Source: Myxococcales bacterium
Lineage (GTDB): Bacteria; Myxococcota_A; UBA9042; JABWCM01; BTVJ01
Direction of reading: 5' to 3'
Assembly (NCBI GenBank): GCA_045863395.1
Contig: BTVJ01000018.1
Coordinates: forward strand, 1-64,000
DNA length: 64,000 bases
In this document: in pieces, positions 1 to 64,000 of the stretch
Numbering within the stretch: position 1 is the first letter of the stretch
How the letters are laid out: every line of letters begins with the position of its first letter
The notes under the pieces: model-generated
Seen by the model: only the letters and a program-made list of their open reading frames with translations
Told to the model about the DNA's origin: nothing
Databases searched by the model: none
Position numbers and translations under genes: made by a program

Positions 1-60
1 CCGCCCCGCGGCCCCCCCCCACCACCCCCCCCCCCCCCTACACCCCCCCCCCCCCCCCCC
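1..60. repeat. Poly-C low-complexity tract at the window start
   Basis: Almost pure C runs; possibly a contig-end or sequencing artefact. Confidence 0.7.
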
Positions 61-130
61 GTCGGACGGGGGGCGCGCGGCGGACGGCGCGGCGCTCGCT
101 CTGCGCTCCGAGCGACGGTCCGCGGACCAA

Positions 131-162
131 CAAGGGACCAAGGGACCTAGGGCGCCAGGGAC
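131..162 (-). repeat. Tandem octamer GTCCCTTG x2 directly after the kinase-FGE stop codon, plus a degenerate copy before it
   Basis: + strand CAAGGGAC at 131-138 and 139-146, stop at 147-149, CAGGGAC at 156-162. Confidence 0.85.
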
Positions 163-2147
163 CTGGAGCAGCGGAAGCCGAGGACGCCGCCCGCGTAGGA
201 CGGGGCGTGGTAGACGCGATCGGACGCCCGCAGGTACGAGGCGACGTCGTAGAAGCCGCCGCCGCGCTTGACCCGGTCGGAGCCGCCTGACACCCACGCG
301 CTGCCGTCAACGGGAGCACCGTCGTAGCTCCCATGGTACGTGTCCTCCACCCACTCCCACACGTTCCCCGCCAGGTCGCACGCCCCCTGCGCGCTGTTCG
401 CGGCGCCCTTCGAGCACACATCCCACGTCGAGTCGCCACGCCCGCAGCCGTTGCCTCCACCGTCATTCATCACCGCGCGCGCGCACGTCGCCTTCTCAGG
501 GCCCCAAGGGTAGTCCTGGTCCCGGCCTCCGCTCCGCGCCGCATACTCCCACTCCGCCTCGCTCGGTAGACGCGCACCGGCCCATTCGCAGTACGTCTTC
601 GCCTGCTTCCAGTCCACGCAGTTCACCGGGTGATCCTCACGGCCCGATCTCCCCCAGTTGCAGCTCCCCCACGTGCCGGGAGCCGTACACGGGCCGGCCT
701 CCACGCACCGCCGGTAGTCTCCCACCGTCGTCTCGCTCTTCGCCAGCTCGAAGCCGCGGATCTGCACCACCCGGACCGGCCGCTCGTCCGAGTCGCCTGT
801 CGCCGACCCCATCTCATACGACCCGCTCGGCAGACGCACGTAGCCGTGGTTCGGGTCCCGAGATGAAACGCTCGCCGCGGCGCCCTCCCCGCGTCCGTGG
901 GATTGCAGCTCCAGGCCAGGTGCCTCGCCCGACGACCTATCCACGAGGTTCGTGCCAAGAAACAGTCCCCCCGCCACCACGACCACGGTCAACCCCACGA
1001 GCGCTGGCCGCGTCCAGTCGCGCCTCGGAATCGTTCGGGAAACCGGGCCGGGTACCACGTCCACCACGCGTGCAGGGGTGGGCTGCGGTGGAACGGGGGA
1101 CGGCGCCGGGACGACGTCGGGAGCCGGAGTGGGGCGCGGGGGAACCGGAAGCTGCTCCCCCCGCAGCGCCCGCTGGAAGTCCCGCGCGGTCGGGAACCGC
1201 TTCGCAGCATCCAAGCTCATCGCTCGCTCCACCGCGTCCGACACCGCCACCGAAACCCGCGCCACCTCCTTCAGCGGTGGCAGTCTCCGCCCTGCTTGCC
1301 GAAGAAGCCCATCCACCGGGGGCTCGCCGGCAAGCACCGTCCACAGCGTGGCACCGAGCGCGTACACGTCCGTCCGCTCGTCCTGGGGCGCGCGCGGGTC
1401 ATACTGCTCAGGCGGCGCATAGCCCACCGTCAGCACCTCCGAGAGCGATTGCGACGCGCTCCCCGTCGTGTACCGTGCCGCACCGAAGTCCAGCAGAACC
1501 ACCGGCCCGTCCTTGCTTACCATGATGTTCGCCGGCTTGATGTCGCGATGGATCAGCACCTTGTCCTGCTCGTCCCGCACCGAGTGCACCGCACACAGAC
1601 CGTCGAGCGCGGCGATGGCCACCGGGAGCGCGTCGCGCTCCTCAAGCGGCCTCATCACCCCGTCGTTTCCCGGCACCAGGAGCCCCTGCAGCGTCACCCC
1701 CTGAATGTACTCCATCACCATGTATCCGGTGCCGTTCTCCGCGAACACGTCGTAGATGGTCACGACGTTCGGGGCAGACCGGAGCTGCGAGACCATCTGC
1801 GCCTCACGGATGAAGCTCTCGAGTCCCAGCCGATACGCGTCCCCGTTGCCCCGCATCGGCTGCACCGTCACTCCGTCCCGGCTCCGTGTCGCTGTGCTCC
1901 GAGGATAGTACTCCTTGACCGCCACCCGCACCTTGAGCTGCAGGTCCCGCGCCAGGTAGGTGATGCCGAACCCACCCCGCCCCAGCTCCCGGCCCACGAG
2001 GTAGCGTTCCCGGACGATGCTCCCTGCCAGGAGCCGCATCGCGTCGTCCGGCCCGTCCCCCTCAGGGCGGTGCCCGCACCGCTGGCACAAGACGCCAGGA
2101 CCCGCCGTCTCGCAGCACTGGAAGCACACCCGCTCACGTCCGTTCAT
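147..2147 (-). CDS. Zn-ribbon + Ser/Thr protein kinase + TM + FGE-sulfatase (SUMF1/CLec-fold) domain protein
   Basis: N-terminal CFQCC..CQRC; kinase motifs LGRGGFG, VAVKE, HRDIKPAN, DFG, YAPPE; Pro-rich linker and TM; FGE motifs HPVNCVDW, RLPSEAEWEYAAR, DLAGNVWEW, RGG..GFRC. Start set to ATG 2147. Confidence 0.92.
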   Translation of the reverse strand: MNGRERVCFQCCETAGPGVLCQRCGHRPEGDGPDDAMRLLAGSIVRERYLVGRELGRGGFGITYLARDLQLKVRVAVKEYYPRSTATRSRDGVTVQPMRGNGDAYRLGLESFIREAQMVSQLRSAPNVVTIYDVFAENGTGYMVMEYIQGVTLQGLLVPGNDGVMRPLEERDALPVAIAALDGLCAVHSVRDEQDKVLIHRDIKPANIMVSKDGPVVLLDFGAARYTTGSASQSLSEVLTVGYAPPEQYDPRAPQDERTDVYALGATLWTVLAGEPPVDGLLRQAGRRLPPLKEVARVSVAVSDAVERAMSLDAAKRFPTARDFQRALRGEQLPVPPRPTPAPDVVPAPSPVPPQPTPARVVDVVPGPVSRTIPRRDWTRPALVGLTVVVVAGGLFLGTNLVDRSSGEAPGLELQSHGRGEGAAASVSSRDPNHGYVRLPSGSYEMGSATGDSDERPVRVVQIRGFELAKSETTVGDYRRCVEAGPCTAPGTWGSCNWGRSGREDHPVNCVDWKQAKTYCEWAGARLPSEAEWEYAARSGGRDQDYPWGPEKATCARAVMNDGGGNGCGRGDSTWDVCSKGAANSAQGACDLAGNVWEWVEDTYHGSYDGAPVDGSAWVSGGSDRVKRGGGFYDVASYLRASDRVYHAPSYAGGVLGFRCSRSLAP

Positions 2148-2332
2148 CGCATCACACTCCGCCCCTCCACAGGCCACCATCTCGCGTGGAACGATTGTAA
2201 CGCAGCACGGTGCGCCGCTGCGGCGTCTTGGCAGGGTCGAGCCGCGTCAAATTCTCGCGGAACTTCCGGTGAGCCGCGTCGTCGCCGTCGATGGCTCAGG
2301 TCATCCAGGCATCGACCCCTGTGAGGCCGTCC

Positions 2333-3367
2333 CTACGGCGCGCCCCGCTGCGCCTCTTCGAGCGCCGCCTTCATCTGCGCCTGGATGATCGCCTGCATGC
2401 AGGTGCTGACACCCTCGGTATCCGCCGCCTTCGCCAGACACGTCCGCGCGTCGTCGGGCCAGGTCTCGCACTGTTCGCTGAACGCGCGGAGCTCTTCCTC
2501 GGACGGGTCGCTCTCGCCCATGGCCCTGCCGATGCGCTTCATGTTCGTGACGACCGCGGAGCAGGAGCCGCTGTCGAGTTCCGCGGCGATCCGCGCTGCG
2601 GCGGTGGCCTCGGCGACCGCGAGCGCGGCCTCCGCAGCCGCTTCATCGGCGGCGCGCTGCGCCTCGTCGGCAGCCGCACGCGCCTCCTCCCCCGCCGCCT
2701 TCATCGCCTTCTCCATCTCCGCAGCCATGACCTTCGCGAAGCACGCCCCGACCGCGGCTTCGTCGCCAGCGTCGGCGAAGCAGTTCTTGACGTCGTCGGG
2801 CCACGCACGGCACTCCTCCAGGAACTTCTTCTTGTCGCTGTCCGTAGGTTCCTTCTCCCCAGCCTTGATGCCGAGATCGATCATCTTCCTCATGGCAGTC
2901 TCGCACGGGCCGCGCCGGGTACGGGAGGATCTGCTGGTCCCGCTGGCCGTCTCCAGCGCCACGAGCTTCGCGGTGCATGCGCCGGTGGCTGCGTCATCCT
3001 CGGCTTCTGCGTGGCATCGCTTGATGTCGTCGGGCCATGCGCTGCATTCCTCCAGGAATCGCGTCTTGTCCCCATCGCTGGGCCCTGCCGCACCCCACTT
3101 CACCCAGCTCGCCGACGCCCTCTTCAGTGCCCGTTTGCACGGGTCGGAAGACTCGAAGGCGCCGAGCCGCCAGGCCCCCAGCGCGACGACGAGGACCGCG
3201 ACAGCGCCGATCCCGATGTAGACAAGGTTGCTTCGGGGGCCCCGCTTCGCGCCCCCACCGGGGCCGACTTGCGGCGCGGCCGCCATCCCTACAAACGCCC
3301 CGCAGGTCCGGCAGTTGGCGCCGTCTCCAACGGGAGCGCGACAGATCGGGCAGACTCTCTCTCCCAT
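2333..3367 (-). CDS. Zn-ribbon + TM + three copies of a 4-Cys helical repeat; hypothetical membrane protein
   Basis: MGERVCPIC..CRTC, a hydrophobic helix, then three ~60-aa repeats with C..F.EEC..WPDD...C..C. Confidence 0.8.
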   Translation of the reverse strand: MGERVCPICRAPVGDGANCRTCGAFVGMAAAPQVGPGGGAKRGPRSNLVYIGIGAVAVLVVALGAWRLGAFESSDPCKRALKRASASWVKWGAAGPSDGDKTRFLEECSAWPDDIKRCHAEAEDDAATGACTAKLVALETASGTSRSSRTRRGPCETAMRKMIDLGIKAGEKEPTDSDKKKFLEECRAWPDDVKNCFADAGDEAAVGACFAKVMAAEMEKAMKAAGEEARAAADEAQRAADEAAAEAALAVAEATAAARIAAELDSGSCSAVVTNMKRIGRAMGESDPSEEELRAFSEQCETWPDDARTCLAKAADTEGVSTCMQAIIQAQMKAALEEAQRGAP

Positions 3368-3377
3368 GACCCTCACC

Positions 3378-4742
3378 TCACTCCGTCTCGTTGTCCACAA
3401 AGAATGCCGCGGACCCGTACATCGAGCACTCCACCCTGGTCGCCTGGGGGTCGCCCCAGCCGATGCGCTGGAACGTGGACCACTCCCCGTCGCAGTCCAG
3501 ATCGCCGTAGGCGCTCGCAGTCATTGTGGCGGCCTCGAGCGTACCCTGCGAATCATACGCGTAGCGGAAGTAATGAGGCCCGTTCATCTGAAAAGTGAGC
3601 GCTTCCCAGGACGGATGGTCGAGCCACACGGTGGGATCTCCCGGAAACCTCTGGTCGGGGTGGTCGCACGGTGATCCTTCGGGCGTAATCGGAGCCGGCG
3701 CAGGAAACTGGCACGGGAGCTTGGTGCCGTCGGCCGCGATTTGCGGCTTCGTGTAGTAGAACGCCGCCCCCTTGTAGATCTTGTCCAGCTCGTCGATGGC
3801 CTCCGTGGTCTTCGCGCGCCGTTGGTACTTGACGAAGGCGGGCACGGCGATCACAGCCGTCAGTGCCGAGTTGACCCGCGTCGACACGCGGACCATGGAC
3901 CCGCTGGACTCGATGGCGAGCCCCTCCACCACGGTCGAGATGTCGAAGTCCTTGGACTTCTTGAGCGCCTTCGCCCACTGCTCGCGCAGCGCGTCGCGCA
4001 CGTCATCGGCTTCGGCGGCGCTCACCAGCTCGACGACGGCCCGCACGTCCAGCCGCTCATCGACGCTCAGGCTGAGCGCACCGCCACGAACCCCTACGTC
4101 GCGGCGTGCGACCTCCTCCAGAACGTCGCCCAGCTCGGACGAGACGGAGGCCACCCACACGTGAGCGTCCGGGTCCACGGACTTCCGCATGGTCTGAATC
4201 GCGTCGTTCTGCATGATCGACCGCTCCTCCCCGCGAGAGACCCGCAGCGCGGCGGACACGAAGTCCGGGCTTCCGACGACGGTCACGTCGGACTCGACGA
4301 GCGCCACGGCCCCGGCTAGCCCGCTGAAGATCTCGGCCCCGTCTGCCTTGACGGGCTGACCAAGCTCAGTCAGTGCTGCCCGGAGCTTGTCGCGGTCAAA
4401 CCCACCAGAGAGGACACAGCCGCCTGCCTTCCGGCCGGTGTGAAAGCCGCACGCCACTGCGTCCAGCGTGTCGAGCTGAAAACCGAACTTCTGTCGTGCC
4501 TGCTCCATGCCGGCGGCGTCGAGGCCTGCTACCACCAAGGCCTCGTTGTCCTTCCACAGCTTGGAGGCGCGAATGGCCCGGACGTCGGCGCCTGCGACCA
4601 CCGTGACCGTGTCGGGGACATACTTGCCCGCCAGGGTCGCCGCGCGACCGCTTCCCCTCGAGAGGAACCAAATCAGAGCCACGGCGACCACGGCCGCGGC
4701 GACGCCGACCAGGATGACCTGGGGGGAGAGTTTCCACTTCAC
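3378..4742 (-). CDS. Membrane-anchored DUF3352-like domain fused to a C-terminal type IV pilin-like domain
   Basis: AAAGGAG RBS before GTG 4742; N-terminal TM; C-terminus IAVPAFVKYQRRAKTTEA...PHYFRY...AYGDLDCDG resembles myxobacterial pilins. Confidence 0.7.
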   Translation of the reverse strand: MKWKLSPQVILVGVAAAVVAVALIWFLSRGSGRAATLAGKYVPDTVTVVAGADVRAIRASKLWKDNEALVVAGLDAAGMEQARQKFGFQLDTLDAVACGFHTGRKAGGCVLSGGFDRDKLRAALTELGQPVKADGAEIFSGLAGAVALVESDVTVVGSPDFVSAALRVSRGEERSIMQNDAIQTMRKSVDPDAHVWVASVSSELGDVLEEVARRDVGVRGGALSLSVDERLDVRAVVELVSAAEADDVRDALREQWAKALKKSKDFDISTVVEGLAIESSGSMVRVSTRVNSALTAVIAVPAFVKYQRRAKTTEAIDELDKIYKGAAFYYTKPQIAADGTKLPCQFPAPAPITPEGSPCDHPDQRFPGDPTVWLDHPSWEALTFQMNGPHYFRYAYDSQGTLEAATMTASAYGDLDCDGEWSTFQRIGWGDPQATRVECSMYGSAAFFVDNETE

Positions 4743-4915
4743 GACGCGCTCCTTTGTTGCCGGCTTGGGGGTCCAACCAACCCACGCTGTGGCGGCTCCG
4801 ATGCCGACTCGCACATCCAGAGCGCCAACGGGTTGCACTGGGGCGTACTATGGTGCGTACCGGCCCGATTGACAACCAGAATGTCGCCCGTTCTCGGTCC
4901 CGGCCCCGCCGCTCG

Positions 4916-5689
4916 TCACCGCAGTGACGCAAGCAGCCGCAGCGCCTCCAGGTCTCCTTGTACTCGGCCCTCGCCGCTGCGCAGGGCGTCGAGCGCCCCG
5001 TCCGCGATGATGTACTCCGCCAAGGACGCGACCTTCTCGAGGCACCAGCAGGGCGCGGCCTTGAGCAGGCTGCCCGAGCCGGCGCAGTCATCGAGAGCGG
5101 TCCGCACCTCTCCAATCACGTCCGCGACCACGGCCACGAAGCGCCGGAGCCCCCCGACCGCTCCGTGGATGGGGCTCACGAGCTCCGTGCCACGCGCCGC
5201 CACAGCGGCGAGCGCGGCGAGGGACTCCGGTCCAGGGTCGCGCTCCGCCGCACCCAGGGCTCGCTTCAGGTCGTCGGAGTAGCCGGAGAGCTCGCGAATG
5301 TAGCGCCGCAGCTCTCGTGCGGCGGTCAGCTCCACCACGGCGGAGGACACAATCGCCGCGAGGCCCTTCCACCCAAGCTCGACGAACAACGCCTTGGGGT
5401 CGCCGACCTTGCCGAGCAGGTCCGCCGCGTCCTTGACCTTCAGGAGGTAATCGAGGATCCGCGTCGCCCTCTCGAAGAAGCCTGCGACGTCGCTGTAGGT
5501 CTCCAGGTGTTCGACCACGTGGCTTTCGCGGGCCTGCGCCACCGCCCACACTGCGCGGTCCTTCGGGCTCTCGGGTGGTGCGCCTGCGACGGTGCCGCCC
5601 TCTTTGGAGTCACATTGAGTGACGGCGAACGCTCCTGCGCCTGATGCCACCACCACGATGATCGCGACCACTCTCCATGCCTTGCTCAT
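4916..5689 (-). CDS. Hypothetical helical protein with an N-terminal hydrophobic anchor
   Basis: MSKAWRVVAIIVVVASG hydrophobic start; co-oriented with neighbours; no family recognised. Confidence 0.65.
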   Translation of the reverse strand: MSKAWRVVAIIVVVASGAGAFAVTQCDSKEGGTVAGAPPESPKDRAVWAVAQARESHVVEHLETYSDVAGFFERATRILDYLLKVKDAADLLGKVGDPKALFVELGWKGLAAIVSSAVVELTAARELRRYIRELSGYSDDLKRALGAAERDPGPESLAALAAVAARGTELVSPIHGAVGGLRRFVAVVADVIGEVRTALDDCAGSGSLLKAAPCWCLEKVASLAEYIIADGALDALRSGEGRVQGDLEALRLLASLR

Positions 5690-5752
5690 GCCCTGCCTCC
5701 ACCGTTTGTCATTACGAAGTCCGACACCTGAAACACGAAGTCTGCGCCCCAC

Positions 5753-8700
5753 CTACGGCGCGCTCTTGAAGTTCACGCCCACCGTGTCGGCGAAGACGCG
5801 GGTGGAGGTCGTGCCGCACCCAGCGCCGTTGCAGGCGCAACCGCCCCACGCGTCGTCGTAGAGAACCAGCGTGTGGGAGCCGGTCCCGAGGCTCACCCCG
5901 CTGAAGATCGCGAGGTTTCCGCCCATGGACGCCTTCTGGTTCCCACTCGCCTGCTTCTTCGCGGATCCGGTCAGGATGTAGTGGACCTCCTGGCTCAGCT
6001 TGTCGGCACCGAAGCCGCAGGCGTTGGCCTGGTCTGGGATCCACGCGTTGATGTCGTAGGTGCCCGCCTTCTTGATGGTGAACGTCCACCGGGCGTTGTA
6101 GCCGCCGTAGGCCGTCGGACTCGACGTGGACGGCACGCCGCAGTTTGAGGCGAACACCCAGTATGGAAGTCCCCCGCTCTGACCCTTGTGCCAGGACGTG
6201 CTCGCCGTGGATGAGCATGACAGGGAGGCGCTCGACGGGGTGTTGCCGTAGTAGAGGCTCGGCTGAACGGCAAACGAGGCGGCGCCGCAGTCTGACGGGC
6301 ACGTCTTGGGGGTTTCTGTAGACTCGCACGTCCCGTTGCCGCACTTGTCACCACAGTTGGCGGAGGTCACGCAGGAGCCGCCGGAGCACGTCTGCGAGGT
6401 GCTGCAGGAGCCTGTGACCGTCCATGCGGAGAAGCTCCCCCAGGCGCCGTTGCATGACCCACTCGCGCCGGAACAGGTGCGTTTGCGAGTCCGGACGCCC
6501 TTGTCGCCACCGCACGCCGCTCCACTGGGGCAACCCACCTCGGTCTCCTCGTCACACACGTGGGTGGACGGCCGGAACCAGCAGCCGTCGCAGCAGGCGC
6601 CGCTGCTGCACTCGCACTTCGGGGCATCGCAGTCCGCGGTGTAGGTGCAGCTCGTCTTGCCTGGGGTACACTTCTCGGTGTCGCTGCACGCGTCGACGAC
6701 ACTCCAGTCGCTCCAGACGCCGTATGGGCCATCGCACGCAGCGCTCGCCCCCGAACAGAGCCGGTCGCGAGTCTTCTGTGCCACGCTCTGGCCACACCCC
6801 GTGCCCCACGGACACCCCACCTCGGACTCCGCCTTCGGGGCGCACACCGTGCCGGCATTCTTGAAGTTGCACCCATCGCAGCAGGGCCCGGACGTACACT
6901 GACATGGCGCCGAGGAGCAGCCCGCGGAGGTCGTGCAGCTCGCGGGGGAGCCACCGCACACCTGCGAAGGGCCGCAGTCCGCATGCAGCGTCCAGGGCTT
7001 CCAGGGGCCGTAGTCTCCGCTGCACGCGCTGGTCGTGCCGTTGCAGAGCCGGTCCCGCGTGTGGATGGCCACGTCGGCCCCACACCCCGTCCCCCAGGTG
7101 CAGGCGACCTCGCTGCTCGCGTCCACCTTGCACACGGTCCCGGCCGCCTTCAGGTCACAGCCGTCGCAGCACGGGCCGTTGCTGCACGTACACTGGGCCG
7201 CGCTGCAGGCGCTCGTCGCCTTGCAGGAGCCGCTCGACGCGCACGCCTTGGTCGCCGGGCAGCTCTCGGCGACCGTCCAGCCCCCCCAGGGCCCGAGGGT
7301 GCCCGTGCAGGACGCCGACTTCCCCGAGCAGTGACGGGGGCGGCGTTTCACGCCGACGTCATCGCCGCAGCCCGTGCCCCAAGGGCATCCCCACTCGGCG
7401 TCGGCCTCCTCCTCGCACACCTGGGTCGAGGGAGCGAACTTGCCCCCGTTGCAGCAGACACCCGACGTACACTCTGCGACCGGGTGCGCCACGCAGGCGC
7501 CGCCGGAGCAGCCGTACTGACAGGCCTGCGTCACTGTGCCATGGCACCCGTTTGCGCCCTTCACGCAGGAGACCAGCGAGCCGCCGCTGCAGGAGACTCC
7601 GGGCGAGCACGTGTCGGTACACCCGGGCTTCGCGCATGTCCCGCCGGCACCGCAGTCGGTTCCGGGAGGGCACTTGCAGTCTGCGCACGTGGCGCAGGTC
7701 TCGGGAGGCGTGCAGACCCCGTCGCCGCACGTCGAGGCGGGGGCGTCCGGCATGATCGTCTGCCGCACGATGGCGCCCGCGAGCACGTAGGTCTTGACGT
7801 AGTCTTCCGACAGCCACCCGTAGCCCGCCTCTCCCCACCCCGTGCCCCAGGAGTTCTTGATGCGAAAGAACCACCGGTCCTTGTTGGAGGCGTTCTTGCG
7901 CCGCTCGTAGCCGACGAGCAGCACGGCGTGGGCCCAGGCCGAGGGAGTGCCTCCCACCGGCAGCTCCACCGTGCCTGTGTTGGTCCACGCGGTCGCCACG
8001 TGATTCATCGCGAGGATGACGTTGCTGTCGTCGCCCTCCGCGAGGTGCGCCCGCAGCACCTCGCTGGCCGCCGGGTTGGGGATCGCCTGGAACTTCTTGA
8101 CTCCGTGGACCCGGTGGGCCTCCCACCCGCTCTTGGGAGAAGACGCGGTTGCGGGCCAGTACTCCTCTGTCGTGAGCTTCGTGGACTGAGCGGCAAGCAG
8201 TGCCGCCTGAAGGGAGAGATCCTCGTGGGAGGCGGCGAGGTGCGCCTCGCTGACGTCGGGGAAGCTGCCGGACTCGTAGTGTGTCACCGCTTCGAGGCCC
8301 GCCACTACAGCGTAGTCGACGCAGGTCTGCCCGACCTGCTCGCGTACCGGAGTCTGAAAGGGGGCGTGGTTGACCTTCTGCGGCAGCTCGGGCCCGAAGA
8401 CGGGCGGCTCTGCCCACCAGGAGTCGGGCAGGTCCCCCCACACCTGCGCGGAGGCCGGCACAAGCTGGCGCGGGATGCCGCCGACAATCACGATACCGGT
8501 GTCGTCGTCTACGGCAGGCGGCTCATACAGGCTCTCGTCCCCGACGGTGCCTCGCTCGCAGCCGCCCAGCACCAGCAGCGCGGCGAGGCCAGCGAGCAGA
8601 CGCTGGCGCACGAGGAGCCACCGCTGGCGGCGCCGCACGAACAGCAGGAGCCACAGCAGGGACGGAGCGGGGGACGCCGTGCCGCACCCGCCTGTCTGCT

Positions 8701-9823
8701 GCGTCTGATCGGCGGCCGCCGTCTGCGGAGCCTGCGCGGTGCCGGAGTCGCCCGCGGGCAGCGCCGTGGGGTCGTGGCCGACGGCGGTGGCAGGGGCGAT
8801 GCGGATGGCGTCCACGGCGAGGCGGGGACCCGATGAGCCGACATAGGGCTCGCCCGTGTTGTCGTTGAGACGTAGGGCAGCGCCCGGCGCGAACGAAAAG
8901 GTCCCGAGGGAGACCATCTCGCCCCGGTGCTTCGACTGGTCGACCTCCACCCACTGCTCACCGGGGAGCCACAGCTTGTACTTCGCCTTCTTCGATAGGT
9001 TCGGCAGGTCTGGCACGTAGATCTCGATGGTGTACTGGCCCGCCTGTTCGATGCCCAGGTACCACTTGGAGAAGCTGTCGGGCTGCCCCGCGTCGGTCGT
9101 GTAGGTCGTGAACGCGTGGCCGCCGGACCCCGCCGCGTCCCACCAGTACTTGCCGCCGCGCTCGACACAGGCGTCCGTCTCTTCGATGAAGGTCAGACCG
9201 GTCGATGAGACCGCACAGGGCTCCAAAGGCTTCTCGTGTGCCTTGATGAAGACCGAGGGCTCGAGATAGCTCGCCAGAATCGCGTCCTTCGCCTTCGGCC
9301 AGTGGCTAGGAGGGAGATCCTTGGTCCGTACCTCCAGATGCAGGTGGGCGCTGTACTCGTTGTCGTGACCCCTGCCGATGGTGCCGACCAGCGATCCGAC
9401 GGCGACCGTGTCGCCCTTCGAGACGGTCATCTCCTTCAGATGAGCGTACACGCTCCACACGTTCTCCCCGTTCGGCAGCTCGTGCTTCACGACGACGATG
9501 TTGCCCCAGCCCGTGCCGAAGGCCCCGGCCGCCGTGACCTCGCCGCTGCCGATGGCGTAGACGGGGTCGCCCTCGTCAGAGTTTCCACCACCGTTGCCGT
9601 TCCAGTCCTCGCCTGGGTGGTAGACTCCTGGCTTCTCATAGGCGAGCCACTTCCACCCCGCCGTCTTGTTGTACCCGCTGGCGGTCGGCGGGTTCAGCGG
9701 GAGCTGGAATCGATCCGCCGTCAGGGCTCCTTGGCGCGTAGCGAACGCGGGCTCCAGTGGACCTCCGCAGCCTGGAGAAGACACCCAGAGAGTCAAACAG
9801 AGCGCCGTCATGGTGAATCGCAT
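5753..9823 (-). CDS. Secreted multidomain protein: M23 peptidase + beta-sandwich + internal MYXO-CTERM-like motif + C1 (papain-like) cysteine protease + Cys-rich disintegrin-like repeats
   Basis: GGAGG RBS before ATG 9823; M23 motifs HPGED and HLH; C1 motifs EQVGQTC, HAVLLVGY, KNSWGTGWGEAGY; about four CxSGxCCDGC..CPWGTGCG repeats. Confidence 0.85.
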   Translation of the reverse strand: MRFTMTALCLTLWVSSPGCGGPLEPAFATRQGALTADRFQLPLNPPTASGYNKTAGWKWLAYEKPGVYHPGEDWNGNGGGNSDEGDPVYAIGSGEVTAAGAFGTGWGNIVVVKHELPNGENVWSVYAHLKEMTVSKGDTVAVGSLVGTIGRGHDNEYSAHLHLEVRTKDLPPSHWPKAKDAILASYLEPSVFIKAHEKPLEPCAVSSTGLTFIEETDACVERGGKYWWDAAGSGGHAFTTYTTDAGQPDSFSKWYLGIEQAGQYTIEIYVPDLPNLSKKAKYKLWLPGEQWVEVDQSKHRGEMVSLGTFSFAPGAALRLNDNTGEPYVGSSGPRLAVDAIRIAPATAVGHDPTALPAGDSGTAQAPQTAAADQTQQTGGCGTASPAPSLLWLLLFVRRRQRWLLVRQRLLAGLAALLVLGGCERGTVGDESLYEPPAVDDDTGIVIVGGIPRQLVPASAQVWGDLPDSWWAEPPVFGPELPQKVNHAPFQTPVREQVGQTCVDYAVVAGLEAVTHYESGSFPDVSEAHLAASHEDLSLQAALLAAQSTKLTTEEYWPATASSPKSGWEAHRVHGVKKFQAIPNPAASEVLRAHLAEGDDSNVILAMNHVATAWTNTGTVELPVGGTPSAWAHAVLLVGYERRKNASNKDRWFFRIKNSWGTGWGEAGYGWLSEDYVKTYVLAGAIVRQTIMPDAPASTCGDGVCTPPETCATCADCKCPPGTDCGAGGTCAKPGCTDTCSPGVSCSGGSLVSCVKGANGCHGTVTQACQYGCSGGACVAHPVAECTSGVCCNGGKFAPSTQVCEEEADAEWGCPWGTGCGDDVGVKRRPRHCSGKSASCTGTLGPWGGWTVAESCPATKACASSGSCKATSACSAAQCTCSNGPCCDGCDLKAAGTVCKVDASSEVACTWGTGCGADVAIHTRDRLCNGTTSACSGDYGPWKPWTLHADCGPSQVCGGSPASCTTSAGCSSAPCQCTSGPCCDGCNFKNAGTVCAPKAESEVGCPWGTGCGQSVAQKTRDRLCSGASAACDGPYGVWSDWSVVDACSDTEKCTPGKTSCTYTADCDAPKCECSSGACCDGCWFRPSTHVCDEETEVGCPSGAACGGDKGVRTRKRTCSGASGSCNGAWGSFSAWTVTGSCSTSQTCSGGSCVTSANCGDKCGNGTCESTETPKTCPSDCGAASFAVQPSLYYGNTPSSASLSCSSTASTSWHKGQSGGLPYWVFASNCGVPSTSSPTAYGGYNARWTFTIKKAGTYDINAWIPDQANACGFGADKLSQEVHYILTGSAKKQASGNQKASMGGNLAIFSGVSLGTGSHTLVLYDDAWGGCACNGAGCGTTSTRVFADTVGVNFKSAP

Positions 9824-9918
9824 CAGGTCCTCCCGTGCAGCTCGCGCAGGTCTCATCCCACCGGTCCCAAGAGTGCGCTGTGGTCCTTCTCTGACACGCC
9901 GGCTCTCCAGTCCAGAGG

Positions 9919-10536
9919 GTGAGCGTGAACCCACCAATCGAGTTCGTCAACCACCAATTTCCGAGGACCCTGTCGGGGTTCGGAGCCACGCAGGAGCGGC
10001 CTGGCCTCTACCGCCTGCCGCGGACGCTTGCTACTGTGATCGTCGCGGTGCATCGCCTGCCGCGGACGGTGGCGACGCTGCCCGCACGGCTGATGGGCCG
10101 CGGACGCGTGCTCCGCGCGGCACGGGCGGACCTGGCGGCGCTCCCGCCCCAGGCCCCGCTTGTGCTGCCACTGCGAGACCTGCTGGTCCGCTGGCGCATC
10201 GAGCTGCAGAGGGCCAAGGTGCTGACCCCCGACGAGGAGGAGTTCGTCATGGAGACCGAGAGCGCATACGACACCTGGCGAAAGCAGATCCTGCAGCAAG
10301 GGCGTGACGAGGGGCGCACCGAGGGGCGTACGGTGGGGCGCGCCGAAGGCGAAGTGGCAGCGGCGCTCCGAGTGCTTGCCGCGCGCTTCGGAGAAGTGCC
10401 TCCCGCTCTGGTGGCCAGGGCCCGCTCCATCACCGACCCCGTGGCCGCAAGCCGCCTCGTCGACATCGCCCTTCAGGCACCAACCCTCGCCGCGGTTTCC
10501 GCCGCGCTGGCGTCTGCACCTCCCAGTGACCACTGA
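9919..10536 (+). pseudogene. N-terminally truncated Rpn/DUF4351-like (YhgA/transposase_31-related) gene
   Basis: C-terminal QQGRDEGRTEGRTVGRAEG repeats and LAARFGEVP are typical of the family; the N-terminal PD-(D/E)XK nuclease part is not visible. Confidence 0.6.
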
Positions 10537-10825
10537 TCGCATGCCGCAGAGGGAGAAGAGCATGGCGCGATCCCTCCGTTGAGGAGCCGCTGCTGCTCCG
10601 TCACCTCGCCGTCCCGAGGGACGCTGCCGGAGCAGTCTGGACGACCGCCGCGTCAACGACGCCACGCCCCGGAAGTACCCCCGTCGGCGCGCTGCGCTGC
10701 CTCCGGGTGTGCTTCCGGGGCGTCGGGCTGGCTCGCGCTCCTACAGGGGCCGATTCCCGCCGTCTCTGCTCGGGATGACGTCGCCTTCACGCACGTGCGC
10801 CGAGCGCCGTGTGAGACTCGGCTGC

Positions 10826-10856
10826 CAAGGGATCAAGGGATCAAGTGTCAAGGGAT
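10826..10856 (-). repeat. Tandem octamer ATCCCTTG x3 spanning and following the second kinase-FGE stop codon
   Basis: + strand CAAGGGAT at 10826-10833, 10834-10841 and 10849-10856, with CAAGTGT between the last two. Confidence 0.85.
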
Positions 10857-13220
10857 CGACCTGGCGGCACGAAACCCCACGACGAAGTACCGCCCGGCGG
10901 GATCGTTCCTGACGCGGAGCGCCGCACGCACGTTGCGCGCGTCCGCGCCCCAGGAGCCGCCGCGGACCACGCGGTCCGCGCCCGTGGAGCTGCACACGGG
11001 ACCCCCGACGTCGGTCACCGGGCCGGTCTCGTACTCGGCGTAGCAGCCACCGGTCCACTCGAACACGTTGCCCAGCATGTCATACAGGCCATAGGCGTTC
11101 TTCGACTTCCCGCCCGCGGGCTGCGGGCCGCAGCGAGTCACCTGGGGGTTCGCCTTCCACGACCAATCGGAGCAGTCAACTGCACCATCGTAGGAGGGCG
11201 CAGCGTTGTCCACGTACCACGCAAGTCCGTCGAGCACACGCAGGTCGCCCCGCCACTCCCCAGACAGGTCACCCGCATACGTCGCGGTGGTCGTTTCCCC
11301 CCGCGCCGCATGCTCCCACTCCGCCTCCGTCGGCAGACGGTAGCCCTGGCAACCGAGGCCCTTGAACTTCACAGACGTGCAGGTGTAGTCTCCATGGCAG
11401 CCCCGCCCGCCGTTCTCGCTCGACGGGCAACCGCCTCCCAACGTCCCCGTACACCCGCCCAGGTCGTAACACTCCTCCACGCCCTCCGACCGCGACAGCG
11501 CGTTCAGGTAGTACAGCGCCTCCCACCACGACACCCGCTCCACCGGGCACCTGGCCCCACACCCCTTGAAATACGACGGGTTGCTCCCCATCAGCGACTC
11601 CCACTCCCCCTGCGTCACCTCCGTTGCCTTCAGATAGAACGCTCCTCGAAGCGTCACCGGGTGCTGCACCTCCTCGTCGAAACGACTCTCCTCCTTCGTC
11701 GTCCCCCCCGTCCCGTCCGGCGACCCCATCGTGAACGTCCCCTTCTCGATGCGCACGTAGCCCTTCGGTGGAGCCGGGTCCGCAGGGCGCTCCTCCGGGG
11801 GTTCCGGCGTCCTCTGTACCTGCTGCGCGGGCTCCGGCGGAGCTGGCAGACTCTCGGGCGGGCCAACTCTCTCGGCCGGCGCCGAAGATGCCTCGGCCGC
11901 TCCACTCCCCGACGAGTCGCCGCCGGTTCCAGAGGGCTGAGCCAACTTCGTACCCAGCAGAATCAGGCCTGCCCCCACGGCGATGACCGCGGACGCGACC
12001 AGCGCGACTCGCCCCCAGTCCCGGGCCGGCTGCGGATGCGGCGCGGCGCGGTCCGCCGCCTCCCGCCGCGCAGGCTCCGGTGCGGGACCGGGCCGCCGCT
12101 CGGCCAAACGCGCCGGCTCCGGGGATGAGGCCGGCCGATCAGGAGGCCACACGGGGCGCGGCGGAGGAGGCGGGTCCGGCACGAGCTCGGCGACCGGCAC
12201 GGGCGCCGGGGACGGAGGCACCACCCGGCGAATGGCCCCCTGGAGAGCCTGCTGAAAGGCCCGCGCGGTCGGGAACCGCTGCGCCGGGTCCAGGCTCATC
12301 GCACGCTCCACCGCGTCCGACACGCCCGTCGAGACCCGCGCCACCTCCTTCAGCGGTGGCAGCCGCCGCCCAGACTGGCGAACGAGCGCCTCAACCGGCG
12401 TCTCCCCGGCCAGCACCGTCCACAGCGTCGCGCCCAGGGCGTAGACGTCGGTCCGCTCGTCCTGCGGCGCGCGCCGGTCATACTGCTCCGGCGGCGCGTA
12501 CCCCTCCGTCACCACCTCCGACAAGGACTGCGACACGCTCCCGGTCGTGTACCGCGCCGCCCCGAAGTCCACCAACACCACCGGACCGTCACGGCTCACC
12601 ATGATGTTCGCCGGCTTGATGTCCCGGTGGATCAGCACCTTGTCCTGCTCTTCCCGCTTGGAATGCACCGCACGGAGGCCGTCCAGCACCGCGATGCCAA
12701 TGGGGACCGCCTGATCCTCCGGGAGCGGCCCCCTCCCCGCCTGGATGCTCTCGGACAGAAGCGCCTGCAACGTCACTCCCTGCACGTACTCCATCACCAT
12801 GTAGCCGGTGCCGTTCTCCTCGAAGAAGTCGTACACCGTCACCACGTTAGGCGCGCTCTCGAGCTGGGCCACCATCTCTGCCTCGCGGAGGAAGCACCGA
12901 AGCCCGATGCCGTAGGCGTCCGCGCCACCGCGCACTGGCTGCACCGTGACACCGTTGCGGCTCCTCGTCGCCGAACTCCGCGGGTAGTACTCCTTGATTG
13001 CCCGCCGCACCTTGAGCTTGAGGTGTCGCGCCAGGTACGTGATACCGAAGCCGCCCCAACCGAGGTCCCGCCCCACCAGGTACGTCCCCTGCAACACGGT
13101 CCCCATCTCGAGGCGGTTGGCGTCGTCGCTCCCGTCACCCCCGGGCGCCCGGCCGCATCGCTGGCACCGATCCCCCGGCCCAGCCGTCTGGCAGCACTGA
13201 AAGCACACTCTCTCACCCAT
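10848..13220 (-). CDS. Zn-ribbon + Ser/Thr protein kinase + TM + FGE-sulfatase (CLec-fold) domain protein, paralog of 147-2147
   Basis: LGWGGFG, HRDIKPAN, DFG, YAPPE; TM; TEVTQ, PVERVSW, RLPTEAEWEHAAR, YDMLGNVFEW, RVVRGGSW..VGFR. Confidence 0.92.
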   Translation of the reverse strand: MGERVCFQCCQTAGPGDRCQRCGRAPGGDGSDDANRLEMGTVLQGTYLVGRDLGWGGFGITYLARHLKLKVRRAIKEYYPRSSATRSRNGVTVQPVRGGADAYGIGLRCFLREAEMVAQLESAPNVVTVYDFFEENGTGYMVMEYVQGVTLQALLSESIQAGRGPLPEDQAVPIGIAVLDGLRAVHSKREEQDKVLIHRDIKPANIMVSRDGPVVLVDFGAARYTTGSVSQSLSEVVTEGYAPPEQYDRRAPQDERTDVYALGATLWTVLAGETPVEALVRQSGRRLPPLKEVARVSTGVSDAVERAMSLDPAQRFPTARAFQQALQGAIRRVVPPSPAPVPVAELVPDPPPPPRPVWPPDRPASSPEPARLAERRPGPAPEPARREAADRAAPHPQPARDWGRVALVASAVIAVGAGLILLGTKLAQPSGTGGDSSGSGAAEASSAPAERVGPPESLPAPPEPAQQVQRTPEPPEERPADPAPPKGYVRIEKGTFTMGSPDGTGGTTKEESRFDEEVQHPVTLRGAFYLKATEVTQGEWESLMGSNPSYFKGCGARCPVERVSWWEALYYLNALSRSEGVEECYDLGGCTGTLGGGCPSSENGGRGCHGDYTCTSVKFKGLGCQGYRLPTEAEWEHAARGETTTATYAGDLSGEWRGDLRVLDGLAWYVDNAAPSYDGAVDCSDWSWKANPQVTRCGPQPAGGKSKNAYGLYDMLGNVFEWTGGCYAEYETGPVTDVGGPVCSSTGADRVVRGGSWGADARNVRAALRVRNDPAGRYFVVGFRAARSIP

Positions 13221-13498
13221 CTGAATGGCTCCTTGCAGCGCCTGAAGGCTCCGGGCTCGTCTGGCCCGAAGCGGATGCCCACCTCCGCGCGCTGGACCAC
13301 GCCTCGCCTCAGGCCGAGCATGGCCATCCCGCCGGCGTGTGTCAACGGCTTACTGCCCCCCCGGACGCCCCCTCAAGTCCGACCCACCCCGCCCCTCGCG
13401 TGAATTCTCGCAATTTGGGTCTTGCCGCCAGTGACACCTCGGTCCATAGTGGCAGGTCCGGGCGAATGGTGCCCCCGCGCGCATCGAGGAGGGTGGCC

Positions 13499-15562
13499 TT
13501 GACTGGAACCACGCGCATCTGCCTGCGCTGCTGCGAACCGGCGGGACCCACGACGGTTTGCCGCCACTGCGGTGGGAACCCCGCGACCACGGACGCAGAC
13601 GACGCCCTCTGGCTCCCCGCAGGGACCCAGGTAGGCCGCTATTTCATCGGTCGCGTCCTGGGCCAGGGGGGCTTCGGCATCACCTACCTGGCAAGGGATC
13701 TGACCCTCGACACCCGCGTCGCCATCAAGGAGTACATGCCGCGGGACGCCGCCTCCCGCAGCCGGGATGGCCGCACCGTCGTCTCCCGGCCCGCCGAGGT
13801 CTTCATCAAGGGACTCCACGGCTTCCTGGACGAGGCCAGGGCACTGGCGAAGCTGCGCGACGCTCCGAGCGTGGTGACCATCCACGACGTGGTGGAGGCA
13901 AACGGCACCGGTTACATGGTGATGGAGTACCTGGACGGATGGACCCTGGCGGACCTGCTCGGCCACCACGGCGGGCGCCTCCGCTGGTCGCAGACTGCTC
14001 CCATCGCGGTGGCGGTCCTCGACGGTCTCCGCGCGGCCCACGCAGCGGGCCTCATCCACCGGGACGTGAAGCCGTCGAATGTCGTCGTGACCCGCGAGGA
14101 GCAGGTGAAGCTCCTCGACTTCGGCGCCGCCCGGCAGCTCACGGGCTACGAGACCCGCTCCGTCTCCGCCGTGGTCACCGACGGATTCGCGCCGCCGGAG
14201 CAGTATGACCCGCGCACTGTCCAGGACGCCAGAACGGACGTCTACGGCGCGGGAGCCACCTTCTGGACCATGCTGACCGGCTCCCCGCCGCCGCCCTCGC
14301 TCGGGCGTGGGGACGACGACCACACAACCGCGCTCCGCGTCGCCGCGCCGGACGTGCCGCCTCACGCGGCCCAGGCCATCGACCGGGCGCTGCGGGTGCG
14401 TCCCGCGGACCGATTCGCCAGCGCGCGGGAGTTCCAGGTTGCGCTCGGGGGCGAGGCGCCGAAGCCGGACAGCAGGGTGGTCGTCACCGACGGGGAGCGG
14501 GAGCGAAAGGATTCCCGAAGACGCGCAGCGCTGTGGATTGGCGCGGGCGCCGTGGCCGCGGCTGGCCTCCTCGTGATCGGTGCCCTTCTGCTTGGAGACG
14601 GGCTCTGGCCGGCAGGATGGGGATCAGAGCCCCAGGTTGTCGAGGGCGTCGACAAGGGCCCGGTGCCCGAAAAGGAGACACCGCGCACGGTCCAGCTCGT
14701 GAAGTCCTACATCCCGGCAGGACATGACATGGTCGTGGCAGTGGACCTGAAGGGGCTCCTGACGACCGACGCGTGGACTGCGCTCGGCCTGGAGATTGAG
14801 AAGTTCATCGAGGACGACGAGGACGTCCAACGAATGTTCCGTGAGACGGGTATCACACTGAGCACCTTCACGGGGTTCGCCATGGGACTGACGTTCGGTA
14901 GCGAGGGCTTGACCGGCGACTACCGCAATGGAGTCCTCGTTCTCGAGGGCTCTTGGGACGCCCGTCGCCTTCGCACGTTCCTGGTCGACTCGAACGGCGG
15001 GGGTCTTTCAGAGGAGGTCCGCCACGGGGTGCCAACCCTTGTCAACGCGTCGAGCGATACGGGCCTGGCCATGCCGGATGGAGCGCTCATCTTTGGAAAC
15101 CCAATCGCGTCGATGGACAGTGCGGTCCGGGTCAAGACAGGCGGGGCAGCGTCGATCACAGACGACCTGGGACTCCGAACGATTCGGGACCACGTCGACG
15201 AGACCGCGACGGCCTGGGTAGCGATTGCCATTCGACAGGGCAGCCTGGGCGACGTTCCCGAGCCCCTGAGCAACGCAACGCACGCGGCGGCCAGCCTCGA
15301 CCTTCGCACCGGCCTCAAGCTGCGCCTCGCATTGCGCATGGGGACGGCGGAGGACGCCGCTCTCGTCGAGTCGCAGCTTCATCAAGCGTTGGGGTTGGCA
15401 GCCTCCATGGCAGCAGACGTGCCTCGGATTGGCGGCGAGCTGAGCGCGATGCTGACGGGAGCGCGTATCTCATCTCGAGGCCGTGTCTTCCTGACCGAGG
15501 TCTCCGCAACGCCAGAACAGACACGAGCGCTGCTGCGGGAGGCGAGCCGGTCGATGAACTGA
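13499..15562 (+). CDS. Zn-ribbon + Ser/Thr protein kinase + TM + DUF3352-like extracytoplasmic domain
   Basis: CLRCC..CRHC; LGQGGFG, HRDVKPSN, DFG, FAPPE; TM; C-terminal region resembles the N-terminal domain of 3378-4742. Start (TTG after GAGGAGG) is uncertain. Confidence 0.85.
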   Translation: MTGTTRICLRCCEPAGPTTVCRHCGGNPATTDADDALWLPAGTQVGRYFIGRVLGQGGFGITYLARDLTLDTRVAIKEYMPRDAASRSRDGRTVVSRPAEVFIKGLHGFLDEARALAKLRDAPSVVTIHDVVEANGTGYMVMEYLDGWTLADLLGHHGGRLRWSQTAPIAVAVLDGLRAAHAAGLIHRDVKPSNVVVTREEQVKLLDFGAARQLTGYETRSVSAVVTDGFAPPEQYDPRTVQDARTDVYGAGATFWTMLTGSPPPPSLGRGDDDHTTALRVAAPDVPPHAAQAIDRALRVRPADRFASAREFQVALGGEAPKPDSRVVVTDGERERKDSRRRAALWIGAGAVAAAGLLVIGALLLGDGLWPAGWGSEPQVVEGVDKGPVPEKETPRTVQLVKSYIPAGHDMVVAVDLKGLLTTDAWTALGLEIEKFIEDDEDVQRMFRETGITLSTFTGFAMGLTFGSEGLTGDYRNGVLVLEGSWDARRLRTFLVDSNGGGLSEEVRHGVPTLVNASSDTGLAMPDGALIFGNPIASMDSAVRVKTGGAASITDDLGLRTIRDHVDETATAWVAIAIRQGSLGDVPEPLSNATHAAASLDLRTGLKLRLALRMGTAEDAALVESQLHQALGLAASMAADVPRIGGELSAMLTGARISSRGRVFLTEVSATPEQTRALLREASRSMN

Positions 15563-15718
15563 AGGTCCGGAGATCAAGGTTCAAATCGGGGGACAGTCCC
15601 TATCACCAGGCTGGGTTGTGTCCCGAGTGGCTGCGATCTCGATTGCTTGGACTGACGACTTTCGACATGTTGCGGCCCGATCAGCGCGCCAGCCGTGCCC
15701 CTCCAAGGGGGAGGAGAC

Positions 15719-18700
15719 ATGACGATTACATCCGGAGGCACCATGAGCGGAGGCAGACACGCGTCCCGCAGGCGCACCAGCAGACTGGTGCGCACCATCG
15801 CTCCACTCCTCCTGCTCCTCACCCTCCAGTCCTGCGGCCTGACCAGCCTCCGCGTGCAACAGCTCATCCAGGAAGGCAAGCACGACGAGGCGATCCGGAA
15901 GGGGCAGGACTGGCTGCGCTCCACTCCAGTGAAGAATGACCTGATCGGCGAGCGCAACACCGTGATGCGACTCGTGGCTGAGGCGACTCTTCGGAAGGTC
16001 GAGCAGACCCAGTCCATCCCCGCCTACCGGAACTTCCGCCAGACCTTCAAGGACCGCTCGCTCTACGGCGCTCTCATCGACGAGGCCCTGGCGCTGGAGT
16101 CATCCGTCGTTTTCAAGGAAGTGCAGCGGAGCAACTCCATGGTCGCCCACCAAGAGTTCCGCGCGTCCTACCCTGCGTCGCCCCACACCTCCGCGTCTCG
16201 CTCCCAGGAGGTCCAGCTCGCAGCCGCCGAGGCGCGGAGACGGGGCACGGTAGACGCGATGCGCACAGTGCGCGGAGCCTATGGAGACTGGCCCGAGGCG
16301 CGACACACCCTTGCACCGCTCTATGAGGAGGAGGCCCAGGCCGCGCTGTCCGCAGCAGCCGGTACCGGGGATCCGAAGGCCCTCAGGCGCTTTCGTCAGG
16401 TGTACACGGAGCCGGAGTGGCGGTCCGCAAGCGAGGTCCTCGAAGTGGAGGTCGCGACGAACCAGCTCGTCATGTCACTCCGGTCCGGCGCCCCGCTCGA
16501 CCCGGGGCGCCTCGCCGCCTTCCTCGACCAATACGGCGCGGCGGCCGGCGTCGCCGCCACAGCGGCGCTCCGCGAGACAGAGATCTTCGAACTCGCCCGG
16601 CAGACCGACATCTCGGACGCCTGGTACCTGCACCGCAGCCTCTTTCCGGCGAGCGCGCGCACGAACCTCCAGCACGAACGGGACCTGGCGTGGGTGGAGC
16701 TGCAGCAATCGAACACTCCCGCACGCGCTCTCTCGTTCGTCGACCGCTACCCCGACGACCCGCGAGCAGGGGAGGCCGAGGAGATCCACGGGCGCCTGTA
16801 CCGGATCGCCGCGGCATCGCGAGCGTGGCCCCGCGCCACGGTCCAGCGCCAACGCGTGCTCCCGGGCGGAGACGTCGAGCTCCTCGTGGACGTCCGCGAC
16901 TGCCAAGGCCAGCGCGTGAGCGGGCTGACGCGCGATCTCTTCGAAGTCTACGAGGGCTCGTCCAGCCTCACAGTCACAGGCTTTCAGGGTCTGGAGGATG
17001 AGCGACCCCTGGATCTCGTCTTCGCCCTGGACATGTCGGGCAGCATGGAGACGGAGCGCGAGGCGGTCCGGACAGCGCTGCTGGAGTTCGCGGAGACCTT
17101 CCGGTTCCGAAACCGCAACACGCGACTCGGCCTGATCTCGTTCTCCGACCAGGTCGAGGCACAGCCTTCGCTGACGTCGGACCCGACGCAGTTCCAGAGC
17201 TGGATCGCCCGCCTGCCCCCGAACTCCGGCGGAGGGACCGGGGAGGACACCGCCGGGGCACTCGCGCGGGCGGCTACCATGAGCCTGCGCCCGGGAGCCG
17301 AGAAGGTCGTCATCCTGCTGTCGGACGAGAACCTGCAGGTCAACAAGGCGGGCCGCACGGCCCTCAAGATCAAGGTGTCCCCGGAGTGCAGCCGGATCGT
17401 GGACGCCGTCCAGTGCGCCGCGCGCTGCAAGAGCCCGAGCTGCCTGCTCGGCTGCGTCCGGCCCGTGGACGGGCGGGCGAGCGCCCAACTCGCCCGCTGC
17501 ACCAAGCGCTACGGTGCTCGCCCGTGCGCTGCCTGGTATCCCTGGCAGTCCCTCGTCTCGGCCGCGGAGCGATGCGTCGAGGGCCACCGCGACGGAGACC
17601 GCGCCCTGGCGCCGGTCGCGCAGGCGCTGCGCCGCAAGGACGTCCGCCCCTACTTTCTGGTCCCTCCGGTCGATGCGAACACCGGACTTCCAATCAGCGG
17701 CTACTCCACCCTGGCCAGGGAGGTCGGAGGCACCGTCGCCTGGGTGCCGGTGGACTCCCGGTCCCCCGAGCCCTACATCGCGGCCCTCATGGACATCGCC
17801 GACCAGCTCTCCAAGCAATACGTGATCCGCGTGCGTGCCCCCACTTCACCGACGGGCCTCCAGGCGCCCACGGTCGCAGTGCGGCCCGCGCGGGTGTGGA
17901 GCCCCCTCGCCAACGTGGCTCTGCCCCCCCTTGCCGGGCTGTTCCCGCGACCGGGCGGCACCGCGCGATGCACCGACTTCGTCGCGCTGGGCGCCGACGG
18001 CCAGGCGCTGGCGTCTTCCGGCTGCGGTCAGGACTGGGCTCGCTCGGGGAGCGGCGTTGGACCCATCGACCGCGCGGTCGCCACGCGGTCATCCATCGTC
18101 GCAGTCACCCTGGACGGGCGCGCCGTAGAGCTCCCTTTCGACCACACAGCCTCGCTGGCGCCGCTGACCGGCGGCCACGTCCTCGCCCTCTCCCTGACCC
18201 CAGAGGGCACCGTCCTCATGGCCGCCGTACAGGGCACGGGCGCCGAGGTCCTGGCCCGAGCGCGCGGCGCAGGCACGCGCGTGGTCGGCGTCCTCCAGCA
18301 GACACCGGATCCGGGCGGCGGCGCGGTCTTCGGATGGTCCCGAGGAGGGGCCGAAACCATCTGCTACATGCCGAGCCCGTCGCAGATCGCCTGCACGAAC
18401 GACGGCGGACAGAGCTGGTCCGGGGGTACTCCTGCAGGACTGCCACCTTCAGCCTTCGATCAGCGGGTGGTACCCCTGTCCATCGGCGGAAGGCCGGGCA
18501 CCATCCTGCTCCCCCTCGCCGACGGCTCCGTCCACCGTTCCATCGACGGGGGCACCGGTTGGTCCCTCGGCCTGCCTCCAAGCGGGTACAGACGCGAGCT
18601 GCTCGCCATCGAGGGAACCCGCCAAGTGGTCTGCGCCATCTCGCCGGCGAGCGTCGACTGCTCCGAAGACTGGGGCCGGTCCTGGTTCGCTGTGGGAGGG

Positions 18701-19237
18701 AGCTGGGAGGGAGGCGCTACGGCCGCAGCCAGCGGCGCCGACGTCTACCTCGCACAGGCCGGAGGTGTGACGCGCCTCGACCGGGTGGTGAGTCGCGATC
18801 TCCCCTCCAGCGCGGTCTATTTCGCCACGGCCGTCGACGAGCCGTATCCGTCACTGCGGCCGTTCCTGGCGCAAGTGGCGGCCGCACTGGCGGCGGACCC
18901 GACGCTGACCCTGCGCGTCGAGGGCCACGCGGACCAGCGCGGCACCGACGAGGCCAACGATGACCTCGCGCGGAGGCGCGCCGAGTCGGTGGCCCGCATC
19001 GTGGCGTCCCACGGCGTGGACCCATTGCGCATCCAGGTCCTCTCGTTCGGAAAGCGCCGCCCCGTCCGACCCGGCACATCCGCCGCCGACCTGGCCCGGA
19101 ACCGCCGCGTCGAGCTGCTGGTGCTGCGCCGGGCGCCCGTGCGAGGGTGGGACCTCGCCGAGTGCGACGACCAGGCGCCAGAGGACCAGCCTCAGGAGGA
19201 CGAGGCCCCGGAGGACGATGCCGGCGACGACCCGTAG
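15719..19237 (+). CDS. Lipoprotein with helical region, VWA domain, BNR/beta-propeller region and C-terminal OmpA-like peptidoglycan-binding domain
   Basis: Lipobox LQSC; MIDAS DMSGS; S.DGG..W repeats; VEGHAD.RG...N..LA.RRA...RNRRVE. Confidence 0.85.
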   Translation: MTITSGGTMSGGRHASRRRTSRLVRTIAPLLLLLTLQSCGLTSLRVQQLIQEGKHDEAIRKGQDWLRSTPVKNDLIGERNTVMRLVAEATLRKVEQTQSIPAYRNFRQTFKDRSLYGALIDEALALESSVVFKEVQRSNSMVAHQEFRASYPASPHTSASRSQEVQLAAAEARRRGTVDAMRTVRGAYGDWPEARHTLAPLYEEEAQAALSAAAGTGDPKALRRFRQVYTEPEWRSASEVLEVEVATNQLVMSLRSGAPLDPGRLAAFLDQYGAAAGVAATAALRETEIFELARQTDISDAWYLHRSLFPASARTNLQHERDLAWVELQQSNTPARALSFVDRYPDDPRAGEAEEIHGRLYRIAAASRAWPRATVQRQRVLPGGDVELLVDVRDCQGQRVSGLTRDLFEVYEGSSSLTVTGFQGLEDERPLDLVFALDMSGSMETEREAVRTALLEFAETFRFRNRNTRLGLISFSDQVEAQPSLTSDPTQFQSWIARLPPNSGGGTGEDTAGALARAATMSLRPGAEKVVILLSDENLQVNKAGRTALKIKVSPECSRIVDAVQCAARCKSPSCLLGCVRPVDGRASAQLARCTKRYGARPCAAWYPWQSLVSAAERCVEGHRDGDRALAPVAQALRRKDVRPYFLVPPVDANTGLPISGYSTLAREVGGTVAWVPVDSRSPEPYIAALMDIADQLSKQYVIRVRAPTSPTGLQAPTVAVRPARVWSPLANVALPPLAGLFPRPGGTARCTDFVALGADGQALASSGCGQDWARSGSGVGPIDRAVATRSSIVAVTLDGRAVELPFDHTASLAPLTGGHVLALSLTPEGTVLMAAVQGTGAEVLARARGAGTRVVGVLQQTPDPGGGAVFGWSRGGAETICYMPSPSQIACTNDGGQSWSGGTPAGLPPSAFDQRVVPLSIGGRPGTILLPLADGSVHRSIDGGTGWSLGLPPSGYRRELLAIEGTRQVVCAISPASVDCSEDWGRSWFAVGGSWEGGATAAASGADVYLAQAGGVTRLDRVVSRDLPSSAVYFATAVDEPYPSLRPFLAQVAAALAADPTLTLRVEGHADQRGTDEANDDLARRRAESVARIVASHGVDPLRIQVLSFGKRRPVRPGTSAADLARNRRVELLVLRRAPVRGWDLAECDDQAPEDQPQEDEAPEDDAGDDP

Positions 19238-19561
19238 GGGTACGGCGACCGAGAATGAGCCGGGGTGTCTGGGAATCGCCACGCCACGCGATCCACGGTT
19301 CTGCCCCCAGGGGCGCCAGGCCCGCCTCCACCATGAGCGGCAAGCGACCGATCCTGCCGTGGAGCGTCGCCTGGCATGGACCGGTTGCGCTGGCGGGCAT
19401 GCGCGTGACAGCGCCCGAGCTCGGGATGATCCAGCCACCGCCGCCTGCCCCCCGCCCAACCCCACCAACAACCCGCGCCACCCTTCCCGCGACGCACCGC
19501 GTCGTGTATGCTACGCGCCCGTTACCGGGACCAGCGGGGGGAGCGAGGCGCGCGGGTGAGC

Positions 19562-20476
19562 ATGACGGTCAGGAAAAACAGGCGCTTGAGCCACCTCGAG
19601 ATGCTCGAGACCGAGAGCATCCACATCTTCCGGGAGGTCGCCGCCGAGTTCGAGCGGCCCGTGCTCCTGTTCTCGGGGGGCAAGGACAGCATCGTGATGC
19701 TGCGCCTCGCGGAGAAGGCCTTCCGCCCCATGCGGTTCCCGTTCCCGCTGATGCACATCGACACGGAGCACAACTTCCCGGAGGTCATAGAGTTCCGCGA
19801 CCGCCGCGCCAAGGAGCTCGGGGAGCGGCTCATCGTGCGCTCCGTGCAGGCCTCCATCGACCAGGGGCGCATCATCGAGCGCGCGGGCGCCGACAACAGC
19901 CGCAACCGCATGCAGATCACGACGCTGCTCGACGCGCTCGCCGAGCTGCGCTTCGACGCGGTCTTCGGGGGGGCGCGCCGCGACGAAGAGAAGGCCCGCG
20001 CCAAGGAGCGCATCTTCTCTTTCCGCGACGAGCTGGGGCAGTGGGACCCGAAGAACCAGCGCCCGGAGCTGTGGAACGTGTACAACGGGCGCATCCACAA
20101 GGGGGAGCACATCCGCATCTTCCCCATCAGCAACTGGACCGAGCTCGACATCTGGCAGTACATCACGCAGGAACGCTTGGACATCCCGTCCATCTACTAC
20201 TCCCACGAGCGCCCCACCGTGGTGCGCGACGGTCAGCTGCTGCCCATCAGCCACCTGCTCCAGCCGCGCGCCGGCGAGACGCCGCAGGTCCGCCACGTCC
20301 GCTTCCGCACCGTCGGCGACATGACCTGCACCGGCTGTGTCGAGAGTCTCGCGTCCACTCCCGAGCAAGTCATCGCCGAGACCTCGGTAGAGCGAGTGAC
20401 GGAGCGGGGAAACCGCGCCGACGACAAGGTCAGCGAGGCCGCCATGGAGGATCGCAAGCGTGAGGGGTATTTCTGA
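19562..20476 (+). CDS. cysD: Sulfate adenylyltransferase subunit 2
   Basis: [55 protein letters not shown]. Confidence 0.97.
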
Positions 20477-20477
20477 C

Positions 20478-22340
20478 ATGGACCTTCTGCGATTCTCCAC
20501 CGCGGGCAGCGTCGACGACGGCAAGAGCACCCTGATCGGGCGCCTCCTGTTCGACTCCAAGGGGGTGTTCGAGGACCAGCTCGACGCCGTGCGCCGCGCG
20601 ACCACCAACCGGACGGGCGGCGAGTTCGACCTGTCCCTGCTCACCGACGGCCTGCGCGCCGAGCGCGAGCAGGGCATCACCATCGACGTGGCGTACCGGT
20701 ACTTCGCGACTCCCAAGCGCAAGTTCATCATCGCGGACACTCCGGGCCACGAGCAGTACACCCGCAACATGGCGACCGGGTCGAGCACGGCGAACCTGTC
20801 CATCGTGCTCATCGACGCGCGGAACGGGGTCCTGGTTCAGTCTCGGCGGCACACGTTCATCGCGTCGCTCCTGGGGATCCCCCACCTGGTCGTCGCCGTC
20901 AACAAGATGGATCTGGTCGGCTGGTCCGAGGCCGCCTACGACGCGATCCGGGCCGAGTTCGCTGCGTTCGTCAAGCCGCTCGGATTCAAGGAGATCACGT
21001 ATATCCCCCTCTCGGCGCTGCACGGCGACAACGTGGTCAACCGCACCGCCACCATGCCCTGGTACGAGGGGCCGAGCCTGCTCGAGCACCTGGAGACCGT
21101 CGACGTCTCCGTCGACGAGAATCTCGCGGACCTCCGTTTCCCAGTGCAGATCGTCCTGCGCCCCCACCACGCCTTCCGGGGATTCGCTGGCCAGATCGCG
21201 TCGGGTGTGATCCGCAAGGGAGACGAGGTGCTCGCACTGCCGGCGGGCCGGACGAGCCGGGTCAAGCGCATCCACACCCTCGACGGAGACCTGGACGAGG
21301 CGTTCGCTCCCCAGTCCGTGTCGATCCTGCTCGAGGACGAGATCGACATCTCACGGGGCGACATGCTCGTTCGCCCCGATCAACGGCCCTTCATCGGGAG
21401 AGACATCGAGGCCCGGGTGGTCTGGATGAGCGAGTCTCCGCTCGACCCGGCGAAGCAGTATCTGATCAAGCAGACCAGCCGCGCGGTCAAGGCGCGCTTC
21501 ACGGCGCTCCACCACCGGATCTCCGTGAACACGCTCGCCGAGGAGCCCGCAGACCGCCTCGCCCTGAACGAGATTGGTCGGGTGCGACTGTCAACGGCCC
21601 AGCCGCTCTTCTTCGACCCCTACTCGCAGAACCGGCGCACGGGCAGCTTCGTGGTCATCGACGTGACGACCAACGCCACCGTCGGCGCCGGGATGATCGC
21701 GGACGAGCAGCCCCAGGGCGGAAACCGCTCCATCCGCGATCTCGGCCACGTCGACCGCGAAGCCCGCGAGGCCGCTCAGACCCACAAGGGCGGCGTGCTC
21801 TGGCTGACCGGGCGCTCGGGCAGCGGCAAGACCACCATCGCGCGGGCCTTCGAGGCTCGGCTCCTTCAGCGGGGGGTCCGCGGCTACGTCATCGGGCGTG
21901 ACACGGTCTCCCGCGGGCTCTGCGGCGACGTGTGGGAGTCGAGCACCACCGAGTCCACGCGCCGAATCGCCGAGACGGCGCGCCTGCTGGCGGACGCGGG
22001 CGTGCTCGTGGTCGTCGATACGGTGTCTCCCCACGCCTCGGACCGGGCCGTCGCCCGAGACACCCTGGGCCCGGACTGGATCGAGGTCTTCGTGGACGCG
22101 CCGCCGGAGACCTGCGCGACCCGCGCCGCCGAGGCCGCGGCCGAGCTGGCCCTCGCGGCCAACACCACGCCACCGCTGCTGCCGCCGGCCGCCCCCTACG
22201 AGCCCCCGACCTCCCCGGACCTCACGCTGAAGACCGCACGGCTGACGGTTGAGAAGTCGGTGGCGCGCCTCTTCGACCTGCTCGGCGCGAAGGGAATCTA
22301 CGCGGACAGCGCCACCATGGACGGCGGCGGAGGCATCTGA
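20478..22340 (+). CDS. cysN: Sulfate adenylyltransferase subunit 1 (GTPase) fused to a degenerate APS-kinase domain
   Basis: [38 protein letters not shown]-terminal [12 protein letters not shown]-loop. Confidence 0.95.
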
Positions 22341-22345
22341 CCCCG

Positions 22346-24721
22346 CTATACCGCTGCCGCGGCAGGCACTCTCGCCTCCGCGGGGGCCCGGTCCAGGAGC
22401 CGGACCATCCCCGCGGCACAGGCGAGCATCAGGATCAGGTGCGCCACGAAGATCAGGTCGCCCAGCGCGACCTCCCACAGCTTCTCGGTGCGGTCGAAGC
22501 CGCTCGCCTGGACGGCCACCACCAGCGCCAGCACCTTCAGGTTGGCAAACCAGAGGGCCCGCTCCAGCAGGACGCCCACCCGCGCCCCGATGGCGGCCCG
22601 CACCGCCAACACCACCAGCAAAACGGGGATCGCGTACTTGATGGCCGTGACCGCCCACGCCAGCGCGAACACGTCCCGCTCCCGTGACAGGTCCCCGAAC
22701 CACCGCAGCCCCGCCGTGAAGTCGATGTGGCTGAAGAAGAAGCCACGAAAGAGGAGCCAGAACGCGAACAGCGCGGCGCCGAGCAGCACGAGGCCGCCCT
22801 CCGTCTCGTCTGCCGGAGGCGCCCCCAAGGCTCCCCGCCGCAGCGCCAGCCACCCCGCCGCGAACACCGCCGGCACCTGGGAGACCACCAGCCATGACAT
22901 GGGCAGCCCCGACAGAACGACGCCGTACCCGTGGCCCAGGGCGACCAGGGCGACCGCGCAGAGGCGCTCCCATCGCCCCCGCAGGCGCACGACCAGGGCG
23001 GCCCCGAGGGCGTACCACAGGGCGACCTGCACGGCGGGGCCACCGACCTCCAACCACTTCACCGGGTAGTAGTCATACTCCCAGCCCCCGGCCTCGTGCA
23101 GGAAGAGGAGGGGCAGCGTCACGAGCACCAGCGCCAGAGGAAGCGCCACGCCCCCCCGTGGACGCGTCCACCGGCGCCGCACCAGCTCCACGCATCCCCA
23201 CACGGCGGACCCGATGGCAATGGGGTGCAGCAGGTTCTGGCCCGCCTGATAGTAGTAGACGCCGCTCGGCACACAGAACAGTGCGAAGGCGAGGGTGTGC
23301 GCCCCCATGGCCCGCGCCGACCCGTCCCGCACGAGCGCCAGGATGGCCCCTGCCGCGGCGAGGGTGGCGTAGAAGAGCGGGGTCTGCCACACCACGCCGC
23401 CCCGGGAGTGGAAGAACTGGCTCCACCCCAGCGCATGGCGGGCGATGAGGGCCGTCCCCGCGAGCAACACCACCAGCCAGACGACCTGGCGAACCGACGT
23501 GCGCGCCGCGAACCACAGGCCGACGCCGAGCACGGGCGCCGCCAGCCACGGCCCCGCCGACGGAGAGCTCACCGCGGCGAGTACGGCCGCCAGGGCCGCC
23601 ATGCCACCCGTGAGGCGCCAGCCGCCGCCCCCCAGGCTCACCCAGACGAAGAGACACGCGAGCAGGGGCATCAGCGCGAGCACCTGGTCCAGGTGGGCGC
23701 GGTCCCGGCTCTCGCGCGCCTGCGACTGGGCCTCGGCGAGGGTCGGCGCCTCGTAGCCGGCCGCCGCGAGGGCCTGTCGCTGGAGCTCCTCGTAGCGCGC
23801 GAGACGCTCCGAGTCCCCCTCGGCAGGCCACGCGCCCTCCCAGCTCGGCGGCAGCGGCAGCATGTTCGGCCACGCCAGCGCCCAGATCAGGTCCACCTGC
23901 TGCACGTCGTTGGGCACCCCCGCCCCGGTCAGCGACCGGAAGGCGCCCCCGAGCACGGCGACGGACTCGCGGGTGTGGTGTCCGGCCGCGTCGTGCCCGT
24001 GGTCCCCGGCGATCATCACGGCGTCCCTCGACGGGTCCACCAGCGCTAGGAGCCGCCCGAGGCGCTCGTCGACGGCCCGGAAGTGCGCCTCGTACTCTGC
24101 GCTCCCGGGCTTGTGGAGGTGCGCCGCCTTGTCGGTGCCCGGCACGTGCACGAGCACCATGCGTATGCTCGGATCCCGCAACAGCCCCATGGCCTCGTCC
24201 AGCGCCCGCAGGTCCCGCTCCACGTAGGAGCCCCCCCAGTCCTCCACGTTGATGGATCGCACCGCCTGGCGCCCATAGAGGGAGGTCAGCGTCATGTCGC
24301 TGATCACCGCGTAGGGGACCCCGGCGGCGGCAGCGGCGGCCGGCAAGCTCGCCGCCCCCCCCTCGCGCCCCGTGAAGTTGTGGAGCCCCGCCGAGAACGG
24401 GCTCTCCCGCCCTTCGATGAGGGTCTGCATGCACGGGAGGCTGAAGTTGGCGCTGCACGTGCGGACGTCCATGTCCACCACGCCCTCGCTCCGGGACCAC
24501 GCGAGCAGCGACGGCATGACGCCCGGCGCCTCCATGGTGTCTCGCCGCAGGCTGTCCACGATGAGCAACACGAGGCGATCCGTCCCCTCTCCGCCTGTCA
24601 CCCGCGATGCCGCGCCGCCGGCGTCCGGTCCCAGGAAGAAGGCGGTGGCGAACAGCACGAGCACCGGCACGACGTGGTGCGACGCGGGCTTCGGCAGGGT
24701 CTCGGTGGAGGGGCGTCCCAT
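22346..24721 (-). CDS. Alkaline-phosphatase-superfamily domain + multi-TM membrane protein (GPI ethanolamine-phosphate transferase PIG-G/O-like architecture)
   Basis: LIVDSLRRD, NFSLP, HVPGTDKAAH, GDHGH..GHH, followed by many hydrophobic helices; start set to ATG 24721. Confidence 0.7.
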   Translation of the reverse strand: MGRPSTETLPKPASHHVVPVLVLFATAFFLGPDAGGAASRVTGGEGTDRLVLLIVDSLRRDTMEAPGVMPSLLAWSRSEGVVDMDVRTCSANFSLPCMQTLIEGRESPFSAGLHNFTGREGGAASLPAAAAAAGVPYAVISDMTLTSLYGRQAVRSINVEDWGGSYVERDLRALDEAMGLLRDPSIRMVLVHVPGTDKAAHLHKPGSAEYEAHFRAVDERLGRLLALVDPSRDAVMIAGDHGHDAAGHHTRESVAVLGGAFRSLTGAGVPNDVQQVDLIWALAWPNMLPLPPSWEGAWPAEGDSERLARYEELQRQALAAAGYEAPTLAEAQSQARESRDRAHLDQVLALMPLLACLFVWVSLGGGGWRLTGGMAALAAVLAAVSSPSAGPWLAAPVLGVGLWFAARTSVRQVVWLVVLLAGTALIARHALGWSQFFHSRGGVVWQTPLFYATLAAAGAILALVRDGSARAMGAHTLAFALFCVPSGVYYYQAGQNLLHPIAIGSAVWGCVELVRRRWTRPRGGVALPLALVLVTLPLLFLHEAGGWEYDYYPVKWLEVGGPAVQVALWYALGAALVVRLRGRWERLCAVALVALGHGYGVVLSGLPMSWLVVSQVPAVFAAGWLALRRGALGAPPADETEGGLVLLGAALFAFWLLFRGFFFSHIDFTAGLRWFGDLSRERDVFALAWAVTAIKYAIPVLLVVLAVRAAIGARVGVLLERALWFANLKVLALVVAVQASGFDRTEKLWEVALGDLIFVAHLILMLACAAGMVRLLDRAPAEARVPAAAAV

Positions 24722-24826
24722 GGGCGGCGACAGTGTGCCCGAGCGGCGCTCCGGTGGCAAACGCCTCCGTCGGGCCACCTCGCCCCGACTTGACTCGCCG
24801 CCCGGATTGTGAGATTCCGACGCGCC

Positions 24827-25669
24827 ATGCTTGCCGTCATCCCCTGGTTCACCGTCAGCCCCATCCACATCGGCCCGCTCCCCATCCAGCCCTTCGGGCT
24901 CCTGGTGGCCACGGGCGTGTTCGTCGGCGCCGCCATCGCGCGCAAGGCCATCCTTCGCCGGGGCCTCGACGAGGATCACTACCAGCGCATGATCACGTGG
25001 ATGCTGCTGTTCGCCTTCGGGCTCGCGCACATCGTCGCCGTGACCGCGTACCACCCCGAGAAGCTGCTCTCGGAGCCGCTGCGCCTCATCAAGTTCTGGG
25101 ACGGCCTGTCCTCGGTGGGGGGCTTCTTCGGCGCCGTCATCGGCTGCCACATCTACGCGTGGCGCAACAAGCTCCGCTTCACCGAGTATGCCGACGCCAT
25201 CATGGAGGGCTTCGTCTACGGCTGGATCTTCGGCCGCATGGGCTGTACGGTCGTCCACGACCACCCGGGTGTCCCGTCCGACTTCTTCCTGGCAATCAAC
25301 TATCCCGCTGGGCACTTCGGGCCCGCCGACCCCGGGGGGCCGCGCCTGGACCTCGGCCTGCTCGAGCTGATCTTCACCGTCCTGCTGGCGCTCCTGTTCC
25401 TCTACCTGAAGCGCAAGCCGCGCTTCCCCGGCTTCTACATGGGCCTCGGGGCGGTCATCTACGCTCCGGTCCGCTTCACGCTCGACTTCTTCCGCAAGGC
25501 GGCGGAGCAGGGGGGCGACGACCGCTACGCGGGCCTCACCCCGGCCCAGTGGTCGGTCATCGTGCTCTTCGGCCTCGGCGTCTACGTGCTGGTCAGCAAC
25601 AAGGACCGGGCCCCCCTGGTCGCGGCGCCCGCGCCGGCTCCACCGAAGGGCAGGAAGCGCCCAGGGTAG
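24827..25669 (+). CDS. lgt: Prolipoprotein diacylglyceryl transferase family protein
   Basis: IGPLPIQPFGLL, WDGLSSVGG, GRMGC..HDHPG, Y...RF.LDFFR, GLTPAQW. Confidence 0.85.
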   Translation: MLAVIPWFTVSPIHIGPLPIQPFGLLVATGVFVGAAIARKAILRRGLDEDHYQRMITWMLLFAFGLAHIVAVTAYHPEKLLSEPLRLIKFWDGLSSVGGFFGAVIGCHIYAWRNKLRFTEYADAIMEGFVYGWIFGRMGCTVVHDHPGVPSDFFLAINYPAGHFGPADPGGPRLDLGLLELIFTVLLALLFLYLKRKPRFPGFYMGLGAVIYAPVRFTLDFFRKAAEQGGDDRYAGLTPAQWSVIVLFGLGVYVLVSNKDRAPLVAAPAPAPPKGRKRPG

Positions 25670-25676
25670 CCCCCGC

Positions 25677-26174
25677 TCACTGCCGCGGGAGCTGCTCCAC
25701 CTTCATGGCCGAGAGCCGCTGCACCCGCGCGTCCACGAGCCGCGCCACCACCCCGGGCTCCGTCGACGGCGCGAGCACCCCCTCAGCCCACAGCAGCCGG
25801 TCGGTGACCTGCACGCGCCCCCCCTCGGGCAGCACCACGTCGATGACCGCCCGGTCGAGCCCCTCCTCGCCGGGGTGCACGCACCCAGGATATGGCGGCC
25901 CGATCAAGAAGCTGCGGGGATAGGGCTCCGTATCGCCGAGCATCATCTTCCCCTCGATGACCACCCGCTCGCCCGTCAGCTTGCCCAGCTCCACCAGCTC
26001 GGGCTCGCCGTCCCCCACCCTCCTGAACCACTGGCCCTGGAAGCGCAGCCGGGGCAGCGTGCGGTCCACGAACACGTAGCCGGGGTCCTCCGGGTACGGC
26101 GAGGGCACAGGCGCCTCAGACACCGCGCCCCCCGAGCAGGCCCCAAGGAGCACGACCAGGACGAGCCCCCTCAT
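25677..26174 (-). CDS. DUF3299-like lipoprotein
   Basis: Lipobox LLGAC; G.RVVIEG...FLI.P..PGCVHP...V..EGVL pattern. Confidence 0.55.
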   Translation of the reverse strand: MRGLVLVVLLGACSGGAVSEAPVPSPYPEDPGYVFVDRTLPRLRFQGQWFRRVGDGEPELVELGKLTGERVVIEGKMMLGDTEPYPRSFLIGPPYPGCVHPGEEGLDRAVIDVVLPEGGRVQVTDRLLWAEGVLAPSTEPGVVARLVDARVQRLSAMKVEQLPRQ

Positions 26175-27397
26175 CTCCCCTCCAGGCGTGCCAGGTGCTC
26201 CGTCACGTAGACGATACGCGCCACCCCTGCCTCCCGAAGGGCGACGCCGACGCCGATGTGCGTCACGCGCGGGTCGAGCAGGTTCCTCCGGTGCGACGGG
26301 CTGTCCACGAGCCGGTCATGGGCCCAGGGGATGGACACGCTCATGGCGATGTTCTCGAGCACCAGCGCGGGCGGCACCCCAGCGTCCCGCAGCCGCTGGG
26401 ACAGCTCCCCCTTCACTGGCGAGCGGTGGCCGAAGTAGCGCGAGTCCCGCATGTCCTGGCTGTGGCGCCGTGCGCTCCCCGTCAGCACCGGGTCCACCTT
26501 CAGCCGCGGCAGGCCCATGGCCGCCCGGTAGTCGTTGACCAGGGTCACCATCTGGCGCTCCAGGGCCTCACGCCCGCTCCCGTCCAGCGCCGGCGCCGAC
26601 GGGAGCACCTTCACCGTGGGCAGGGGCGGCACGTCCCCCGCGTCCACCTCGATCTGCGAGGCCACCTGCGGCCCGTAGGCGTCCTCCGCCAGCACCTGCA
26701 GCACGTAGCGCCCCTGACCGTCCCGGAACGGCACGCTGCACGCGAAGCGGGGCCCCTCGGACCGCACCATCAGGTCAGAGATCGCCCCCGTCGGTGACGC
26801 CAGCACCACGTGGGGGTTCCTGACGAGCGGGCTCGCCAGCTCCCCGAACAGCACCTGCTCGCCACCGGGCGCCACCTTGCGAGGGAACGCGGACAGCACG
26901 ACCATCCGGCGCAGAAGCACGACCGTCACCTCCGCGCGCCCGTCCTTGCGCGCGGCGGCGCCGACCCCCAGGTGGGTCAGGTGGCGCCCCGTCGTCTCCG
27001 TGGACACCAGCGTCAGGAGCCCAGGCGGCACCGTCCCGCCAACGTCCATGCCGAAGGTGAACGGCAGGTAGGCGGCGTCCACCACCTGCTCGCCGTGGAG
27101 GGCGTAGCGAAGATGGGCCGGGATCATCTCCGGGTCACCGCCGTCGGCCACTACCCGCGACGTCGCCCGGCAGCCCGCATCCAGGCCGCCGTCCCGCCCC
27201 ACCCGCCGCCCGTCGGCTCCGAGGGCCTGGACCACGGCCTGGCGGACCCGCTCCTCCAGCGGCCCCAGATCCACCGGCGCCGAGGGCGCGACCTCGGGCG
27301 AGGGCACGGGCAACGGCGCGGGCTCCTTCCGCTGCGGAGACGCGCACGCAGCCACCGCCACGAGCACCGCGACCCACCTGTGACGTCCTGCTCCCAT
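26171..27397 (-). CDS. CAP (SCP) domain lipoprotein
   Basis: VAAC lipobox; LVNDYR...ARRHSQDM..YFGH..ENIA...SPSHRRNLL..THIGVG. Confidence 0.9.
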   Translation of the reverse strand: MGAGRHRWVAVLVAVAACASPQRKEPAPLPVPSPEVAPSAPVDLGPLEERVRQAVVQALGADGRRVGRDGGLDAGCRATSRVVADGGDPEMIPAHLRYALHGEQVVDAAYLPFTFGMDVGGTVPPGLLTLVSTETTGRHLTHLGVGAAARKDGRAEVTVVLLRRMVVLSAFPRKVAPGGEQVLFGELASPLVRNPHVVLASPTGAISDLMVRSEGPRFACSVPFRDGQGRYVLQVLAEDAYGPQVASQIEVDAGDVPPLPTVKVLPSAPALDGSGREALERQMVTLVNDYRAAMGLPRLKVDPVLTGSARRHSQDMRDSRYFGHRSPVKGELSQRLRDAGVPPALVLENIAMSVSIPWAHDRLVDSPSHRRNLLDPRVTHIGVGVALREAGVARIVYVTEHLARLEGR

Positions 27398-27523
27398 GCG
27401 ACGCGCACCATAGCCCGCATGACGCCCCGCCTCAACCCCTGCCGGGCCCTTGACCCCACCCGGTCATGCACTAACCTTGCGGGGCCCGCGCGACGTGACG
27501 CTGGCGCAGCCCTTGAGGAGCCC

Positions 27524-30010
27524 ATGCAGCACGATCCGATCGCCGAGGCAGACACCGAGACCGAGCCCACCGAGCCCCTCCGCACGGAGACCGCCGACTC
27601 CGGCAAGCCGGAGACCTCGCGCCGCACCCGGTCGCTGGTCTCGGTCGACGAGGGCCCCCCCACCAACCTCTTCGTGTTCCCCCTCGCCGTGCCCGTGCTG
27701 TTCCCCGGCATGGCCGTGCCGCTGCCGGTCACGAGCGAGCGCGGCCAGCGCATCGTCGACCAGGTGGTGAACCAGAGCGGGTTCCTGGGGTTCGTGGCGC
27801 GCATCGACCTTCCGGACGACGACCAGCCAGCCGCCGACTCCCGCGCCACCGAGCTCCACGACGTGGGCGTCGTCGCCCGGGTCGTCGACAAGCTGGACCT
27901 GCCCGACGGCACCTACGCGGTGCTCGTCCAGGCGCTCTCCCGCTTCCGCATCACTCGCTGGGCGCGCAAGACGCCGTTCCTCATCGCCAAGGTCGCCTAC
28001 GTGGAGGAGACGAACTCCGACCCGGAGACCACCGAGGCCCTCGCCCGCGAGATCAAGAGCGCCATCCACCAGATCATCGAGCTCATCCCCGAGGCCAAGG
28101 AACACTTCGACGCGTCCCTCCTCGGCGGCCTGGACCCGTCGCGCCTCGCCGACTTCGTGGCGGCCCATGTGGGCCTGCCCCCCGACGAGCGCCAGCGGGT
28201 GCTCGCGGCCAGCGACGTCACGGAGCGCCTGCGGGTCGTGCTGGAGCTGGTCATGCGCGAGCTGGGCGTCAGGCAGCTCGGCGCCCGCATCCGGGAGGAG
28301 ATCCGCCAGCAGGCGGAGGACCACCAGAAGCGCTGGGTGCTCCACGAGCAGCTCAAGGCGATCAAGCGCGAGCTCGGCGACGAGGGAGGCGACGCCACCT
28401 CATGGCCCGCCCGCATCGCCGACGCGAAGATGCCCCCCGAGGCGGAGGCGCGGGCCAAGGAGGAGCTGGCGCGGCTGGAGGGCATCCCGACCGAGTCCCC
28501 GGAGCACAACGTCCTGCGAACGTGGCTGGAGTGGATGTGCGCCCTGCCCTGGTCCCGCACCTCGGACGACCTCGTCGACATGGACCGGGCCCGCCACATC
28601 CTCGATGACGACCACTTCGGCCTCGACGAGGTGAAGGAGCGCATCGAGGAGATCCTGGCCGTCCGCAAGCTGCGCCCGGGGCTCAAGGGCCCGATCCTCT
28701 GCTTCGTGGGCCCCCCGGGCGTCGGCAAGACGTCCCTCGGCAAGTCCATCGCGAAGGCGCTGGGCCGGGAGGTGTTCCGCTTCTCGGTGGGTGGCATGCG
28801 CGACGAGGCAGAGATCAAGGGCCACCGCCGCACCTACGTCGGAGCCATGCCCGGCAAGATCCTGCAGGGGCTGCGCCGGGTCGGCACCGCCAACCCGGTC
28901 TTCGTCCTCGACGAGATCGACAAGATCGCCCACGACTGGCGCGGCGACCCCGCGTCGGCGCTGCTCGAGGTCCTGGACCCGGCGCAGAACGCGGACTTCC
29001 TCGACCACTACCTGGACGTGCGCTTCGACCTGAGCCGCGTCCTGTTCATCGCCACCGCCAACGTGACGGAGACCATCCCCGCCGCGCTCCTCGACCGCAT
29101 GGAGGTCATCCGCCTGTCCTCCTACATCGAGGACGAGAAGGTGGAGATCGCCGCCCGCTACCTGGTGCCGCGCCAGCGGGAAGAGAACGGCCTCGACTCG
29201 TCACAGCTCCAGCTCCCCCGGCCGGTTCTACGTGAGATCGTGCGCGGGTGGACGCGGGAGGGCGGTGTACGCAACCTGGAGCGTGAGATCGCCAAGGTCT
29301 GCCGAAAATCGGCCGCTGCGGTCGCCAAGGGCTCCCCGCGCCCCGCACGGGTCACCGCCCAGCGCCTGCCGGAGCTGCTCGGCCCGTCGCGGTTCGAGGC
29401 CGAGCAGGCCCTGAGACCTCGCCCCGGCACGGCCATCGGCCTCGCGTGGACCTCCCACGGCGGCGAGATCCTGCACATCGAGTGCGCTGCCATGCGGGGC
29501 TCTGGCACCGTGACGCTGACCGGAAAGCTCGGCGACGTGATGGCGGAGTCGGCGCGCATCGCCGTGAGCTGGGTCCGCGGCCACCTGGACGCACTGGGCC
29601 TCGACCCCGACGCCCTGAAGCAGCAGGACCTGCACGTCCACTTCCCTGCAGGCGCCATCCCCAAGGACGGCCCGTCTGCGGGCGTGACCATCGCGACGGC
29701 GCTGGCCTCCCTCCTGTTGCCCACCGCCCCCCTGCGGCCTGGGGTCGCCATGACCGGCGAGCTGACCCTGACCGGGCGGGTCCTGCCAGTGGGTGGGATC
29801 AAAGAGAAGGTCATCGCGGCAAAGGCGGCGGGCCTGACGACGGTGATCCTCCCCGCGGCCAACGAGAAGGACCTGGCGGAGGTCCCGCCAAAGGCCCGCG
29901 ACGGGCTGACCTTCGTGCTTGCGCGGGACGCCACGGAGGTCTTGAACGCGGCCTTCGAGCAGAGCCCTCTCCAGAAGCAGAAGCCCAAGAAGAAGAAGGA
30001 CAAGCGATGA
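27524..30010 (+). CDS. lon: ATP-dependent Lon protease
   Basis: [47 protein letters not shown] (catalytic Ser), GGIKEK (catalytic Lys). Confidence 0.97.
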
Positions 30011-30483
30011 GCCTGACCCACCTGGACGAGCACGGCCACGTGCGCATGGTCGACGTTGCTGGCAAGGAGGAGACGCGCCGCCGGGCGGTGGCCCGCGGGC
30101 GCGTGCGCATGGCGCCCGCCACCGTGCGCGCGCTGGTGGACGGGACCCTGCCCAAGGGCGACGCCCTGGCGACGGCGCGCATCGCGGGCATCCAGGGGGC
30201 CAAGGAGACGGCGCGCCTCATCCCCCTCTGCCACCCCCTCCCCCTCACCCACGTGTCGGTCGAGCTGGCCCCCACCGAGGCCGCGGTGGAGATCACCGCG
30301 GTGGCGGAGACTGTCGGCCGGACCGGCGTCGAGATGGAGGCCCTGACCGCCGTGACCGTCGCGGCACTGACGCTCTACGACATGACCAAGGCCATCGACA
30401 AGGGCATGGTCATCGAGGCCGTGCGCCTCGTCGCCAAGGAGGGGGGCAGAAGCGGCGTCGTGATCCGGGACCCACTGGAGTGA
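30007..30483 (+). CDS. moaC: Cyclic pyranopterin monophosphate synthase
   Basis: [39 protein letters not shown] overlap with lon. Confidence 0.96.
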
Positions 30484-31934
30484 CCGTCACCCTGCCGGAG
30501 CTGGCTCGACTGACAGCGATCCTCGACGCCGCCCTGGTGGGTGGCGCCATCCAGGGGGTCAAGCAGCCCGGCGAGGACCTCCTGCTCCTCGACGTCCGCA
30601 CGCCGGGCCAGAGCCACACGCTCTTGATCTGTGTGGCGCCGCGGCGCGCCCGGGTCCACCGCACCAGCCGCCGCCTCCCCTCTCCCGCCAGCCCCTTCGC
30701 CTTCCTCATGAAGCTCCGCAAGGACGTGGTGGGCGCGCGCATCAGGGCGGTCCGGCTCGTTGGAGGCGACCGGGTGATCGCCATGGACCTTGAGCGCAGC
30801 GCACGGCACGCCGAGGGGGCGGCGCACCTCACCCTCCTCGCGGAGCTGTCCGCACACCACCCCAACGTCTATCTGCTCGAGGATGACCGCATCCTCGCGT
30901 CCCTGATCCCCTCCCGGTCCGCAAAGCGGGACCTGTGCCAGGGACAGCCCTATGTACCGCCCCTCCCCCACGGCACCCCGTTCCGCGAGGCGGACCGGCT
31001 GGCGGGTGAAGAGGACCCCGAGGCGGCGCTCGACCGACTGTACGAGGCCGCCGAGGCGGAGGCCGCCCTGACCGAGCAGCGGGCGACGTGGGGGCGCGCG
31101 CTCCGGACGCGCGTCGAACGCGAGCGGCGCAAGGTCGACAAGATCGCCTCGGATCTGGCGCGCGCAGAGGACGCGGGGGACGCACTGCGCCGCGCCGAGC
31201 TGCTCAAGTCCGCGCTGCACCAGATCGCACCCGGCGCGTCCGTCGCTCGCGTCACCGACTGGTGGGACCCGCAGCTCGTCACGGTGGACGTGCCGCTCGA
31301 CCCTGCCGTCCCCGCGCGGGTCCAGGTGGAGCGCATGTTCCACCAGGCGCGGCGCCGCAAGGAGGCCGCGGGACGCATCCGCGCTCGCCTCGCCGCCGTG
31401 CGCGCCGACCTCCTCCGCCTGGAGGCCGTGGAGCAGGAGTTCGAGCGCGCTGCGTCGCCGGAGTCCCTGGACGCCGCAGTGGCCGCCCTCCGTGGGTTGG
31501 GCATCGGGCCGCGCCCTCCCCGCCAGCGCGAGCGCCCCGAGGCGCGGCTCCCCTACGTGGCGCACCTGGCCAGCGACGGCTCCCAGATCCTCGTGGGCCG
31601 CAGCGCCAAGGACAACGACACCCTGACCTTCCAGGTCGCGCGCGGGGACGACTGGTGGCTCCACGCCCGCGGGCGCAGGGGCGCGCACGTGATCCTGCGC
31701 GTCGCCCGTGGCGCCCAGCCCTCCGAGGAGGCCCTCGCGGACGCGGCCCAGCTCGCAGCCTGGGGAAGCGAGGGCGCCCGTGACACCCTCGTCGAGGTGG
31801 CGGCGACCCCCCGCCGACTGGTCCGCAAGCCGGGCGGCGCCGCCCCGGGTACGGTTACATTCTCCAAGGCGCGCACCATCCTCGTCGCGCCCGACCCGGA
31901 CCGCGTCGCGCAGATCCGCTCCCGCACGCCGTGA
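30480..31934 (+). CDS. NFACT family protein (RqcH/FbpA-like)
   Basis: F.MKLRK..G, GDRV, coiled-coil middle region, [35 protein letters not shown]. Confidence 0.88.
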
Positions 31935-32043
31935 CGTTGCCCCCGGTGGCCGCCACAGCAGCCCAGTTGGAATCGGGGCGACTCCAGGTTACGATGGGCG
32001 CCCGACGGTCGGCGACGTCCCCGCTGAGCAGGAGCCAGGCGCA

Positions 32044-32859
32044 GTGAACTGTCCGAAGTGCGGCTTCGAGCAACCGGATCAGGCCGTGTGCCTGAGCTGC
32101 GGCATCGTGTTTGCGAAGTACCGGCCCGACGCCCACCCGCCAGAAGCCCCCGCGCGCCCTGCCCACGACGTCTCCGCCCCGTCCGCCTTCGCGCAGCCCG
32201 CTGGGCGCATCGGCCGCCTCCTCCGGCTTGGCGCGGCGCTGCTCTGCGCGATCAACGCCGCGATCATGTGGCTCAACGGCTCCGCGAAGGCCACGTTCGC
32301 CATCTACGTCGCCCTGGTGTTCTTCGTCGTCGCATGCGCCCACCTGCTCCTGACCATCCGGCAGCGGGTCACCCTGCGCCAGCTCACCATCGAGCTGGCG
32401 GTCGTCGCGGCGGTCTCCCTGGGCGCGAAGTTCTCGTACCCGCAGATCTTCGACCTGGACGAGCCCACCACCCAGGGCACACCCCCACCCCGAGTCCGTG
32501 GCGAGTACGCAGCCTTCCTCGAGGCGACCCGCGCCTTCGACGCGACAGCGCGGGCGCTCGTGCTGGGCTCCCCCACGCTGGCCGACACATGGGCCGAGCA
32601 GCGGTCCCGCCTGGACGGCCTGTCCGTCCGGGCCGCCTACGACGGGATCCCCACACGGGAGCGCGTCGCGGCCTACGAGGTCTCGGAGCTGGTCCGGCAG
32701 GTGGCCGCGGAGCTCCAGCCCTTCTCCCCCGTGACGGCGAGCACCCCCCCGAGCCTGCCCGACGACGTCAAGGGGCGCATCGGCGGCCACCTGGCGACGC
32801 TCCACGACGAGCGGCAGCGCCTGGAGCGGCTGGCGACCGAGGCAAGCGAGCCCGAGTAG
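32044..32859 (+). CDS. Zn-ribbon membrane protein, hypothetical
   Basis: GTG start, NCPKCGFEQ...CLSCGIVFAKY, then about three TM helices. Confidence 0.75.
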   Translation: MNCPKCGFEQPDQAVCLSCGIVFAKYRPDAHPPEAPARPAHDVSAPSAFAQPAGRIGRLLRLGAALLCAINAAIMWLNGSAKATFAIYVALVFFVVACAHLLLTIRQRVTLRQLTIELAVVAAVSLGAKFSYPQIFDLDEPTTQGTPPPRVRGEYAAFLEATRAFDATARALVLGSPTLADTWAEQRSRLDGLSVRAAYDGIPTRERVAAYEVSELVRQVAAELQPFSPVTASTPPSLPDDVKGRIGGHLATLHDERQRLERLATEASEPE

Positions 32860-32860
32860 C

Positions 32861-35800
32861 TCAGTCGCAGAGCAGGTTTCGCAGCAGGGTGATCCCGAAC
32901 TTCCCCGCGGTGACCAGGTCGACGCACCCGTCGCCATCCATGTCTCGCGCGTAGAGCCACTGGGGCTGGGGAGCGGAGTAGAGGGTGGTCGGGTTCTGCG
33001 CAAACTGGCGGTCCCCGATGCCGGCATACAAGTACACGGCGTTCTTGGGGGTGTCGGCGATGACGATGTCGAACAGGCCGTCCCCGTTGAAGTCCCCACC
33101 ATCGATCCCCGCGGCCTTCGACCCCGGGTAGTTGGAGTACGAGAAGGGCGTCTCGAAGGGCTGCTCTCCGACGGCGTGGCTCTTCCCGAAGGCCACCCGC
33201 ACGTCCTTCCCGACGGAGAGGACGTCCGAATAGAAGTCCTCGTCCGCGTTGACCTGCGCCACCGTAGCCGCCACCGGGTTCTGGGACACGACGGAGACCA
33301 GCCTCCCGTCCGACAGGATCCCCTTCTTCGCGTAGAGCACGGACACGTCGCTGATCAACGTGTTGAGCACGACGGCGTCCAGGTGCCCGTCCACGTCCAC
33401 GTCAGCGAGCATCAGGCGCACGGCCCCTGGATCCGCCTGCGCGGCGGCGTCGACGTAGGCCACCGAGTGCAGCTCGAAGGCGCCGTTCTTCAGAGACCGG
33501 TACACCTCCACGGACGCCGGCGTCGTCTCCTTGGCGGTCTTCACGAAGGGTTTGAGGGCCACGAGGTCGTCGACCCCGTCGCCGTCCATGTCACCGATGG
33601 CGATGTCGACCATCTTGCCGACCGCGGACCCGATGGGCTCCTTGTACACTGGTCCGGGCTGGGGCTCCTTGAGGAACACGTCCACGTGCACCGGGATGAT
33701 CTCCGGCGGGAGGCCGGTCGGCACGTTGGTCTGGTACGCCAGGATCAGGTCGGTTCGCCCGTCCCCGTTGAAGTCCCCCGAATCCATGTCCACGAACGGG
33801 CCCTTCTTGTAGCCCTTGGACTTCTCATCGACCACCCCCCATATGAGGGGGAAGCTGAACAGCCCCGGCGATCCCTGGGGCGCGACTCCGTCGGACGTGT
33901 AGACGAACATCAGGCCGGTGTCCATGACGGTGTGGGGCACCAGGGCGTCCAACCCCGGCATCCCGTCCGCCTCGGCCACGTGGAACACCTTGGGCACGAT
34001 GGGCTGGCACTTGTCGCCCGCGCAGTCCAGGGGCATGGGGAGGTTGGGAGCGCCCATGAAGGTCCCGTCCCCGTTGCCTGCGAGCAGCGTGACCTGCTTC
34101 ACCTTGGCGTTGAGCACGAGCAGGTCCAGCAGGTCGTCGTCGGTGAACTGCCCCGCCACGATGGACGACGGCTCCGGGCCGGCCACGTACCCCATCAAGG
34201 AGCCCGGCAGGGTGCTGCCGAGGAAGACCTGCAGGGAGTTGGCGCCTCCGTGAGCCACCGCGAAGTCGAGCTTGCCGTCGTCGTCGAAGTGCCCCGTCAC
34301 GATGGAGTTGGGCTTGCCTCCCGCGATGCCGAGGGGGGTCGTCTCGAAGTAGCCGTTGCCCTTGCCCGCGAGCAGGTAGAGCTGCCCGGACTTCTCGCTG
34401 GCCACCACCAGGTCGGGCCACGCCCCCCCACTGAAGTATCCCGTGGCCACGGCGACCGGATCCGCATCGACGACGGTGTCGTATGCCGCGACGAATCCGC
34501 CGCTGCCATCACCGAGGAACACGGACACCTTGGAGTCTCCCTGGGAGCCGACCACGACATCCGGGTGGCCGTCGCCGTCGAAGTCGGCCGCGTGGGGCGC
34601 GCGCGCCTTGGCGACACCTCCAAAGGACTTGGGGGTCGCGCTGAAGTAGGGGCGGTCTCCCTCGGTGACGTCCTCCCAGCGCGCAGGCTCGTTGCCGCGG
34701 AAGACGACGACCGTCTTGGCGTCCGTGGCCGTCACGGAGACCAGGTCGAGGCTGTCGTCCCCCGTGAGGTCCGTCGCCAGCAGCGCGGTCACCTTGAGCG
34801 CGTCGGGCATGAGCAGCACCTGCTGCCGCTCCGCCGTTCCGTCGTCGAGCTGGATCCACACCTCCACGGCGGGGGCCGGGGATGGGACCGCCAGGATGGC
34901 GTCCAGGTCTCCGTCGCCGTCGACGTCCACGAGCGCGGCCGCGTCCGCTCGTACCGAGATGAGGGGCTGCGCCGGCTCCAGGCGACCGTCTCCGACCGCG
35001 CGCATCAGCAGCGTCTCCGGCCCACCGATGACCAGCGCGTCGTCGAGGCCGTCGCCGTCCCAGTCCCCTCCGACGATCTGGGTGGGCGTCGACTTGGTCT
35101 CCATGTCCACCGAGCGCGCCTCCAAGAAGCGGAGCGGCATGACGACGAACACCTTGCGCGCCTCAGTCGCCGTGTTGCCCGCGGCGTCGCTGACCTCTAC
35201 TGTGACGAGCCCCTCGAAGGTCCCCTGGGCGATGTCGTGGAAGGTGAGGGACACGGTCGCCTCGCCCGCGGGTTCGCCGTAGCTTGCGGCCTCCTCCAGG
35301 TCCTCGTCCCCTCCGGTCAGGGTGGCCTTCACCGACGCGATGCCGCAGCCCTTGTCGCTTGCCGCGCCGCGCACGGCGAGGTCCCGCAGGATCACCTCCT
35401 GCCCGAGGGGGCGCTCCAAGGTCAGCTCGGGCGGCGTCAGGTCCACCATCCAGCTCCCGACGGCCTCCCCCTTCTGCCCGTCCTTCGCGGTGACACGCAC
35501 GCGAATGGCGAGTGGGCCCTCCGGCTGGCCCGCGGTGTCGACCGCGAGGGCGAAGAGGCCGCCCGTCGCCTTCGTGGCCGTTGCGACCACCGTGTCGCCG
35601 ATCATCGCCTCGACCAGCGCGATCCCAAGCTCGTGGGTAGCCTTCACCTTGAGGTCCACCGTGTCTCCGACGCAGCCCAGCAGCTCGGGCGCCTGGATGC
35701 TCACCTCGGGCCCTGGGATCGGCGCCGCCACGTCGTCCACCGTGCCGACGTCCTGCACGTCCTCGCCGGATGCCACGTCCTTCTTGCCCCCACCGCCGAT

Positions 35801-35950
35801 GGGCGCCGCGTTGCCGTCGTCGCCGCCACAGGCGGCCATGGCAACGAGGCTCACCCAAAGCGCGCACAGGGCCCAATGAAGCCCGGCCACGCTCGCCGAG
35901 GGCGTCCTCCACGCGCGCTGGACACCGCCCACTCGGGCCAAATCGGCCAT
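32861..35950 (-). CDS. FG-GAP/VCBS-repeat lipoprotein with N-terminal Ig-like domains
   Basis: MAAC lipobox; many GDxDGDGxxD repeats; GGAGG RBS before ATG 35950. Confidence 0.88.
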   Translation of the reverse strand: MADLARVGGVQRAWRTPSASVAGLHWALCALWVSLVAMAACGGDDGNAAPIGGGGKKDVASGEDVQDVGTVDDVAAPIPGPEVSIQAPELLGCVGDTVDLKVKATHELGIALVEAMIGDTVVATATKATGGLFALAVDTAGQPEGPLAIRVRVTAKDGQKGEAVGSWMVDLTPPELTLERPLGQEVILRDLAVRGAASDKGCGIASVKATLTGGDEDLEEAASYGEPAGEATVSLTFHDIAQGTFEGLVTVEVSDAAGNTATEARKVFVVMPLRFLEARSVDMETKSTPTQIVGGDWDGDGLDDALVIGGPETLLMRAVGDGRLEPAQPLISVRADAAALVDVDGDGDLDAILAVPSPAPAVEVWIQLDDGTAERQQVLLMPDALKVTALLATDLTGDDSLDLVSVTATDAKTVVVFRGNEPARWEDVTEGDRPYFSATPKSFGGVAKARAPHAADFDGDGHPDVVVGSQGDSKVSVFLGDGSGGFVAAYDTVVDADPVAVATGYFSGGAWPDLVVASEKSGQLYLLAGKGNGYFETTPLGIAGGKPNSIVTGHFDDDGKLDFAVAHGGANSLQVFLGSTLPGSLMGYVAGPEPSSIVAGQFTDDDLLDLLVLNAKVKQVTLLAGNGDGTFMGAPNLPMPLDCAGDKCQPIVPKVFHVAEADGMPGLDALVPHTVMDTGLMFVYTSDGVAPQGSPGLFSFPLIWGVVDEKSKGYKKGPFVDMDSGDFNGDGRTDLILAYQTNVPTGLPPEIIPVHVDVFLKEPQPGPVYKEPIGSAVGKMVDIAIGDMDGDGVDDLVALKPFVKTAKETTPASVEVYRSLKNGAFELHSVAYVDAAAQADPGAVRLMLADVDVDGHLDAVVLNTLISDVSVLYAKKGILSDGRLVSVVSQNPVAATVAQVNADEDFYSDVLSVGKDVRVAFGKSHAVGEQPFETPFSYSNYPGSKAAGIDGGDFNGDGLFDIVIADTPKNAVYLYAGIGDRQFAQNPTTLYSAPQPQWLYARDMDGDGCVDLVTAGKFGITLLRNLLCD

Positions 35951-36271
35951 CGCCGCCTCCCATATCCTCGAATTCACAGTGGATTCACCTTGAGCGCAAG
36001 CAGGGGATTATCCGGACCGGCAGCGCACAAGTCAACCGACGAGCCCTTCCCCGAGTGCTCGCTCCGGGCCGAGATCTCCCCCGGGACCGCCCGGGCCCTG
36101 CGACGAAGCGCCCGAGGTGCCGTGGCAGATCGACCACGCCCTGGATCGTCTCCGCAAACCGGGCTAGCCTGCGCGACGCAGTTGCGAGCCGCGTGGGCGC
36201 CCTCCTCGACGTGGCTGCGCACCGGCGCTAGACTGCCGCGTCGTCCCCATGAGCGAGGTCCGAGAGCTGAC

Positions 36272-36934
36272 ATGCACCGTGTTGAGTGGCGACTAGTGCA
36301 CCCGGTTCGCGAGGGCCACCGCGACCGGGTCGAGGAGCTGGGGGCGGAGCTCATGGAGCTCGACGCCTCACGCACGGCCGGTCTCGGCGACGACGAGCGA
36401 GCCTGGCTGATCGAGAGCGAGCTGGCGGCGCTGACCATCCCCCCCTGCGAGGCCACGGGGGCACCGCGGGTGGGCGACAGCCCGGACTGGGAGCGGCGCG
36501 CGCTGCTGGAGTTCCATGAGGACGATCCGCTGGACGAGCCCATGGACTTCGACGACTACGCAGAGCTCCGGCGCCTCGACTACGACTGCGCGCGGTGCCC
36601 CTACCGAACGCCCTACACGGCGTGGCCGCTCCGCCCGTGCGAGCTGGCGGCACACCCTCTGACGGACCTGGTGCCGGACGAGCGTACCGTCGAGCTGGCC
36701 CTGTCGGATCTGGAGCCCCCAGAGATGCTGGAGCTGGCCGGGTTGCTCGACGACCTCCGCCGCGAGGGCCGAGCCAGACCGACGTCCGAGGTGGACGCTG
36801 CGGACTTCCTGACGAAGGCATCGCTGTTCCTGCGCTTCTGGGCCACCCTCGGGTTCTCGGTCACGTCCCATGCCACCGAGGAGCCCCAGGCGGACGCGCC
36901 TGCGGGCGACGAAGACTACCGCCGGGGCTCCTGA
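36272..36934 (+). CDS. Hypothetical acidic protein with Cys motifs
   Basis: Codon-plausible 3' part of the long + ORF; contains PPCE and CARCPY..PC; no family recognised. Confidence 0.6.
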   Translation: MHRVEWRLVHPVREGHRDRVEELGAELMELDASRTAGLGDDERAWLIESELAALTIPPCEATGAPRVGDSPDWERRALLEFHEDDPLDEPMDFDDYAELRRLDYDCARCPYRTPYTAWPLRPCELAAHPLTDLVPDERTVELALSDLEPPEMLELAGLLDDLRREGRARPTSEVDAADFLTKASLFLRFWATLGFSVTSHATEEPQADAPAGDEDYRRGS

Positions 36935-36960
36935 CTCCCGCGCTACCACGGAGGATCTCG

Positions 36961-37617
36961 TTGAAGCTCTCGCTGCTCCTGTTCGCACTGCTGGTCGCCG
37001 CGCCCGCGCACGCCGACGTGGGCCGCGACGCCGCGCTGGACGCGGTCCGCGCGCTGGTCGAGGGCCCCGTCGCTGCCCGGTGGCAGGCCGGGAGCGCCGC
37101 TCCCCACCGCCTCAGCGGCTTCATCAGCCGCCCCTACGACGGGTCCCCGGCCGCCGTCGCCGCGGCCTTCCTTGGCGACCTGGCGCCGGTGTTCGGCTTC
37201 GATGCGCGGGAGCTCCGGGTCATCGGCCAGGAGACCATTGCCGGCGTGGCCGCGGTGCGACTGGAGCAGCGCGTCGACGGCGCCCCGGTGTTCGGGCGCA
37301 CCACGGTGGTGACCGTGGAGGCGGGACGGGCCACGTCGGTCACCGGCACCCCCGAGCCGATCCTCCTCGCGCCGCGGACCCGGGAGCTCTCTGGTCGCGA
37401 GGCCATCACAGCGGCGCTCGAGGCGATCGAGGTGGTAGAGCGCGACCTGGCGGCTCCCCCTGTGGCGAGCAGGGTCGTCATGGCCGCCGGGGCCGAGGGC
37501 CGCCTGGCGTGGCGAGTCTCCGCCGTGGTGGTGCCCCTCTCGGTGCACCTGACTGTGATCGTAGATGCCGAGACCGGCGCAGTGCTCCTGGTCGACAACG
37601 ACGTCCGGCACGGGTAG
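36961..37617 (+). CDS. Stand-alone FTP/PepSY-like protease propeptide protein with signal peptide
   Basis: GGAGGA RBS, TTG start, APAHA signal peptide; VRLEQRVDGAPVFG and LAWRV...VIVDAETGAVL motifs. Confidence 0.75.
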   Translation: MKLSLLLFALLVAAPAHADVGRDAALDAVRALVEGPVAARWQAGSAAPHRLSGFISRPYDGSPAAVAAAFLGDLAPVFGFDARELRVIGQETIAGVAAVRLEQRVDGAPVFGRTTVVTVEAGRATSVTGTPEPILLAPRTRELSGREAITAALEAIEVVERDLAAPPVASRVVMAAGAEGRLAWRVSAVVVPLSVHLTVIVDAETGAVLLVDNDVRHG

Positions 37618-37626
37618 GAGGCCACG

Positions 37627-39414
37627 ATGAAGAGCGACCGCCTGAGACGCCTCCTGGCCTCCCTCGTCCTCGTGTCCGCCTGCGGGGACGATGCGACGAA
37701 CGCCGGCGACACGACGCCGCTGGCAGACACGACGAGCCTGGCTGAGCCCGACACGTCCGCCGCCGTGGACACGGCGACGAGCGAGGACAGCGCCACCGAG
37801 GGCTCACCAGACTCCGCAACACCGGACGACGCCGCCCCCGACGCGCTGGACGAACCAGACACGGGGGAGCCCGCCGGTCCGACGCCGCCCCTCGCCCGGG
37901 TCTACGCCAACAACCCCTTGGACGGCTCCCTCATCGAGGTGGAGCTGCCTCACATCCAGTCCCACGACGGCAAGCTGACCGGCGCCTTTGCGCGGGTATG
38001 GAACTGCACGCAGGCACCCGGCGGCAAGAAGGTCAACTACCAGGGCGTGACGCTGACGCTGTGCAACCAGGAGCAGACCGCCCTCCGAGGCGACGACGGA
38101 ACCTGGCTGCACGTGGACCCGCCGGCGTCTGACAAGGACGGCAACGACGCCTTCGCCGAGCTCATGATGTACTGGCACGTCAACCACATCCACGACTGGT
38201 TCAAGGACTCCTTCGGGATGTCCTCGCTGGACTTCTCCATGGATGCGCTGGTCAACGTGCAGTTCAGCATCTACGGCGGGTGGCTGCCCTTCGACAACGC
38301 GGCGTTCATCCCCAAGGAGTCCCTGGCCCAGCTCGGCCTTCCGCTGGACCTGAACGGCGACTCCATCATCTTCGGGCAGGGGACCAACGTGGACTTCAGC
38401 TACGAGGCCGACGTGATCTACCACGAGTACACCCACGCCATGATCGGCACGACCCGCCTCATGGGGGTGACCCTCGACGCCTACGGCCCGACCAACCTCC
38501 CCTCGGCGATGAACGAGGGCTTCGCGGACTACTTCGCGGCGACCCTCGCCGACGACCCCCTGATGGGCGCCTATGCGCTGAGCAACGTCTCCAGCATCTT
38601 CACCTCCGCCCCCCCCATGGACCTGAGCCGCGACCTGAGCGTGATGAAGCGGTGCCCCGACGATCTCACGACCGAGTTCCACGCGGACGGAGAGATCGTC
38701 GGCAGCGCCATGTGGTCCATCAGAGCTCAGCTCGGGCCCGCCGCAGCAGACGCAATCATCCTGAAGGCCATCCAGACCTTCACCAACGCGACGACCATCG
38801 ATGGCGCGTCCGAGGCGATCATCGAGGAGGCGGGCAAGCTCGATCCACCCCGTGACGCCGAGGTGGAGCAGATCCTCCGTGACCATGGCATGCTGGGCTG
38901 CAACCGGGTGATGCCGTACAAAGCGTTCCTCGCGACGGGCGGGGACTCCCTCCCGCTGGAGATCCCCGGCACGTCCACCACCGGGCTCCCGCAGTTCTTC
39001 AAGTGGGTGCCTGGGTTCGTCCAGTGGCGGTACACGCAGCCCACGGGCAAGGCAGGTTTCTCGATCATGCTGAAGATCGCCGCGGGCGGGGTCGGGGGCT
39101 TTGGTGGTGGGTCGCTGCCAACGCTATCGCTCCTCGCCAAGCGTGGCGGACAGCCGATCACGTATGCCTACGCGGGCGCGACGACGACCCACGACGCTGA
39201 GGTGGAGATCCCCCTCGTCCAGGGGAAGAGCGACGCCCAGGGGCTCACACCGTACACGGCCACCGTCTTCGGTGACTGCGTGGCCGAGGGCGACGTGGTT
39301 CTGCAGATCAAGAACACCAGCAAGACAGGGGGCCAGATCTACGCCCTCCAGATCTCGGCGCTCACCGAGGCGCCCGACGGGGACCCCACCTTCGGCGGCT
39401 GCGGCGGTCCGTAG
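37627..39414 (+). CDS. Thermolysin/fungalysin-like (M4/M36) zinc metallopeptidase lipoprotein without a propeptide
   Basis: LVSAC lipobox; DNAAF, DVIYHEYTH (HExxH), NEGFADYF, EFHADG. Confidence 0.88.
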   Translation: MKSDRLRRLLASLVLVSACGDDATNAGDTTPLADTTSLAEPDTSAAVDTATSEDSATEGSPDSATPDDAAPDALDEPDTGEPAGPTPPLARVYANNPLDGSLIEVELPHIQSHDGKLTGAFARVWNCTQAPGGKKVNYQGVTLTLCNQEQTALRGDDGTWLHVDPPASDKDGNDAFAELMMYWHVNHIHDWFKDSFGMSSLDFSMDALVNVQFSIYGGWLPFDNAAFIPKESLAQLGLPLDLNGDSIIFGQGTNVDFSYEADVIYHEYTHAMIGTTRLMGVTLDAYGPTNLPSAMNEGFADYFAATLADDPLMGAYALSNVSSIFTSAPPMDLSRDLSVMKRCPDDLTTEFHADGEIVGSAMWSIRAQLGPAAADAIILKAIQTFTNATTIDGASEAIIEEAGKLDPPRDAEVEQILRDHGMLGCNRVMPYKAFLATGGDSLPLEIPGTSTTGLPQFFKWVPGFVQWRYTQPTGKAGFSIMLKIAAGGVGGFGGGSLPTLSLLAKRGGQPITYAYAGATTTHDAEVEIPLVQGKSDAQGLTPYTATVFGDCVAEGDVVLQIKNTSKTGGQIYALQISALTEAPDGDPTFGGCGGP

Positions 39415-39552
39415 GCCCTCCCCGGCAGGGTCGCCGGACCCTCCCCCAACCTCGCTCTTCAACTCCGGAACGTTTGCGTGCTACGCTGGCCGGACCAGCG
39501 CATGGTCTGAACGCACCGGAGCGGTCTGCCGCTCCGCTCGGGAGGTGTTTCC

Positions 39553-42500
39553 ATGGCACGCTCGCAACTCGTGGGGGCCCTCGGGGTGCTCCTCATGCTG
39601 CCGGGGGTACCGGCAACTGCCGTCCCCACCTCGGTCCTTGTCCAGGGGGTGCTGCGCTCCGAGGCCGGCGCGCCGGTGAGCGGCAGCTTCGCCTCCGTGG
39701 TTCGGATCTTCGACCAGGCCAACGGTGGGGCGCCCCTCTATGAGCAGCCTGCCACCCTCCAGGCCGACGGAGGCGTGTTCGACGTCACGCTGGGGCCACT
39801 GCCACTCGCGGCCGTGGACGGCGCCGAGCGGTGGCTGGAGGTGACCGTCGGGGGCCAGCCACCCCTGCCGCGCCAGCCCCTGCTCGCCGTGCCCTATGCC
39901 ATCCTGGCGGACCGAGCCACCCTAGCGAGCGGGGTCCAGTGCTCCGGGTGCGTCGGGGGGAGCGCCATCGGGGCCGGCGCCGTGGACGCCTCCCACATCA
40001 AGGCCGCGGCGGTGGGCGCGGACGCGGTCTCCTTCCCGTATGCCGGCAGCGCCACCAAGGGAGGCGCCGCCGCCGACCTGGCTTGCTCCGGGTGTGTGGG
40101 GGCGGGCGAGGTCTCCTTCGGTTACGCCGCCAGCGCCACGCCCGGTGGGCCGGCGACGGGGCTCGCCTGCTCGGGCTGCGTCGGCCCTGCCGCGCTGGCT
40201 GCCGCCGTGGACGACCGCTACGTCAACGCGACGGGTGATTCCATGACAGGCGCCCTCCACGTGGCGACACCGGGCCCTTATTCGGGCCCGCAGCTCCGAG
40301 TGGGGCCGGAGTCCGGCCACGCGCACCTGACCGTCGACCGGCCAGCGGCCGACGTCGAGGCCCGCCTCACCTTCCGCACGGCCACCACCACCCTCTGGCA
40401 GCAGTTCGTCGATGACGGCACCTCGGGTGGGTGTGACCAGACGTCCCTCCGGTGGCGCCCGGGCGGCTGGTCCGGCGGAGACTGCGCGCCCGCCATGCGC
40501 CTGACGGCCGGCGGAGACCTGACCGTGGCAGGAGGCCTCGCGACTGCGTCCCTGGCCGTGTCCGGCGCGTCTTCCTTGTCAGGGCCCGTGACGGTGTCGC
40601 CGCCGGGCGCATGGGCGGGACCGCAGGTGCGCGTCTCGCCGATTGCCTCCCACGCCTGGCTGGACGTCAACCGCCCCGCCGCCGACCAGGAGGCCGGCGT
40701 GTCCCTGAGCACCGGCGGCTCAGCCTCCTGGTACACGTTCGTGGACAACGCCAGCACCGGAGGCTGCGACACGACCTCGCTCCGCTGGCGCCCAGGCTCC
40801 TGGTCCGGCGGGGACTGCGCGCCGGCCATGAAGCTCAGCACGGGAGGCGACCTGACGGTGGCGGGCAAGGTCGGCGCCGGGGGCGACGTCACCATCGCCG
40901 GCTCGCTGATCGGCGACAGGACCGTCACCGTGACCACGGGGGGGACGTCTCTCCCGGCGGGCGTCCGCGCCTACCTGCCCCTCGACGGGAGCCTGGTCGA
41001 CGTCTCGGGCACGACGGACGTGACCGGCAGCCAGGTCACCTTCACGCCGGCGAAGCGCAACAACGGCGCGCAGCTCTCCGGCGGAACGACCACGCAGTGG
41101 ATCCGCCTCGCTCCGAGCGTCTTCACGGGCAACACCTTCAGCATCGCCATGTGGATCCGGCCCACATCGTCGGGCAGATACGTCGTCAGCCGCTCCGGGT
41201 CTGCCGGAGACAACGCCATCACGCTTGGGCTGAGCGAGGTCCTGATCCAGCAGTCGGGAGTCTCGATCCCTTCGCCCCCTCTCAATCAGTGGACCCACTA
41301 CGCCGTGACCTACAACGGGAGCATCGCGCGCATCTACTTCAACGGGTCCGAGGTCGCCACCTACACCGTGTCCGTGTCCAGCTTCGCCTTCACCTCCGAC
41401 CTGTGGCTCGGCCAGGAGCAGGACTGCGCCAACGGCTGCCTCGACGCGGGCCAGGCCTACTCCGGCCTCATGGACGAGGTGGTGGTCTACGCCCGAGCGC
41501 TGTCGCCGGCGGAGGTTCAGACGGTGCGTGACGTGACCGCCGCCGTGGGGTCCGGGTCCACGTCCAGCGACATCCAGGCCCTCGACATCCCGACGGCCGT
41601 CCGCATCGGGGGCGACGTGGTGGGGGCCAAGCCGGTCCCGCTGACCCAGACGACGCCACTACCGACGAGCGGCATCGTCGCCCATGTCCCCTTCGAGGGC
41701 TCTGCGACCGACGTCTCGGGCAAGGGCACCTCTGTGGTAGGCACCTCACTGTCCTACACATCCGGCTACAAGGGTCAGGCCGCCTCCTTCCCCGGCGGAA
41801 ACACGACGAGCGCAGTCCGCGTGGCCACCGGGGCGCTGCCTGGGTCCACGTTCACCGTAGCGTTCTGGCTGAGGCCCACGGCCAACGGCAAGTACGTCCT
41901 GTCCCGGACGGACGGATCCAACGACAATGGGCTGCTCATCGGCGTCGCTGGTGACGTGTGCGCAAAGACGAGCTGCCCGGCGCTGTCGGCGCTGCCCCTC
42001 AACACGTGGACCCACGTCGCGGTCACGAGCGACGGCTCGACGGCGCACTTCTACACCAACGGCGCCACGTGGGGCACCACATCCATCTCGGGCTCGTTCT
42101 CCTGGACGTCGGACCTCTGGATCGGCCAGGAGCAGGACTGCGCCAACGGCTGTCTGGATGCAAGCCAGGCCTATGCAGGCCTCGTCGACGAGCTGGTGGT
42201 CTATGATCGGGCCCTGTCGCCCGCCGAGATTGCGACGGTGATCTCCGTGGGCGGTGGCGTCCAGGAGTCGACCACCGTCGACGTGCTCAACGTGATCACG
42301 CCGGTGAACGCCGCCGCGTACTACGTGGGCGGCGCGTGCCCCGGCGGGGCACTGTGCGACGTCGCGGAGCGCTTCCTCGTGGGGGACGGGGTCGTTCTCC
42401 CGGGGGACGTGGTCGCGGTCGACGAGCTCCGGGACGCCTCAGTGCGCCTGAGTCGGCGACCCTATGAGAGCTCGGTCATGGGGGTGGTGTCGGGCGCCCC

Positions 42501-42819
42501 GGGCCTCTTGCTGGGCCGCGAGGTGGGGGGAGTCGCCGTTGCCCTCGGCGGGCGCGTCCCGGTCAAGGTCACGGGCGAGGGCGGCCCCATCCGCCGCGGC
42601 GACCTCTTGACGACCTCGTCGACGGCGGGGCACGCCATGCGCGCGGCAGAGGCCTGGAGAGGCGGCGTCATCGGCACCGCGCTCCAGCCCTTCGACGGTG
42701 AGGTCGGGCAGGTCCTGATGCTCGTGGCCCTCCAGCCGGCGGGCGGCGGAGCTTCGCTGGAGGCGCTCATGGAGCGCATCGAGGCGCAGGAGGCGCGCAT
42801 CCGCGCGCTGGAGCGATGA
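39553..42819 (+). CDS. Secreted fibre-like adhesin with two LamG/pentraxin-like domains and a C-terminal chaperone-like domain
   Basis: Signal peptide; QG.L...F.V.LG...WLEV.V...PRQ.L.AVPYA N-domain; CSGCVG x3; WTH.AVT..G and GQEQD x2; DVAERF..PGDVV..GRVPVKV..IRRGDLLTTS. Confidence 0.8.
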   Translation: MARSQLVGALGVLLMLPGVPATAVPTSVLVQGVLRSEAGAPVSGSFASVVRIFDQANGGAPLYEQPATLQADGGVFDVTLGPLPLAAVDGAERWLEVTVGGQPPLPRQPLLAVPYAILADRATLASGVQCSGCVGGSAIGAGAVDASHIKAAAVGADAVSFPYAGSATKGGAAADLACSGCVGAGEVSFGYAASATPGGPATGLACSGCVGPAALAAAVDDRYVNATGDSMTGALHVATPGPYSGPQLRVGPESGHAHLTVDRPAADVEARLTFRTATTTLWQQFVDDGTSGGCDQTSLRWRPGGWSGGDCAPAMRLTAGGDLTVAGGLATASLAVSGASSLSGPVTVSPPGAWAGPQVRVSPIASHAWLDVNRPAADQEAGVSLSTGGSASWYTFVDNASTGGCDTTSLRWRPGSWSGGDCAPAMKLSTGGDLTVAGKVGAGGDVTIAGSLIGDRTVTVTTGGTSLPAGVRAYLPLDGSLVDVSGTTDVTGSQVTFTPAKRNNGAQLSGGTTTQWIRLAPSVFTGNTFSIAMWIRPTSSGRYVVSRSGSAGDNAITLGLSEVLIQQSGVSIPSPPLNQWTHYAVTYNGSIARIYFNGSEVATYTVSVSSFAFTSDLWLGQEQDCANGCLDAGQAYSGLMDEVVVYARALSPAEVQTVRDVTAAVGSGSTSSDIQALDIPTAVRIGGDVVGAKPVPLTQTTPLPTSGIVAHVPFEGSATDVSGKGTSVVGTSLSYTSGYKGQAASFPGGNTTSAVRVATGALPGSTFTVAFWLRPTANGKYVLSRTDGSNDNGLLIGVAGDVCAKTSCPALSALPLNTWTHVAVTSDGSTAHFYTNGATWGTTSISGSFSWTSDLWIGQEQDCANGCLDASQAYAGLVDELVVYDRALSPAEIATVISVGGGVQESTTVDVLNVITPVNAAAYYVGGACPGGALCDVAERFLVGDGVVLPGDVVAVDELRDASVRLSRRPYESSVMGVVSGAPGLLLGREVGGVAVALGGRVPVKVTGEGGPIRRGDLLTTSSTAGHAMRAAEAWRGGVIGTALQPFDGEVGQVLMLVALQPAGGGASLEALMERIEAQEARIRALER

Positions 42820-45128
42820 GGTGCCTCTGCGTGGCGCTGACATGCCTCCTCGCGGCCTGCGCTGGTGCGGAGACCGCCGTCCCGCTGCCCTCGGACGCGG
42901 GGGCAGACGCGGGCGAGGTCTCCGGCGCGGCGGACGCGGAGGGGGGCGACGCCAGGGACGCGAGCGCCGCGGGGCCCGACGCCGGGAACGACGCCTGGAT
43001 GGGCACGGACGGTGCGGATGCCGGTCCGGCGCCCACGGACGCGGCCGCTCTTGACGGTGCTCTCGAAGACGGAGCGCCCGCCGACGCCCTCTCCGACGGC
43101 GCGGCGGTGGACGCCGAACGGGAGCCGGACGCCGAAGACGTGCCAGACTCCGCGCCGTTGGACGTCTTGGACGCCGGCCCCGCGGACGTGCCGGACGCCA
43201 CGCCATCGGACGTCGAGCCGGCGGACGTCGAGCCGGCGGACGGGAACTCCCCAGACTCCGTTGTCGATCCTTGCCTCACCCTGGTCTGCGCCGACGGCGA
43301 CCCGTGCACGCTGGACTCATGCGACCCGACGGCGGGCTGCGAGCACACCGCGTACTCCTGCGACGACGACGACCCGTGCACGGCGGGCTCCTGCGACGGC
43401 GTGGGCGGGTGCATCACGACCGCGGTCCCGGGCTGCGTCGCCTGCGGCCTCGGGTGCGACGACGGCGACGCCTGCACGGAGGACCTCTGCGCCGCGGGCG
43501 TCTGCGCCTACGGACCCGTGTGGTGTGACGACGGGGATGCCTGCACGGACGACTCCTGCGCGCCCGCCGTCGGGTGCACCCACGCAGCGGAGGCCTGCGA
43601 CGACGGCGACGCCTGCACCACGGACGGCTGTGACGGCGGCTGCACGCACGCTGTCACGGACTGCGACGACGGCGACGCGTGCACCACGGACGCCTGCATG
43701 CCCGGAGCGGGCTGCGTCCACCCGTCGATCCTCTGCGACGACGGCGACGCCTGCACCGCGGACGCGTGCGACCCACTGGCCGGGTGCGCGTTCGACACCA
43801 AGCCCTGTGATGACGGCGACGCCTGCACCGCGGACTCCTGCACGCCGGACAAAGGCTGCCTCCATGCCCCCCTGGAGTGCGAGGCAGGCGGCTGCGCGGT
43901 CGTGGCCTGCGACCCGACCAGTGGGTGCGTGACCGTCGCCACGGGCTGCGACGACGGAGATCCATGCACGGTGGGCTCCTGTGCCGGGGGTGGCTGCCAG
44001 CAGGTCCCAGTGTCCTGCCAGGACGGCGACCCCTGCACCATCGACGCCTGCACCCGGGCCGCGGGCTGCACCTCGACCCCCGTCCTGTGCGACGACAGCG
44101 ACGCCTGCACGGTGGACGCCTGTGACCCGGACAAGGGCACCTGCGCGTCCTTCGGCGCGTCGTGCGGAGACGGCGACCCCTGTACGGCGGACACCTGCGA
44201 CCCGGCATCCGGCTGCACGAGCACCCCGTTCTCGCCGTGCGTCGGCTGCCGGACCGCCGCCGACTGCGACGACGCCGACCCCTGCACCGCTGATGCCTGC
44301 CTGCCGGACGGGACGTGCGCCAGCTCCCCCCTCCCCGTCTGCCTGACCTGCCAGACGACCGCGGACTGCGCGACGGATCCCTGCACCGTGGCCGCGTGCA
44401 TCCTGCTTCAGTGCGTCGTCACGCCCAAGCCCTGCGGAGACGGCGACCCCTGCACGATGGACACCTGCGCGGGCGGCCAGTGCGCCCACGCTCCGGTGGC
44501 CGGGTGCGCCGGGTGCGCAGGCCCCCTCGACTGCGCCGATGACGACCCGTGCACGGCGGACGGCTGCGAGGCAGGCGCCTGCGTCCACGCCCCCCGGAGC
44601 TGCGGCGACGGAGAGCTGTGCACGGCCGACGCCTGCGACCCGATCACGGGCACCTGCACCCACCTGGGCATCGAGGGGTGCCAGCCGTGCTCCCCCCAGG
44701 CGTGCGACGATGGCAACCCCTGCACCGAGGAGCTCTGCGCTGGCGACTGCGTCAACCACCTGACGGAGTGCGGCGACGGAGACCCCTGCACGTCGGACCA
44801 CTGCAACCCGGTCACGGGCACCTGCCACAACGACCCGAAGACGGGGTGCGCGGGCTGCGAGCTGGCCGGAGACTGCCAGGACGGCGATCCGTGCACCTCG
44901 GACACCTGCGTGCAGGGCGCCTGCACCCACACCGACGCCTGCGATGACGGGGACGACTGCACCATGGACGCGTGCGACGGCCTCACGGGCACCTGCACCC
45001 GGACGGGCATCACGGGCTGCAAGGCGTGCGAGCTGCTCGGTGACTGCGTGGACGGCGACCCTTGCACCCAGGACGCCTGCGACCCGGTCACGAAGACCTG
45101 CGCCTACACACCCGTCTGCGGACCCTGA
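42816..45128 (+). CDS. Cys-rich repeat lipoprotein (CDDGDxCTxDxC repeats, Dictyostelium CTDC-like)
   Basis: LLAAC lipobox, Asp/Ala-rich linker, more than 20 tandem C-DGD-CT-D-C units. Confidence 0.88.
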   Translation: MRCLCVALTCLLAACAGAETAVPLPSDAGADAGEVSGAADAEGGDARDASAAGPDAGNDAWMGTDGADAGPAPTDAAALDGALEDGAPADALSDGAAVDAEREPDAEDVPDSAPLDVLDAGPADVPDATPSDVEPADVEPADGNSPDSVVDPCLTLVCADGDPCTLDSCDPTAGCEHTAYSCDDDDPCTAGSCDGVGGCITTAVPGCVACGLGCDDGDACTEDLCAAGVCAYGPVWCDDGDACTDDSCAPAVGCTHAAEACDDGDACTTDGCDGGCTHAVTDCDDGDACTTDACMPGAGCVHPSILCDDGDACTADACDPLAGCAFDTKPCDDGDACTADSCTPDKGCLHAPLECEAGGCAVVACDPTSGCVTVATGCDDGDPCTVGSCAGGGCQQVPVSCQDGDPCTIDACTRAAGCTSTPVLCDDSDACTVDACDPDKGTCASFGASCGDGDPCTADTCDPASGCTSTPFSPCVGCRTAADCDDADPCTADACLPDGTCASSPLPVCLTCQTTADCATDPCTVAACILLQCVVTPKPCGDGDPCTMDTCAGGQCAHAPVAGCAGCAGPLDCADDDPCTADGCEAGACVHAPRSCGDGELCTADACDPITGTCTHLGIEGCQPCSPQACDDGNPCTEELCAGDCVNHLTECGDGDPCTSDHCNPVTGTCHNDPKTGCAGCELAGDCQDGDPCTSDTCVQGACTHTDACDDGDDCTMDACDGLTGTCTRTGITGCKACELLGDCVDGDPCTQDACDPVTKTCAYTPVCGP

Positions 45129-46832
45129 TCAGGGATTGACGGGGACAGGGGGCGCCAGCGGAGGCGGCTCATCGTCGGGCAGAGGCGACTCGTCGTCGAT
45201 GGGCACCGGCGGCGCCAGCGGAGGCGGCCCATCGTCGATGGGCACCGGCGGCGCCAGCGGAGGCGGCCCGTCGTCGTCGTCCGGCTCCGAGTCCCCCTCG
45301 CCGAACGTCGGCAACATGGGCGGCTCGTCACCCCCACCGCCAGGCCCGTCGACGCCGTACTCGTAGTCGTCGTAGGTGGGCTGCACGTCCTGGCCGCCCT
45401 CCGGCGGCTCACTCAGGTCGATGCCCTGCATCATGTCCTTGACCGACTCCTCCTCGCCCATCGGCCCAGACTCATGGCTTCGCGACCCGTCGGGGAAGTC
45501 CATGTGAAACTCGCGCCCCGTCTTGAGGGCCACCGCTTGGAGGGTCACGCGGGGGACGAACGTGATCACCGCGAGGCTCCCGATGAGCAGCAGCACGAAC
45601 GGCGCGACGGCGCGAATGACCTGCCCGAAGCTCTTGCCGAAGTAGCCGGCGGCCACGAACAGGTTGAGCCCCACCGGCGGCGTGAGGTAGCCGATCTCCA
45701 GGTTCACGATGAAGATCAGCGCGAGGTGCAGCGGATCGAACCCGAGGGCAGCGGCGGCAGGCGCGATCAGCGGCACGAAGAGGATGATGGCGCTGATGAT
45801 GTCCATCAGCATCCCCACCAAGAACAGGAACCCGTTGAGGATCAGAACGAACTGGAGCGGCGAGAGCGCCATGCTCTCGAGCTGGGCCTTCAGCTTCTCG
45901 GGGATCTCCTGGATGGTCAGGAACTCGTTGAACCCGAACGCCAGGGTGATGATGATCAGGATGCTCCCCATGAGCACCGCGGCCTCCGAGAGCAGGTCCG
46001 GGAGGTCGGCCACCTTGAGCTGCTTGTGGATGACGAGCTCGATGGCCAGCGCCAGCATCACGCTGATGGCCGCCGCCTGGGTCGCGCTGAACACCCCGAT
46101 GTAGATGCCGCCAAGGATGAAGACCGGCAGCGTCAGGGACCAGAGGCCGTCCCGGAAGGCCGCCCCGAGCTCTGCCCACGAGAAGGGCTGGCGCTTCACG
46201 TTGCGCCCGGTGAAGACGCAGTAGCCCGCGAGGCACGCGCCGATGACCAGGCCGGGCCCGATGCCCGCGATGAACAGGTCCTCGATGCTGACCCGCACCC
46301 CCTCCGCGGTCGCGAAGATCGCGTAGATGATCATCGGGATGGACGGCGGGATGATGATCCCGAGGGACCCAGCCGACGTGACGAGACCGAGACCGAAGCT
46401 CTCTTTGTATCCCGCCGCCAGGAGCGCTGGCAGCATGACGCCACCGATGGTGATCACGGTCACGGGGGACGAACCGCTGATCGCCGCGAAGAACATGCAG
46501 GCTACGACGGCAGAGACGGCCAGGCCCCCCGGCAGCCACCCGAACGTGGCGTTGGCGATGGCCACGAGGCGCTGCGCGATGGCCCCCCGACTCATGATGG
46601 CGCCAGCGATCATGAAGAAGGGGATGGCGACGAGGGTCGGCTCGTCGGCCAATGCCACCATCTTCTCCAACATATTGAAGTTCTTGGTGAACGACGAGAA
46701 GCTGGTCAGGTAGTCCTCGAAGCCCGTCTGCGGGAATACCGCGAAGCACGCGATGGTCACCCCGCCGATGACGACGAAGAGCGGCGCGCCCGTGAAGACG
46801 AGGAAGACCAGCGCGAGGAGGATCCAGATCAT
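45129..46832 (-). CDS. dctM: TRAP transporter large permease with an acidic Pro-rich C-terminal tail
   Basis: AIPFFMIAG, FFAAISGSS, LGIIIPPSIPMIIY, EIGYLTPPVGLNLFVA. Confidence 0.93.
   Translation of the reverse strand: MIWILLALVFLVFTGAPLFVVIGGVTIACFAVFPQTGFEDYLTSFSSFTKNFNMLEKMVALADEPTLVAIPFFMIAGAIMSRGAIAQRLVAIANATFGWLPGGLAVSAVVACMFFAAISGSSPVTVITIGGVMLPALLAAGYKESFGLGLVTSAGSLGIIIPPSIPMIIYAIFATAEGVRVSIEDLFIAGIGPGLVIGACLAGYCVFTGRNVKRQPFSWAELGAAFRDGLWSLTLPVFILGGIYIGVFSATQAAAISVMLALAIELVIHKQLKVADLPDLLSEAAVLMGSILIIITLAFGFNEFLTIQEIPEKLKAQLESMALSPLQFVLILNGFLFLVGMLMDIISAIILFVPLIAPAAAALGFDPLHLALIFIVNLEIGYLTPPVGLNLFVAAGYFGKSFGQVIRAVAPFVLLLIGSLAVITFVPRVTLQAVALKTGREFHMDFPDGSRSHESGPMGEEESVKDMMQGIDLSEPPEGGQDVQPTYDDYEYGVDGPGGGGDEPPMLPTFGEGDSEPDDDDGPPPLAPPVPIDDGPPPLAPPVPIDDESPLPDDEPPPLAPPVPVNP
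45151..45269. repeat. Coding direct repeats in the dctM tail (39-bp unit x2 plus a third partial copy)
   Basis: GGCGCCAGCGGAGGCGGC at 45151, 45211 and 45250; encodes PPPLAPPVP. Confidence 0.85.
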
Positions 46833-47797
46833 CAGTGGCTCCCCTCCCCGGCGGTCGCATCCTCCCCTCTCAGCGCCATCACGAAGCGCGCCCCGAACCG
46901 CACCACCATGACGGTCAGGGCCAGCGGGATGGGCAGCACCAGCAGCCACACCTTCAGGTCGATGGAGGCGAGCGTCGCCCCCATGCGCAGGCGGTCGAGC
47001 AAGTACCACACCGCCAGCACGAGCAGGATCGCGCAGAACGTCATGGTGACCAGGTGGCTCACGGCGTTGTACGCCGAGGCGAACCGCTGCGGGATGGCTT
47101 TGCGCACGAAGTCGATGCGGATGTGCTTCCCGTCATGGGTCGCCATGCTGGCGCCCACGAAGCCCACCCACATGATCAGGATCTTCGCGAGATCCTGCGA
47201 CCAGGAGTACCCAGGCCGCAGGTTCCACAGGATGGTGAGGATGTAGGCGCTCGCCGGCACCCAGGCGATCAGGAAGGCCGCGAGCTGGCCCCGTTGGCTG
47301 TAGAGGTGCGCGAACCAGCCAACGGCGACAAGGAAGGTGCCGATGCAGACCCACCGCGAGGGGGCCACCTCGATCAGCCGACCGAAGCCGTAGAGCACGG
47401 CGGTGATGCCGACGGCGATGCCGAGCCGGGCAGCGTGCCCGAATCGCCGCCGCTCCCGGTCCGCCGTGTAGACCGCGAACCAGGCGAGCCCGAGGGCTCC
47501 AAGGCCCACGATCAGGGGGCCAATCCAGCCGCGGGCGGCCTCGCGCAGCGACTCCGGGGGCTGCTGATAGGCCGAGTAGCCCGCCAGGCGGTAGACGACC
47601 CGCACGAAGGCGTTGTCCTGTGCGGTCATCTCCACATGGAGGATGTCGTAGAAGTACGTAAGCGCCATCGCGAGCAGCGCAAACGTCACGACGCCGCGCT
47701 CCACGATGTAGACCCCTGCGTCGAGGGCCTGCAGGAAGGTCCGGGGCTCGCCGGGGGCGAGCACCGGCGACTTGTCTAGGTCTAGGGGGGCCGCCAC
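46832..47797 (-). CDS. dctQ: TRAP transporter small permease with extra N-terminal TM helices
   Basis: WSQDLAKILIMWVGFVGASMAT..GKHIRID motif; about 320 aa. Confidence 0.85.
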   Translation of the reverse strand: MAAPLDLDKSPVLAPGEPRTFLQALDAGVYIVERGVVTFALLAMALTYFYDILHVEMTAQDNAFVRVVYRLAGYSAYQQPPESLREAARGWIGPLIVGLGALGLAWFAVYTADRERRRFGHAARLGIAVGITAVLYGFGRLIEVAPSRWVCIGTFLVAVGWFAHLYSQRGQLAAFLIAWVPASAYILTILWNLRPGYSWSQDLAKILIMWVGFVGASMATHDGKHIRIDFVRKAIPQRFASAYNAVSHLVTMTFCAILLVLAVWYLLDRLRMGATLASIDLKVWLLVLPIPLALTVMVVRFGARFVMALRGEDATAGEGSH

Positions 47798-47869
47798 CGG
47801 TGCTCCTCCATGGCAGGGGTCATGGCAGGGGTCTCCGCGCGCCGCCCCCCAAACAGCGTCGGGCGGCCC

Positions 47870-48883
47870 CTACTTCTGCTTCTTCGCCTCGAGGACCTTG
47901 TCCAGCAGACCGCTCGCCTGGGGGACCCTCTTGCGGAAGATGTCCCACACCCCGCGGGTCGCCTTCTTGAGTTCTTCCTTCTCAGCCGCCGTGAGCTGGT
48001 AGAACTCGACGCCCGCCTTCTTGTAGTTCTCGACGAGGGGCTTGTTGAGCTTGCGCACCCAGTCGCGGCCGGTCTTCGTGTCCTCCGCGATGTTCGACGT
48101 CAGCATGGCCTGCAGGTCTGCCGGCAGCTTGTCGAACCACGCCTTGTTGTAGACCACGACGGCCGGCTGGTAGATGTGCTCGCTGAGGGTCAGCTTGCGG
48201 ATGCCCTGGTACCACTGGGCCGCGTACGCGAACAGCAGCGAGTTGTCGTAGCCCTGCACCACGCCGTTCTGGAGCGCGCTCGGCACCTCGGGCACCGCGA
48301 TGGGGCTGGGCGACGCACCGAGGGCGTTGTACATCTCGACATGGACGAAGCTCGGCTGGGAGCGGAGCTTGAGGCCCCTGAAGTCTCCGGGCGACTTGAG
48401 GAACCGGTCCTTGGTGGCCCAGTGGCGCCACCCGTTCTCCGCCCACTCGTAGAGCACGAAGCCCTTCTTGGCCAGGATCTCCTTCATGGGCTCGTACAGC
48501 ACATTGTCGAGCACGTGGTCGATCTGCCGGTAGTTGTCGAACAGGAACGGCAGCTCGAGGAGGTGCAGCTCCTCCACCGCGACGGCCATGGCGCCGGTGG
48601 ACACGCCGACCATCTCCAAGGTGCCCTGTTGGACGCGGCGGACCAGCGACTCCTCGCTGCCGAGCTGCCCGCCCAGGTAGATCTTCACCTTGATGCGCCC
48701 GCCGGACTCCTTCTCAACCCGCTTCTTGATGCGCTTGAGCAGCTCCGACCAGGGCGTCCCGTCCGGGGCGACCGTCCCGATGCGGAGCGTGAACTCCTGC
48801 GCATCCGCGGGCGGCGTCCCCAACACCAAGGCTCCCAACACCAGGGCCAGCACGGCCCACAGCTTCCTGCCTGACATGGTCAT
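47870..48883 (-). CDS. dctP: TRAP transporter substrate-binding protein (DctP/TatP type)
   Basis: LRIGTVAPDGTPW, YLGGQLGSE, LPFLF, GLKLR, ALQNGVV. Confidence 0.92.
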   Translation of the reverse strand: MTMSGRKLWAVLALVLGALVLGTPPADAQEFTLRIGTVAPDGTPWSELLKRIKKRVEKESGGRIKVKIYLGGQLGSEESLVRRVQQGTLEMVGVSTGAMAVAVEELHLLELPFLFDNYRQIDHVLDNVLYEPMKEILAKKGFVLYEWAENGWRHWATKDRFLKSPGDFRGLKLRSQPSFVHVEMYNALGASPSPIAVPEVPSALQNGVVQGYDNSLLFAYAAQWYQGIRKLTLSEHIYQPAVVVYNKAWFDKLPADLQAMLTSNIAEDTKTGRDWVRKLNKPLVENYKKAGVEFYQLTAAEKEELKKATRGVWDIFRKRVPQASGLLDKVLEAKKQK

Positions 48884-48898
48884 GCCTCCTCGCCCCGC

Positions 48899-49795
48899 CT
48901 ACTCCTCGAACAGGACGTCGATGTCCTCGTACAGCTCCTTGGCCTTGCGCTGCTCGATCTCCTGCTCTGCCTGGAGCTCCGGGATCACGTCGGGCTTCGC
49001 GTTGATCACGAACTGGAGCTGCTCCTCGAACATCGCCCGATCCTTGAGCTTCGGGGCCAGCATCTCGGCCATGAGCACGCGGGTGGCGAAGTAGTTGGGC
49101 TCGATCTTCAGCGCCCGCTGGAAGTGCTTCTTCGAGCGCTTCGGATCGCCGTTGGGGAAGGGGATCTTGGTGTAGTAGGCGCCAAAGTAGCGGTCCGGCG
49201 CGCCATAGAAGTACGTGGGGTCGAGCTTGCGGGCGGCGCCGATCATCGCGGCGACCTTGTCCTTGTTCTCGAGCACGTTGATCAGCGAGCTGGCGAGGCC
49301 CCACTTGCCCAGGTTGGTCGCGTACCAGTAGAGAGCCGGCACGCTCTTCTTGTCGACGACCTTGAGTGCCTTGTCGAAGGGCTCGCTGGCACACACCCGC
49401 TTCCTGAACTCGGCGTTCTTGCCACGCAGGGCCACCTCGGCCCAGTAGGTGCCCTTCTCGAAGGCGGCGAGCATGTCGGCCTTCTTCTCCTCGTCGAACC
49501 GCAGGTGCCCGTCCCCGAGGAAGTACCAGGCCCGCGACAGGCGCACCATCAGGTCCGTGTTGGACGGGTCGATCTGGACGGCGCGGTCCCAGGCCTCGAT
49601 GGCCTTCCGCAGCTCCGCCGGGTCGCTGCGCTTCGCCCAGTGGGCCTCGCCCTCCTTCTCCGCCGCGCCGGCGTCCCCTTGGAGCGTCCCCTTCGAGTAG
49701 AGGTCGTCGGCGCAGAGCCCCGACTGGCGCGACGCGCCGCACGCGGTGAGGGTCGCGAGGACGGCGATGGTGGCCGCCGTCATGATGCTACGCAT
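48899..49795 (-). CDS. TRAP transporter TatT (T-component) TPR-like lipoprotein
   Basis: LTAC lipobox; ALYWYATNLG, LDPTYFYG, GD..RSKKHFQRAL; directly upstream of dctP. Confidence 0.8.
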   Translation of the reverse strand: MRSIMTAATIAVLATLTACGASRQSGLCADDLYSKGTLQGDAGAAEKEGEAHWAKRSDPAELRKAIEAWDRAVQIDPSNTDLMVRLSRAWYFLGDGHLRFDEEKKADMLAAFEKGTYWAEVALRGKNAEFRKRVCASEPFDKALKVVDKKSVPALYWYATNLGKWGLASSLINVLENKDKVAAMIGAARKLDPTYFYGAPDRYFGAYYTKIPFPNGDPKRSKKHFQRALKIEPNYFATRVLMAEMLAPKLKDRAMFEEQLQFVINAKPDVIPELQAEQEIEQRKAKELYEDIDVLFEE

Positions 49796-49925
49796 GGTCT
49801 TCTCCTTCCTCGGGCTGGCGACGAAGCTCGTGCCGTCTGTCTATGCGGGTGTCCGTCGGCGAACCGTTATACCCGGCGCCGCTGGAACCGGTCAACCTGA
49901 AACCGGAATGCGCCCCAGCGCGACC

Positions 49926-50489
49926 CTACCAAGCGAGCCGGGATGCGATGGCCGTGACCGTATACAGGATGGCGAGCCAAATGAAGTACACGGCCCCCAC
50001 GAAGGGCCAGCGCTTCTCCTCGGGGACGCCGTAGAACGTGGGCGCGGCCACGTACACGAGCCATGCACCGTAGCCGACGCCGGCGAACATCAGGTACTCG
50101 CCGAAGGTCAGCCGCAGGATCATGAGCAGCGCGCTCAGCGCAGCGACCGCCGCGATGGGGAAGCTCGCCCAGGCGAAGAGGCGTACCCCGTTGTCCCCAG
50201 CCGCCCGCGCCCCGAAGTACGGCACGAGCAGGTCGACCACCCGGGCCATGGCGAAGACGGCGCCGATGACGGCGCCGATCTGCAGCACTGCGAACACCAG
50301 GAAGTACCCGAGGAGCCCATAGGTGAGGCCCGCGATGACGATGAGCGCCATGGCCACGCTCAACGCGAGGGCCAGCTCGATGATCGCCTGCTGCTTGTCC
50401 TCGGGGGCCGTGTAGAGCCGGTCCCAGGTCACGGGTGTGGGCTTGGTCAAGATCTCGATGGCCCTCGCCAGCACGGCCTGGTAGCTCAC
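49926..50489 (-). CDS. Yip1-like membrane protein
   Basis: IL.KP...W N-motif, about five TM helices, YG..L.Y....P..K C-motif. Confidence 0.65.
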   Translation of the reverse strand: MSYQAVLARAIEILTKPTPVTWDRLYTAPEDKQQAIIELALALSVAMALIVIAGLTYGLLGYFLVFAVLQIGAVIGAVFAMARVVDLLVPYFGARAAGDNGVRLFAWASFPIAAVAALSALLMILRLTFGEYLMFAGVGYGAWLVYVAAPTFYGVPEEKRWPFVGAVYFIWLAILYTVTAIASRLAW

Positions 50490-50517
50490 GACGCACTCCC
50501 TTGCCGGGTGCCCCCGA

Positions 50518-52005
50518 CTACTTCAGCAAGAAGACCATCTCCGAGTTTCCAATGCGGATCTCGTCGCCGTCCTTCAGGAACTGCTTGGTGATCTTGCGAC
50601 CGTTGACCAGCACCCCGTTGGTCGAGCCGAGGTCCGCGAGCTCGTAGCGCAGATCCTCGATCTTGATGCCCGCGTGGCGCCTCGACACAGACGAGTCGTC
50701 GATGACGATGGAGTTGCCCTCCATGGACCCGATGGTCGTGACGGCCTCGGTCAGGTAGTACTCCATGCCCGCGCAGGGCCCCTTCGTGACCTGCAGCCGG
50801 CCACGGCTCGGCCCCTGCGGACCCGACTCGATGACGACGACCTCGGGCTCGGGGGGGGGCCGCTCCGCGCGGCGGCGCAGGTAACCGGCGATCAGCTTGT
50901 AGATGAGGATCAGCAGGATGAGGCCGCCGAGCCCAATCCCGATCCACATGAGCAGCGTCTTCCACGCGAAGGGCTTCTCAGCCAGGTGCACGTCGCGGTC
51001 GGCCACGGTGGTCAGCTCCGCGCCCGCGACCTTCGCCTTCATCTGGAACTTGACGCGCCGCCCACCGTCCAGGTCCTCCGGCTTGAGGGTGACCACGTAC
51101 TGGCGCTTGATCTGCTCGGCGAGCTCCTCCCACGTCCGCTCGATGTCCGACCGGCTGGACTCGTCCGAGAGCAGCAGCGAGAAGCCGTTGGTCTTGTTGG
51201 AGAGGTCGCGCAGCGCGGGCAGGCCCTTCGTGGCGATGGTCGCATACCCGAGGCTGTAGACACGGATCCCCGACTCGGACGCCGTCTTGGCGATGTCGTC
51301 CACGAGCTTGCTGATCCGCTGCGGGTCCTTCTCCAGCTTGGAGTCGAGCCCGTCGGACATGATGACGATGACCTTCCGCCGCGTGGTGTCCAGGCGCCCG
51401 AACTCGTCCCGGATGCCCGCCCCGAGCTCACGCAGGAGCCGCTCGTAGAGGTTCAGATCCACCGACTTGTTCGGGTCTGGCTCCAGCCCCTCGTCGTCGT
51501 AGGTCTTGAGCTCGATACGCTCGATGTCGTCGCCGGTCTTGGGGCCGCCCTCCTGGAAGGAGAGCTTCCGCTGGAAGTCCTTCTCGTCGTAGACCCACAG
51601 GGCCACGCGGTCGGTGGGGCGCAAGCGCTGCGCGAGCTTCTGCGCGCCGGCGATCCCGACCTTCAGGGGGGGCGCCTGGAGGGTGTCAGCGTTGATGCGG
51701 TAATCGAAGTTCGCGCCGATGATTACCGCGACCGCCACGGACTCGGGCGTCTCGAAGTAGGGCTCGACCTTGATCGACCCCGTGATGGCCTTGTCGTCGA
51801 TCAGGATGGTCAGCGCATCGGGCGCCAGGTCGGGCACCACCCGGCCATCGTCGTCGAGCAGGTCGACGAAGAAGCGGATCTCATTGCGCTCCACGAACCG
51901 CGTCGCGTCGATGTCGTCGATGCGGAAGGACTTTGCAGCCGCGGGCACGGCAAGCGCGACCAGGGTCGCTCCGACGAGCATCAGGAGGGTGCGTGCTCTG
52001 ATCAT
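50518..52005 (-). CDS. Signal peptide + VWA-like domain + TM + cytoplasmic FHA domain protein
   Basis: VIVIMSDG, VYSLGY, LSNKTNG; TM; VSRRHA, DLGSTNG.LVNG, LKDGDEI.IG. Confidence 0.85.
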   Translation of the reverse strand: MIRARTLLMLVGATLVALAVPAAAKSFRIDDIDATRFVERNEIRFFVDLLDDDGRVVPDLAPDALTILIDDKAITGSIKVEPYFETPESVAVAVIIGANFDYRINADTLQAPPLKVGIAGAQKLAQRLRPTDRVALWVYDEKDFQRKLSFQEGGPKTGDDIERIELKTYDDEGLEPDPNKSVDLNLYERLLRELGAGIRDEFGRLDTTRRKVIVIMSDGLDSKLEKDPQRISKLVDDIAKTASESGIRVYSLGYATIATKGLPALRDLSNKTNGFSLLLSDESSRSDIERTWEELAEQIKRQYVVTLKPEDLDGGRRVKFQMKAKVAGAELTTVADRDVHLAEKPFAWKTLLMWIGIGLGGLILLILIYKLIAGYLRRRAERPPPEPEVVVIESGPQGPSRGRLQVTKGPCAGMEYYLTEAVTTIGSMEGNSIVIDDSSVSRRHAGIKIEDLRYELADLGSTNGVLVNGRKITKQFLKDGDEIRIGNSEMVFLLK

Positions 52006-52036
52006 GGCCTCTCGGGTGGGTGTGGGCGGTGGAGGG

Positions 52037-52759
52037 TCAATACAGCGACTTGAACTTCAGCTCCGTCCTGCCGAGCCGGATCTTGTCGTTGTCGATCAGC
52101 TCCTCCTTGGAGATGCGACGATCATTCAGATAGGTGCCGTTGGTCGAGTCCAGGTCGATGAGCGTGAACCGCCCGTTCTCGTGCCGGATGGCCGCGTGCT
52201 TCGACGACAGGTAGGCGTCGGTCAGCACGATGTCGCAGTCCGCCGCCGTGCCGATGACGTTGCGCCCCGTGACCAGGCGGAAGTCGTGGCCACGGTGCGC
52301 GCCGCCCAGCGCAACGATCCAGCCCACGCAGTCCTGTGCCCGGTCATCCATGATCTCCGAGACGTTGACCATCTGGGTCTTGTCGCTCTCGGAGAACTGC
52401 TCCACCGCCGCCTGCTGTGCGCGCTGCTGCTGCGGGGCCTGCTTCTGGCTACTCTTCTTCTTTCCGAAGAACCCCATGCCCTTCTCACCGCCCTGCTTGG
52501 TGTCCTGAGCAGCCCCGCCCTTCTTCTCCCCCTGAGCCGCCTGTCCCGCCTTCTCGCCGGCCTTCTGTCCGCCGCCCTTCTGGCCCTTGATCTTGGCCTG
52601 CAGCGCCTGCCCCGGCTTGTCCACCGCGGCGTTGAACTTGGAGGCCGCCTTGCTCTTCGCCTGGGCCTGGGCCGAATAGATCTTCCCTTTGACCCTCGCC
52701 TGTGCGCTGGATGTGCGCGACCGGACAAGTCCCTTGAAGAAGTCGATGATCACCTGCAT
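52037..52759 (-). CDS. FHA domain protein with a Lys/Gln/Ala-rich N-terminus
   Basis: VGWIV, SSKHA, DLDSTNGTYLN, L.DND.I.LG; start uncertain. Confidence 0.85.
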   Translation of the reverse strand: MQVIIDFFKGLVRSRTSSAQARVKGKIYSAQAQAKSKAASKFNAAVDKPGQALQAKIKGQKGGGQKAGEKAGQAAQGEKKGGAAQDTKQGGEKGMGFFGKKKSSQKQAPQQQRAQQAAVEQFSESDKTQMVNVSEIMDDRAQDCVGWIVALGGAHRGHDFRLVTGRNVIGTAADCDIVLTDAYLSSKHAAIRHENGRFTLIDLDSTNGTYLNDRRISKEELIDNDKIRLGRTELKFKSLY

Positions 52760-52866
52760 GTGCGAGCTGCCCAGCGTCGAGGTATCAGCGATCAGGCGAG
52801 TGACGTCAAGATCGTCGCACAGGCCCCCCCCGCGGTCAAGGACACTCGCCCCCGGGGCAAGCCGTG

Positions 52867-54408
52867 CTACGCAGGCTGGTACGCCCACACGTGGAACATG
52901 TTGATGTCACGCGCCGCGCTCCGGTACGTGAAGCGGATCTGGACCTGGTCCTCCTCGATCATGTCACCGGGGATGATGTACGGCCAGTTGCGCCACCGGT
53001 ACTTGCGATCCTTACCCGTCACGGCCCACGGCTCCGCCTTCTTGCCGTTGACCAGCGCGTCGGCCTGCCAGTCGCCGTGCGTGTAGTCGATGCGGAACAC
53101 GAGGATGAGCTGCCGCCCGAGCTTCACGTTCTTGATGGTGAACTGGCAGGTGCCGCCCTCGAAGGCCACGCCCTCGTCCTTGACCGCGGTGCCCTCCTCG
53201 GTGTCCGGGTACTTGAACTGCTGGCGCGAGCGGTATTGGTCGGTGAAGTCCCTGATCTCGAAGGCGTGGGCGCCCTCGCTCTGCGCGTTGAGCACGTCGA
53301 TCTCGTCGCACATGAGGAAGGTGGACCCGTCGAGCTTCAGCTCCTTCTCGAAGGGCGCGCTGCGGATCTTGATCTTGTCCCAGGCGACCTCCGCCTGGGC
53401 CGCCTCCAGCCGGGGGGCCTCCTTGGCGCGCAGCTTGTGCTCGAACAGGCCCTGCAGGGCCTCGCACGCCTTGGTCTGGAACCCGATGATGTGGTTCACC
53501 AGATCCATGCCCGTCTTGTCCTCCTGGTAGATGTTCCGGAGGTAGCGGATCTGGTTGCCGTAGTTGGCGAACTCCCGGGTGGAGGCGTGCTGCGGGTGCT
53601 GCGTCTCCAGCTCGCGGATCATCTCCTCTTCCAGGTCGATGAGCCGCAGGTTCATCCGCGGCAGGTTCCGCAGGTCGATCTGGTTGCACATCAGCAGCAT
53701 CTCGACGGTCAGGTAGGCGTAGAGCACGTCGCCCGCCCGGCGGATGTCCAGGTCGTGGTACAGGTACGAGTAGGTGGTCACGGCGAGCTTCGCGAGCTGC
53801 TGGATCCGGAAGATGGTGTACGGATCGAGGAAGGTCCCCACGACTCCGGCGATGGGCACGAAGCGCAGATCCAGCTCGTTCTCGCGCGGATCGTGCGGGT
53901 TCTTGGCGTCCGAGAGCTTCTTGACGTCCGACGTCAATGCCACGCGGGCAAGCTCGATCTCGCGGTTGAGATCGGGCTCCACGGCCGTCCACTCGATGCG
54001 GGACTTCTCGCTGATCCGCTTGTGGCCCTTGAACTCCGGGTTCTCCTTGTAGGCCACGTAGTCCGTGGGCTCCTCCAGGTAGCGGAGCACCAGGTACACG
54101 GTCTGCGGGAGCTTGAAGTCCGTGGGGTTCAGGACCTTGATCTCCGGCTCCGGGCGCCAGATGTCGCTGCCGGTGCCGTCGATGGCATAGCCGGGCTGGA
54201 TCTCCACCGCCAGCTCGTTGCGCCCACGCGCCGACACGCGCAGCCCGCCCGTCGCGGTCAGCACCACGCCCGGGCCATGGAACATGCGGTTGTGCAGCCG
54301 GTGCTTGTCGACGTGGTAGCGCTCCGCGTCGTTCCAGTCGTGCTCCGTGGTCATGAAGCCACGGAAGAAGTTGATCCTCTTGAACACCGCGCCGCCGTTG
54401 TCGGCCAT
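52867..54408 (-). CDS. Contractile-injection-system baseplate-associated protein (putative fibre-anchor N-domain, jelly-roll-like C-domain)
   Basis: KRINFFRG...DW...Y...H.LHN..HG.GVV..GL.V...I.PGYAIDG.G, a motif seen in genes downstream of eCIS baseplates; position in the cluster. Confidence 0.65.
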   Translation of the reverse strand: MADNGGAVFKRINFFRGFMTTEHDWNDAERYHVDKHRLHNRMFHGPGVVLTATGGLRVSARGRNELAVEIQPGYAIDGTGSDIWRPEPEIKVLNPTDFKLPQTVYLVLRYLEEPTDYVAYKENPEFKGHKRISEKSRIEWTAVEPDLNREIELARVALTSDVKKLSDAKNPHDPRENELDLRFVPIAGVVGTFLDPYTIFRIQQLAKLAVTTYSYLYHDLDIRRAGDVLYAYLTVEMLLMCNQIDLRNLPRMNLRLIDLEEEMIRELETQHPQHASTREFANYGNQIRYLRNIYQEDKTGMDLVNHIIGFQTKACEALQGLFEHKLRAKEAPRLEAAQAEVAWDKIKIRSAPFEKELKLDGSTFLMCDEIDVLNAQSEGAHAFEIRDFTDQYRSRQQFKYPDTEEGTAVKDEGVAFEGGTCQFTIKNVKLGRQLILVFRIDYTHGDWQADALVNGKKAEPWAVTGKDRKYRWRNWPYIIPGDMIEEDQVQIRFTYRSAARDINMFHVWAYQPA

Positions 54409-54438
54409 GCGTCTCCTCCTGGAGGGGATACCCCGGGT

Positions 54439-55335
54439 CTATGGCTCCGCGGGCTCCTCGGGCGCCTCGTCCATGACGAGGCCGCTCCCGATGGCCGAAC
54501 CCACGCCGATCTGCATGATGCCCAGGACCCCCGACTCGCGCCGCTTCTCGGCGAAATCGAGCCAGTAGATGGTGTGGGCGGGCTTCTCGTTCTGGATGAT
54601 CTGATGGATCTTCATCAGGGCGTCCTCCGTGATCTCATCCGCCGCGAAGGGCAGCCGCACGATGAAGCAGTGCGACCGGTTCATGGGCGGCAGGATCACC
54701 GCGTCGACCCCCACGACGGAGGACACCCCCACCTGGAAGCCCCTGTGGGGCCAGCGGTTCTCTTCCACCTCAGGGGCGAGGCCCGTGAAGATCTCGAGGA
54801 AGATGCGCAGCGCCCGCGCGGTGCCGCGGATGTTGTAGAGCTCTGCCGCCCGCCGGATCAGCCGCCGCTTGCGGTCCACCGGCCAGTCCGGGTCCAGCGT
54901 CAGCGCCAGCCAGGACGCGAGCCACGGCAGGAAGTCCTCACGGGTCTCCAGGGGCCGGAAGAGCCGATCCATGGAGTCGATGTTCCCCTGCAGCGAGTCG
55001 TGCAGGTGGTGGAAGATCCACAGGTAGCGGCGCAGGAAGTCGCTGTCGACGCCCGTCCCGCTCATCTGGTACACGCTCGGCAGGTGCCGCACCAGGCTCT
55101 GCTTGATCACGTGGAGCTTGACCACGGCGCTGGAGTCCACCATGTGGCCCCGCGGCGGATCCTGGGACACCACCGAGTCCTCCGCTCCGTAGCTCTCGGT
55201 GAAGTGCACCTGTCCCGGCGGAAACCCGGCGCTCCGCAGAACGATCTGCGCGTCGTCCACGTGCAATCCGACCAGGTCGGGCAGGACGCGCTTGCGGCTG
55301 GGGAGCCGCGACGGGGTGGGTGTCTTGGTCGCCAC
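54439..55335 (-). CDS. PASTA domain + phage tail protein I (P2 gpI-like) baseplate wedge protein
   Basis: LPDLVGL...A...L..AG...VVSQDP..G (PASTA); HLPSVY, FL.RYL.IF, FLPWLASWL, LY..RGT..L, I...KPAHT. Confidence 0.85.
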   Translation of the reverse strand: MATKTPTPSRLPSRKRVLPDLVGLHVDDAQIVLRSAGFPPGQVHFTESYGAEDSVVSQDPPRGHMVDSSAVVKLHVIKQSLVRHLPSVYQMSGTGVDSDFLRRYLWIFHHLHDSLQGNIDSMDRLFRPLETREDFLPWLASWLALTLDPDWPVDRKRRLIRRAAELYNIRGTARALRIFLEIFTGLAPEVEENRWPHRGFQVGVSSVVGVDAVILPPMNRSHCFIVRLPFAADEITEDALMKIHQIIQNEKPAHTIYWLDFAEKRRESGVLGIMQIGVGSAIGSGLVMDEAPEEPAEP

Positions 55336-55338
55336 GGG

Positions 55339-58300
55339 CTACACGATCCTCTCGTGGGCCTTCTCGACGACCTCGACGCCCACGAGGTGAGGGAGCTCAT
55401 CGGGAGCGAGCCGGAGCTGCTCCACCTCGGTGCGCCTCTCGGAGTCGATGATCCGGACCAGATCCACGAAGTCGACGCCGTCGACGTTCTCGATGACGTG
55501 GTAGAGGTCCACCTTGAACACGGCGCGCCCGAAGGGCCAGCCCTTGCCGTCGCGTCCACCGGCCAGCGGGTTCAGGAAGCGCCACAGGTTGGCCTGGATG
55601 TCGCGCTTGATGCGGTCGCTGGACCCGGAGGACCGCCGCACGATGCGCACCTCCACGGACATCTCCACGTAGCGCGGCTTCACCACGTTGACGATGGTGG
55701 TCAGGAGCTTCCGCTCATTGAGGTAGGTGCGCACCCGGCGCAACAGCTCCGTCGACGGGATGGGCTTCTCCAGCAGGTTGGCCGTGCCATCCTGGAGGCG
55801 CGGCAGCTTCGGAACGACGATGACGGTCACCTGCCCCTCCCGGTCGGTGGAGGGGAGCGCCTTCACGCGCGCTACGCTGTTCGACGCCTCCCGGCTCAGC
55901 CACTCGAAGTCCTCCGCCGTCACGGCGCGGTTCCTGGACTTGAGCATGTGGGGACCACGCAGCTTGGCGTCCTCGACCGACTCCAGGTCGCAGCCGCCGC
56001 TCGCTGGGAACGGGTTGGTCACCGCGTCGAGATAGGAGAAGCTCTGCTTCATGACGGTGATCGTGTCGGCGGCAACGTTCCCCTCCACGCCGCCGCCCAC
56101 CTGCCACGCGCTCGCGATGATGTTCTTCTCGCCCTTGGGTGGGACCATGCCGCGGGTGCCGTCGCCGAACCGGATCTCGCTGGTCACCGTGTCCTTGACG
56201 TAGTGCCTGCTGCGGGGGCCGCTGTCGTAGAGGTTGTCCACCTGATGCCACGTGATCAGGTACTCGGTCGTGAACTCAGGATCCTGTCGGAACGCGTCCT
56301 CCCCCTCCTCCGCTACGATGATGTCGATCTCGTCCCGCGAGGGGCGCTCGCGCTCCCGGATGACCACCCGCTGCCCGTCGAGCACCGGCGTCCGCGGGAA
56401 GGTGAACTTCTGGTTGGGCGTCCCCTGACTCGAGCCGAGGAGGCTGTCACGGAACGTCGAGATGTTCAGCGAGTAGCCGCAGTTGAGCAGAATCCGCTCC
56501 ACGCGCGGCGGCACGTCGTAGCCGCCCATCTCCAGCCGCGCCCGCAGCCAGTAGAGGTTCTCGCCGAAGCGCTTGCTGGTGCGCAGGTCCTTGGGGCCCA
56601 CGAACTGCACGAAGCCCGACTGCGTGAAGTTGTTCGTCCAGTCGTGCGGCAAGAGAGGGCTCCACGCCTTGCCCGACCAGTACTCCCAGACGACGCGCTG
56701 CTCGGCCGTCTCCCCCTCCAGCTCCGCGATCGCCCGAGGCTGCCGCCGCTGCCAGGCGCCGGACCGGCCAGGGAGGTTGCCGCCCGACGACTCGTCCACC
56801 GTGTGGAAGTAGATCTGGCACGTCGCGTTCGGGAATGGCTCGTTGAAGCCGAGGAAGATGGTCGGGCTCTCCTCGGCCACCGGCTGGAAGGCCTGGAAGG
56901 CGCGCCCCCCGCTCGCCGCCGTGGCCGTGTGGTCCGTGTACACGAAGTCGTTGAAGGACATGCAGTGCTTGAAGGGGCGGGGCTCCTCCGAGAAGCGGAA
57001 CGCGATGGCCTTGAAGGTCGGGGGCCGCAGCGGCCGCTCGTCGCGCCACACCCACCGATCCTCGACGTTCTCGTAGGCGCCCGGCACGCCGTAGTCGCCC
57101 TGCTCCACGCGCACCCGCAGCCACAGCCCGGTCTCGTCGTTGACCCGTGTCGCCTCCAGGTTCTTGGGGCGCTGGAACGTGAGCACACCGGACTTGGTGA
57201 AGGCGTTGGTCCCGTCCTGGAAGCCATACCAGCCTGGCTCGTCTGCCGGTACCCCGAAGGGAGTCGTCCGCCCGAGGAGGGTCCACTTCTTGCCGTTCCA
57301 GAACTCCCACCGCAGCTTCAGGTCCTGTGAAGCCACCGGGGCCTCGGCGACGCTCGGATCGCTGAGCTGCACCTCGATCTCGATGGTCGCGCCGTCCTGC
57401 GACAGGATGCTCTCGCACGCCACATAGAACATGGCGTCGACTCGCGGCTCTCGGTCGAACGGCAGGAAGTTGCGGTCCATGTCTCGCGGCAGGAACAGGT
57501 CGCCGTCCACGTTGGCGATGGCGCGGTCCGGCGGCACCCCCTCGCCGCTGATCTCGAGGCGGCCGAAGACCGTCTCGATCATGGTCTCCTCGGCGGAGCG
57601 GGGCACCTCGATGAGGCGCCCGCGAATCCAGTACTCCTCCGTATCGTTGACCATGGTCTTGGCCATGGTGGGCGGCCCCATGAACGCGACCATGTTCGGG
57701 TCGACGTCCTTCGGGTGCAGGTAGAGCTCCCGCCACCGCTCGCCGTTCCAGTACTCCCACTCCAGCAGGCGCGTCAGCTCCCGGTCGCTCCGGTGAGGGC
57801 AGTGGAACTGCACCGTGAGCACCGCGGCCTCGTTGAAGTTCTCGAAGCGCGGGTCCCCCAGGTAGATGTAACGATCGATGGCGCGGGTGCCCACGAACGG
57901 GTTGAAGCCGCCGCGCCCGCCGCGAGCCTCTTCGGTGACGTTGGTGATCAGGGTCTTGCCCGACTCCGGGTCGTGCTCCTGGACGACCACGCGCTGCATG
58001 ACCGTGTTGACCACGGTCACGTCCTCCTCGGTCTCGAAGGCGATCGCGCGGCTCCCCGCCCCAGCCTTCGTGGAGAACGCGGACCCTCGCGGGATGGTCA
58101 ACGAGTCGGTCTTGTCGCTGAGCGTGAAGGTCAGCAAGGCCCGCGCCGGCTGGGGCGGCTGGAGCGTCACCCCCATCAGATCCAGGAAGGCGAGGTAGTT
58201 CTTGTCCGGGACCCGGTTGAGCCGGTAGAGCGCCATCTCCATCATCCAGGCGAACAGCTCGATGAGCGTGATGCCCGGATCGCTGGCGTTGAAGTTGGTC

Positions 58301-58389
58301 CACTCCGGGCAGTACTGCGGGATCAGCCGGATCGCCTCGTCGACGATGTCCTCGAACTTCCGGTCGTCCAGGTTCGGCGTCGGGATCAT
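55339..58389 (-). CDS. Baseplate J/gp47-like baseplate assembly protein
   Basis: PNLDDR.F, PEWT.FN.SDPGITLIELFA, YRLNRVP, FGDG..G..P, GGG..GNV, RAVT.EDFE. Confidence 0.93.
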   Translation of the reverse strand: MIPTPNLDDRKFEDIVDEAIRLIPQYCPEWTNFNASDPGITLIELFAWMMEMALYRLNRVPDKNYLAFLDLMGVTLQPPQPARALLTFTLSDKTDSLTIPRGSAFSTKAGAGSRAIAFETEEDVTVVNTVMQRVVVQEHDPESGKTLITNVTEEARGGRGGFNPFVGTRAIDRYIYLGDPRFENFNEAAVLTVQFHCPHRSDRELTRLLEWEYWNGERWRELYLHPKDVDPNMVAFMGPPTMAKTMVNDTEEYWIRGRLIEVPRSAEETMIETVFGRLEISGEGVPPDRAIANVDGDLFLPRDMDRNFLPFDREPRVDAMFYVACESILSQDGATIEIEVQLSDPSVAEAPVASQDLKLRWEFWNGKKWTLLGRTTPFGVPADEPGWYGFQDGTNAFTKSGVLTFQRPKNLEATRVNDETGLWLRVRVEQGDYGVPGAYENVEDRWVWRDERPLRPPTFKAIAFRFSEEPRPFKHCMSFNDFVYTDHTATAASGGRAFQAFQPVAEESPTIFLGFNEPFPNATCQIYFHTVDESSGGNLPGRSGAWQRRQPRAIAELEGETAEQRVVWEYWSGKAWSPLLPHDWTNNFTQSGFVQFVGPKDLRTSKRFGENLYWLRARLEMGGYDVPPRVERILLNCGYSLNISTFRDSLLGSSQGTPNQKFTFPRTPVLDGQRVVIRERERPSRDEIDIIVAEEGEDAFRQDPEFTTEYLITWHQVDNLYDSGPRSRHYVKDTVTSEIRFGDGTRGMVPPKGEKNIIASAWQVGGGVEGNVAADTITVMKQSFSYLDAVTNPFPASGGCDLESVEDAKLRGPHMLKSRNRAVTAEDFEWLSREASNSVARVKALPSTDREGQVTVIVVPKLPRLQDGTANLLEKPIPSTELLRRVRTYLNERKLLTTIVNVVKPRYVEMSVEVRIVRRSSGSSDRIKRDIQANLWRFLNPLAGGRDGKGWPFGRAVFKVDLYHVIENVDGVDFVDLVRIIDSERRTEVEQLRLAPDELPHLVGVEVVEKAHERIV

Positions 58390-58793
58390 AGATCTTGCTC
58401 TCTGCGCAGGTAGAACGGGTAGACGAGGTTGCGAATGGCGTTGGTGCGGATCACCCGGTAGGAGACGTCGACCAGCATCACGTTCTCGTTGGCTGAGTCC
58501 GGGTAGGCCGACACCTTCAGATCATCGATGCGCGGCTCCCACTTCACCAGCGCCTCGCGCACGTGGTAGGACACCAGCGAAGCCGTGGACGCGTTGTTGG
58601 GGTGGAACACGTACTCATGGATGCGGCAGCCGAAGTCGGGCCGCATGACGCGCTCCCCCGGCGCCGTGCCGAGGATGAGCAGGATCGCCTGCTCGATGGT
58701 CTCCTCGCCCTCCTTCTGGGCGATGTTCCCCGTCGCGTTGACGGTGAGTGGGTACGCCCATCCGACTCCGAGGAACGACTTCTTCCTGGCCAC
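58386..58793 (-). CDS. GPW/gp25 family baseplate protein
   Basis: FLG.GW.YP, ILGT.PGERVMRPDFGC, WEPRI, NLVYPFYL; GTG start after GAAAGGGG. Confidence 0.93.
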   Translation of the reverse strand: MARKKSFLGVGWAYPLTVNATGNIAQKEGEETIEQAILLILGTAPGERVMRPDFGCRIHEYVFHPNNASTASLVSYHVREALVKWEPRIDDLKVSAYPDSANENVMLVDVSYRVIRTNAIRNLVYPFYLRREQDL

Positions 58794-58864
58794 GTGCTGC
58801 CCCTTTCCAGTCGCCCTGCCCCGCCCCACCAGCAGCCGCGCAACCCCGCGCGGCTACGGTCACC

Positions 58865-59053
58865 TCACGCGAGGCGCCCGTCGAAGTATCGGCCGCAATT
58901 CGGGCACTCCAGCCGGATGTGCACCTCGTCGGCCTCGACCTCCAGCGTCCCCTTCTTGCAGTACGGGCACTTGTGGCCCTCCGTGCGCCCGTTGTAGACC
59001 TCGTCGACGATGTCCTGCAGGAGATCGAGATCTTCGTAGGATAGCTCGCCCAT
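58865..59053 (-). CDS. Small zinc-ribbon protein (62 aa)
   Basis: GAGGA RBS; CPYC...CPNC. Confidence 0.7.
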   Translation of the reverse strand: MGELSYEDLDLLQDIVDEVYNGRTEGHKCPYCKKGTLEVEADEVHIRLECPNCGRYFDGRLA

Positions 59054-59288
59054 CCGTCCTCTCCTCATCCACTGCCGGCAGAGACCGGGTTCGCGCAAGG
59101 GCTGCGGATCGCGCCTCACCGCCGGGCCACCACCCGCAAGAGAGACGACGCTCATCGAGGCCAGCCGATAATAGCGATCCCCCCCGGCATGTCAAGCGGC
59201 AACGCCAGGAGCAATAGCTTGATTTCTCAAGAGATCCGCGACTGTGGAGGGCGACGACGGCGCCGAGGTCAGCGCAGGAGGAGGAGGA

Positions 59289-61040
59289 TCAGTTGCTGAC
59301 GCTGGGCTTGTAGATGGGCGCCTCGTAGCTGACGTTGACCTTCTGCTTGGGCTCCAGGACCTCGTTGAAGAAGATCGCCTGGCCCGCGCCGCAGTCGTCC
59401 GCCGGACGGATGACGTAGTCCTTGTCCTCGCCCTCCTCCAGCGCCTTGAAGGTGCCGTCCGCGAAGGTCTTGGTGACCGTGATGCCCGTGCCGAGCTTCA
59501 CGGGCTCGTCCACACAGATGCGCACCACACGACGGAGGATGGTGTCGGCGATCTTGTCGAGGGCCTCGCCGAAGCCGGCCGGGCTGCAGATGTTGGTGGC
59601 GACGCCGTTCTTTCCGAAGGCCTTGACGACCTGCAGATACCGCCCGCCCCAGTCGGACTGGCCCACTGCGCTCTCGCAGATGTAGGTGTTCTTGGCCAGC
59701 GGCCCCGGCCCGCCCTTTGACTTGAGGTAGGCGCGGATGCGCTCCTCCTCGCACTCCGCCGCGTCCTGACCTGCCTTGGTCGGGCACTTGAGGGCGCCGG
59801 TGGGGTCGCTGCCGGGAGCGGGCTTGCCGTCACCCGTGCCGACGACGCCGCCGACGATGGCGGCGACCAGGACGCGCGACGGGTCCGAGTTGACGCTGCG
59901 GAGCCCGTTGATGAACGTGCTCACGGGCTCCAGCGGCCCCTTGCCCGACGAGTCCTTCCAGGTCTTGGGCACGTACTCGCTGTCCGCGATGTCCCCCCCG
60001 ATGGGGTCTTTGCCGTCCGTGTCGCCGAGCAGGCCGCACACCTGCCAGGCCTCGGCGACGAGGGTGCCGTTCTTCAGGAACTTCTTGGGCATCTGGGGGG
60101 AGACGCTGCAGTCCTCCTCGTCGGACACGAAGATGATCACCTGGTAGGCGTCTTGCCGCAGGAAGCTCTTGGCCTGGTTGGCGTTGGGGCCGTTGACGTC
60201 CAGCGCAAGGAGCGCCGTGCGGAGGCCCATCTCGAGCTGCGGGTTCTTGTCCTGGAGGGCTCCGACCACCGCCATGCAACGGAACAGGTCTGCGACCGTC
60301 TGCCCCTCGGCGGCGGCGACCTCCGCGTCCACCCACGCCGGGAGCTTCGCCGGGCACCCATCGACGGCGGGCGGGTTGATGCAGCCTCGCAGGCTCATGT
60401 CGCCGCCGGGTGCGATGCACTGGTAGCGGCACGTGTCTCCGCCGCTCACCAGCTCCCCACAGCACTGGGCGCTCGTCGAGGCAGGCGTCGTGTTGTCGGT
60501 GCAGGACTTTCGGCAGTTGGAGTTGAGCGATCCGTTGGTGTTGGTCAGATACTGCGCCCCCTGGCTCGGCGGCTCGCACACCCACCCGGACGGCGTCGGG
60601 ACCTTGCCCTTGAGCGCCTTCTCGCAGTCGCCGTCCGTCAGGCACTTCTCCACGCGCCGCTCCAGACAGTTCGGCGGGAAGGGCTTGGGCAGCTCGTGGT
60701 GGAACTTGCCCATCTCCTTCTCGGACAGGCCGTCGGTGGTCACCACGGCCAGGCGAACGTCCACATTGACGAAGCCGGTGATCTTGCCAATGAACTCGTT
60801 GATGTTCGCCGCGAGCGCGTTCTGCTCCTGGCACATGGACACCGAGTTGTCGATGACCCAGAGGATGTCCAGCTTCACGGCGTCCGTGTTGCTGCGCTCG
60901 TCTGTGACCTGCGCCGAGAAGGAGTCGAGCACTCCCGCCACCGGCACGTCATTGCAGGCGGCGCCGAGGCCGGCTGCCAGGATCAAGGAGGGGGACAGCC
61001 ACGCGAGCCTCTGTGACAAGCGCTTCCGACTGGTGATCAT
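59289..61040 (-). CDS. CglB-like Cys-rich VWA lipoprotein
   Basis: GAAC lipobox; LDILWVIDNSVSMCQEQ (MIDAS), LAVVTTD, EMGL, FLR.DA...IFVSDEEDCS. Confidence 0.8.
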   Translation of the reverse strand: MITSRKRLSQRLAWLSPSLILAAGLGAACNDVPVAGVLDSFSAQVTDERSNTDAVKLDILWVIDNSVSMCQEQNALAANINEFIGKITGFVNVDVRLAVVTTDGLSEKEMGKFHHELPKPFPPNCLERRVEKCLTDGDCEKALKGKVPTPSGWVCEPPSQGAQYLTNTNGSLNSNCRKSCTDNTTPASTSAQCCGELVSGGDTCRYQCIAPGGDMSLRGCINPPAVDGCPAKLPAWVDAEVAAAEGQTVADLFRCMAVVGALQDKNPQLEMGLRTALLALDVNGPNANQAKSFLRQDAYQVIIFVSDEEDCSVSPQMPKKFLKNGTLVAEAWQVCGLLGDTDGKDPIGGDIADSEYVPKTWKDSSGKGPLEPVSTFINGLRSVNSDPSRVLVAAIVGGVVGTGDGKPAPGSDPTGALKCPTKAGQDAAECEEERIRAYLKSKGGPGPLAKNTYICESAVGQSDWGGRYLQVVKAFGKNGVATNICSPAGFGEALDKIADTILRRVVRICVDEPVKLGTGITVTKTFADGTFKALEEGEDKDYVIRPADDCGAGQAIFFNEVLEPKQKVNVSYEAPIYKPSVSN

Positions 61041-61191
61041 GTCAACGTCTCCGTGTGTCGCTGCTCCCGAGCGACGCGACTGCGTTGGTGGCGTGGTGCG
61101 GTTCCGGGCGCCGCCCGATTTGGGAAGTATAGAGCCGCCCCCCGGTGGCTACAAGTCCGATGCCAGGTCGCACGTAACGGCGGTGAGGCGG

Positions 61192-62406
61192 TCAGCAGGG
61201 GCCCGGGGTGTACTGCATGATGCCGAAGCACTCGGCCGCGCAGGGGTTGGGGTAGGTCAGCCCGTCGACTCCGCAGACCGGGTCCTGCTGGTTCATGTCA
61301 CACTTGCAGACGCACACGTCGTCATAGAGCACGGCGACGCCGACCGCCGCCGAGAAGCACTGGTTCGGGTAGGTCTTGAAATCGGTCCCACACACGGGCG
61401 CCAGGTCCTTCTCGCACTCGGGGCAGGTGGCGTTCGAGAACACCATCGCCCCCTCGCAGGTGGCGAAGCAGTCGTTGCGGTAGCTCTTCACGTTGTTGTC
61501 CATGCCCCAGCCGCACACCGGCGCGCACGACGTGCTGCAGGCGGCGCACGCCGGGTTGCCCGCGAAGTCGCTCGGGCAGTTGCCGGCGCAGGCGAGCGTG
61601 GCCTCCGAGCACTTGGTGTTCTGGACGTGGCAGGAGTTGGGGTAGGTCTTGCCGTCGGTGCCGCAGACCGGCCAGTCCTGCTTCCCGCAGTTGCAGGCCG
61701 ACTTGCAGGGGCCGCAGTTCTTGAACGTCAGCGCCTCGACGCCCTCGTTGGCGCAAGAGAAGTCGCACCAGTCGGTGTACGTCTGGTCCGCCTTGTCGCA
61801 GTACTGGGCGTCTGGACCGCAGTCCAGGTTGGGGGGCGGTGCCTCGCACACACACGCGGCGCAGTCCTGGAGCAGGCACTTTCCGTCGAGCAGGTCCTGG
61901 AGGGAGATGCCCCCGCACTGGGCGAAGCAGTCGTTGGCGTAGTCCACGCCATCACAGCAGAGCGGGAAGTAGCCCTTGTCGATGCACTTGTTCTTCTCTT
62001 CGCAGGGGAGGTCCTCCACGTCGCCGGCGTCTTCCGTGTCCGCGGGCTCCGTGGCGTCTCCGTCGTCCTCGCTCCCCGTGTCCTCGGTGTCCGTCACGGA
62101 GCCGGCGTCGCTGCCGGTGTCGGTGACCTGCACGTCGGGTGTGACCGCCGTGTCGCCCCCTGCGTCGGAGGCGGTGTCGCCGGAGGTGGAGCCGTCGGGG
62201 ATCGCCGAGTCCGGCTGGTCCCCCGTGTCGGCGGTGCTCGTATCGCCCACCCCGCCAGCATCTGCCGTGTCCTCATCATTTGTGACATCGACGTTCCCGG
62301 ACGGGGTGCCGGTCGTGTCATCCGACGGGCAGGCCGAGAGCGCGATGAAGGCGGCGACGCCCGTGAAGAGGCCCAGGCGGTTGAGCAGGGCGCGGGTCGA
62401 TGTCAT
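61192..62406 (-). CDS. Kazal-repeat lipoprotein
   Basis: LSAC lipobox, acidic linker, several PVCG.DG.TY.N.C repeats. Confidence 0.88.
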
Positions 62407-62603
62407 GCGGGTCCTCATGCAGGTCCTCATCAAGGGCTGGTCCTGGTGTTGCCAGGTCGGGAGCTGTCAGCTTCGGGGAGTCTAGCACCGCCTCCGAGCG
62501 ACGATCAACCTCTGCGTCCCCTGACGGGGTCAGTTGACCGCGTTCACCGGGGCGACCAGAATGCCGTGCCAGTGAAACAGCAGAGATCACGGGAGTGGCG
62601 CCC

Positions 62604-64000
62604 ATGACACCGAGCACCGCAAGACGACTCGCTGGGGAGCGGTCGCCCCACCTGCGCCAGCACGCCGGAGACCCCGTCGACTGGTGGCCCTGGTGCCCTG
62701 ACGCCTTCGCACGCGCGCGGGAGGCCGACCTGCCCGTCCTCCTGTCCGTCGGGTACGCGGCCAGCCAGCTCTGCCAGGCCATGGGGGCGGAGAGCTTCGC
62801 TGACCCAGGGATCGCGTCCGAGGTCGACGGGCGGTTCATCTGCGTGAAGGTGGACCGGGAGGAGCGCCCGGACGTGGACCAGCTCTACCAGACCGCCGCC
62901 CAGCTCGCCATCGGCAGGGGGGGCTGGCCCCTGACGGTGTTCCTGCTTCCCGACGGGCGCCCCTTTCACGTGGCGACGTGGCTGCCCCGCGAGTCCCGGC
63001 CGGGGCAGCCCTCGCTGAAGGACGTGCTCCGCGTGGTGCACGAGGCCTGGGCTGCTCGGCGGCCGGACCTGGAGGCCCAGGCCGCCACGTGGCTGGACTC
63101 CCTGCGGCGGCTGGAGCCCGCGCGCCCGGCCGCGCCGACGGTGGAGCTGGTAGACGACGCCTGCGACGCCCTGGCGGCCCGCTTCGACGGGGTAGACGGC
63201 GGCTTTGGCCGCGCGCCCAAGTTTCCATCGACCCCGGCCCTGGCCCTCATCGGGCGCCAGGCGCGCCGCACGGGGGAGCCGCGGTGGCGCGACATGGTCC
63301 ACACGAGCCTCGAGCGGATGGCGGAGGGAGGCATTCGCGACCACCTGGACGGCGGATTTCACCGCTATGCGGCGGATAGTCGCTGGTTGTCACCGCATTT
63401 CGAGAAGATGCTCCCGGACAGCGCGCTCCTCGCAGTGGCCTACCTCGATGGTTGGCACCTGACTGGAGACGAGGGGTTCCTGGAGGTCGCGCGGGAGACC
63501 CTCGGGTTCATGGAGCGGCGCCTGCTGCGGGGGGATCTCTTCGCGGGCTCCATCGACGCCGACGCGCCCCCCGGCGGCTACTACCGCTGGACCCGGACCC
63601 AGGTGGAGGACACCCTGGGACCCGAGCATGCCCGCGCCTTCTGTTTCGCCTACGGGGTGCCCGAGCGGACCGATGAGGCCGTCGCCCTGCACCTCCCGCG
63701 GCCCTTCTCCGTGAGCGCACACCGGCTCGGGCGGTCCCTGGAGGATCTGGAGGCCCTGCTGGCGAGCTGCCGCCTGGCGCTCCTGAAGCGGCGCTCCGAG
63801 CGCCCGGCGCCGGCGACCAGGGCCAACGTGGTGGTCGCATGGAACGCGCTCGCGATCCGCGCCTTCGCCCGCGGGTGGCGAGCGACCGGCGACCGGGCGC
63901 TGCTGCTTCGAGCCACGGAGACCGCAGGCGCGCTCCTTCGGGGGGCCCTCGACGCCAGCGGACTCCTCTGCCGGGTGATTGTCGATGGAGCCCCGTTTCA
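62604..64000 (+). CDS. Thioredoxin-domain/six-hairpin glycosidase-like protein (YyaL/DUF255/SPATA20 family), truncated at the window end
   Basis: Translated by hand (absent from the ORF track): RLAGERSPHLRQHA.DPVDW.PW, KVDREERPDVD, GGWPL..F, GGF..APKFP, GGF.RY..D..W..PHFEKML.D. Confidence 0.9.
   Translation, partial: MTPSTARRLAGERSPHLRQHAGDPVDWWPWCPDAFARAREADLPVLLSVGYAASQLCQAMGAESFADPGIASEVDGRFICVKVDREERPDVDQLYQTAAQLAIGRGGWPLTVFLLPDGRPFHVATWLPRESRPGQPSLKDVLRVVHEAWAARRPDLEAQAATWLDSLRRLEPARPAAPTVELVDDACDALAARFDGVDGGFGRAPKFPSTPALALIGRQARRTGEPRWRDMVHTSLERMAEGGIRDHLDGGFHRYAADSRWLSPHFEKMLPDSALLAVAYLDGWHLTGDEGFLEVARETLGFMERRLLRGDLFAGSIDADAPPGGYYRWTRTQVEDTLGPEHARAFCFAYGVPERTDEAVALHLPRPFSVSAHRLGRSLEDLEALLASCRLALLKRRSERPAPATRANVVVAWNALAIRAFARGWRATGDRALLLRATETAGALLRGALDASGLLCRVIVDGAPF

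Follow-up and report, generated by a model that had tools for sequence, protein, structure and literature searches.

Across cellular and viral DGRs, most target genes are followed by a short periodic array that their templates lack, and sequence comparison suggests that this array probably serves, at the level of DNA, as a recipient signal that the machinery of the DGR itself reads. The window, by which we mean the whole 64,000-nucleotide stretch that was analysed (positions 1 to 64,000 of contig BTVJ01000018.1 from a Myxococcales bacterium), carries two such arrays built on the octamer RTCCCTTG. The octamer is the form taken in one lineage by a degenerate periodic array, with units of 7-9 nt and usually four of them, between the variable region (VR) and a hairpin. 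The features concerned are as follows.

1 to 54, no strand: poly-C run at the contig end; the copies on contigs C68 and C2 continue otherwise.
55 to 114, minus strand: GC-rich hairpin region behind array 1, a long stem truncated by the contig end.
131 to 162, minus strand: array 1, behind gene 1; four 8-nt units in register, by sequence reading.
147 to 2180, minus strand: gene 1, a Ser/Thr kinase with a C-terminal FGE-sulfatase-type CLec, 677 aa.
150 to 290, minus strand: likely variable region of gene 1; approximate boundaries from paralog comparison, without a template.
9919 to 10536, plus strand: neighbouring 205-aa ORF, no Pfam hit; context only.
10790 to 10822, minus strand: small dyads that follow array 2, no stronger than expected by chance (z -0.09).
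10826 to 10856, minus strand: array 2, behind gene 2; four units of 8, 7, 8 and 8 nt, overlapping the stop codon.
10848 to 13220, minus strand: gene 2, a Ser/Thr kinase with an FGE-sulfatase-type CLec, 790 aa; a DGR target without an adjoining RT.
10857 to 10984, minus strand: gene 2 variable region, delimited by its homology with a template contig from runs X2 and X8.

The sequence-only reading had reported tandem octamers at the stops of both CLec genes, and every coordinate was confirmed by re-reading: RTCCCTTG lies on the minus strand at 131-138, 139-146, 10826-10833, 10834-10841 and 10849-10856. In register, array 1 reads GTCCCTGG-CGCCCTAG-GTCCCTTG-GTCCCTTG (162-131), its first two units coding and degenerate (162-147) and its last two perfect copies of GTCCCTTG (146-131). 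Array 2 reads ATCCCTTG-ACACTTG-ATCCCTTG-ATCCCTTG (10856-10826), and its first unit (10849-10856) overlaps the TGA of gene 2. The window holds eight RTCCCTTG in total, against a shuffle mean of 2.7. The other three, at 13692, 13807 and 52729, are each single, so that the motif occurs in tandem behind no other window gene, as had been claimed; a domain search also confirmed the absence of CLec from the third kinase (13337-15562).

By the features of its sequence, gene 2 is a DGR target: a non-coding TR differs from it mainly at adenines, and variation between strains lies mainly in the VR, chiefly at template adenines. Template contigs matching 10857-10984 were found in run X2 (DNA) and run X8 (an RNA library), and the listed differences from gene 2 fall at coding-strand adenines in 8/8 cases for X8 and 9/11 for X2. 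The 345-nt contig in X8 is a weak hint that the template is expressed, and a weak one because X8 consists of contigs only. An allele present in X3 and X7 carries 13 changes, all inside 10888-10976 (10 at a template A, 1 elsewhere and 2 not assignable), and 13 of the 15 differences between the 2,921-nt X3 contig and the window lie within 89 nt of the VR; this strain variation rests on two alleles. The gene 2 template was not found in the host assembly by blastn or by an A-tolerant scan, which covered the first 4 of 12 VRs, both window genes included. The intact DGR on contig C33 carries a different TR, and contig C68 holds an RT::Avd deletion remnant. The 205-aa ORF beside gene 2, which presumably resembles the C-terminal part of Rpn/YhgA-type proteins, has five copies in the genome, every one on contigs with DGR pieces.

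Homology between gene 2 and its template ends at 10857, one base ahead of the first octamer. An array that starts where template homology ends might be a footprint of homing, or might pair with the DGR spacer RNA, but this explanation is largely refuted and we regard it as extremely improbable: the unit is missing from template flanks, the number of units is the same in alleles differing at 13 VR sites, and the mean complementarity score to spacers (6.9) is barely higher than that of shuffled sequence (6.6). RNA pairing, whether with the spacer or with upstream RNA, had been considered as a candidate role for the array and was rejected for negligible complementarity. No substitution or indel is listed for array 2 in X3 and X7, and the four runs compared list no indel across 10700-11300; in two of them the array is covered together with a different VR allele. 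Copy-number variation between strains, a property of the cyanobacterial intergenic heptamer simple repeats known as STRR, was thus not found at gene 2 in this small sample.

Gene 1 is likely to be a target as well. It is one of three paralogs (on C18, C32 and C162) with a common 3' block of ~140 nt, among which 21 of 23 variable positions are at codon positions 1-2. Runs differ at sites 190, 205, 208 and 209, and 205 and 208 each show several letters. No template for this family was found in the assembly by blastn and the A-tolerant scan, or among the run matches listed.

The dyads that had been flagged behind both genes are present, but neither of the two stretches folds more stably than shuffled sequence (z -0.81 and -0.09), and the C32 and C162 paralogs do not keep the palindrome at 117-128. 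The dyad at 55-73 forms the end of a longer hairpin, of which the second arm lies at the start of C68 (C68:1-62, L004). Counting that arm, the GC stem 3' of the VR reaches z -3.2 for gene 1, compared with -0.09 for gene 2; across the DGR loci described below, a hairpin within 60 nt was found at 54 of 92, against 4.2% in shuffles. The poly-C run that follows the gene 1 hairpin is probably an assembly artefact.

In the host genome (G000, the sole member of its family in the genome set compared), the pattern TCCCTTG.{0,10}TCCCTTG occurs at five sites, four of them at CLec stops. The enrichment implied by the sequence-only reading was found: TCCCTTG pairs follow 4/38 CLec genes and 0/9,585 other, crudely called ORFs, with a Fisher p of 2e-10 that is overstated because three of the four positives are paralogs in one family. 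Homogeneous arrays across intergenic DNA behind any type of gene, as in STRR, were not seen at these 9,585 other ends, and the units are degenerate. All six CLec ends with at least two CCTT[GT] units have DGR evidence; the pair C23:94590 and C97:55 has 26 of 31 differences at codon positions 1-2, yet no such array. Shared inheritance of a duplicated 3' block accounts for part of the array pattern.

Beyond this genome, we scored the flanks of cellular loci for at least three units, using a rule devised after the cellular set had been inspected and first setting aside L242, whose match is truncated, and two L226 pairs that are spurious. Such arrays were present in 44/56 VR flanks, 0/55 TR flanks, 14/424 other ORF ends and 4.9% of shuffles. 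Model-free autocorrelation of the cellular flanks gave peaks at lags 7-9 and 14-16. The same rule, applied out-of-sample to viral loci, scored 45/73 VR flanks and 0/73 TR flanks, although the cellular and viral counts are not independent because the loci are related. The 3' flank of the template, where a variant of the octamer had been thought worth seeking, is without the array. Four cyanobacterial plasmids carry it at 8/8 targets. Across 12 genomes, it follows 15/19 template-matching CLec ends, including some on contigs apart from the RT's, compared with 17/117 other CLec ends (p 4e-8; matches more than 25 aa from a stop were left out beforehand, and six CLec loci each were covered for G412, G028 and G306, with 88, 27 and 65 matches). 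The commonest number of units is four (46/92 loci), and the first unit lies a median of 8 nt past the end of homology. Phage Mushu has an internal VR, and there four units remain in frame within the gene. Fewer than three units were scored at 12/56 cellular and 28/73 viral targets, and the array is absent from BPP-1, ANMV-1, two crAss-like phages and Bacteroides phage Versailles; it is therefore not a universal DGR need.

Because the array stands at most target ends and at no examined template, it is likely to be part of a "mutate here" signal, and from this correlation we infer that it serves in targeting. The proposal that it is a cis signal marking remote targets holds in that the array tracks DGR targets and both window genes lie away from any RT; it does not hold as to remoteness, since cassette targets bear arrays as well and the array is not exclusive to remote ones. 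An RNA-level 3'-end signal of the target mRNA, such as a Rho loading site, a terminator or a stability element, would also fit a stretch that is pyrimidine-rich on the sense strand and sits between the stop codon and a GC hairpin. We consider this quite unlikely, given how rarely the array follows other genes of the same loci or CLec genes without a template match, and given its presence in cyanobacteria, which are not known to have Rho. Its placement also argues against an RNA signal: in Mushu it is mid-gene, behind the internal VR, and elsewhere avd or RT often lies close downstream in the same direction.

The exact octamer, as distinct from the periodic array, is only one lineage's variant, and as a DGR marker across bacteria it was rejected. 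The 83 CCCTTG arrays examined came from 80 metagenome loci out of at least 120. Three were at CLec ends (two by HMM, one by eye), and the 80 other arrays were mostly ordinary, unrelated intergenic repeats. A phylum scan matched 56/401 genomes, and a subset of 30 loci and 20 regions contained nine period-7/8 arrays, in eight genomes, at visible CLec stops, and four more plausibly at CLec stops where the region was cut or unclear. The arrays in G401, G044, G210, G243 and G217:C54 within this subset were not at CLec stops, and the period-9 arrays were coding repeats.

The abundance of 7-8-nt CCCTTG arrays in intergenic DNA raises the possibility that the arrays behind targets are neutral slippage repeats of the STRR type, with a single origin behind an ancestral target and later spread by hitchhiking on duplications of CLec 3' ends. 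Decayed array-bearing 3'-end copies at C2:199036 and C32:70058 are in line with this, as is the over-representation of heptamer repeats in many bacteria, described in the available part of PMC4692102. We nevertheless think it unlikely. Position is fixed and the mode stays at four units across phyla and phages, the Mushu array persists in a coding frame, and gene 2 alleles have no listed change in length. Adjacent 7-mers are identical in only 11/321 cases in DGR arrays, so that the period is kept while the sequence drifts, compared with 125/162 identical adjacent units in generic arrays, the latter chosen by exact pattern. In generic arrays, the purine strand is also the commoner one after the stop (17 versus 6 of 49).

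Unit type followed the RT rather than the host. On a quick tree with long branches and with host labels taken from MAGs, 35/35 CTG-type loci fall inside one 40-row RT clade (SH-aLRT 87). This clade includes four non-Chloroflexota hosts with CTG arrays, and one Chloroflexota locus with an RT outside it has a YTTK-type array. A G-quadruplex on the opposite strand was rejected by inspection because CTG-type units have no G-tracts. CTG is the start triplet of E. coli DnaG, and the CTG units match it; the reader of the array might accordingly be a replication factor of the host, for instance primase, for which the clustered units would be sites to begin an Okazaki fragment immediately 3' of the annealed cDNA. 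Position and strand agree with the lagging-strand model set out in the accessible text of PMC12875486. This reading is very unlikely in our estimation, as unit type tracks RT clade across host phyla, one host phylum can have two types, and the S9 legend of the same source reports that homing of BPP-1, which has no array, was unchanged by DnaG overexpression.

Returning to a recipient signal read by the DGR itself, we propose that a complex of RT, Avd and cDNA, or a factor associated with that complex, would contact the repeated CTG/YTTK units during homing, on the coding strand directly 3' of the IMH and probably where it is single-stranded at a fork. In BPP-1, the sequence directly 3' of the VR is needed for efficient homing (PMC3240598, in part), and homing favours sites oriented so that the target strand serves as the lagging template (PMC12875486, in part). 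Such contact could distinguish recipient from template, and a block of VR, array and hairpin copied behind another gene could create a new remote target. Pentameric Avd is our first guess for the array-binding protein, a tentative one that may well be wrong. It is quite possible, if somewhat short of probable, that a large cellular and phage branch of DGRs has a third element at its target sites that has so far gone undescribed: a periodic DNA tag of four units, evolving together with the RT lineage, which is bound by RT-Avd, licenses dispersed genes and keeps co-resident DGRs on their own gene sets. Telling recipient from template and locating remote targets are unexplained parts of retrohoming, and the model system, BPP-1, has no array. 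A tag that is short, conserved and specific to a lineage permits a direct mutational test. The array also helps to identify true targets when an assembly has no template, as for gene 2, and may be required for moving array-bearing DGRs into engineering hosts.

The arrangement resembles the BPP-1 target site, which consists of an IMH ((GC)14 plus 21 bp) and a downstream GC hairpin/cruciform with a GRNA loop (available parts of PMC3240598 and PMC5758913). In both, an element at the VR 3' end is absent behind the TR and is followed by a GC-rich hairpin, and the most frequent loops at the loci here include GATA and GGTA. BPP-1 differs in having, in those sources, a 4-bp spacer of immaterial sequence, and it has no periodic array, whereas here the interval holds ~30 nt of periodic units; DGR spacers span 4-34 bp, and the accessible text of PMC3240598 describes no repeat in them. 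An IMH is an imperfect TR-VR repeat; the array, which is situated past the end of TR homology and corresponds to nothing in the TR, is distinct from it. The cellular CLec DGRs of multicellular bacteria share kinase and FGE-sulfatase CLec targets remote from the RT, a cassette like that on C33 (CLec-HRDC-Avd-RT-TR) and decayed DGR pieces; their unnamed cis features are inferred or are MITE-like inverted repeats, and in the literature searched, including the available parts of these three reports, we found no description of a periodic array behind the VR (PMC7517822, PMC10907252, PMC4143802). Heptamer simple repeats of the STRR kind are likewise intergenic, with 7-8-nt units and often four of them (PMC4692102, in part), but they are scattered, homogeneous and variable in length, whereas the DGR arrays are fixed in position, degenerate and, within a genome, nearly confined to targets.

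Two Ser/Thr kinase genes in the window encode CLec domains, which are absent from the third kinase:

147-2180, minus strand: gene 1, Ser/Thr kinase with a C-terminal FGE-sulfatase-type CLec domain
10848-13220, minus strand: gene 2, Ser/Thr kinase with a C-terminal FGE-sulfatase-type CLec domain

A check of the sequence bore out, coordinates included, the RTCCCTTG octamers and dyads that a sequence-only reading had placed behind both CLec stop codons. Both arrays, read in register, consist of four units and start in or at the stop codon. In the genome (8.77 Mb, 71% GC, 186 contigs), which to judge by tree neighbours is probably that of a myxobacterium-like organism, tandem TCCCTTG occurs five times, four of them at CLec stops. 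The proposed enrichment was found, at 4 of 38 CLec ends (three of the four being paralogs) versus 0 of 9,585 crudely called other ORF ends; a looser CCTT[GT] pattern, counted by gene end, gave 6/38 versus 19/9,585. The dyads are present, but the folding of the small ones is no better than that of shuffled sequences (z = -0.81 and -0.09). The dyad at 55-73 forms the tip of a long hairpin; the second arm of that hairpin lies at the start of contig C68 (z = -3.2). Window positions 1-54 are probably an artefact. All three members of the gene 1 family run into contig ends within this GC hairpin (window 1-114; C32:1-89; C162:6303-6390), so such targets and cassettes may be systematically missing from short-read assemblies.

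DNA of the window was also found in sequencing runs from other studies, which tie gene 2, and probably gene 1, to a mutation-targeting retroelement (DGR). Runs X2 (DNA) and X8 (RNA library) hold a separate contig matching 10857-10984 only. Because its listed differences are all or nearly all at coding-strand adenines (8/8 in X8, 9/11 in X2), this contig is the template (TR) of gene 2. The TR homology stops at 10857, the base preceding the first octamer. Runs X3 and X7 share a gene 2 allele with 13 changes, every one within 10888-10976, out of 15 in the whole 2,921-nt X3 contig. Compared with the TR, whose letters at unlisted sites of the variable region (VR) were deduced from no difference being listed there, 10 of the 13 are on adenines, one is not and two have no assignment. 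The array behind gene 2 is unaltered in this allele. A second copy of 10819-10855 in X2, with a different flank, is perhaps a second target. In gene 1, comparison of three paralogs gives 23 variable positions, 21 of them at codon positions 1-2, and sites 205 and 208 carry several letters among runs; the gene is only a likely DGR target because no TR was seen among the matches listed from the runs. The genome assembly contains the TR of neither gene. Separately, X3 and X7 show dense strain differences at 4736-4910, at the 5' end of ORF 3378-4838 and in the adjoining intergenic stretch.

DGR parts and remnants occur elsewhere in this genome:

C33: DGR cassette with CLec target (ending in a CCCTTT-type array), HRDC, Avd, RT and adenine-specific TR
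C47: four CCCTTG units at a CLec end, and a partial TR at a distance of 200 nt
L004:63-938 (C68): in-frame fusion of an RT N-terminus with an Avd C-terminus, immediately after the gene 1 family hairpin
C2:199036-199174: orphan 3'-end copy with array
C32:70035-71003: kinase ORF whose end has just the final ~55 nt of a CLec VR, together with array and hairpin (3'-end copy at C32:70058)

The fusion on C68 is a DGR decayed by deletion, and the C2 and C32 ends have the look of target cassettes that were grafted or have decayed. The genome has two YhgA-like (PF04754) nuclease genes (C68:1008-2045, C47:9276-10278), and both adjoin decayed DGR pieces; every contig with one of the five copies of the window 9919-10536 ORF family also bears DGR remnants or a CLec end with an array; and between RT and TR on C33 lies an ORF that encodes 8-aa repeats and has no Pfam match. 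These genes may help disperse target ends. The CLec ends C23:95070-95255 and C97:430-615 (83% alike, 26/31 differences at codon positions 1-2) show VR-like variation, yet no array. A homogeneous GACCTTG-type heptamer array lies at two contig ends (C93:~29880-29930, C112:1-70), away from CLec stops.

A GTDB scan centred on RTs yielded 80 loci, and 57 of them have TR-VR pairs. The exact octamer, first proposed as the signal, proved to be a single variant of a broader array. Pyrimidine-rich units recur periodically in the VR flanks and are either CTG-type (for example TTCTGA) or YTTK-type (CCCTTG, CCTTTT); the autocorrelation of the flanks peaks at lags of 7-9 and of 14-16. At one target per locus, at least three units were found in 44/56 VR flanks, 0/55 TR flanks (the suggested check on the template's 3' end), 14/424 other ORF ends and 4.9% of shuffles, under a rule set on these cellular data themselves and applied unchanged to later sets. 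That the array is a homing footprint or RNA-pairing element is most improbable. Where the TR is known (12 genomes), 15/19 TR-matching CLec ends had the array versus 17/117 others (p = 4e-8), several of the 17 looking like targets of other DGRs. FGE-sulfatase matches number 88 in G412 (L250) and 66 in G056, and many of them stand in tandem within ORFs that reach ~7,500 aa. TR-matching ends on contigs other than that of the RT carry the array (G416 C271 and C599, G407 C16, G410 C45); cassette targets also carry it. Contrary to the first proposal, then, the array is no mark of remote targets in particular.

Arrays were present at 92 of 133 loci, with four units in 46 of the 92. The first unit lies a median of 8 nt past the end of TR homology, and a hairpin of at least 6 bp follows within 60 nt at 54/92 versus 4.2% of shuffled sequences. 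Neighbouring units of the same array are almost never identical. Taken alone, a CCCTTG array is in most cases an ordinary intergenic repeat (3/83 at CLec ends, for arrays from 80 of at least 120 metagenome loci); a duplicated 3' block takes the array along, and the loci are related. That the arrays are hitchhiking slippage repeats is unlikely. A phylum scan for arrays gave mixed results, and roughly one DGR target in five to one in three falls under the three-unit threshold.

Under the unchanged rule, viral loci (80, yielding 73 pairs of flanks) had at least three units in 45/73 VR and 0/73 TR flanks, and plasmids of Fischerella, Nostoc, Anabaena and Microcystis had the array at 8/8 targets; it was seen by eye in Prosthecochloris and Acaryochloris. 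Among 18 named phages examined, 16 gave a TR-VR pair: five had at least three units (ARM81mr, Lagaffe, Saumur, BalMu-1, Mushu), four a degenerate array by eye (ZX4290, VHML, Brigit, Toutatis), two were ambiguous (Magia, QDWS) and five had none (BPP-1, ANMV-1, cr55_1, cr50_1, Versailles). In Mushu, the VR is internal to the gene and four units run in frame within the protein. An mRNA 3'-end signal is quite unlikely; cyanobacteria are not known to have Rho.

A quick RT tree placed the 35 CTG-type loci without exception in a single 40-row clade, which takes in three Acidobacteriota hosts and one Thiotrichaceae host; one Chloroflexota locus with its RT outside has the other unit type. That unit type follows the RT tree is suggestive only, because kin share labels. 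CTG is the start triplet of E. coli DnaG, and host primase sites are a very unlikely account.

We favour the reading that the array, placed between IMH and hairpin, probably serves at the DNA level as a signal that marks the recipient and would be read by the machinery of the DGR itself. What we observed is its position, its target-versus-template asymmetry, its breadth, its RT-tree clustering and its persistence in coding frame. A protein would bind the repeats of the coding strand, perhaps at the stage when this strand is the single-stranded lagging template; an orientation bias of homing is described in PMC12875486. Avd, pentameric according to bioRxiv 10.1101/2023.10.23.563531, would be a first guess.

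No account of a periodic array behind the VR turned up in literature searches or in keyword passages of PMC10907252, PMC7517822, PMC5758913, PMC3240598, PMC12875486, PMC8144416, PMC4143802, PMC6642488, PMC3521204, PMC4692102 and the bioRxiv study. Such flanks are printed in PMC3240598 Fig. 5, PMC4143802 Fig. 6C and PMC5758913 Supplementary Data, which may mark it. The array is real and, apparently, an undescribed part of DGR target sites. It would act much as the downstream target element of BPP-1 does, but is distinct from the IMH of BPP-1 because it has no TR counterpart.

Follow-up and report, generated by a model that had tools for sequence, protein, structure and literature searches.

A predicted receptor kinase gene of a Myxococcota-like bacterium ends in the variable repeat of a diversity-generating retroelement whose likely cognate cassette is broken

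The first gene of the 64,000-nt stretch of DNA analysed here (the window) raises the question of whether a transmembrane Ser/Thr kinase can be the target of a diversity-generating retroelement (DGR) that does not lie beside it. In a DGR, reverse transcriptase (RT) and Avd copy the RNA of a template repeat (TR) with errors at adenines, and the product replaces the variable repeat (VR). An initial annotation had read the codons at 171-278 of the minus strand, which do form the end of the 677-aa open reading frame 147-2180, as a VR-like end of a receptor in a Myxococcota-like organism. The placement of the organism is supported by a genome of the same class, which encodes a protein labelled Myxococcota/Oligoflexales by NCBI. 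Contig C18, which begins with the window, belongs to an assembly of 8.77 Mb (71% GC, 186 contigs, 97% complete), and part of the sequence words of the kinase-CLec gene occurs in the RNA runs X6 and X11.

Table 1. Features at the start of the window (positions in the window; each row gives the basis of the assignment).
Feature	Position	Strand	Basis
Target gene, 677 aa: CxxC..CxxC N-terminus, Hanks-type Ser/Thr kinase, Pro-rich linker, predicted TM helix, FGE-type CLec	147..2180	-	ORF list, Pfam, hydropathy
Protein kinase domain, aa 61-290	1311..2000	-	Pfam Pkinase, motif inspection
Single predicted TM helix, about aa 394-412	945..1001	-	Hydropathy; topology inferred
FGE-sulfatase/CLec domain, aa 445-672, 10 Cys after TM	165..848	-	Pfam, alignment, fold model
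VR, 31 variable sites between 183 and 278, 16 codons changing amino acid (aa 635-666)	171..284	-	Paralog and strain comparison
IMH-like 3' end: invariant gene end, stop codon, pyrimidine-rich short repeats; near-identical in C162 and C32 genes	131..170	-	Comparison; function inferred from DGR anatomy
Downstream common element ending in GC-rich inverted repeat, 7-bp stem, 3-nt loop at 56-72	56..130	-	Comparison; three target contigs end there
CLec-VR-IMH-hairpin block common to C162 kinase gene	60..887	-	Alignment
Poly-C contig end	1..55	.	Sequence

The target gene product is predicted to be a single-pass receptor Ser/Thr kinase with a cytoplasmic kinase and an extracytoplasmic CLec domain. Pfam detected both domains (Pkinase, E 1.8e-32; FGE-sulfatase, E 5e-48), and the kinase motifs are all intact (Gly-loop, VAVK, HRDxKPxN, DFG, PPE and DVYALG). 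Hydropathy alone identified one hydrophobic segment, whose best 19-residue window is at aa 395 (KD 2.03). This segment is preceded by three Arg, and the kinase is therefore predicted to lie inside and the CLec outside. Catalytic motifs and, by hydropathy, one TM segment between kinase and sensor domain are what characterises a Hanks-type receptor kinase. The suggestion that the VR faces outward on a transmembrane kinase agrees with these data, since Pfam and hydropathy place it at the predicted extracytoplasmic end.

FGE/SUMF1 is the best match of the CLec domain in both sequence and fold. An AlphaFold model built from 36 sequences reached a pLDDT of 85.6 (44.6 from the single sequence). Its structural matches have the FGE fold, and TvpA, a DGR target, is among them (2y3c; E 1.7e-12, TMq 0.76). 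The FGE loop that bears the catalytic Cys aligns onto the suspected VR, and in this alignment the FGE catalytic Cys pair is absent from the C-terminal loop of the target. Thus the fold is that of FGE/SUMF1, but the VR loop lacks the catalytic Cys, and the domain would serve as a binding scaffold rather than as a formylglycine-generating enzyme.

High GC at third codon positions had been noted as a caveat to the VR-like reading. Within 171-284, codons ending in C or T number 30 of 38, compared with 42% in the preceding part of the gene (binomial p=4e-6), which is more than GC bias would give. Far stronger evidence for a VR than this excess comes from the differences between paralogs and between strains. 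The 3' end recurs in two other genes of the assembly, at about 89% and past the stop codon. One, on C162, is of the kinase-TM-FGE type, and the other, on C32, of the PEGA-FGE type. Mismatches between the C18 and C162 genes are distributed 7/9/25 over codon positions 1, 2 and 3 in 189 upstream codons, compared with 7/9/1 in the last 46. In these last 46 codons, 12 changed codons are non-synonymous and none is synonymous (p=1e-4), compared with 18 synonymous codons upstream. The remaining two pairs among the three genes display the same shift in codon position (p=0.001 and 0.004). With paralogs and sequencing runs pooled, 28 of the 31 variable sites fall on codon positions 1-2; of the three third-position sites (183, 237 and 267), an all-A template codon fits only 267. 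Furthermore, the 15 codons variable in paralogs and the 13 variable in runs share 11 among the 38 (p=7e-5).

The same sites correspond to adenines in related templates. We compared the VR with the 30 TRs that align to it gaplessly, out of 116 defined by their own TR-VR pairs in 190 related loci. Adenine is the majority letter at 24 of the 28 variable position-1/2 sites, compared with 6 of 48 invariant sites; the corresponding p value of 2e-10 overstates the significance because the 30 TRs are related to one another. Adenine specificity is read here from these relatives rather than from a TR-VR pair, because no cognate TR was seen. The gene therefore has a VR at the 3' end of a CLec-fold gene, with variation mainly at positions 1-2 of adenine-type codons, as DGR targets do. 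Together the paralog and strain variation and the TR-adenine match bear out the proposal of a DGR-like VR, and they indicate that the VR is real and that retrohoming from a template with errors at adenines has left its mark on about 16 codons.

A reading in which no DGR is involved would make the gene end an ordinary binding loop, shaped by diversifying selection and gene conversion between paralogs, with NNC codons supplied by high GC. It would fit the GC content of 71%, a converted-looking block common to both kinase genes and the failure to find a template; yet synonymous change is near-absent from the VR, the variable sites match TR adenines, an RT-Avd remnant begins at the same hairpin as the target contigs, and in a second, comparable kinase-FGE cluster the tail is invariant in 6/6 members that reach it. 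We consider this reading scarcely credible and already largely refuted.

Strain alleles were compared over 60-520 in four sequencing runs from four studies (X1, X2, X3 and X7), out of 24 runs that all consist of assembled contigs; these are filtered Logan contigs that drop rare variants. A window-type gene in X3 (record 17, covering 153-520) differs from the window at 20 sites, 19 of them within 183-278 and one at 374 (p=3e-9). Of the 19 VR differences, 17 fall on codon positions 1-2, so that the concentration at these positions, which the initial annotation had proposed to look for in mapped reads, is seen at strain level in contigs. The strain thus has one change in the 236 nt next to the VR and 19 in the VR itself; near-identity outside and a wholly different sequence inside speak for recent rewriting of the VR. 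The X7 allele is identical to that of X3, though the runs come from different studies. X1, which is possibly the source run, contains only the window allele in contigs that drop rare variants. Further VR alleles occur among the records listed for X2 and X3, and the VR contigs of X2 carry letters absent from all three alleles of the assembly (C18, C162 and C32).

A cognate TR that differs from the VR only at adenines was not found in the assembly, the runs or the collections searched. Short-word BLASTN, the search that the initial annotation had called for, returned no such template from the assembly, and neither did an adenine-wildcard scan, searches with 36-nt pieces or a TR profile. None appeared in the contigs of X1, X2, X3 and X7 at a cut-off of 80%, an absence that is weak because the contigs are filtered and a TR would sit near this threshold. 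Degenerate motif scans gave 0 templates in metagenome, viral and genome contig collections, which may omit this or very near genomes; BLASTN of plasmids and phages gave no match; and a protein-collection search with allele fragments gave one unrelated protein. Among 60 relatives, none of the same family, the best VR match was 77%. The TR closest to the VR belongs to another family and differs from it at 11 non-A sites out of 114. A profile of TR plus spacer built from 19 TRs of the class recovered from the assembly only the C33 TR described below, the C47 remnant and FGE gene ends, and no second full TR. A spacer-only profile was uninformative because it gave 0 matches and missed the C33 TR too.

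The assembly contains four RVT_1 matches (C33, C68, C78 and C64) and two bAvd matches (C33 and the C68 tail). Contig C68 starts inside the same hairpin at which the target contigs end. Its 261-aa ORF consists of an RVT_1 region, which breaks after FWGNV and has no YMDD, followed by a bAvd tail corresponding to the last third of Avd; a YhgA-like transposase gene comes after this RT-Avd fusion, and the contig has no TR. By Pfam, the gene after the remnant (C68:1014-2040) is YhgA/Rpn-like, and mutually similar ORFs lie at C162:200-1156 and, beyond a second kinase gene of the window, at 9919-10536. Single contigs span the RT-Avd junction in X1 (0 differences) and in X2 (28 differences and deletions of 7 and 3 nt), and because of this bridging the junction is not a chimera of this assembly alone. 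The junction in X2 has a depth like that of the X2 kinase gene. X3 and X7 have no C68 cover, which is not counted as absence of C68 from these strains. C68 is likely the wreck of the cognate cassette. An intact close copy of its RT was not found at a cut-off of 85% in the contigs of any of the 4 runs, and of the candidates scored in a search of 5.8 billion proteins, the intact RT nearest to it shows 64% identity.

The only intact DGR-type set, at C33:45128-52670 on the plus strand, is non-cognate, and no intact cognate RT (YxDD) with Avd was detected. This DGR contains a target (a long FGE protein), HRDC, Avd, an RT with YMDD and a TR about 1.5 kb past the RT stop codon, with other sequence between. 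The RT matches on C78 and C64 lie in long reading frames that are 26% identical to the RT of C33. The absence of a local retroelement that the initial annotation had noted thus applies to the window, but not to the genome, which holds an RT-Avd remnant at the same hairpin and the intact non-cognate DGR.

The 3' end of the gene is conserved and a perfect inverted repeat follows the VR; they are candidates for the IMH and the hairpin of a DGR target, and a TR would be needed to set the limits of IMH and IMH*. About 100 nt separate the hairpin stem from the VR, whereas in BPP-1 the hairpin follows the VR directly. There a hairpin downstream of the VR is reported to be required and, together with the IMH, to suffice to target a foreign gene (PMC3240598). 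Because the region 60-887 is 91.7% identical to the C162 kinase gene, whereas the kinase halves are only 73% identical, the CLec-VR-IMH-hairpin block is likely a cassette that was grafted or converted as a unit. A degenerate copy of the IMH-like end and hairpin lies at C2:199043-199211 (plus strand) with no CLec gene in front.

Contig C18 ends 146 nt past the target stop codon. Ordinary sequence continues beyond the same hairpin on C68, and the poly-C end is likely a sequencing or assembly artefact at the hairpin. Three target contigs end at the hairpin (C18, C32 and C162) and are balanced by three continuation ends (C68, the start of C162 and the end of C19), so that no extra contig is needed there. 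The repeat itself leaves the joins ambiguous in the assembly; a 210-nt contig of X3 runs from a kinase VR end through the hairpin into a continuation of the C162/C19 type without RT. Because this contig leads from the VR end into RT-free sequence, the kinase genes are probably remote targets and, by elimination, C68 probably follows the C32 gene. Thus, of the proposal that the receptor is hypermutated in trans, the remote position is probably right, but hypermutation at present is not borne out, with no template found and a C68 RT that lacks its catalytic half.

Based on these results, we favor the explanation, at a probability of roughly 0.62, that the target is a remote VR, likely rewritten in trans by a multi-target DGR of which this assembly contains a broken RT-Avd copy and no template, so that the present allele is frozen. 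The original cassette may have had the order target-RT-Avd-TR behind the PEGA-CLec gene on C32. The CLec-VR-IMH-hairpin block would have been copied onto two kinase stems, producing remote targets, and error-prone reverse transcription of TR adenines followed by retrohoming would have rewritten about 16 codons. A deletion would then have fused RT to Avd, with loss of the TR, and frozen the allele. Putatively, ligand binding at the variable surface would switch the cytoplasmic kinase.

The X2 alleles bear directly on this explanation. X2 has the same broken junction together with different VR alleles, a combination for which a model of alleles simply frozen since the break would need recombination or a second source. 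One account is that something outside the bin rewrote the tips after the break, the other that strains exchanged segments; because X2 combines the broken RT with different alleles, a template may lie outside the bin. The target could then still be active, served by an intact cognate RT-Avd-TR on an unbinned contig or on a mobile element in the cells or the population. The X3 strain with its wholly different VR, the intact IMH-like end and hairpin and the related RT found in 28 of 107 genomes of the class are consistent with activity, and the expected likeness of the TR (about 82%, an estimate) is close to the cut-off of the run comparison. However, neither the runs nor the protein search yielded a close intact relative of the C68 RT, X3 and X7 carry one allele despite their different studies, and X1 displays the window allele only, though in contigs that drop rare variants. 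We regard continued activity as a serious but unlikely alternative.

A second source could also be the intact DGR of the same genome, if its RT, Avd and HRDC served in trans either a stand-alone cognate TR RNA or the C33 TR. All 12 of the 12 TR-VR mismatches of the C33 DGR are at A, and on C47 a TR piece persists beside its VR without an RT. The C33 TR was, however, rejected as the donor for the kinase tips: it matches cleanly only its own target and has 27-30 non-A mismatches to the three VRs. The profile search of the assembly gave no second full TR for the RNA version, and the C33 and C68 RTs are 36% identical. In a 489-nt contig of X2, a stretch of 127 letters takes the place of C68 340-996. 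This insert is about the length of a TR, but the contig is not among the VR-matching records, where other records account for the depth, and 127 nt is also the length of C68 870-996. We judge service by the C33 DGR to be very unlikely, and the broken multi-target DGR with a frozen allele remains our preferred explanation.

Additional loci in the genome resemble parts of DGRs. A second kinase-FGE gene at 10848-13220 of the window (minus strand) is 78% identical to the target in the nucleotides of its kinase region and 27% identical in the amino acids of its CLec. It has similar pyrimidine-rich repeats at its end and then a 16-nt motif that recurs past the hairpin on C68, C162 and C19. The assembly gave no TR for this gene, which is probably the target of another lost DGR. 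At C47:~10480-11590 (minus strand), an FGE pseudogene with an in-frame stop precedes, by about 200 nt, the 3' half of a TR, and this half and the VR of the pseudogene disagree mostly at A. The contig has no RT or Avd match, and the locus is a third, decayed DGR. At C32:~70050-70140 (minus strand), a kinase-like frame continues as a short stub that resembles a VR or TR and then as a C47-type 3' end, possibly a failed grafting event. The window also encodes, at 5753-9937 (minus strand), a 1394-aa protein with an M23 peptidase domain, Golvesin-C, a C1-like peptidase and Cys-rich repeats.

Relatives of the same class provide a comparison. The RT-Avd-TR order occurs in 36 of the 190 related loci, and since class relatives mostly have HRDC-Avd-RT-TR, the original order of the C68 cassette is uncertain. 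In one genome of the class (G027, 3.1 Mb), three targets on other contigs correspond to a single TR, from which each differs at 0-1 non-A and 15-19 A sites. Its kinase target is no positive control because the TR match is unclean (20 A-site and 13 non-A mismatches in 122 nt). In a kinase-FGE cluster of this lineage, with 15 of its 18 members listed, 6 members stay within 3 differences of the representative up to the tail but show 10-15 in the last 41-44 residues, and the 12 sequences that reach the end have five distinct tails. Because cluster tails vary and the G027 kinase VR matches its TR imperfectly, tail-variable receptor kinases appear to recur in the class, often drifting from their template. 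The tail of one cluster member (P0235) has a first half identical to P0241 and a second half identical to P0251, and looks like partial retrohoming or a crossover. G027 also contains 11 or more gene ends that resemble a VR and have 0-15 non-A mismatches, so that its targets show all degrees of drift, and on its contig C114 (L266) a second TR copy, of the 5' half, about 2 kb downstream of the full TR. In G033, contig C27 carries a tandem pair of DGR cassettes that are near-identical and lie 4.7 kb from each other (L204 and L224).

The system is of a type already known, a DGR-diversified kinase-CLec remote target, and it works like one, but the cognate TR and an intact RT are missing in the assembly. 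The accessible text on cyanobacterial DGRs describes kinase-CLec targets and counts 76 remote targets; remnants of targets (all3226) and a degraded cassette with RT only are also reported (PMC7517822). As in the target, a Hanks kinase is grafted there to a C-terminal CLec with VR, and paralogs are dispersed. In contrast to most of these variable proteins, the target has a predicted TM segment that separates the kinase from the CLec, its outer domain is rich in Cys, and it belongs to another phylum. Most cyanobacterial variable proteins are predicted to be cytosolic; TM or signal regions are given for 4 internal and 9 remote ones, and the supplement may list TM kinases (PMC7517822). Additionally, the likely cognate cassette of the target survives as an RT-Avd fusion, unlike the RT-only cyanobacterial one.

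Similarly, the available part of Wu et al. 2018 describes a kinase target category (b12), remote targets and the TvpA-type FGE-sulfatase CLec of Treponema denticola (PMC5758913). TvpA-type targets share with the window gene the FGE-type CLec fold, and one TR may have several remote targets. The A-to-N-only rule given there for non-adjacent targets is not satisfied by the window gene because it has no cognate TR, and the RT-Avd-TR order proposed for C68 is not among the B1-B3 cores of that text. The putative antigen sensors of multicellular bacteria in Clade-5 DGRs resemble the target in having CLec variation at codon positions 1-2 and, in some, TM segments that place the CLec in the periplasm (PMC10907252). 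That study reports several DGR classes per genome and includes Pkinase in a domain legend, and the string 'myxococc' occurs 0 times in its main text. A literature search gave no paper naming both 'diversity-generating retroelement' and 'Myxococcota'.

We also consider a broader hypothesis, although it is improbable, in which a portable CLec-VR-IMH-hairpin cassette on receptor-kinase stems forms an anticipatory repertoire of surface receptors, with rewriting that outlived its own RT through a free-standing template and the RT of another DGR, or through a cassette that travels in the population. If rewriting does continue without the cognate RT, this would be cross-service between DGRs, which was not found described in the portions of the literature available to us. 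Taken together, our results extend DGR-diversified kinase-CLec receptors to a Myxococcota-like class, and they place several DGR life stages in one genome: an intact element, an RT-Avd wreck with three leftover targets, and a pseudogene with half a template.
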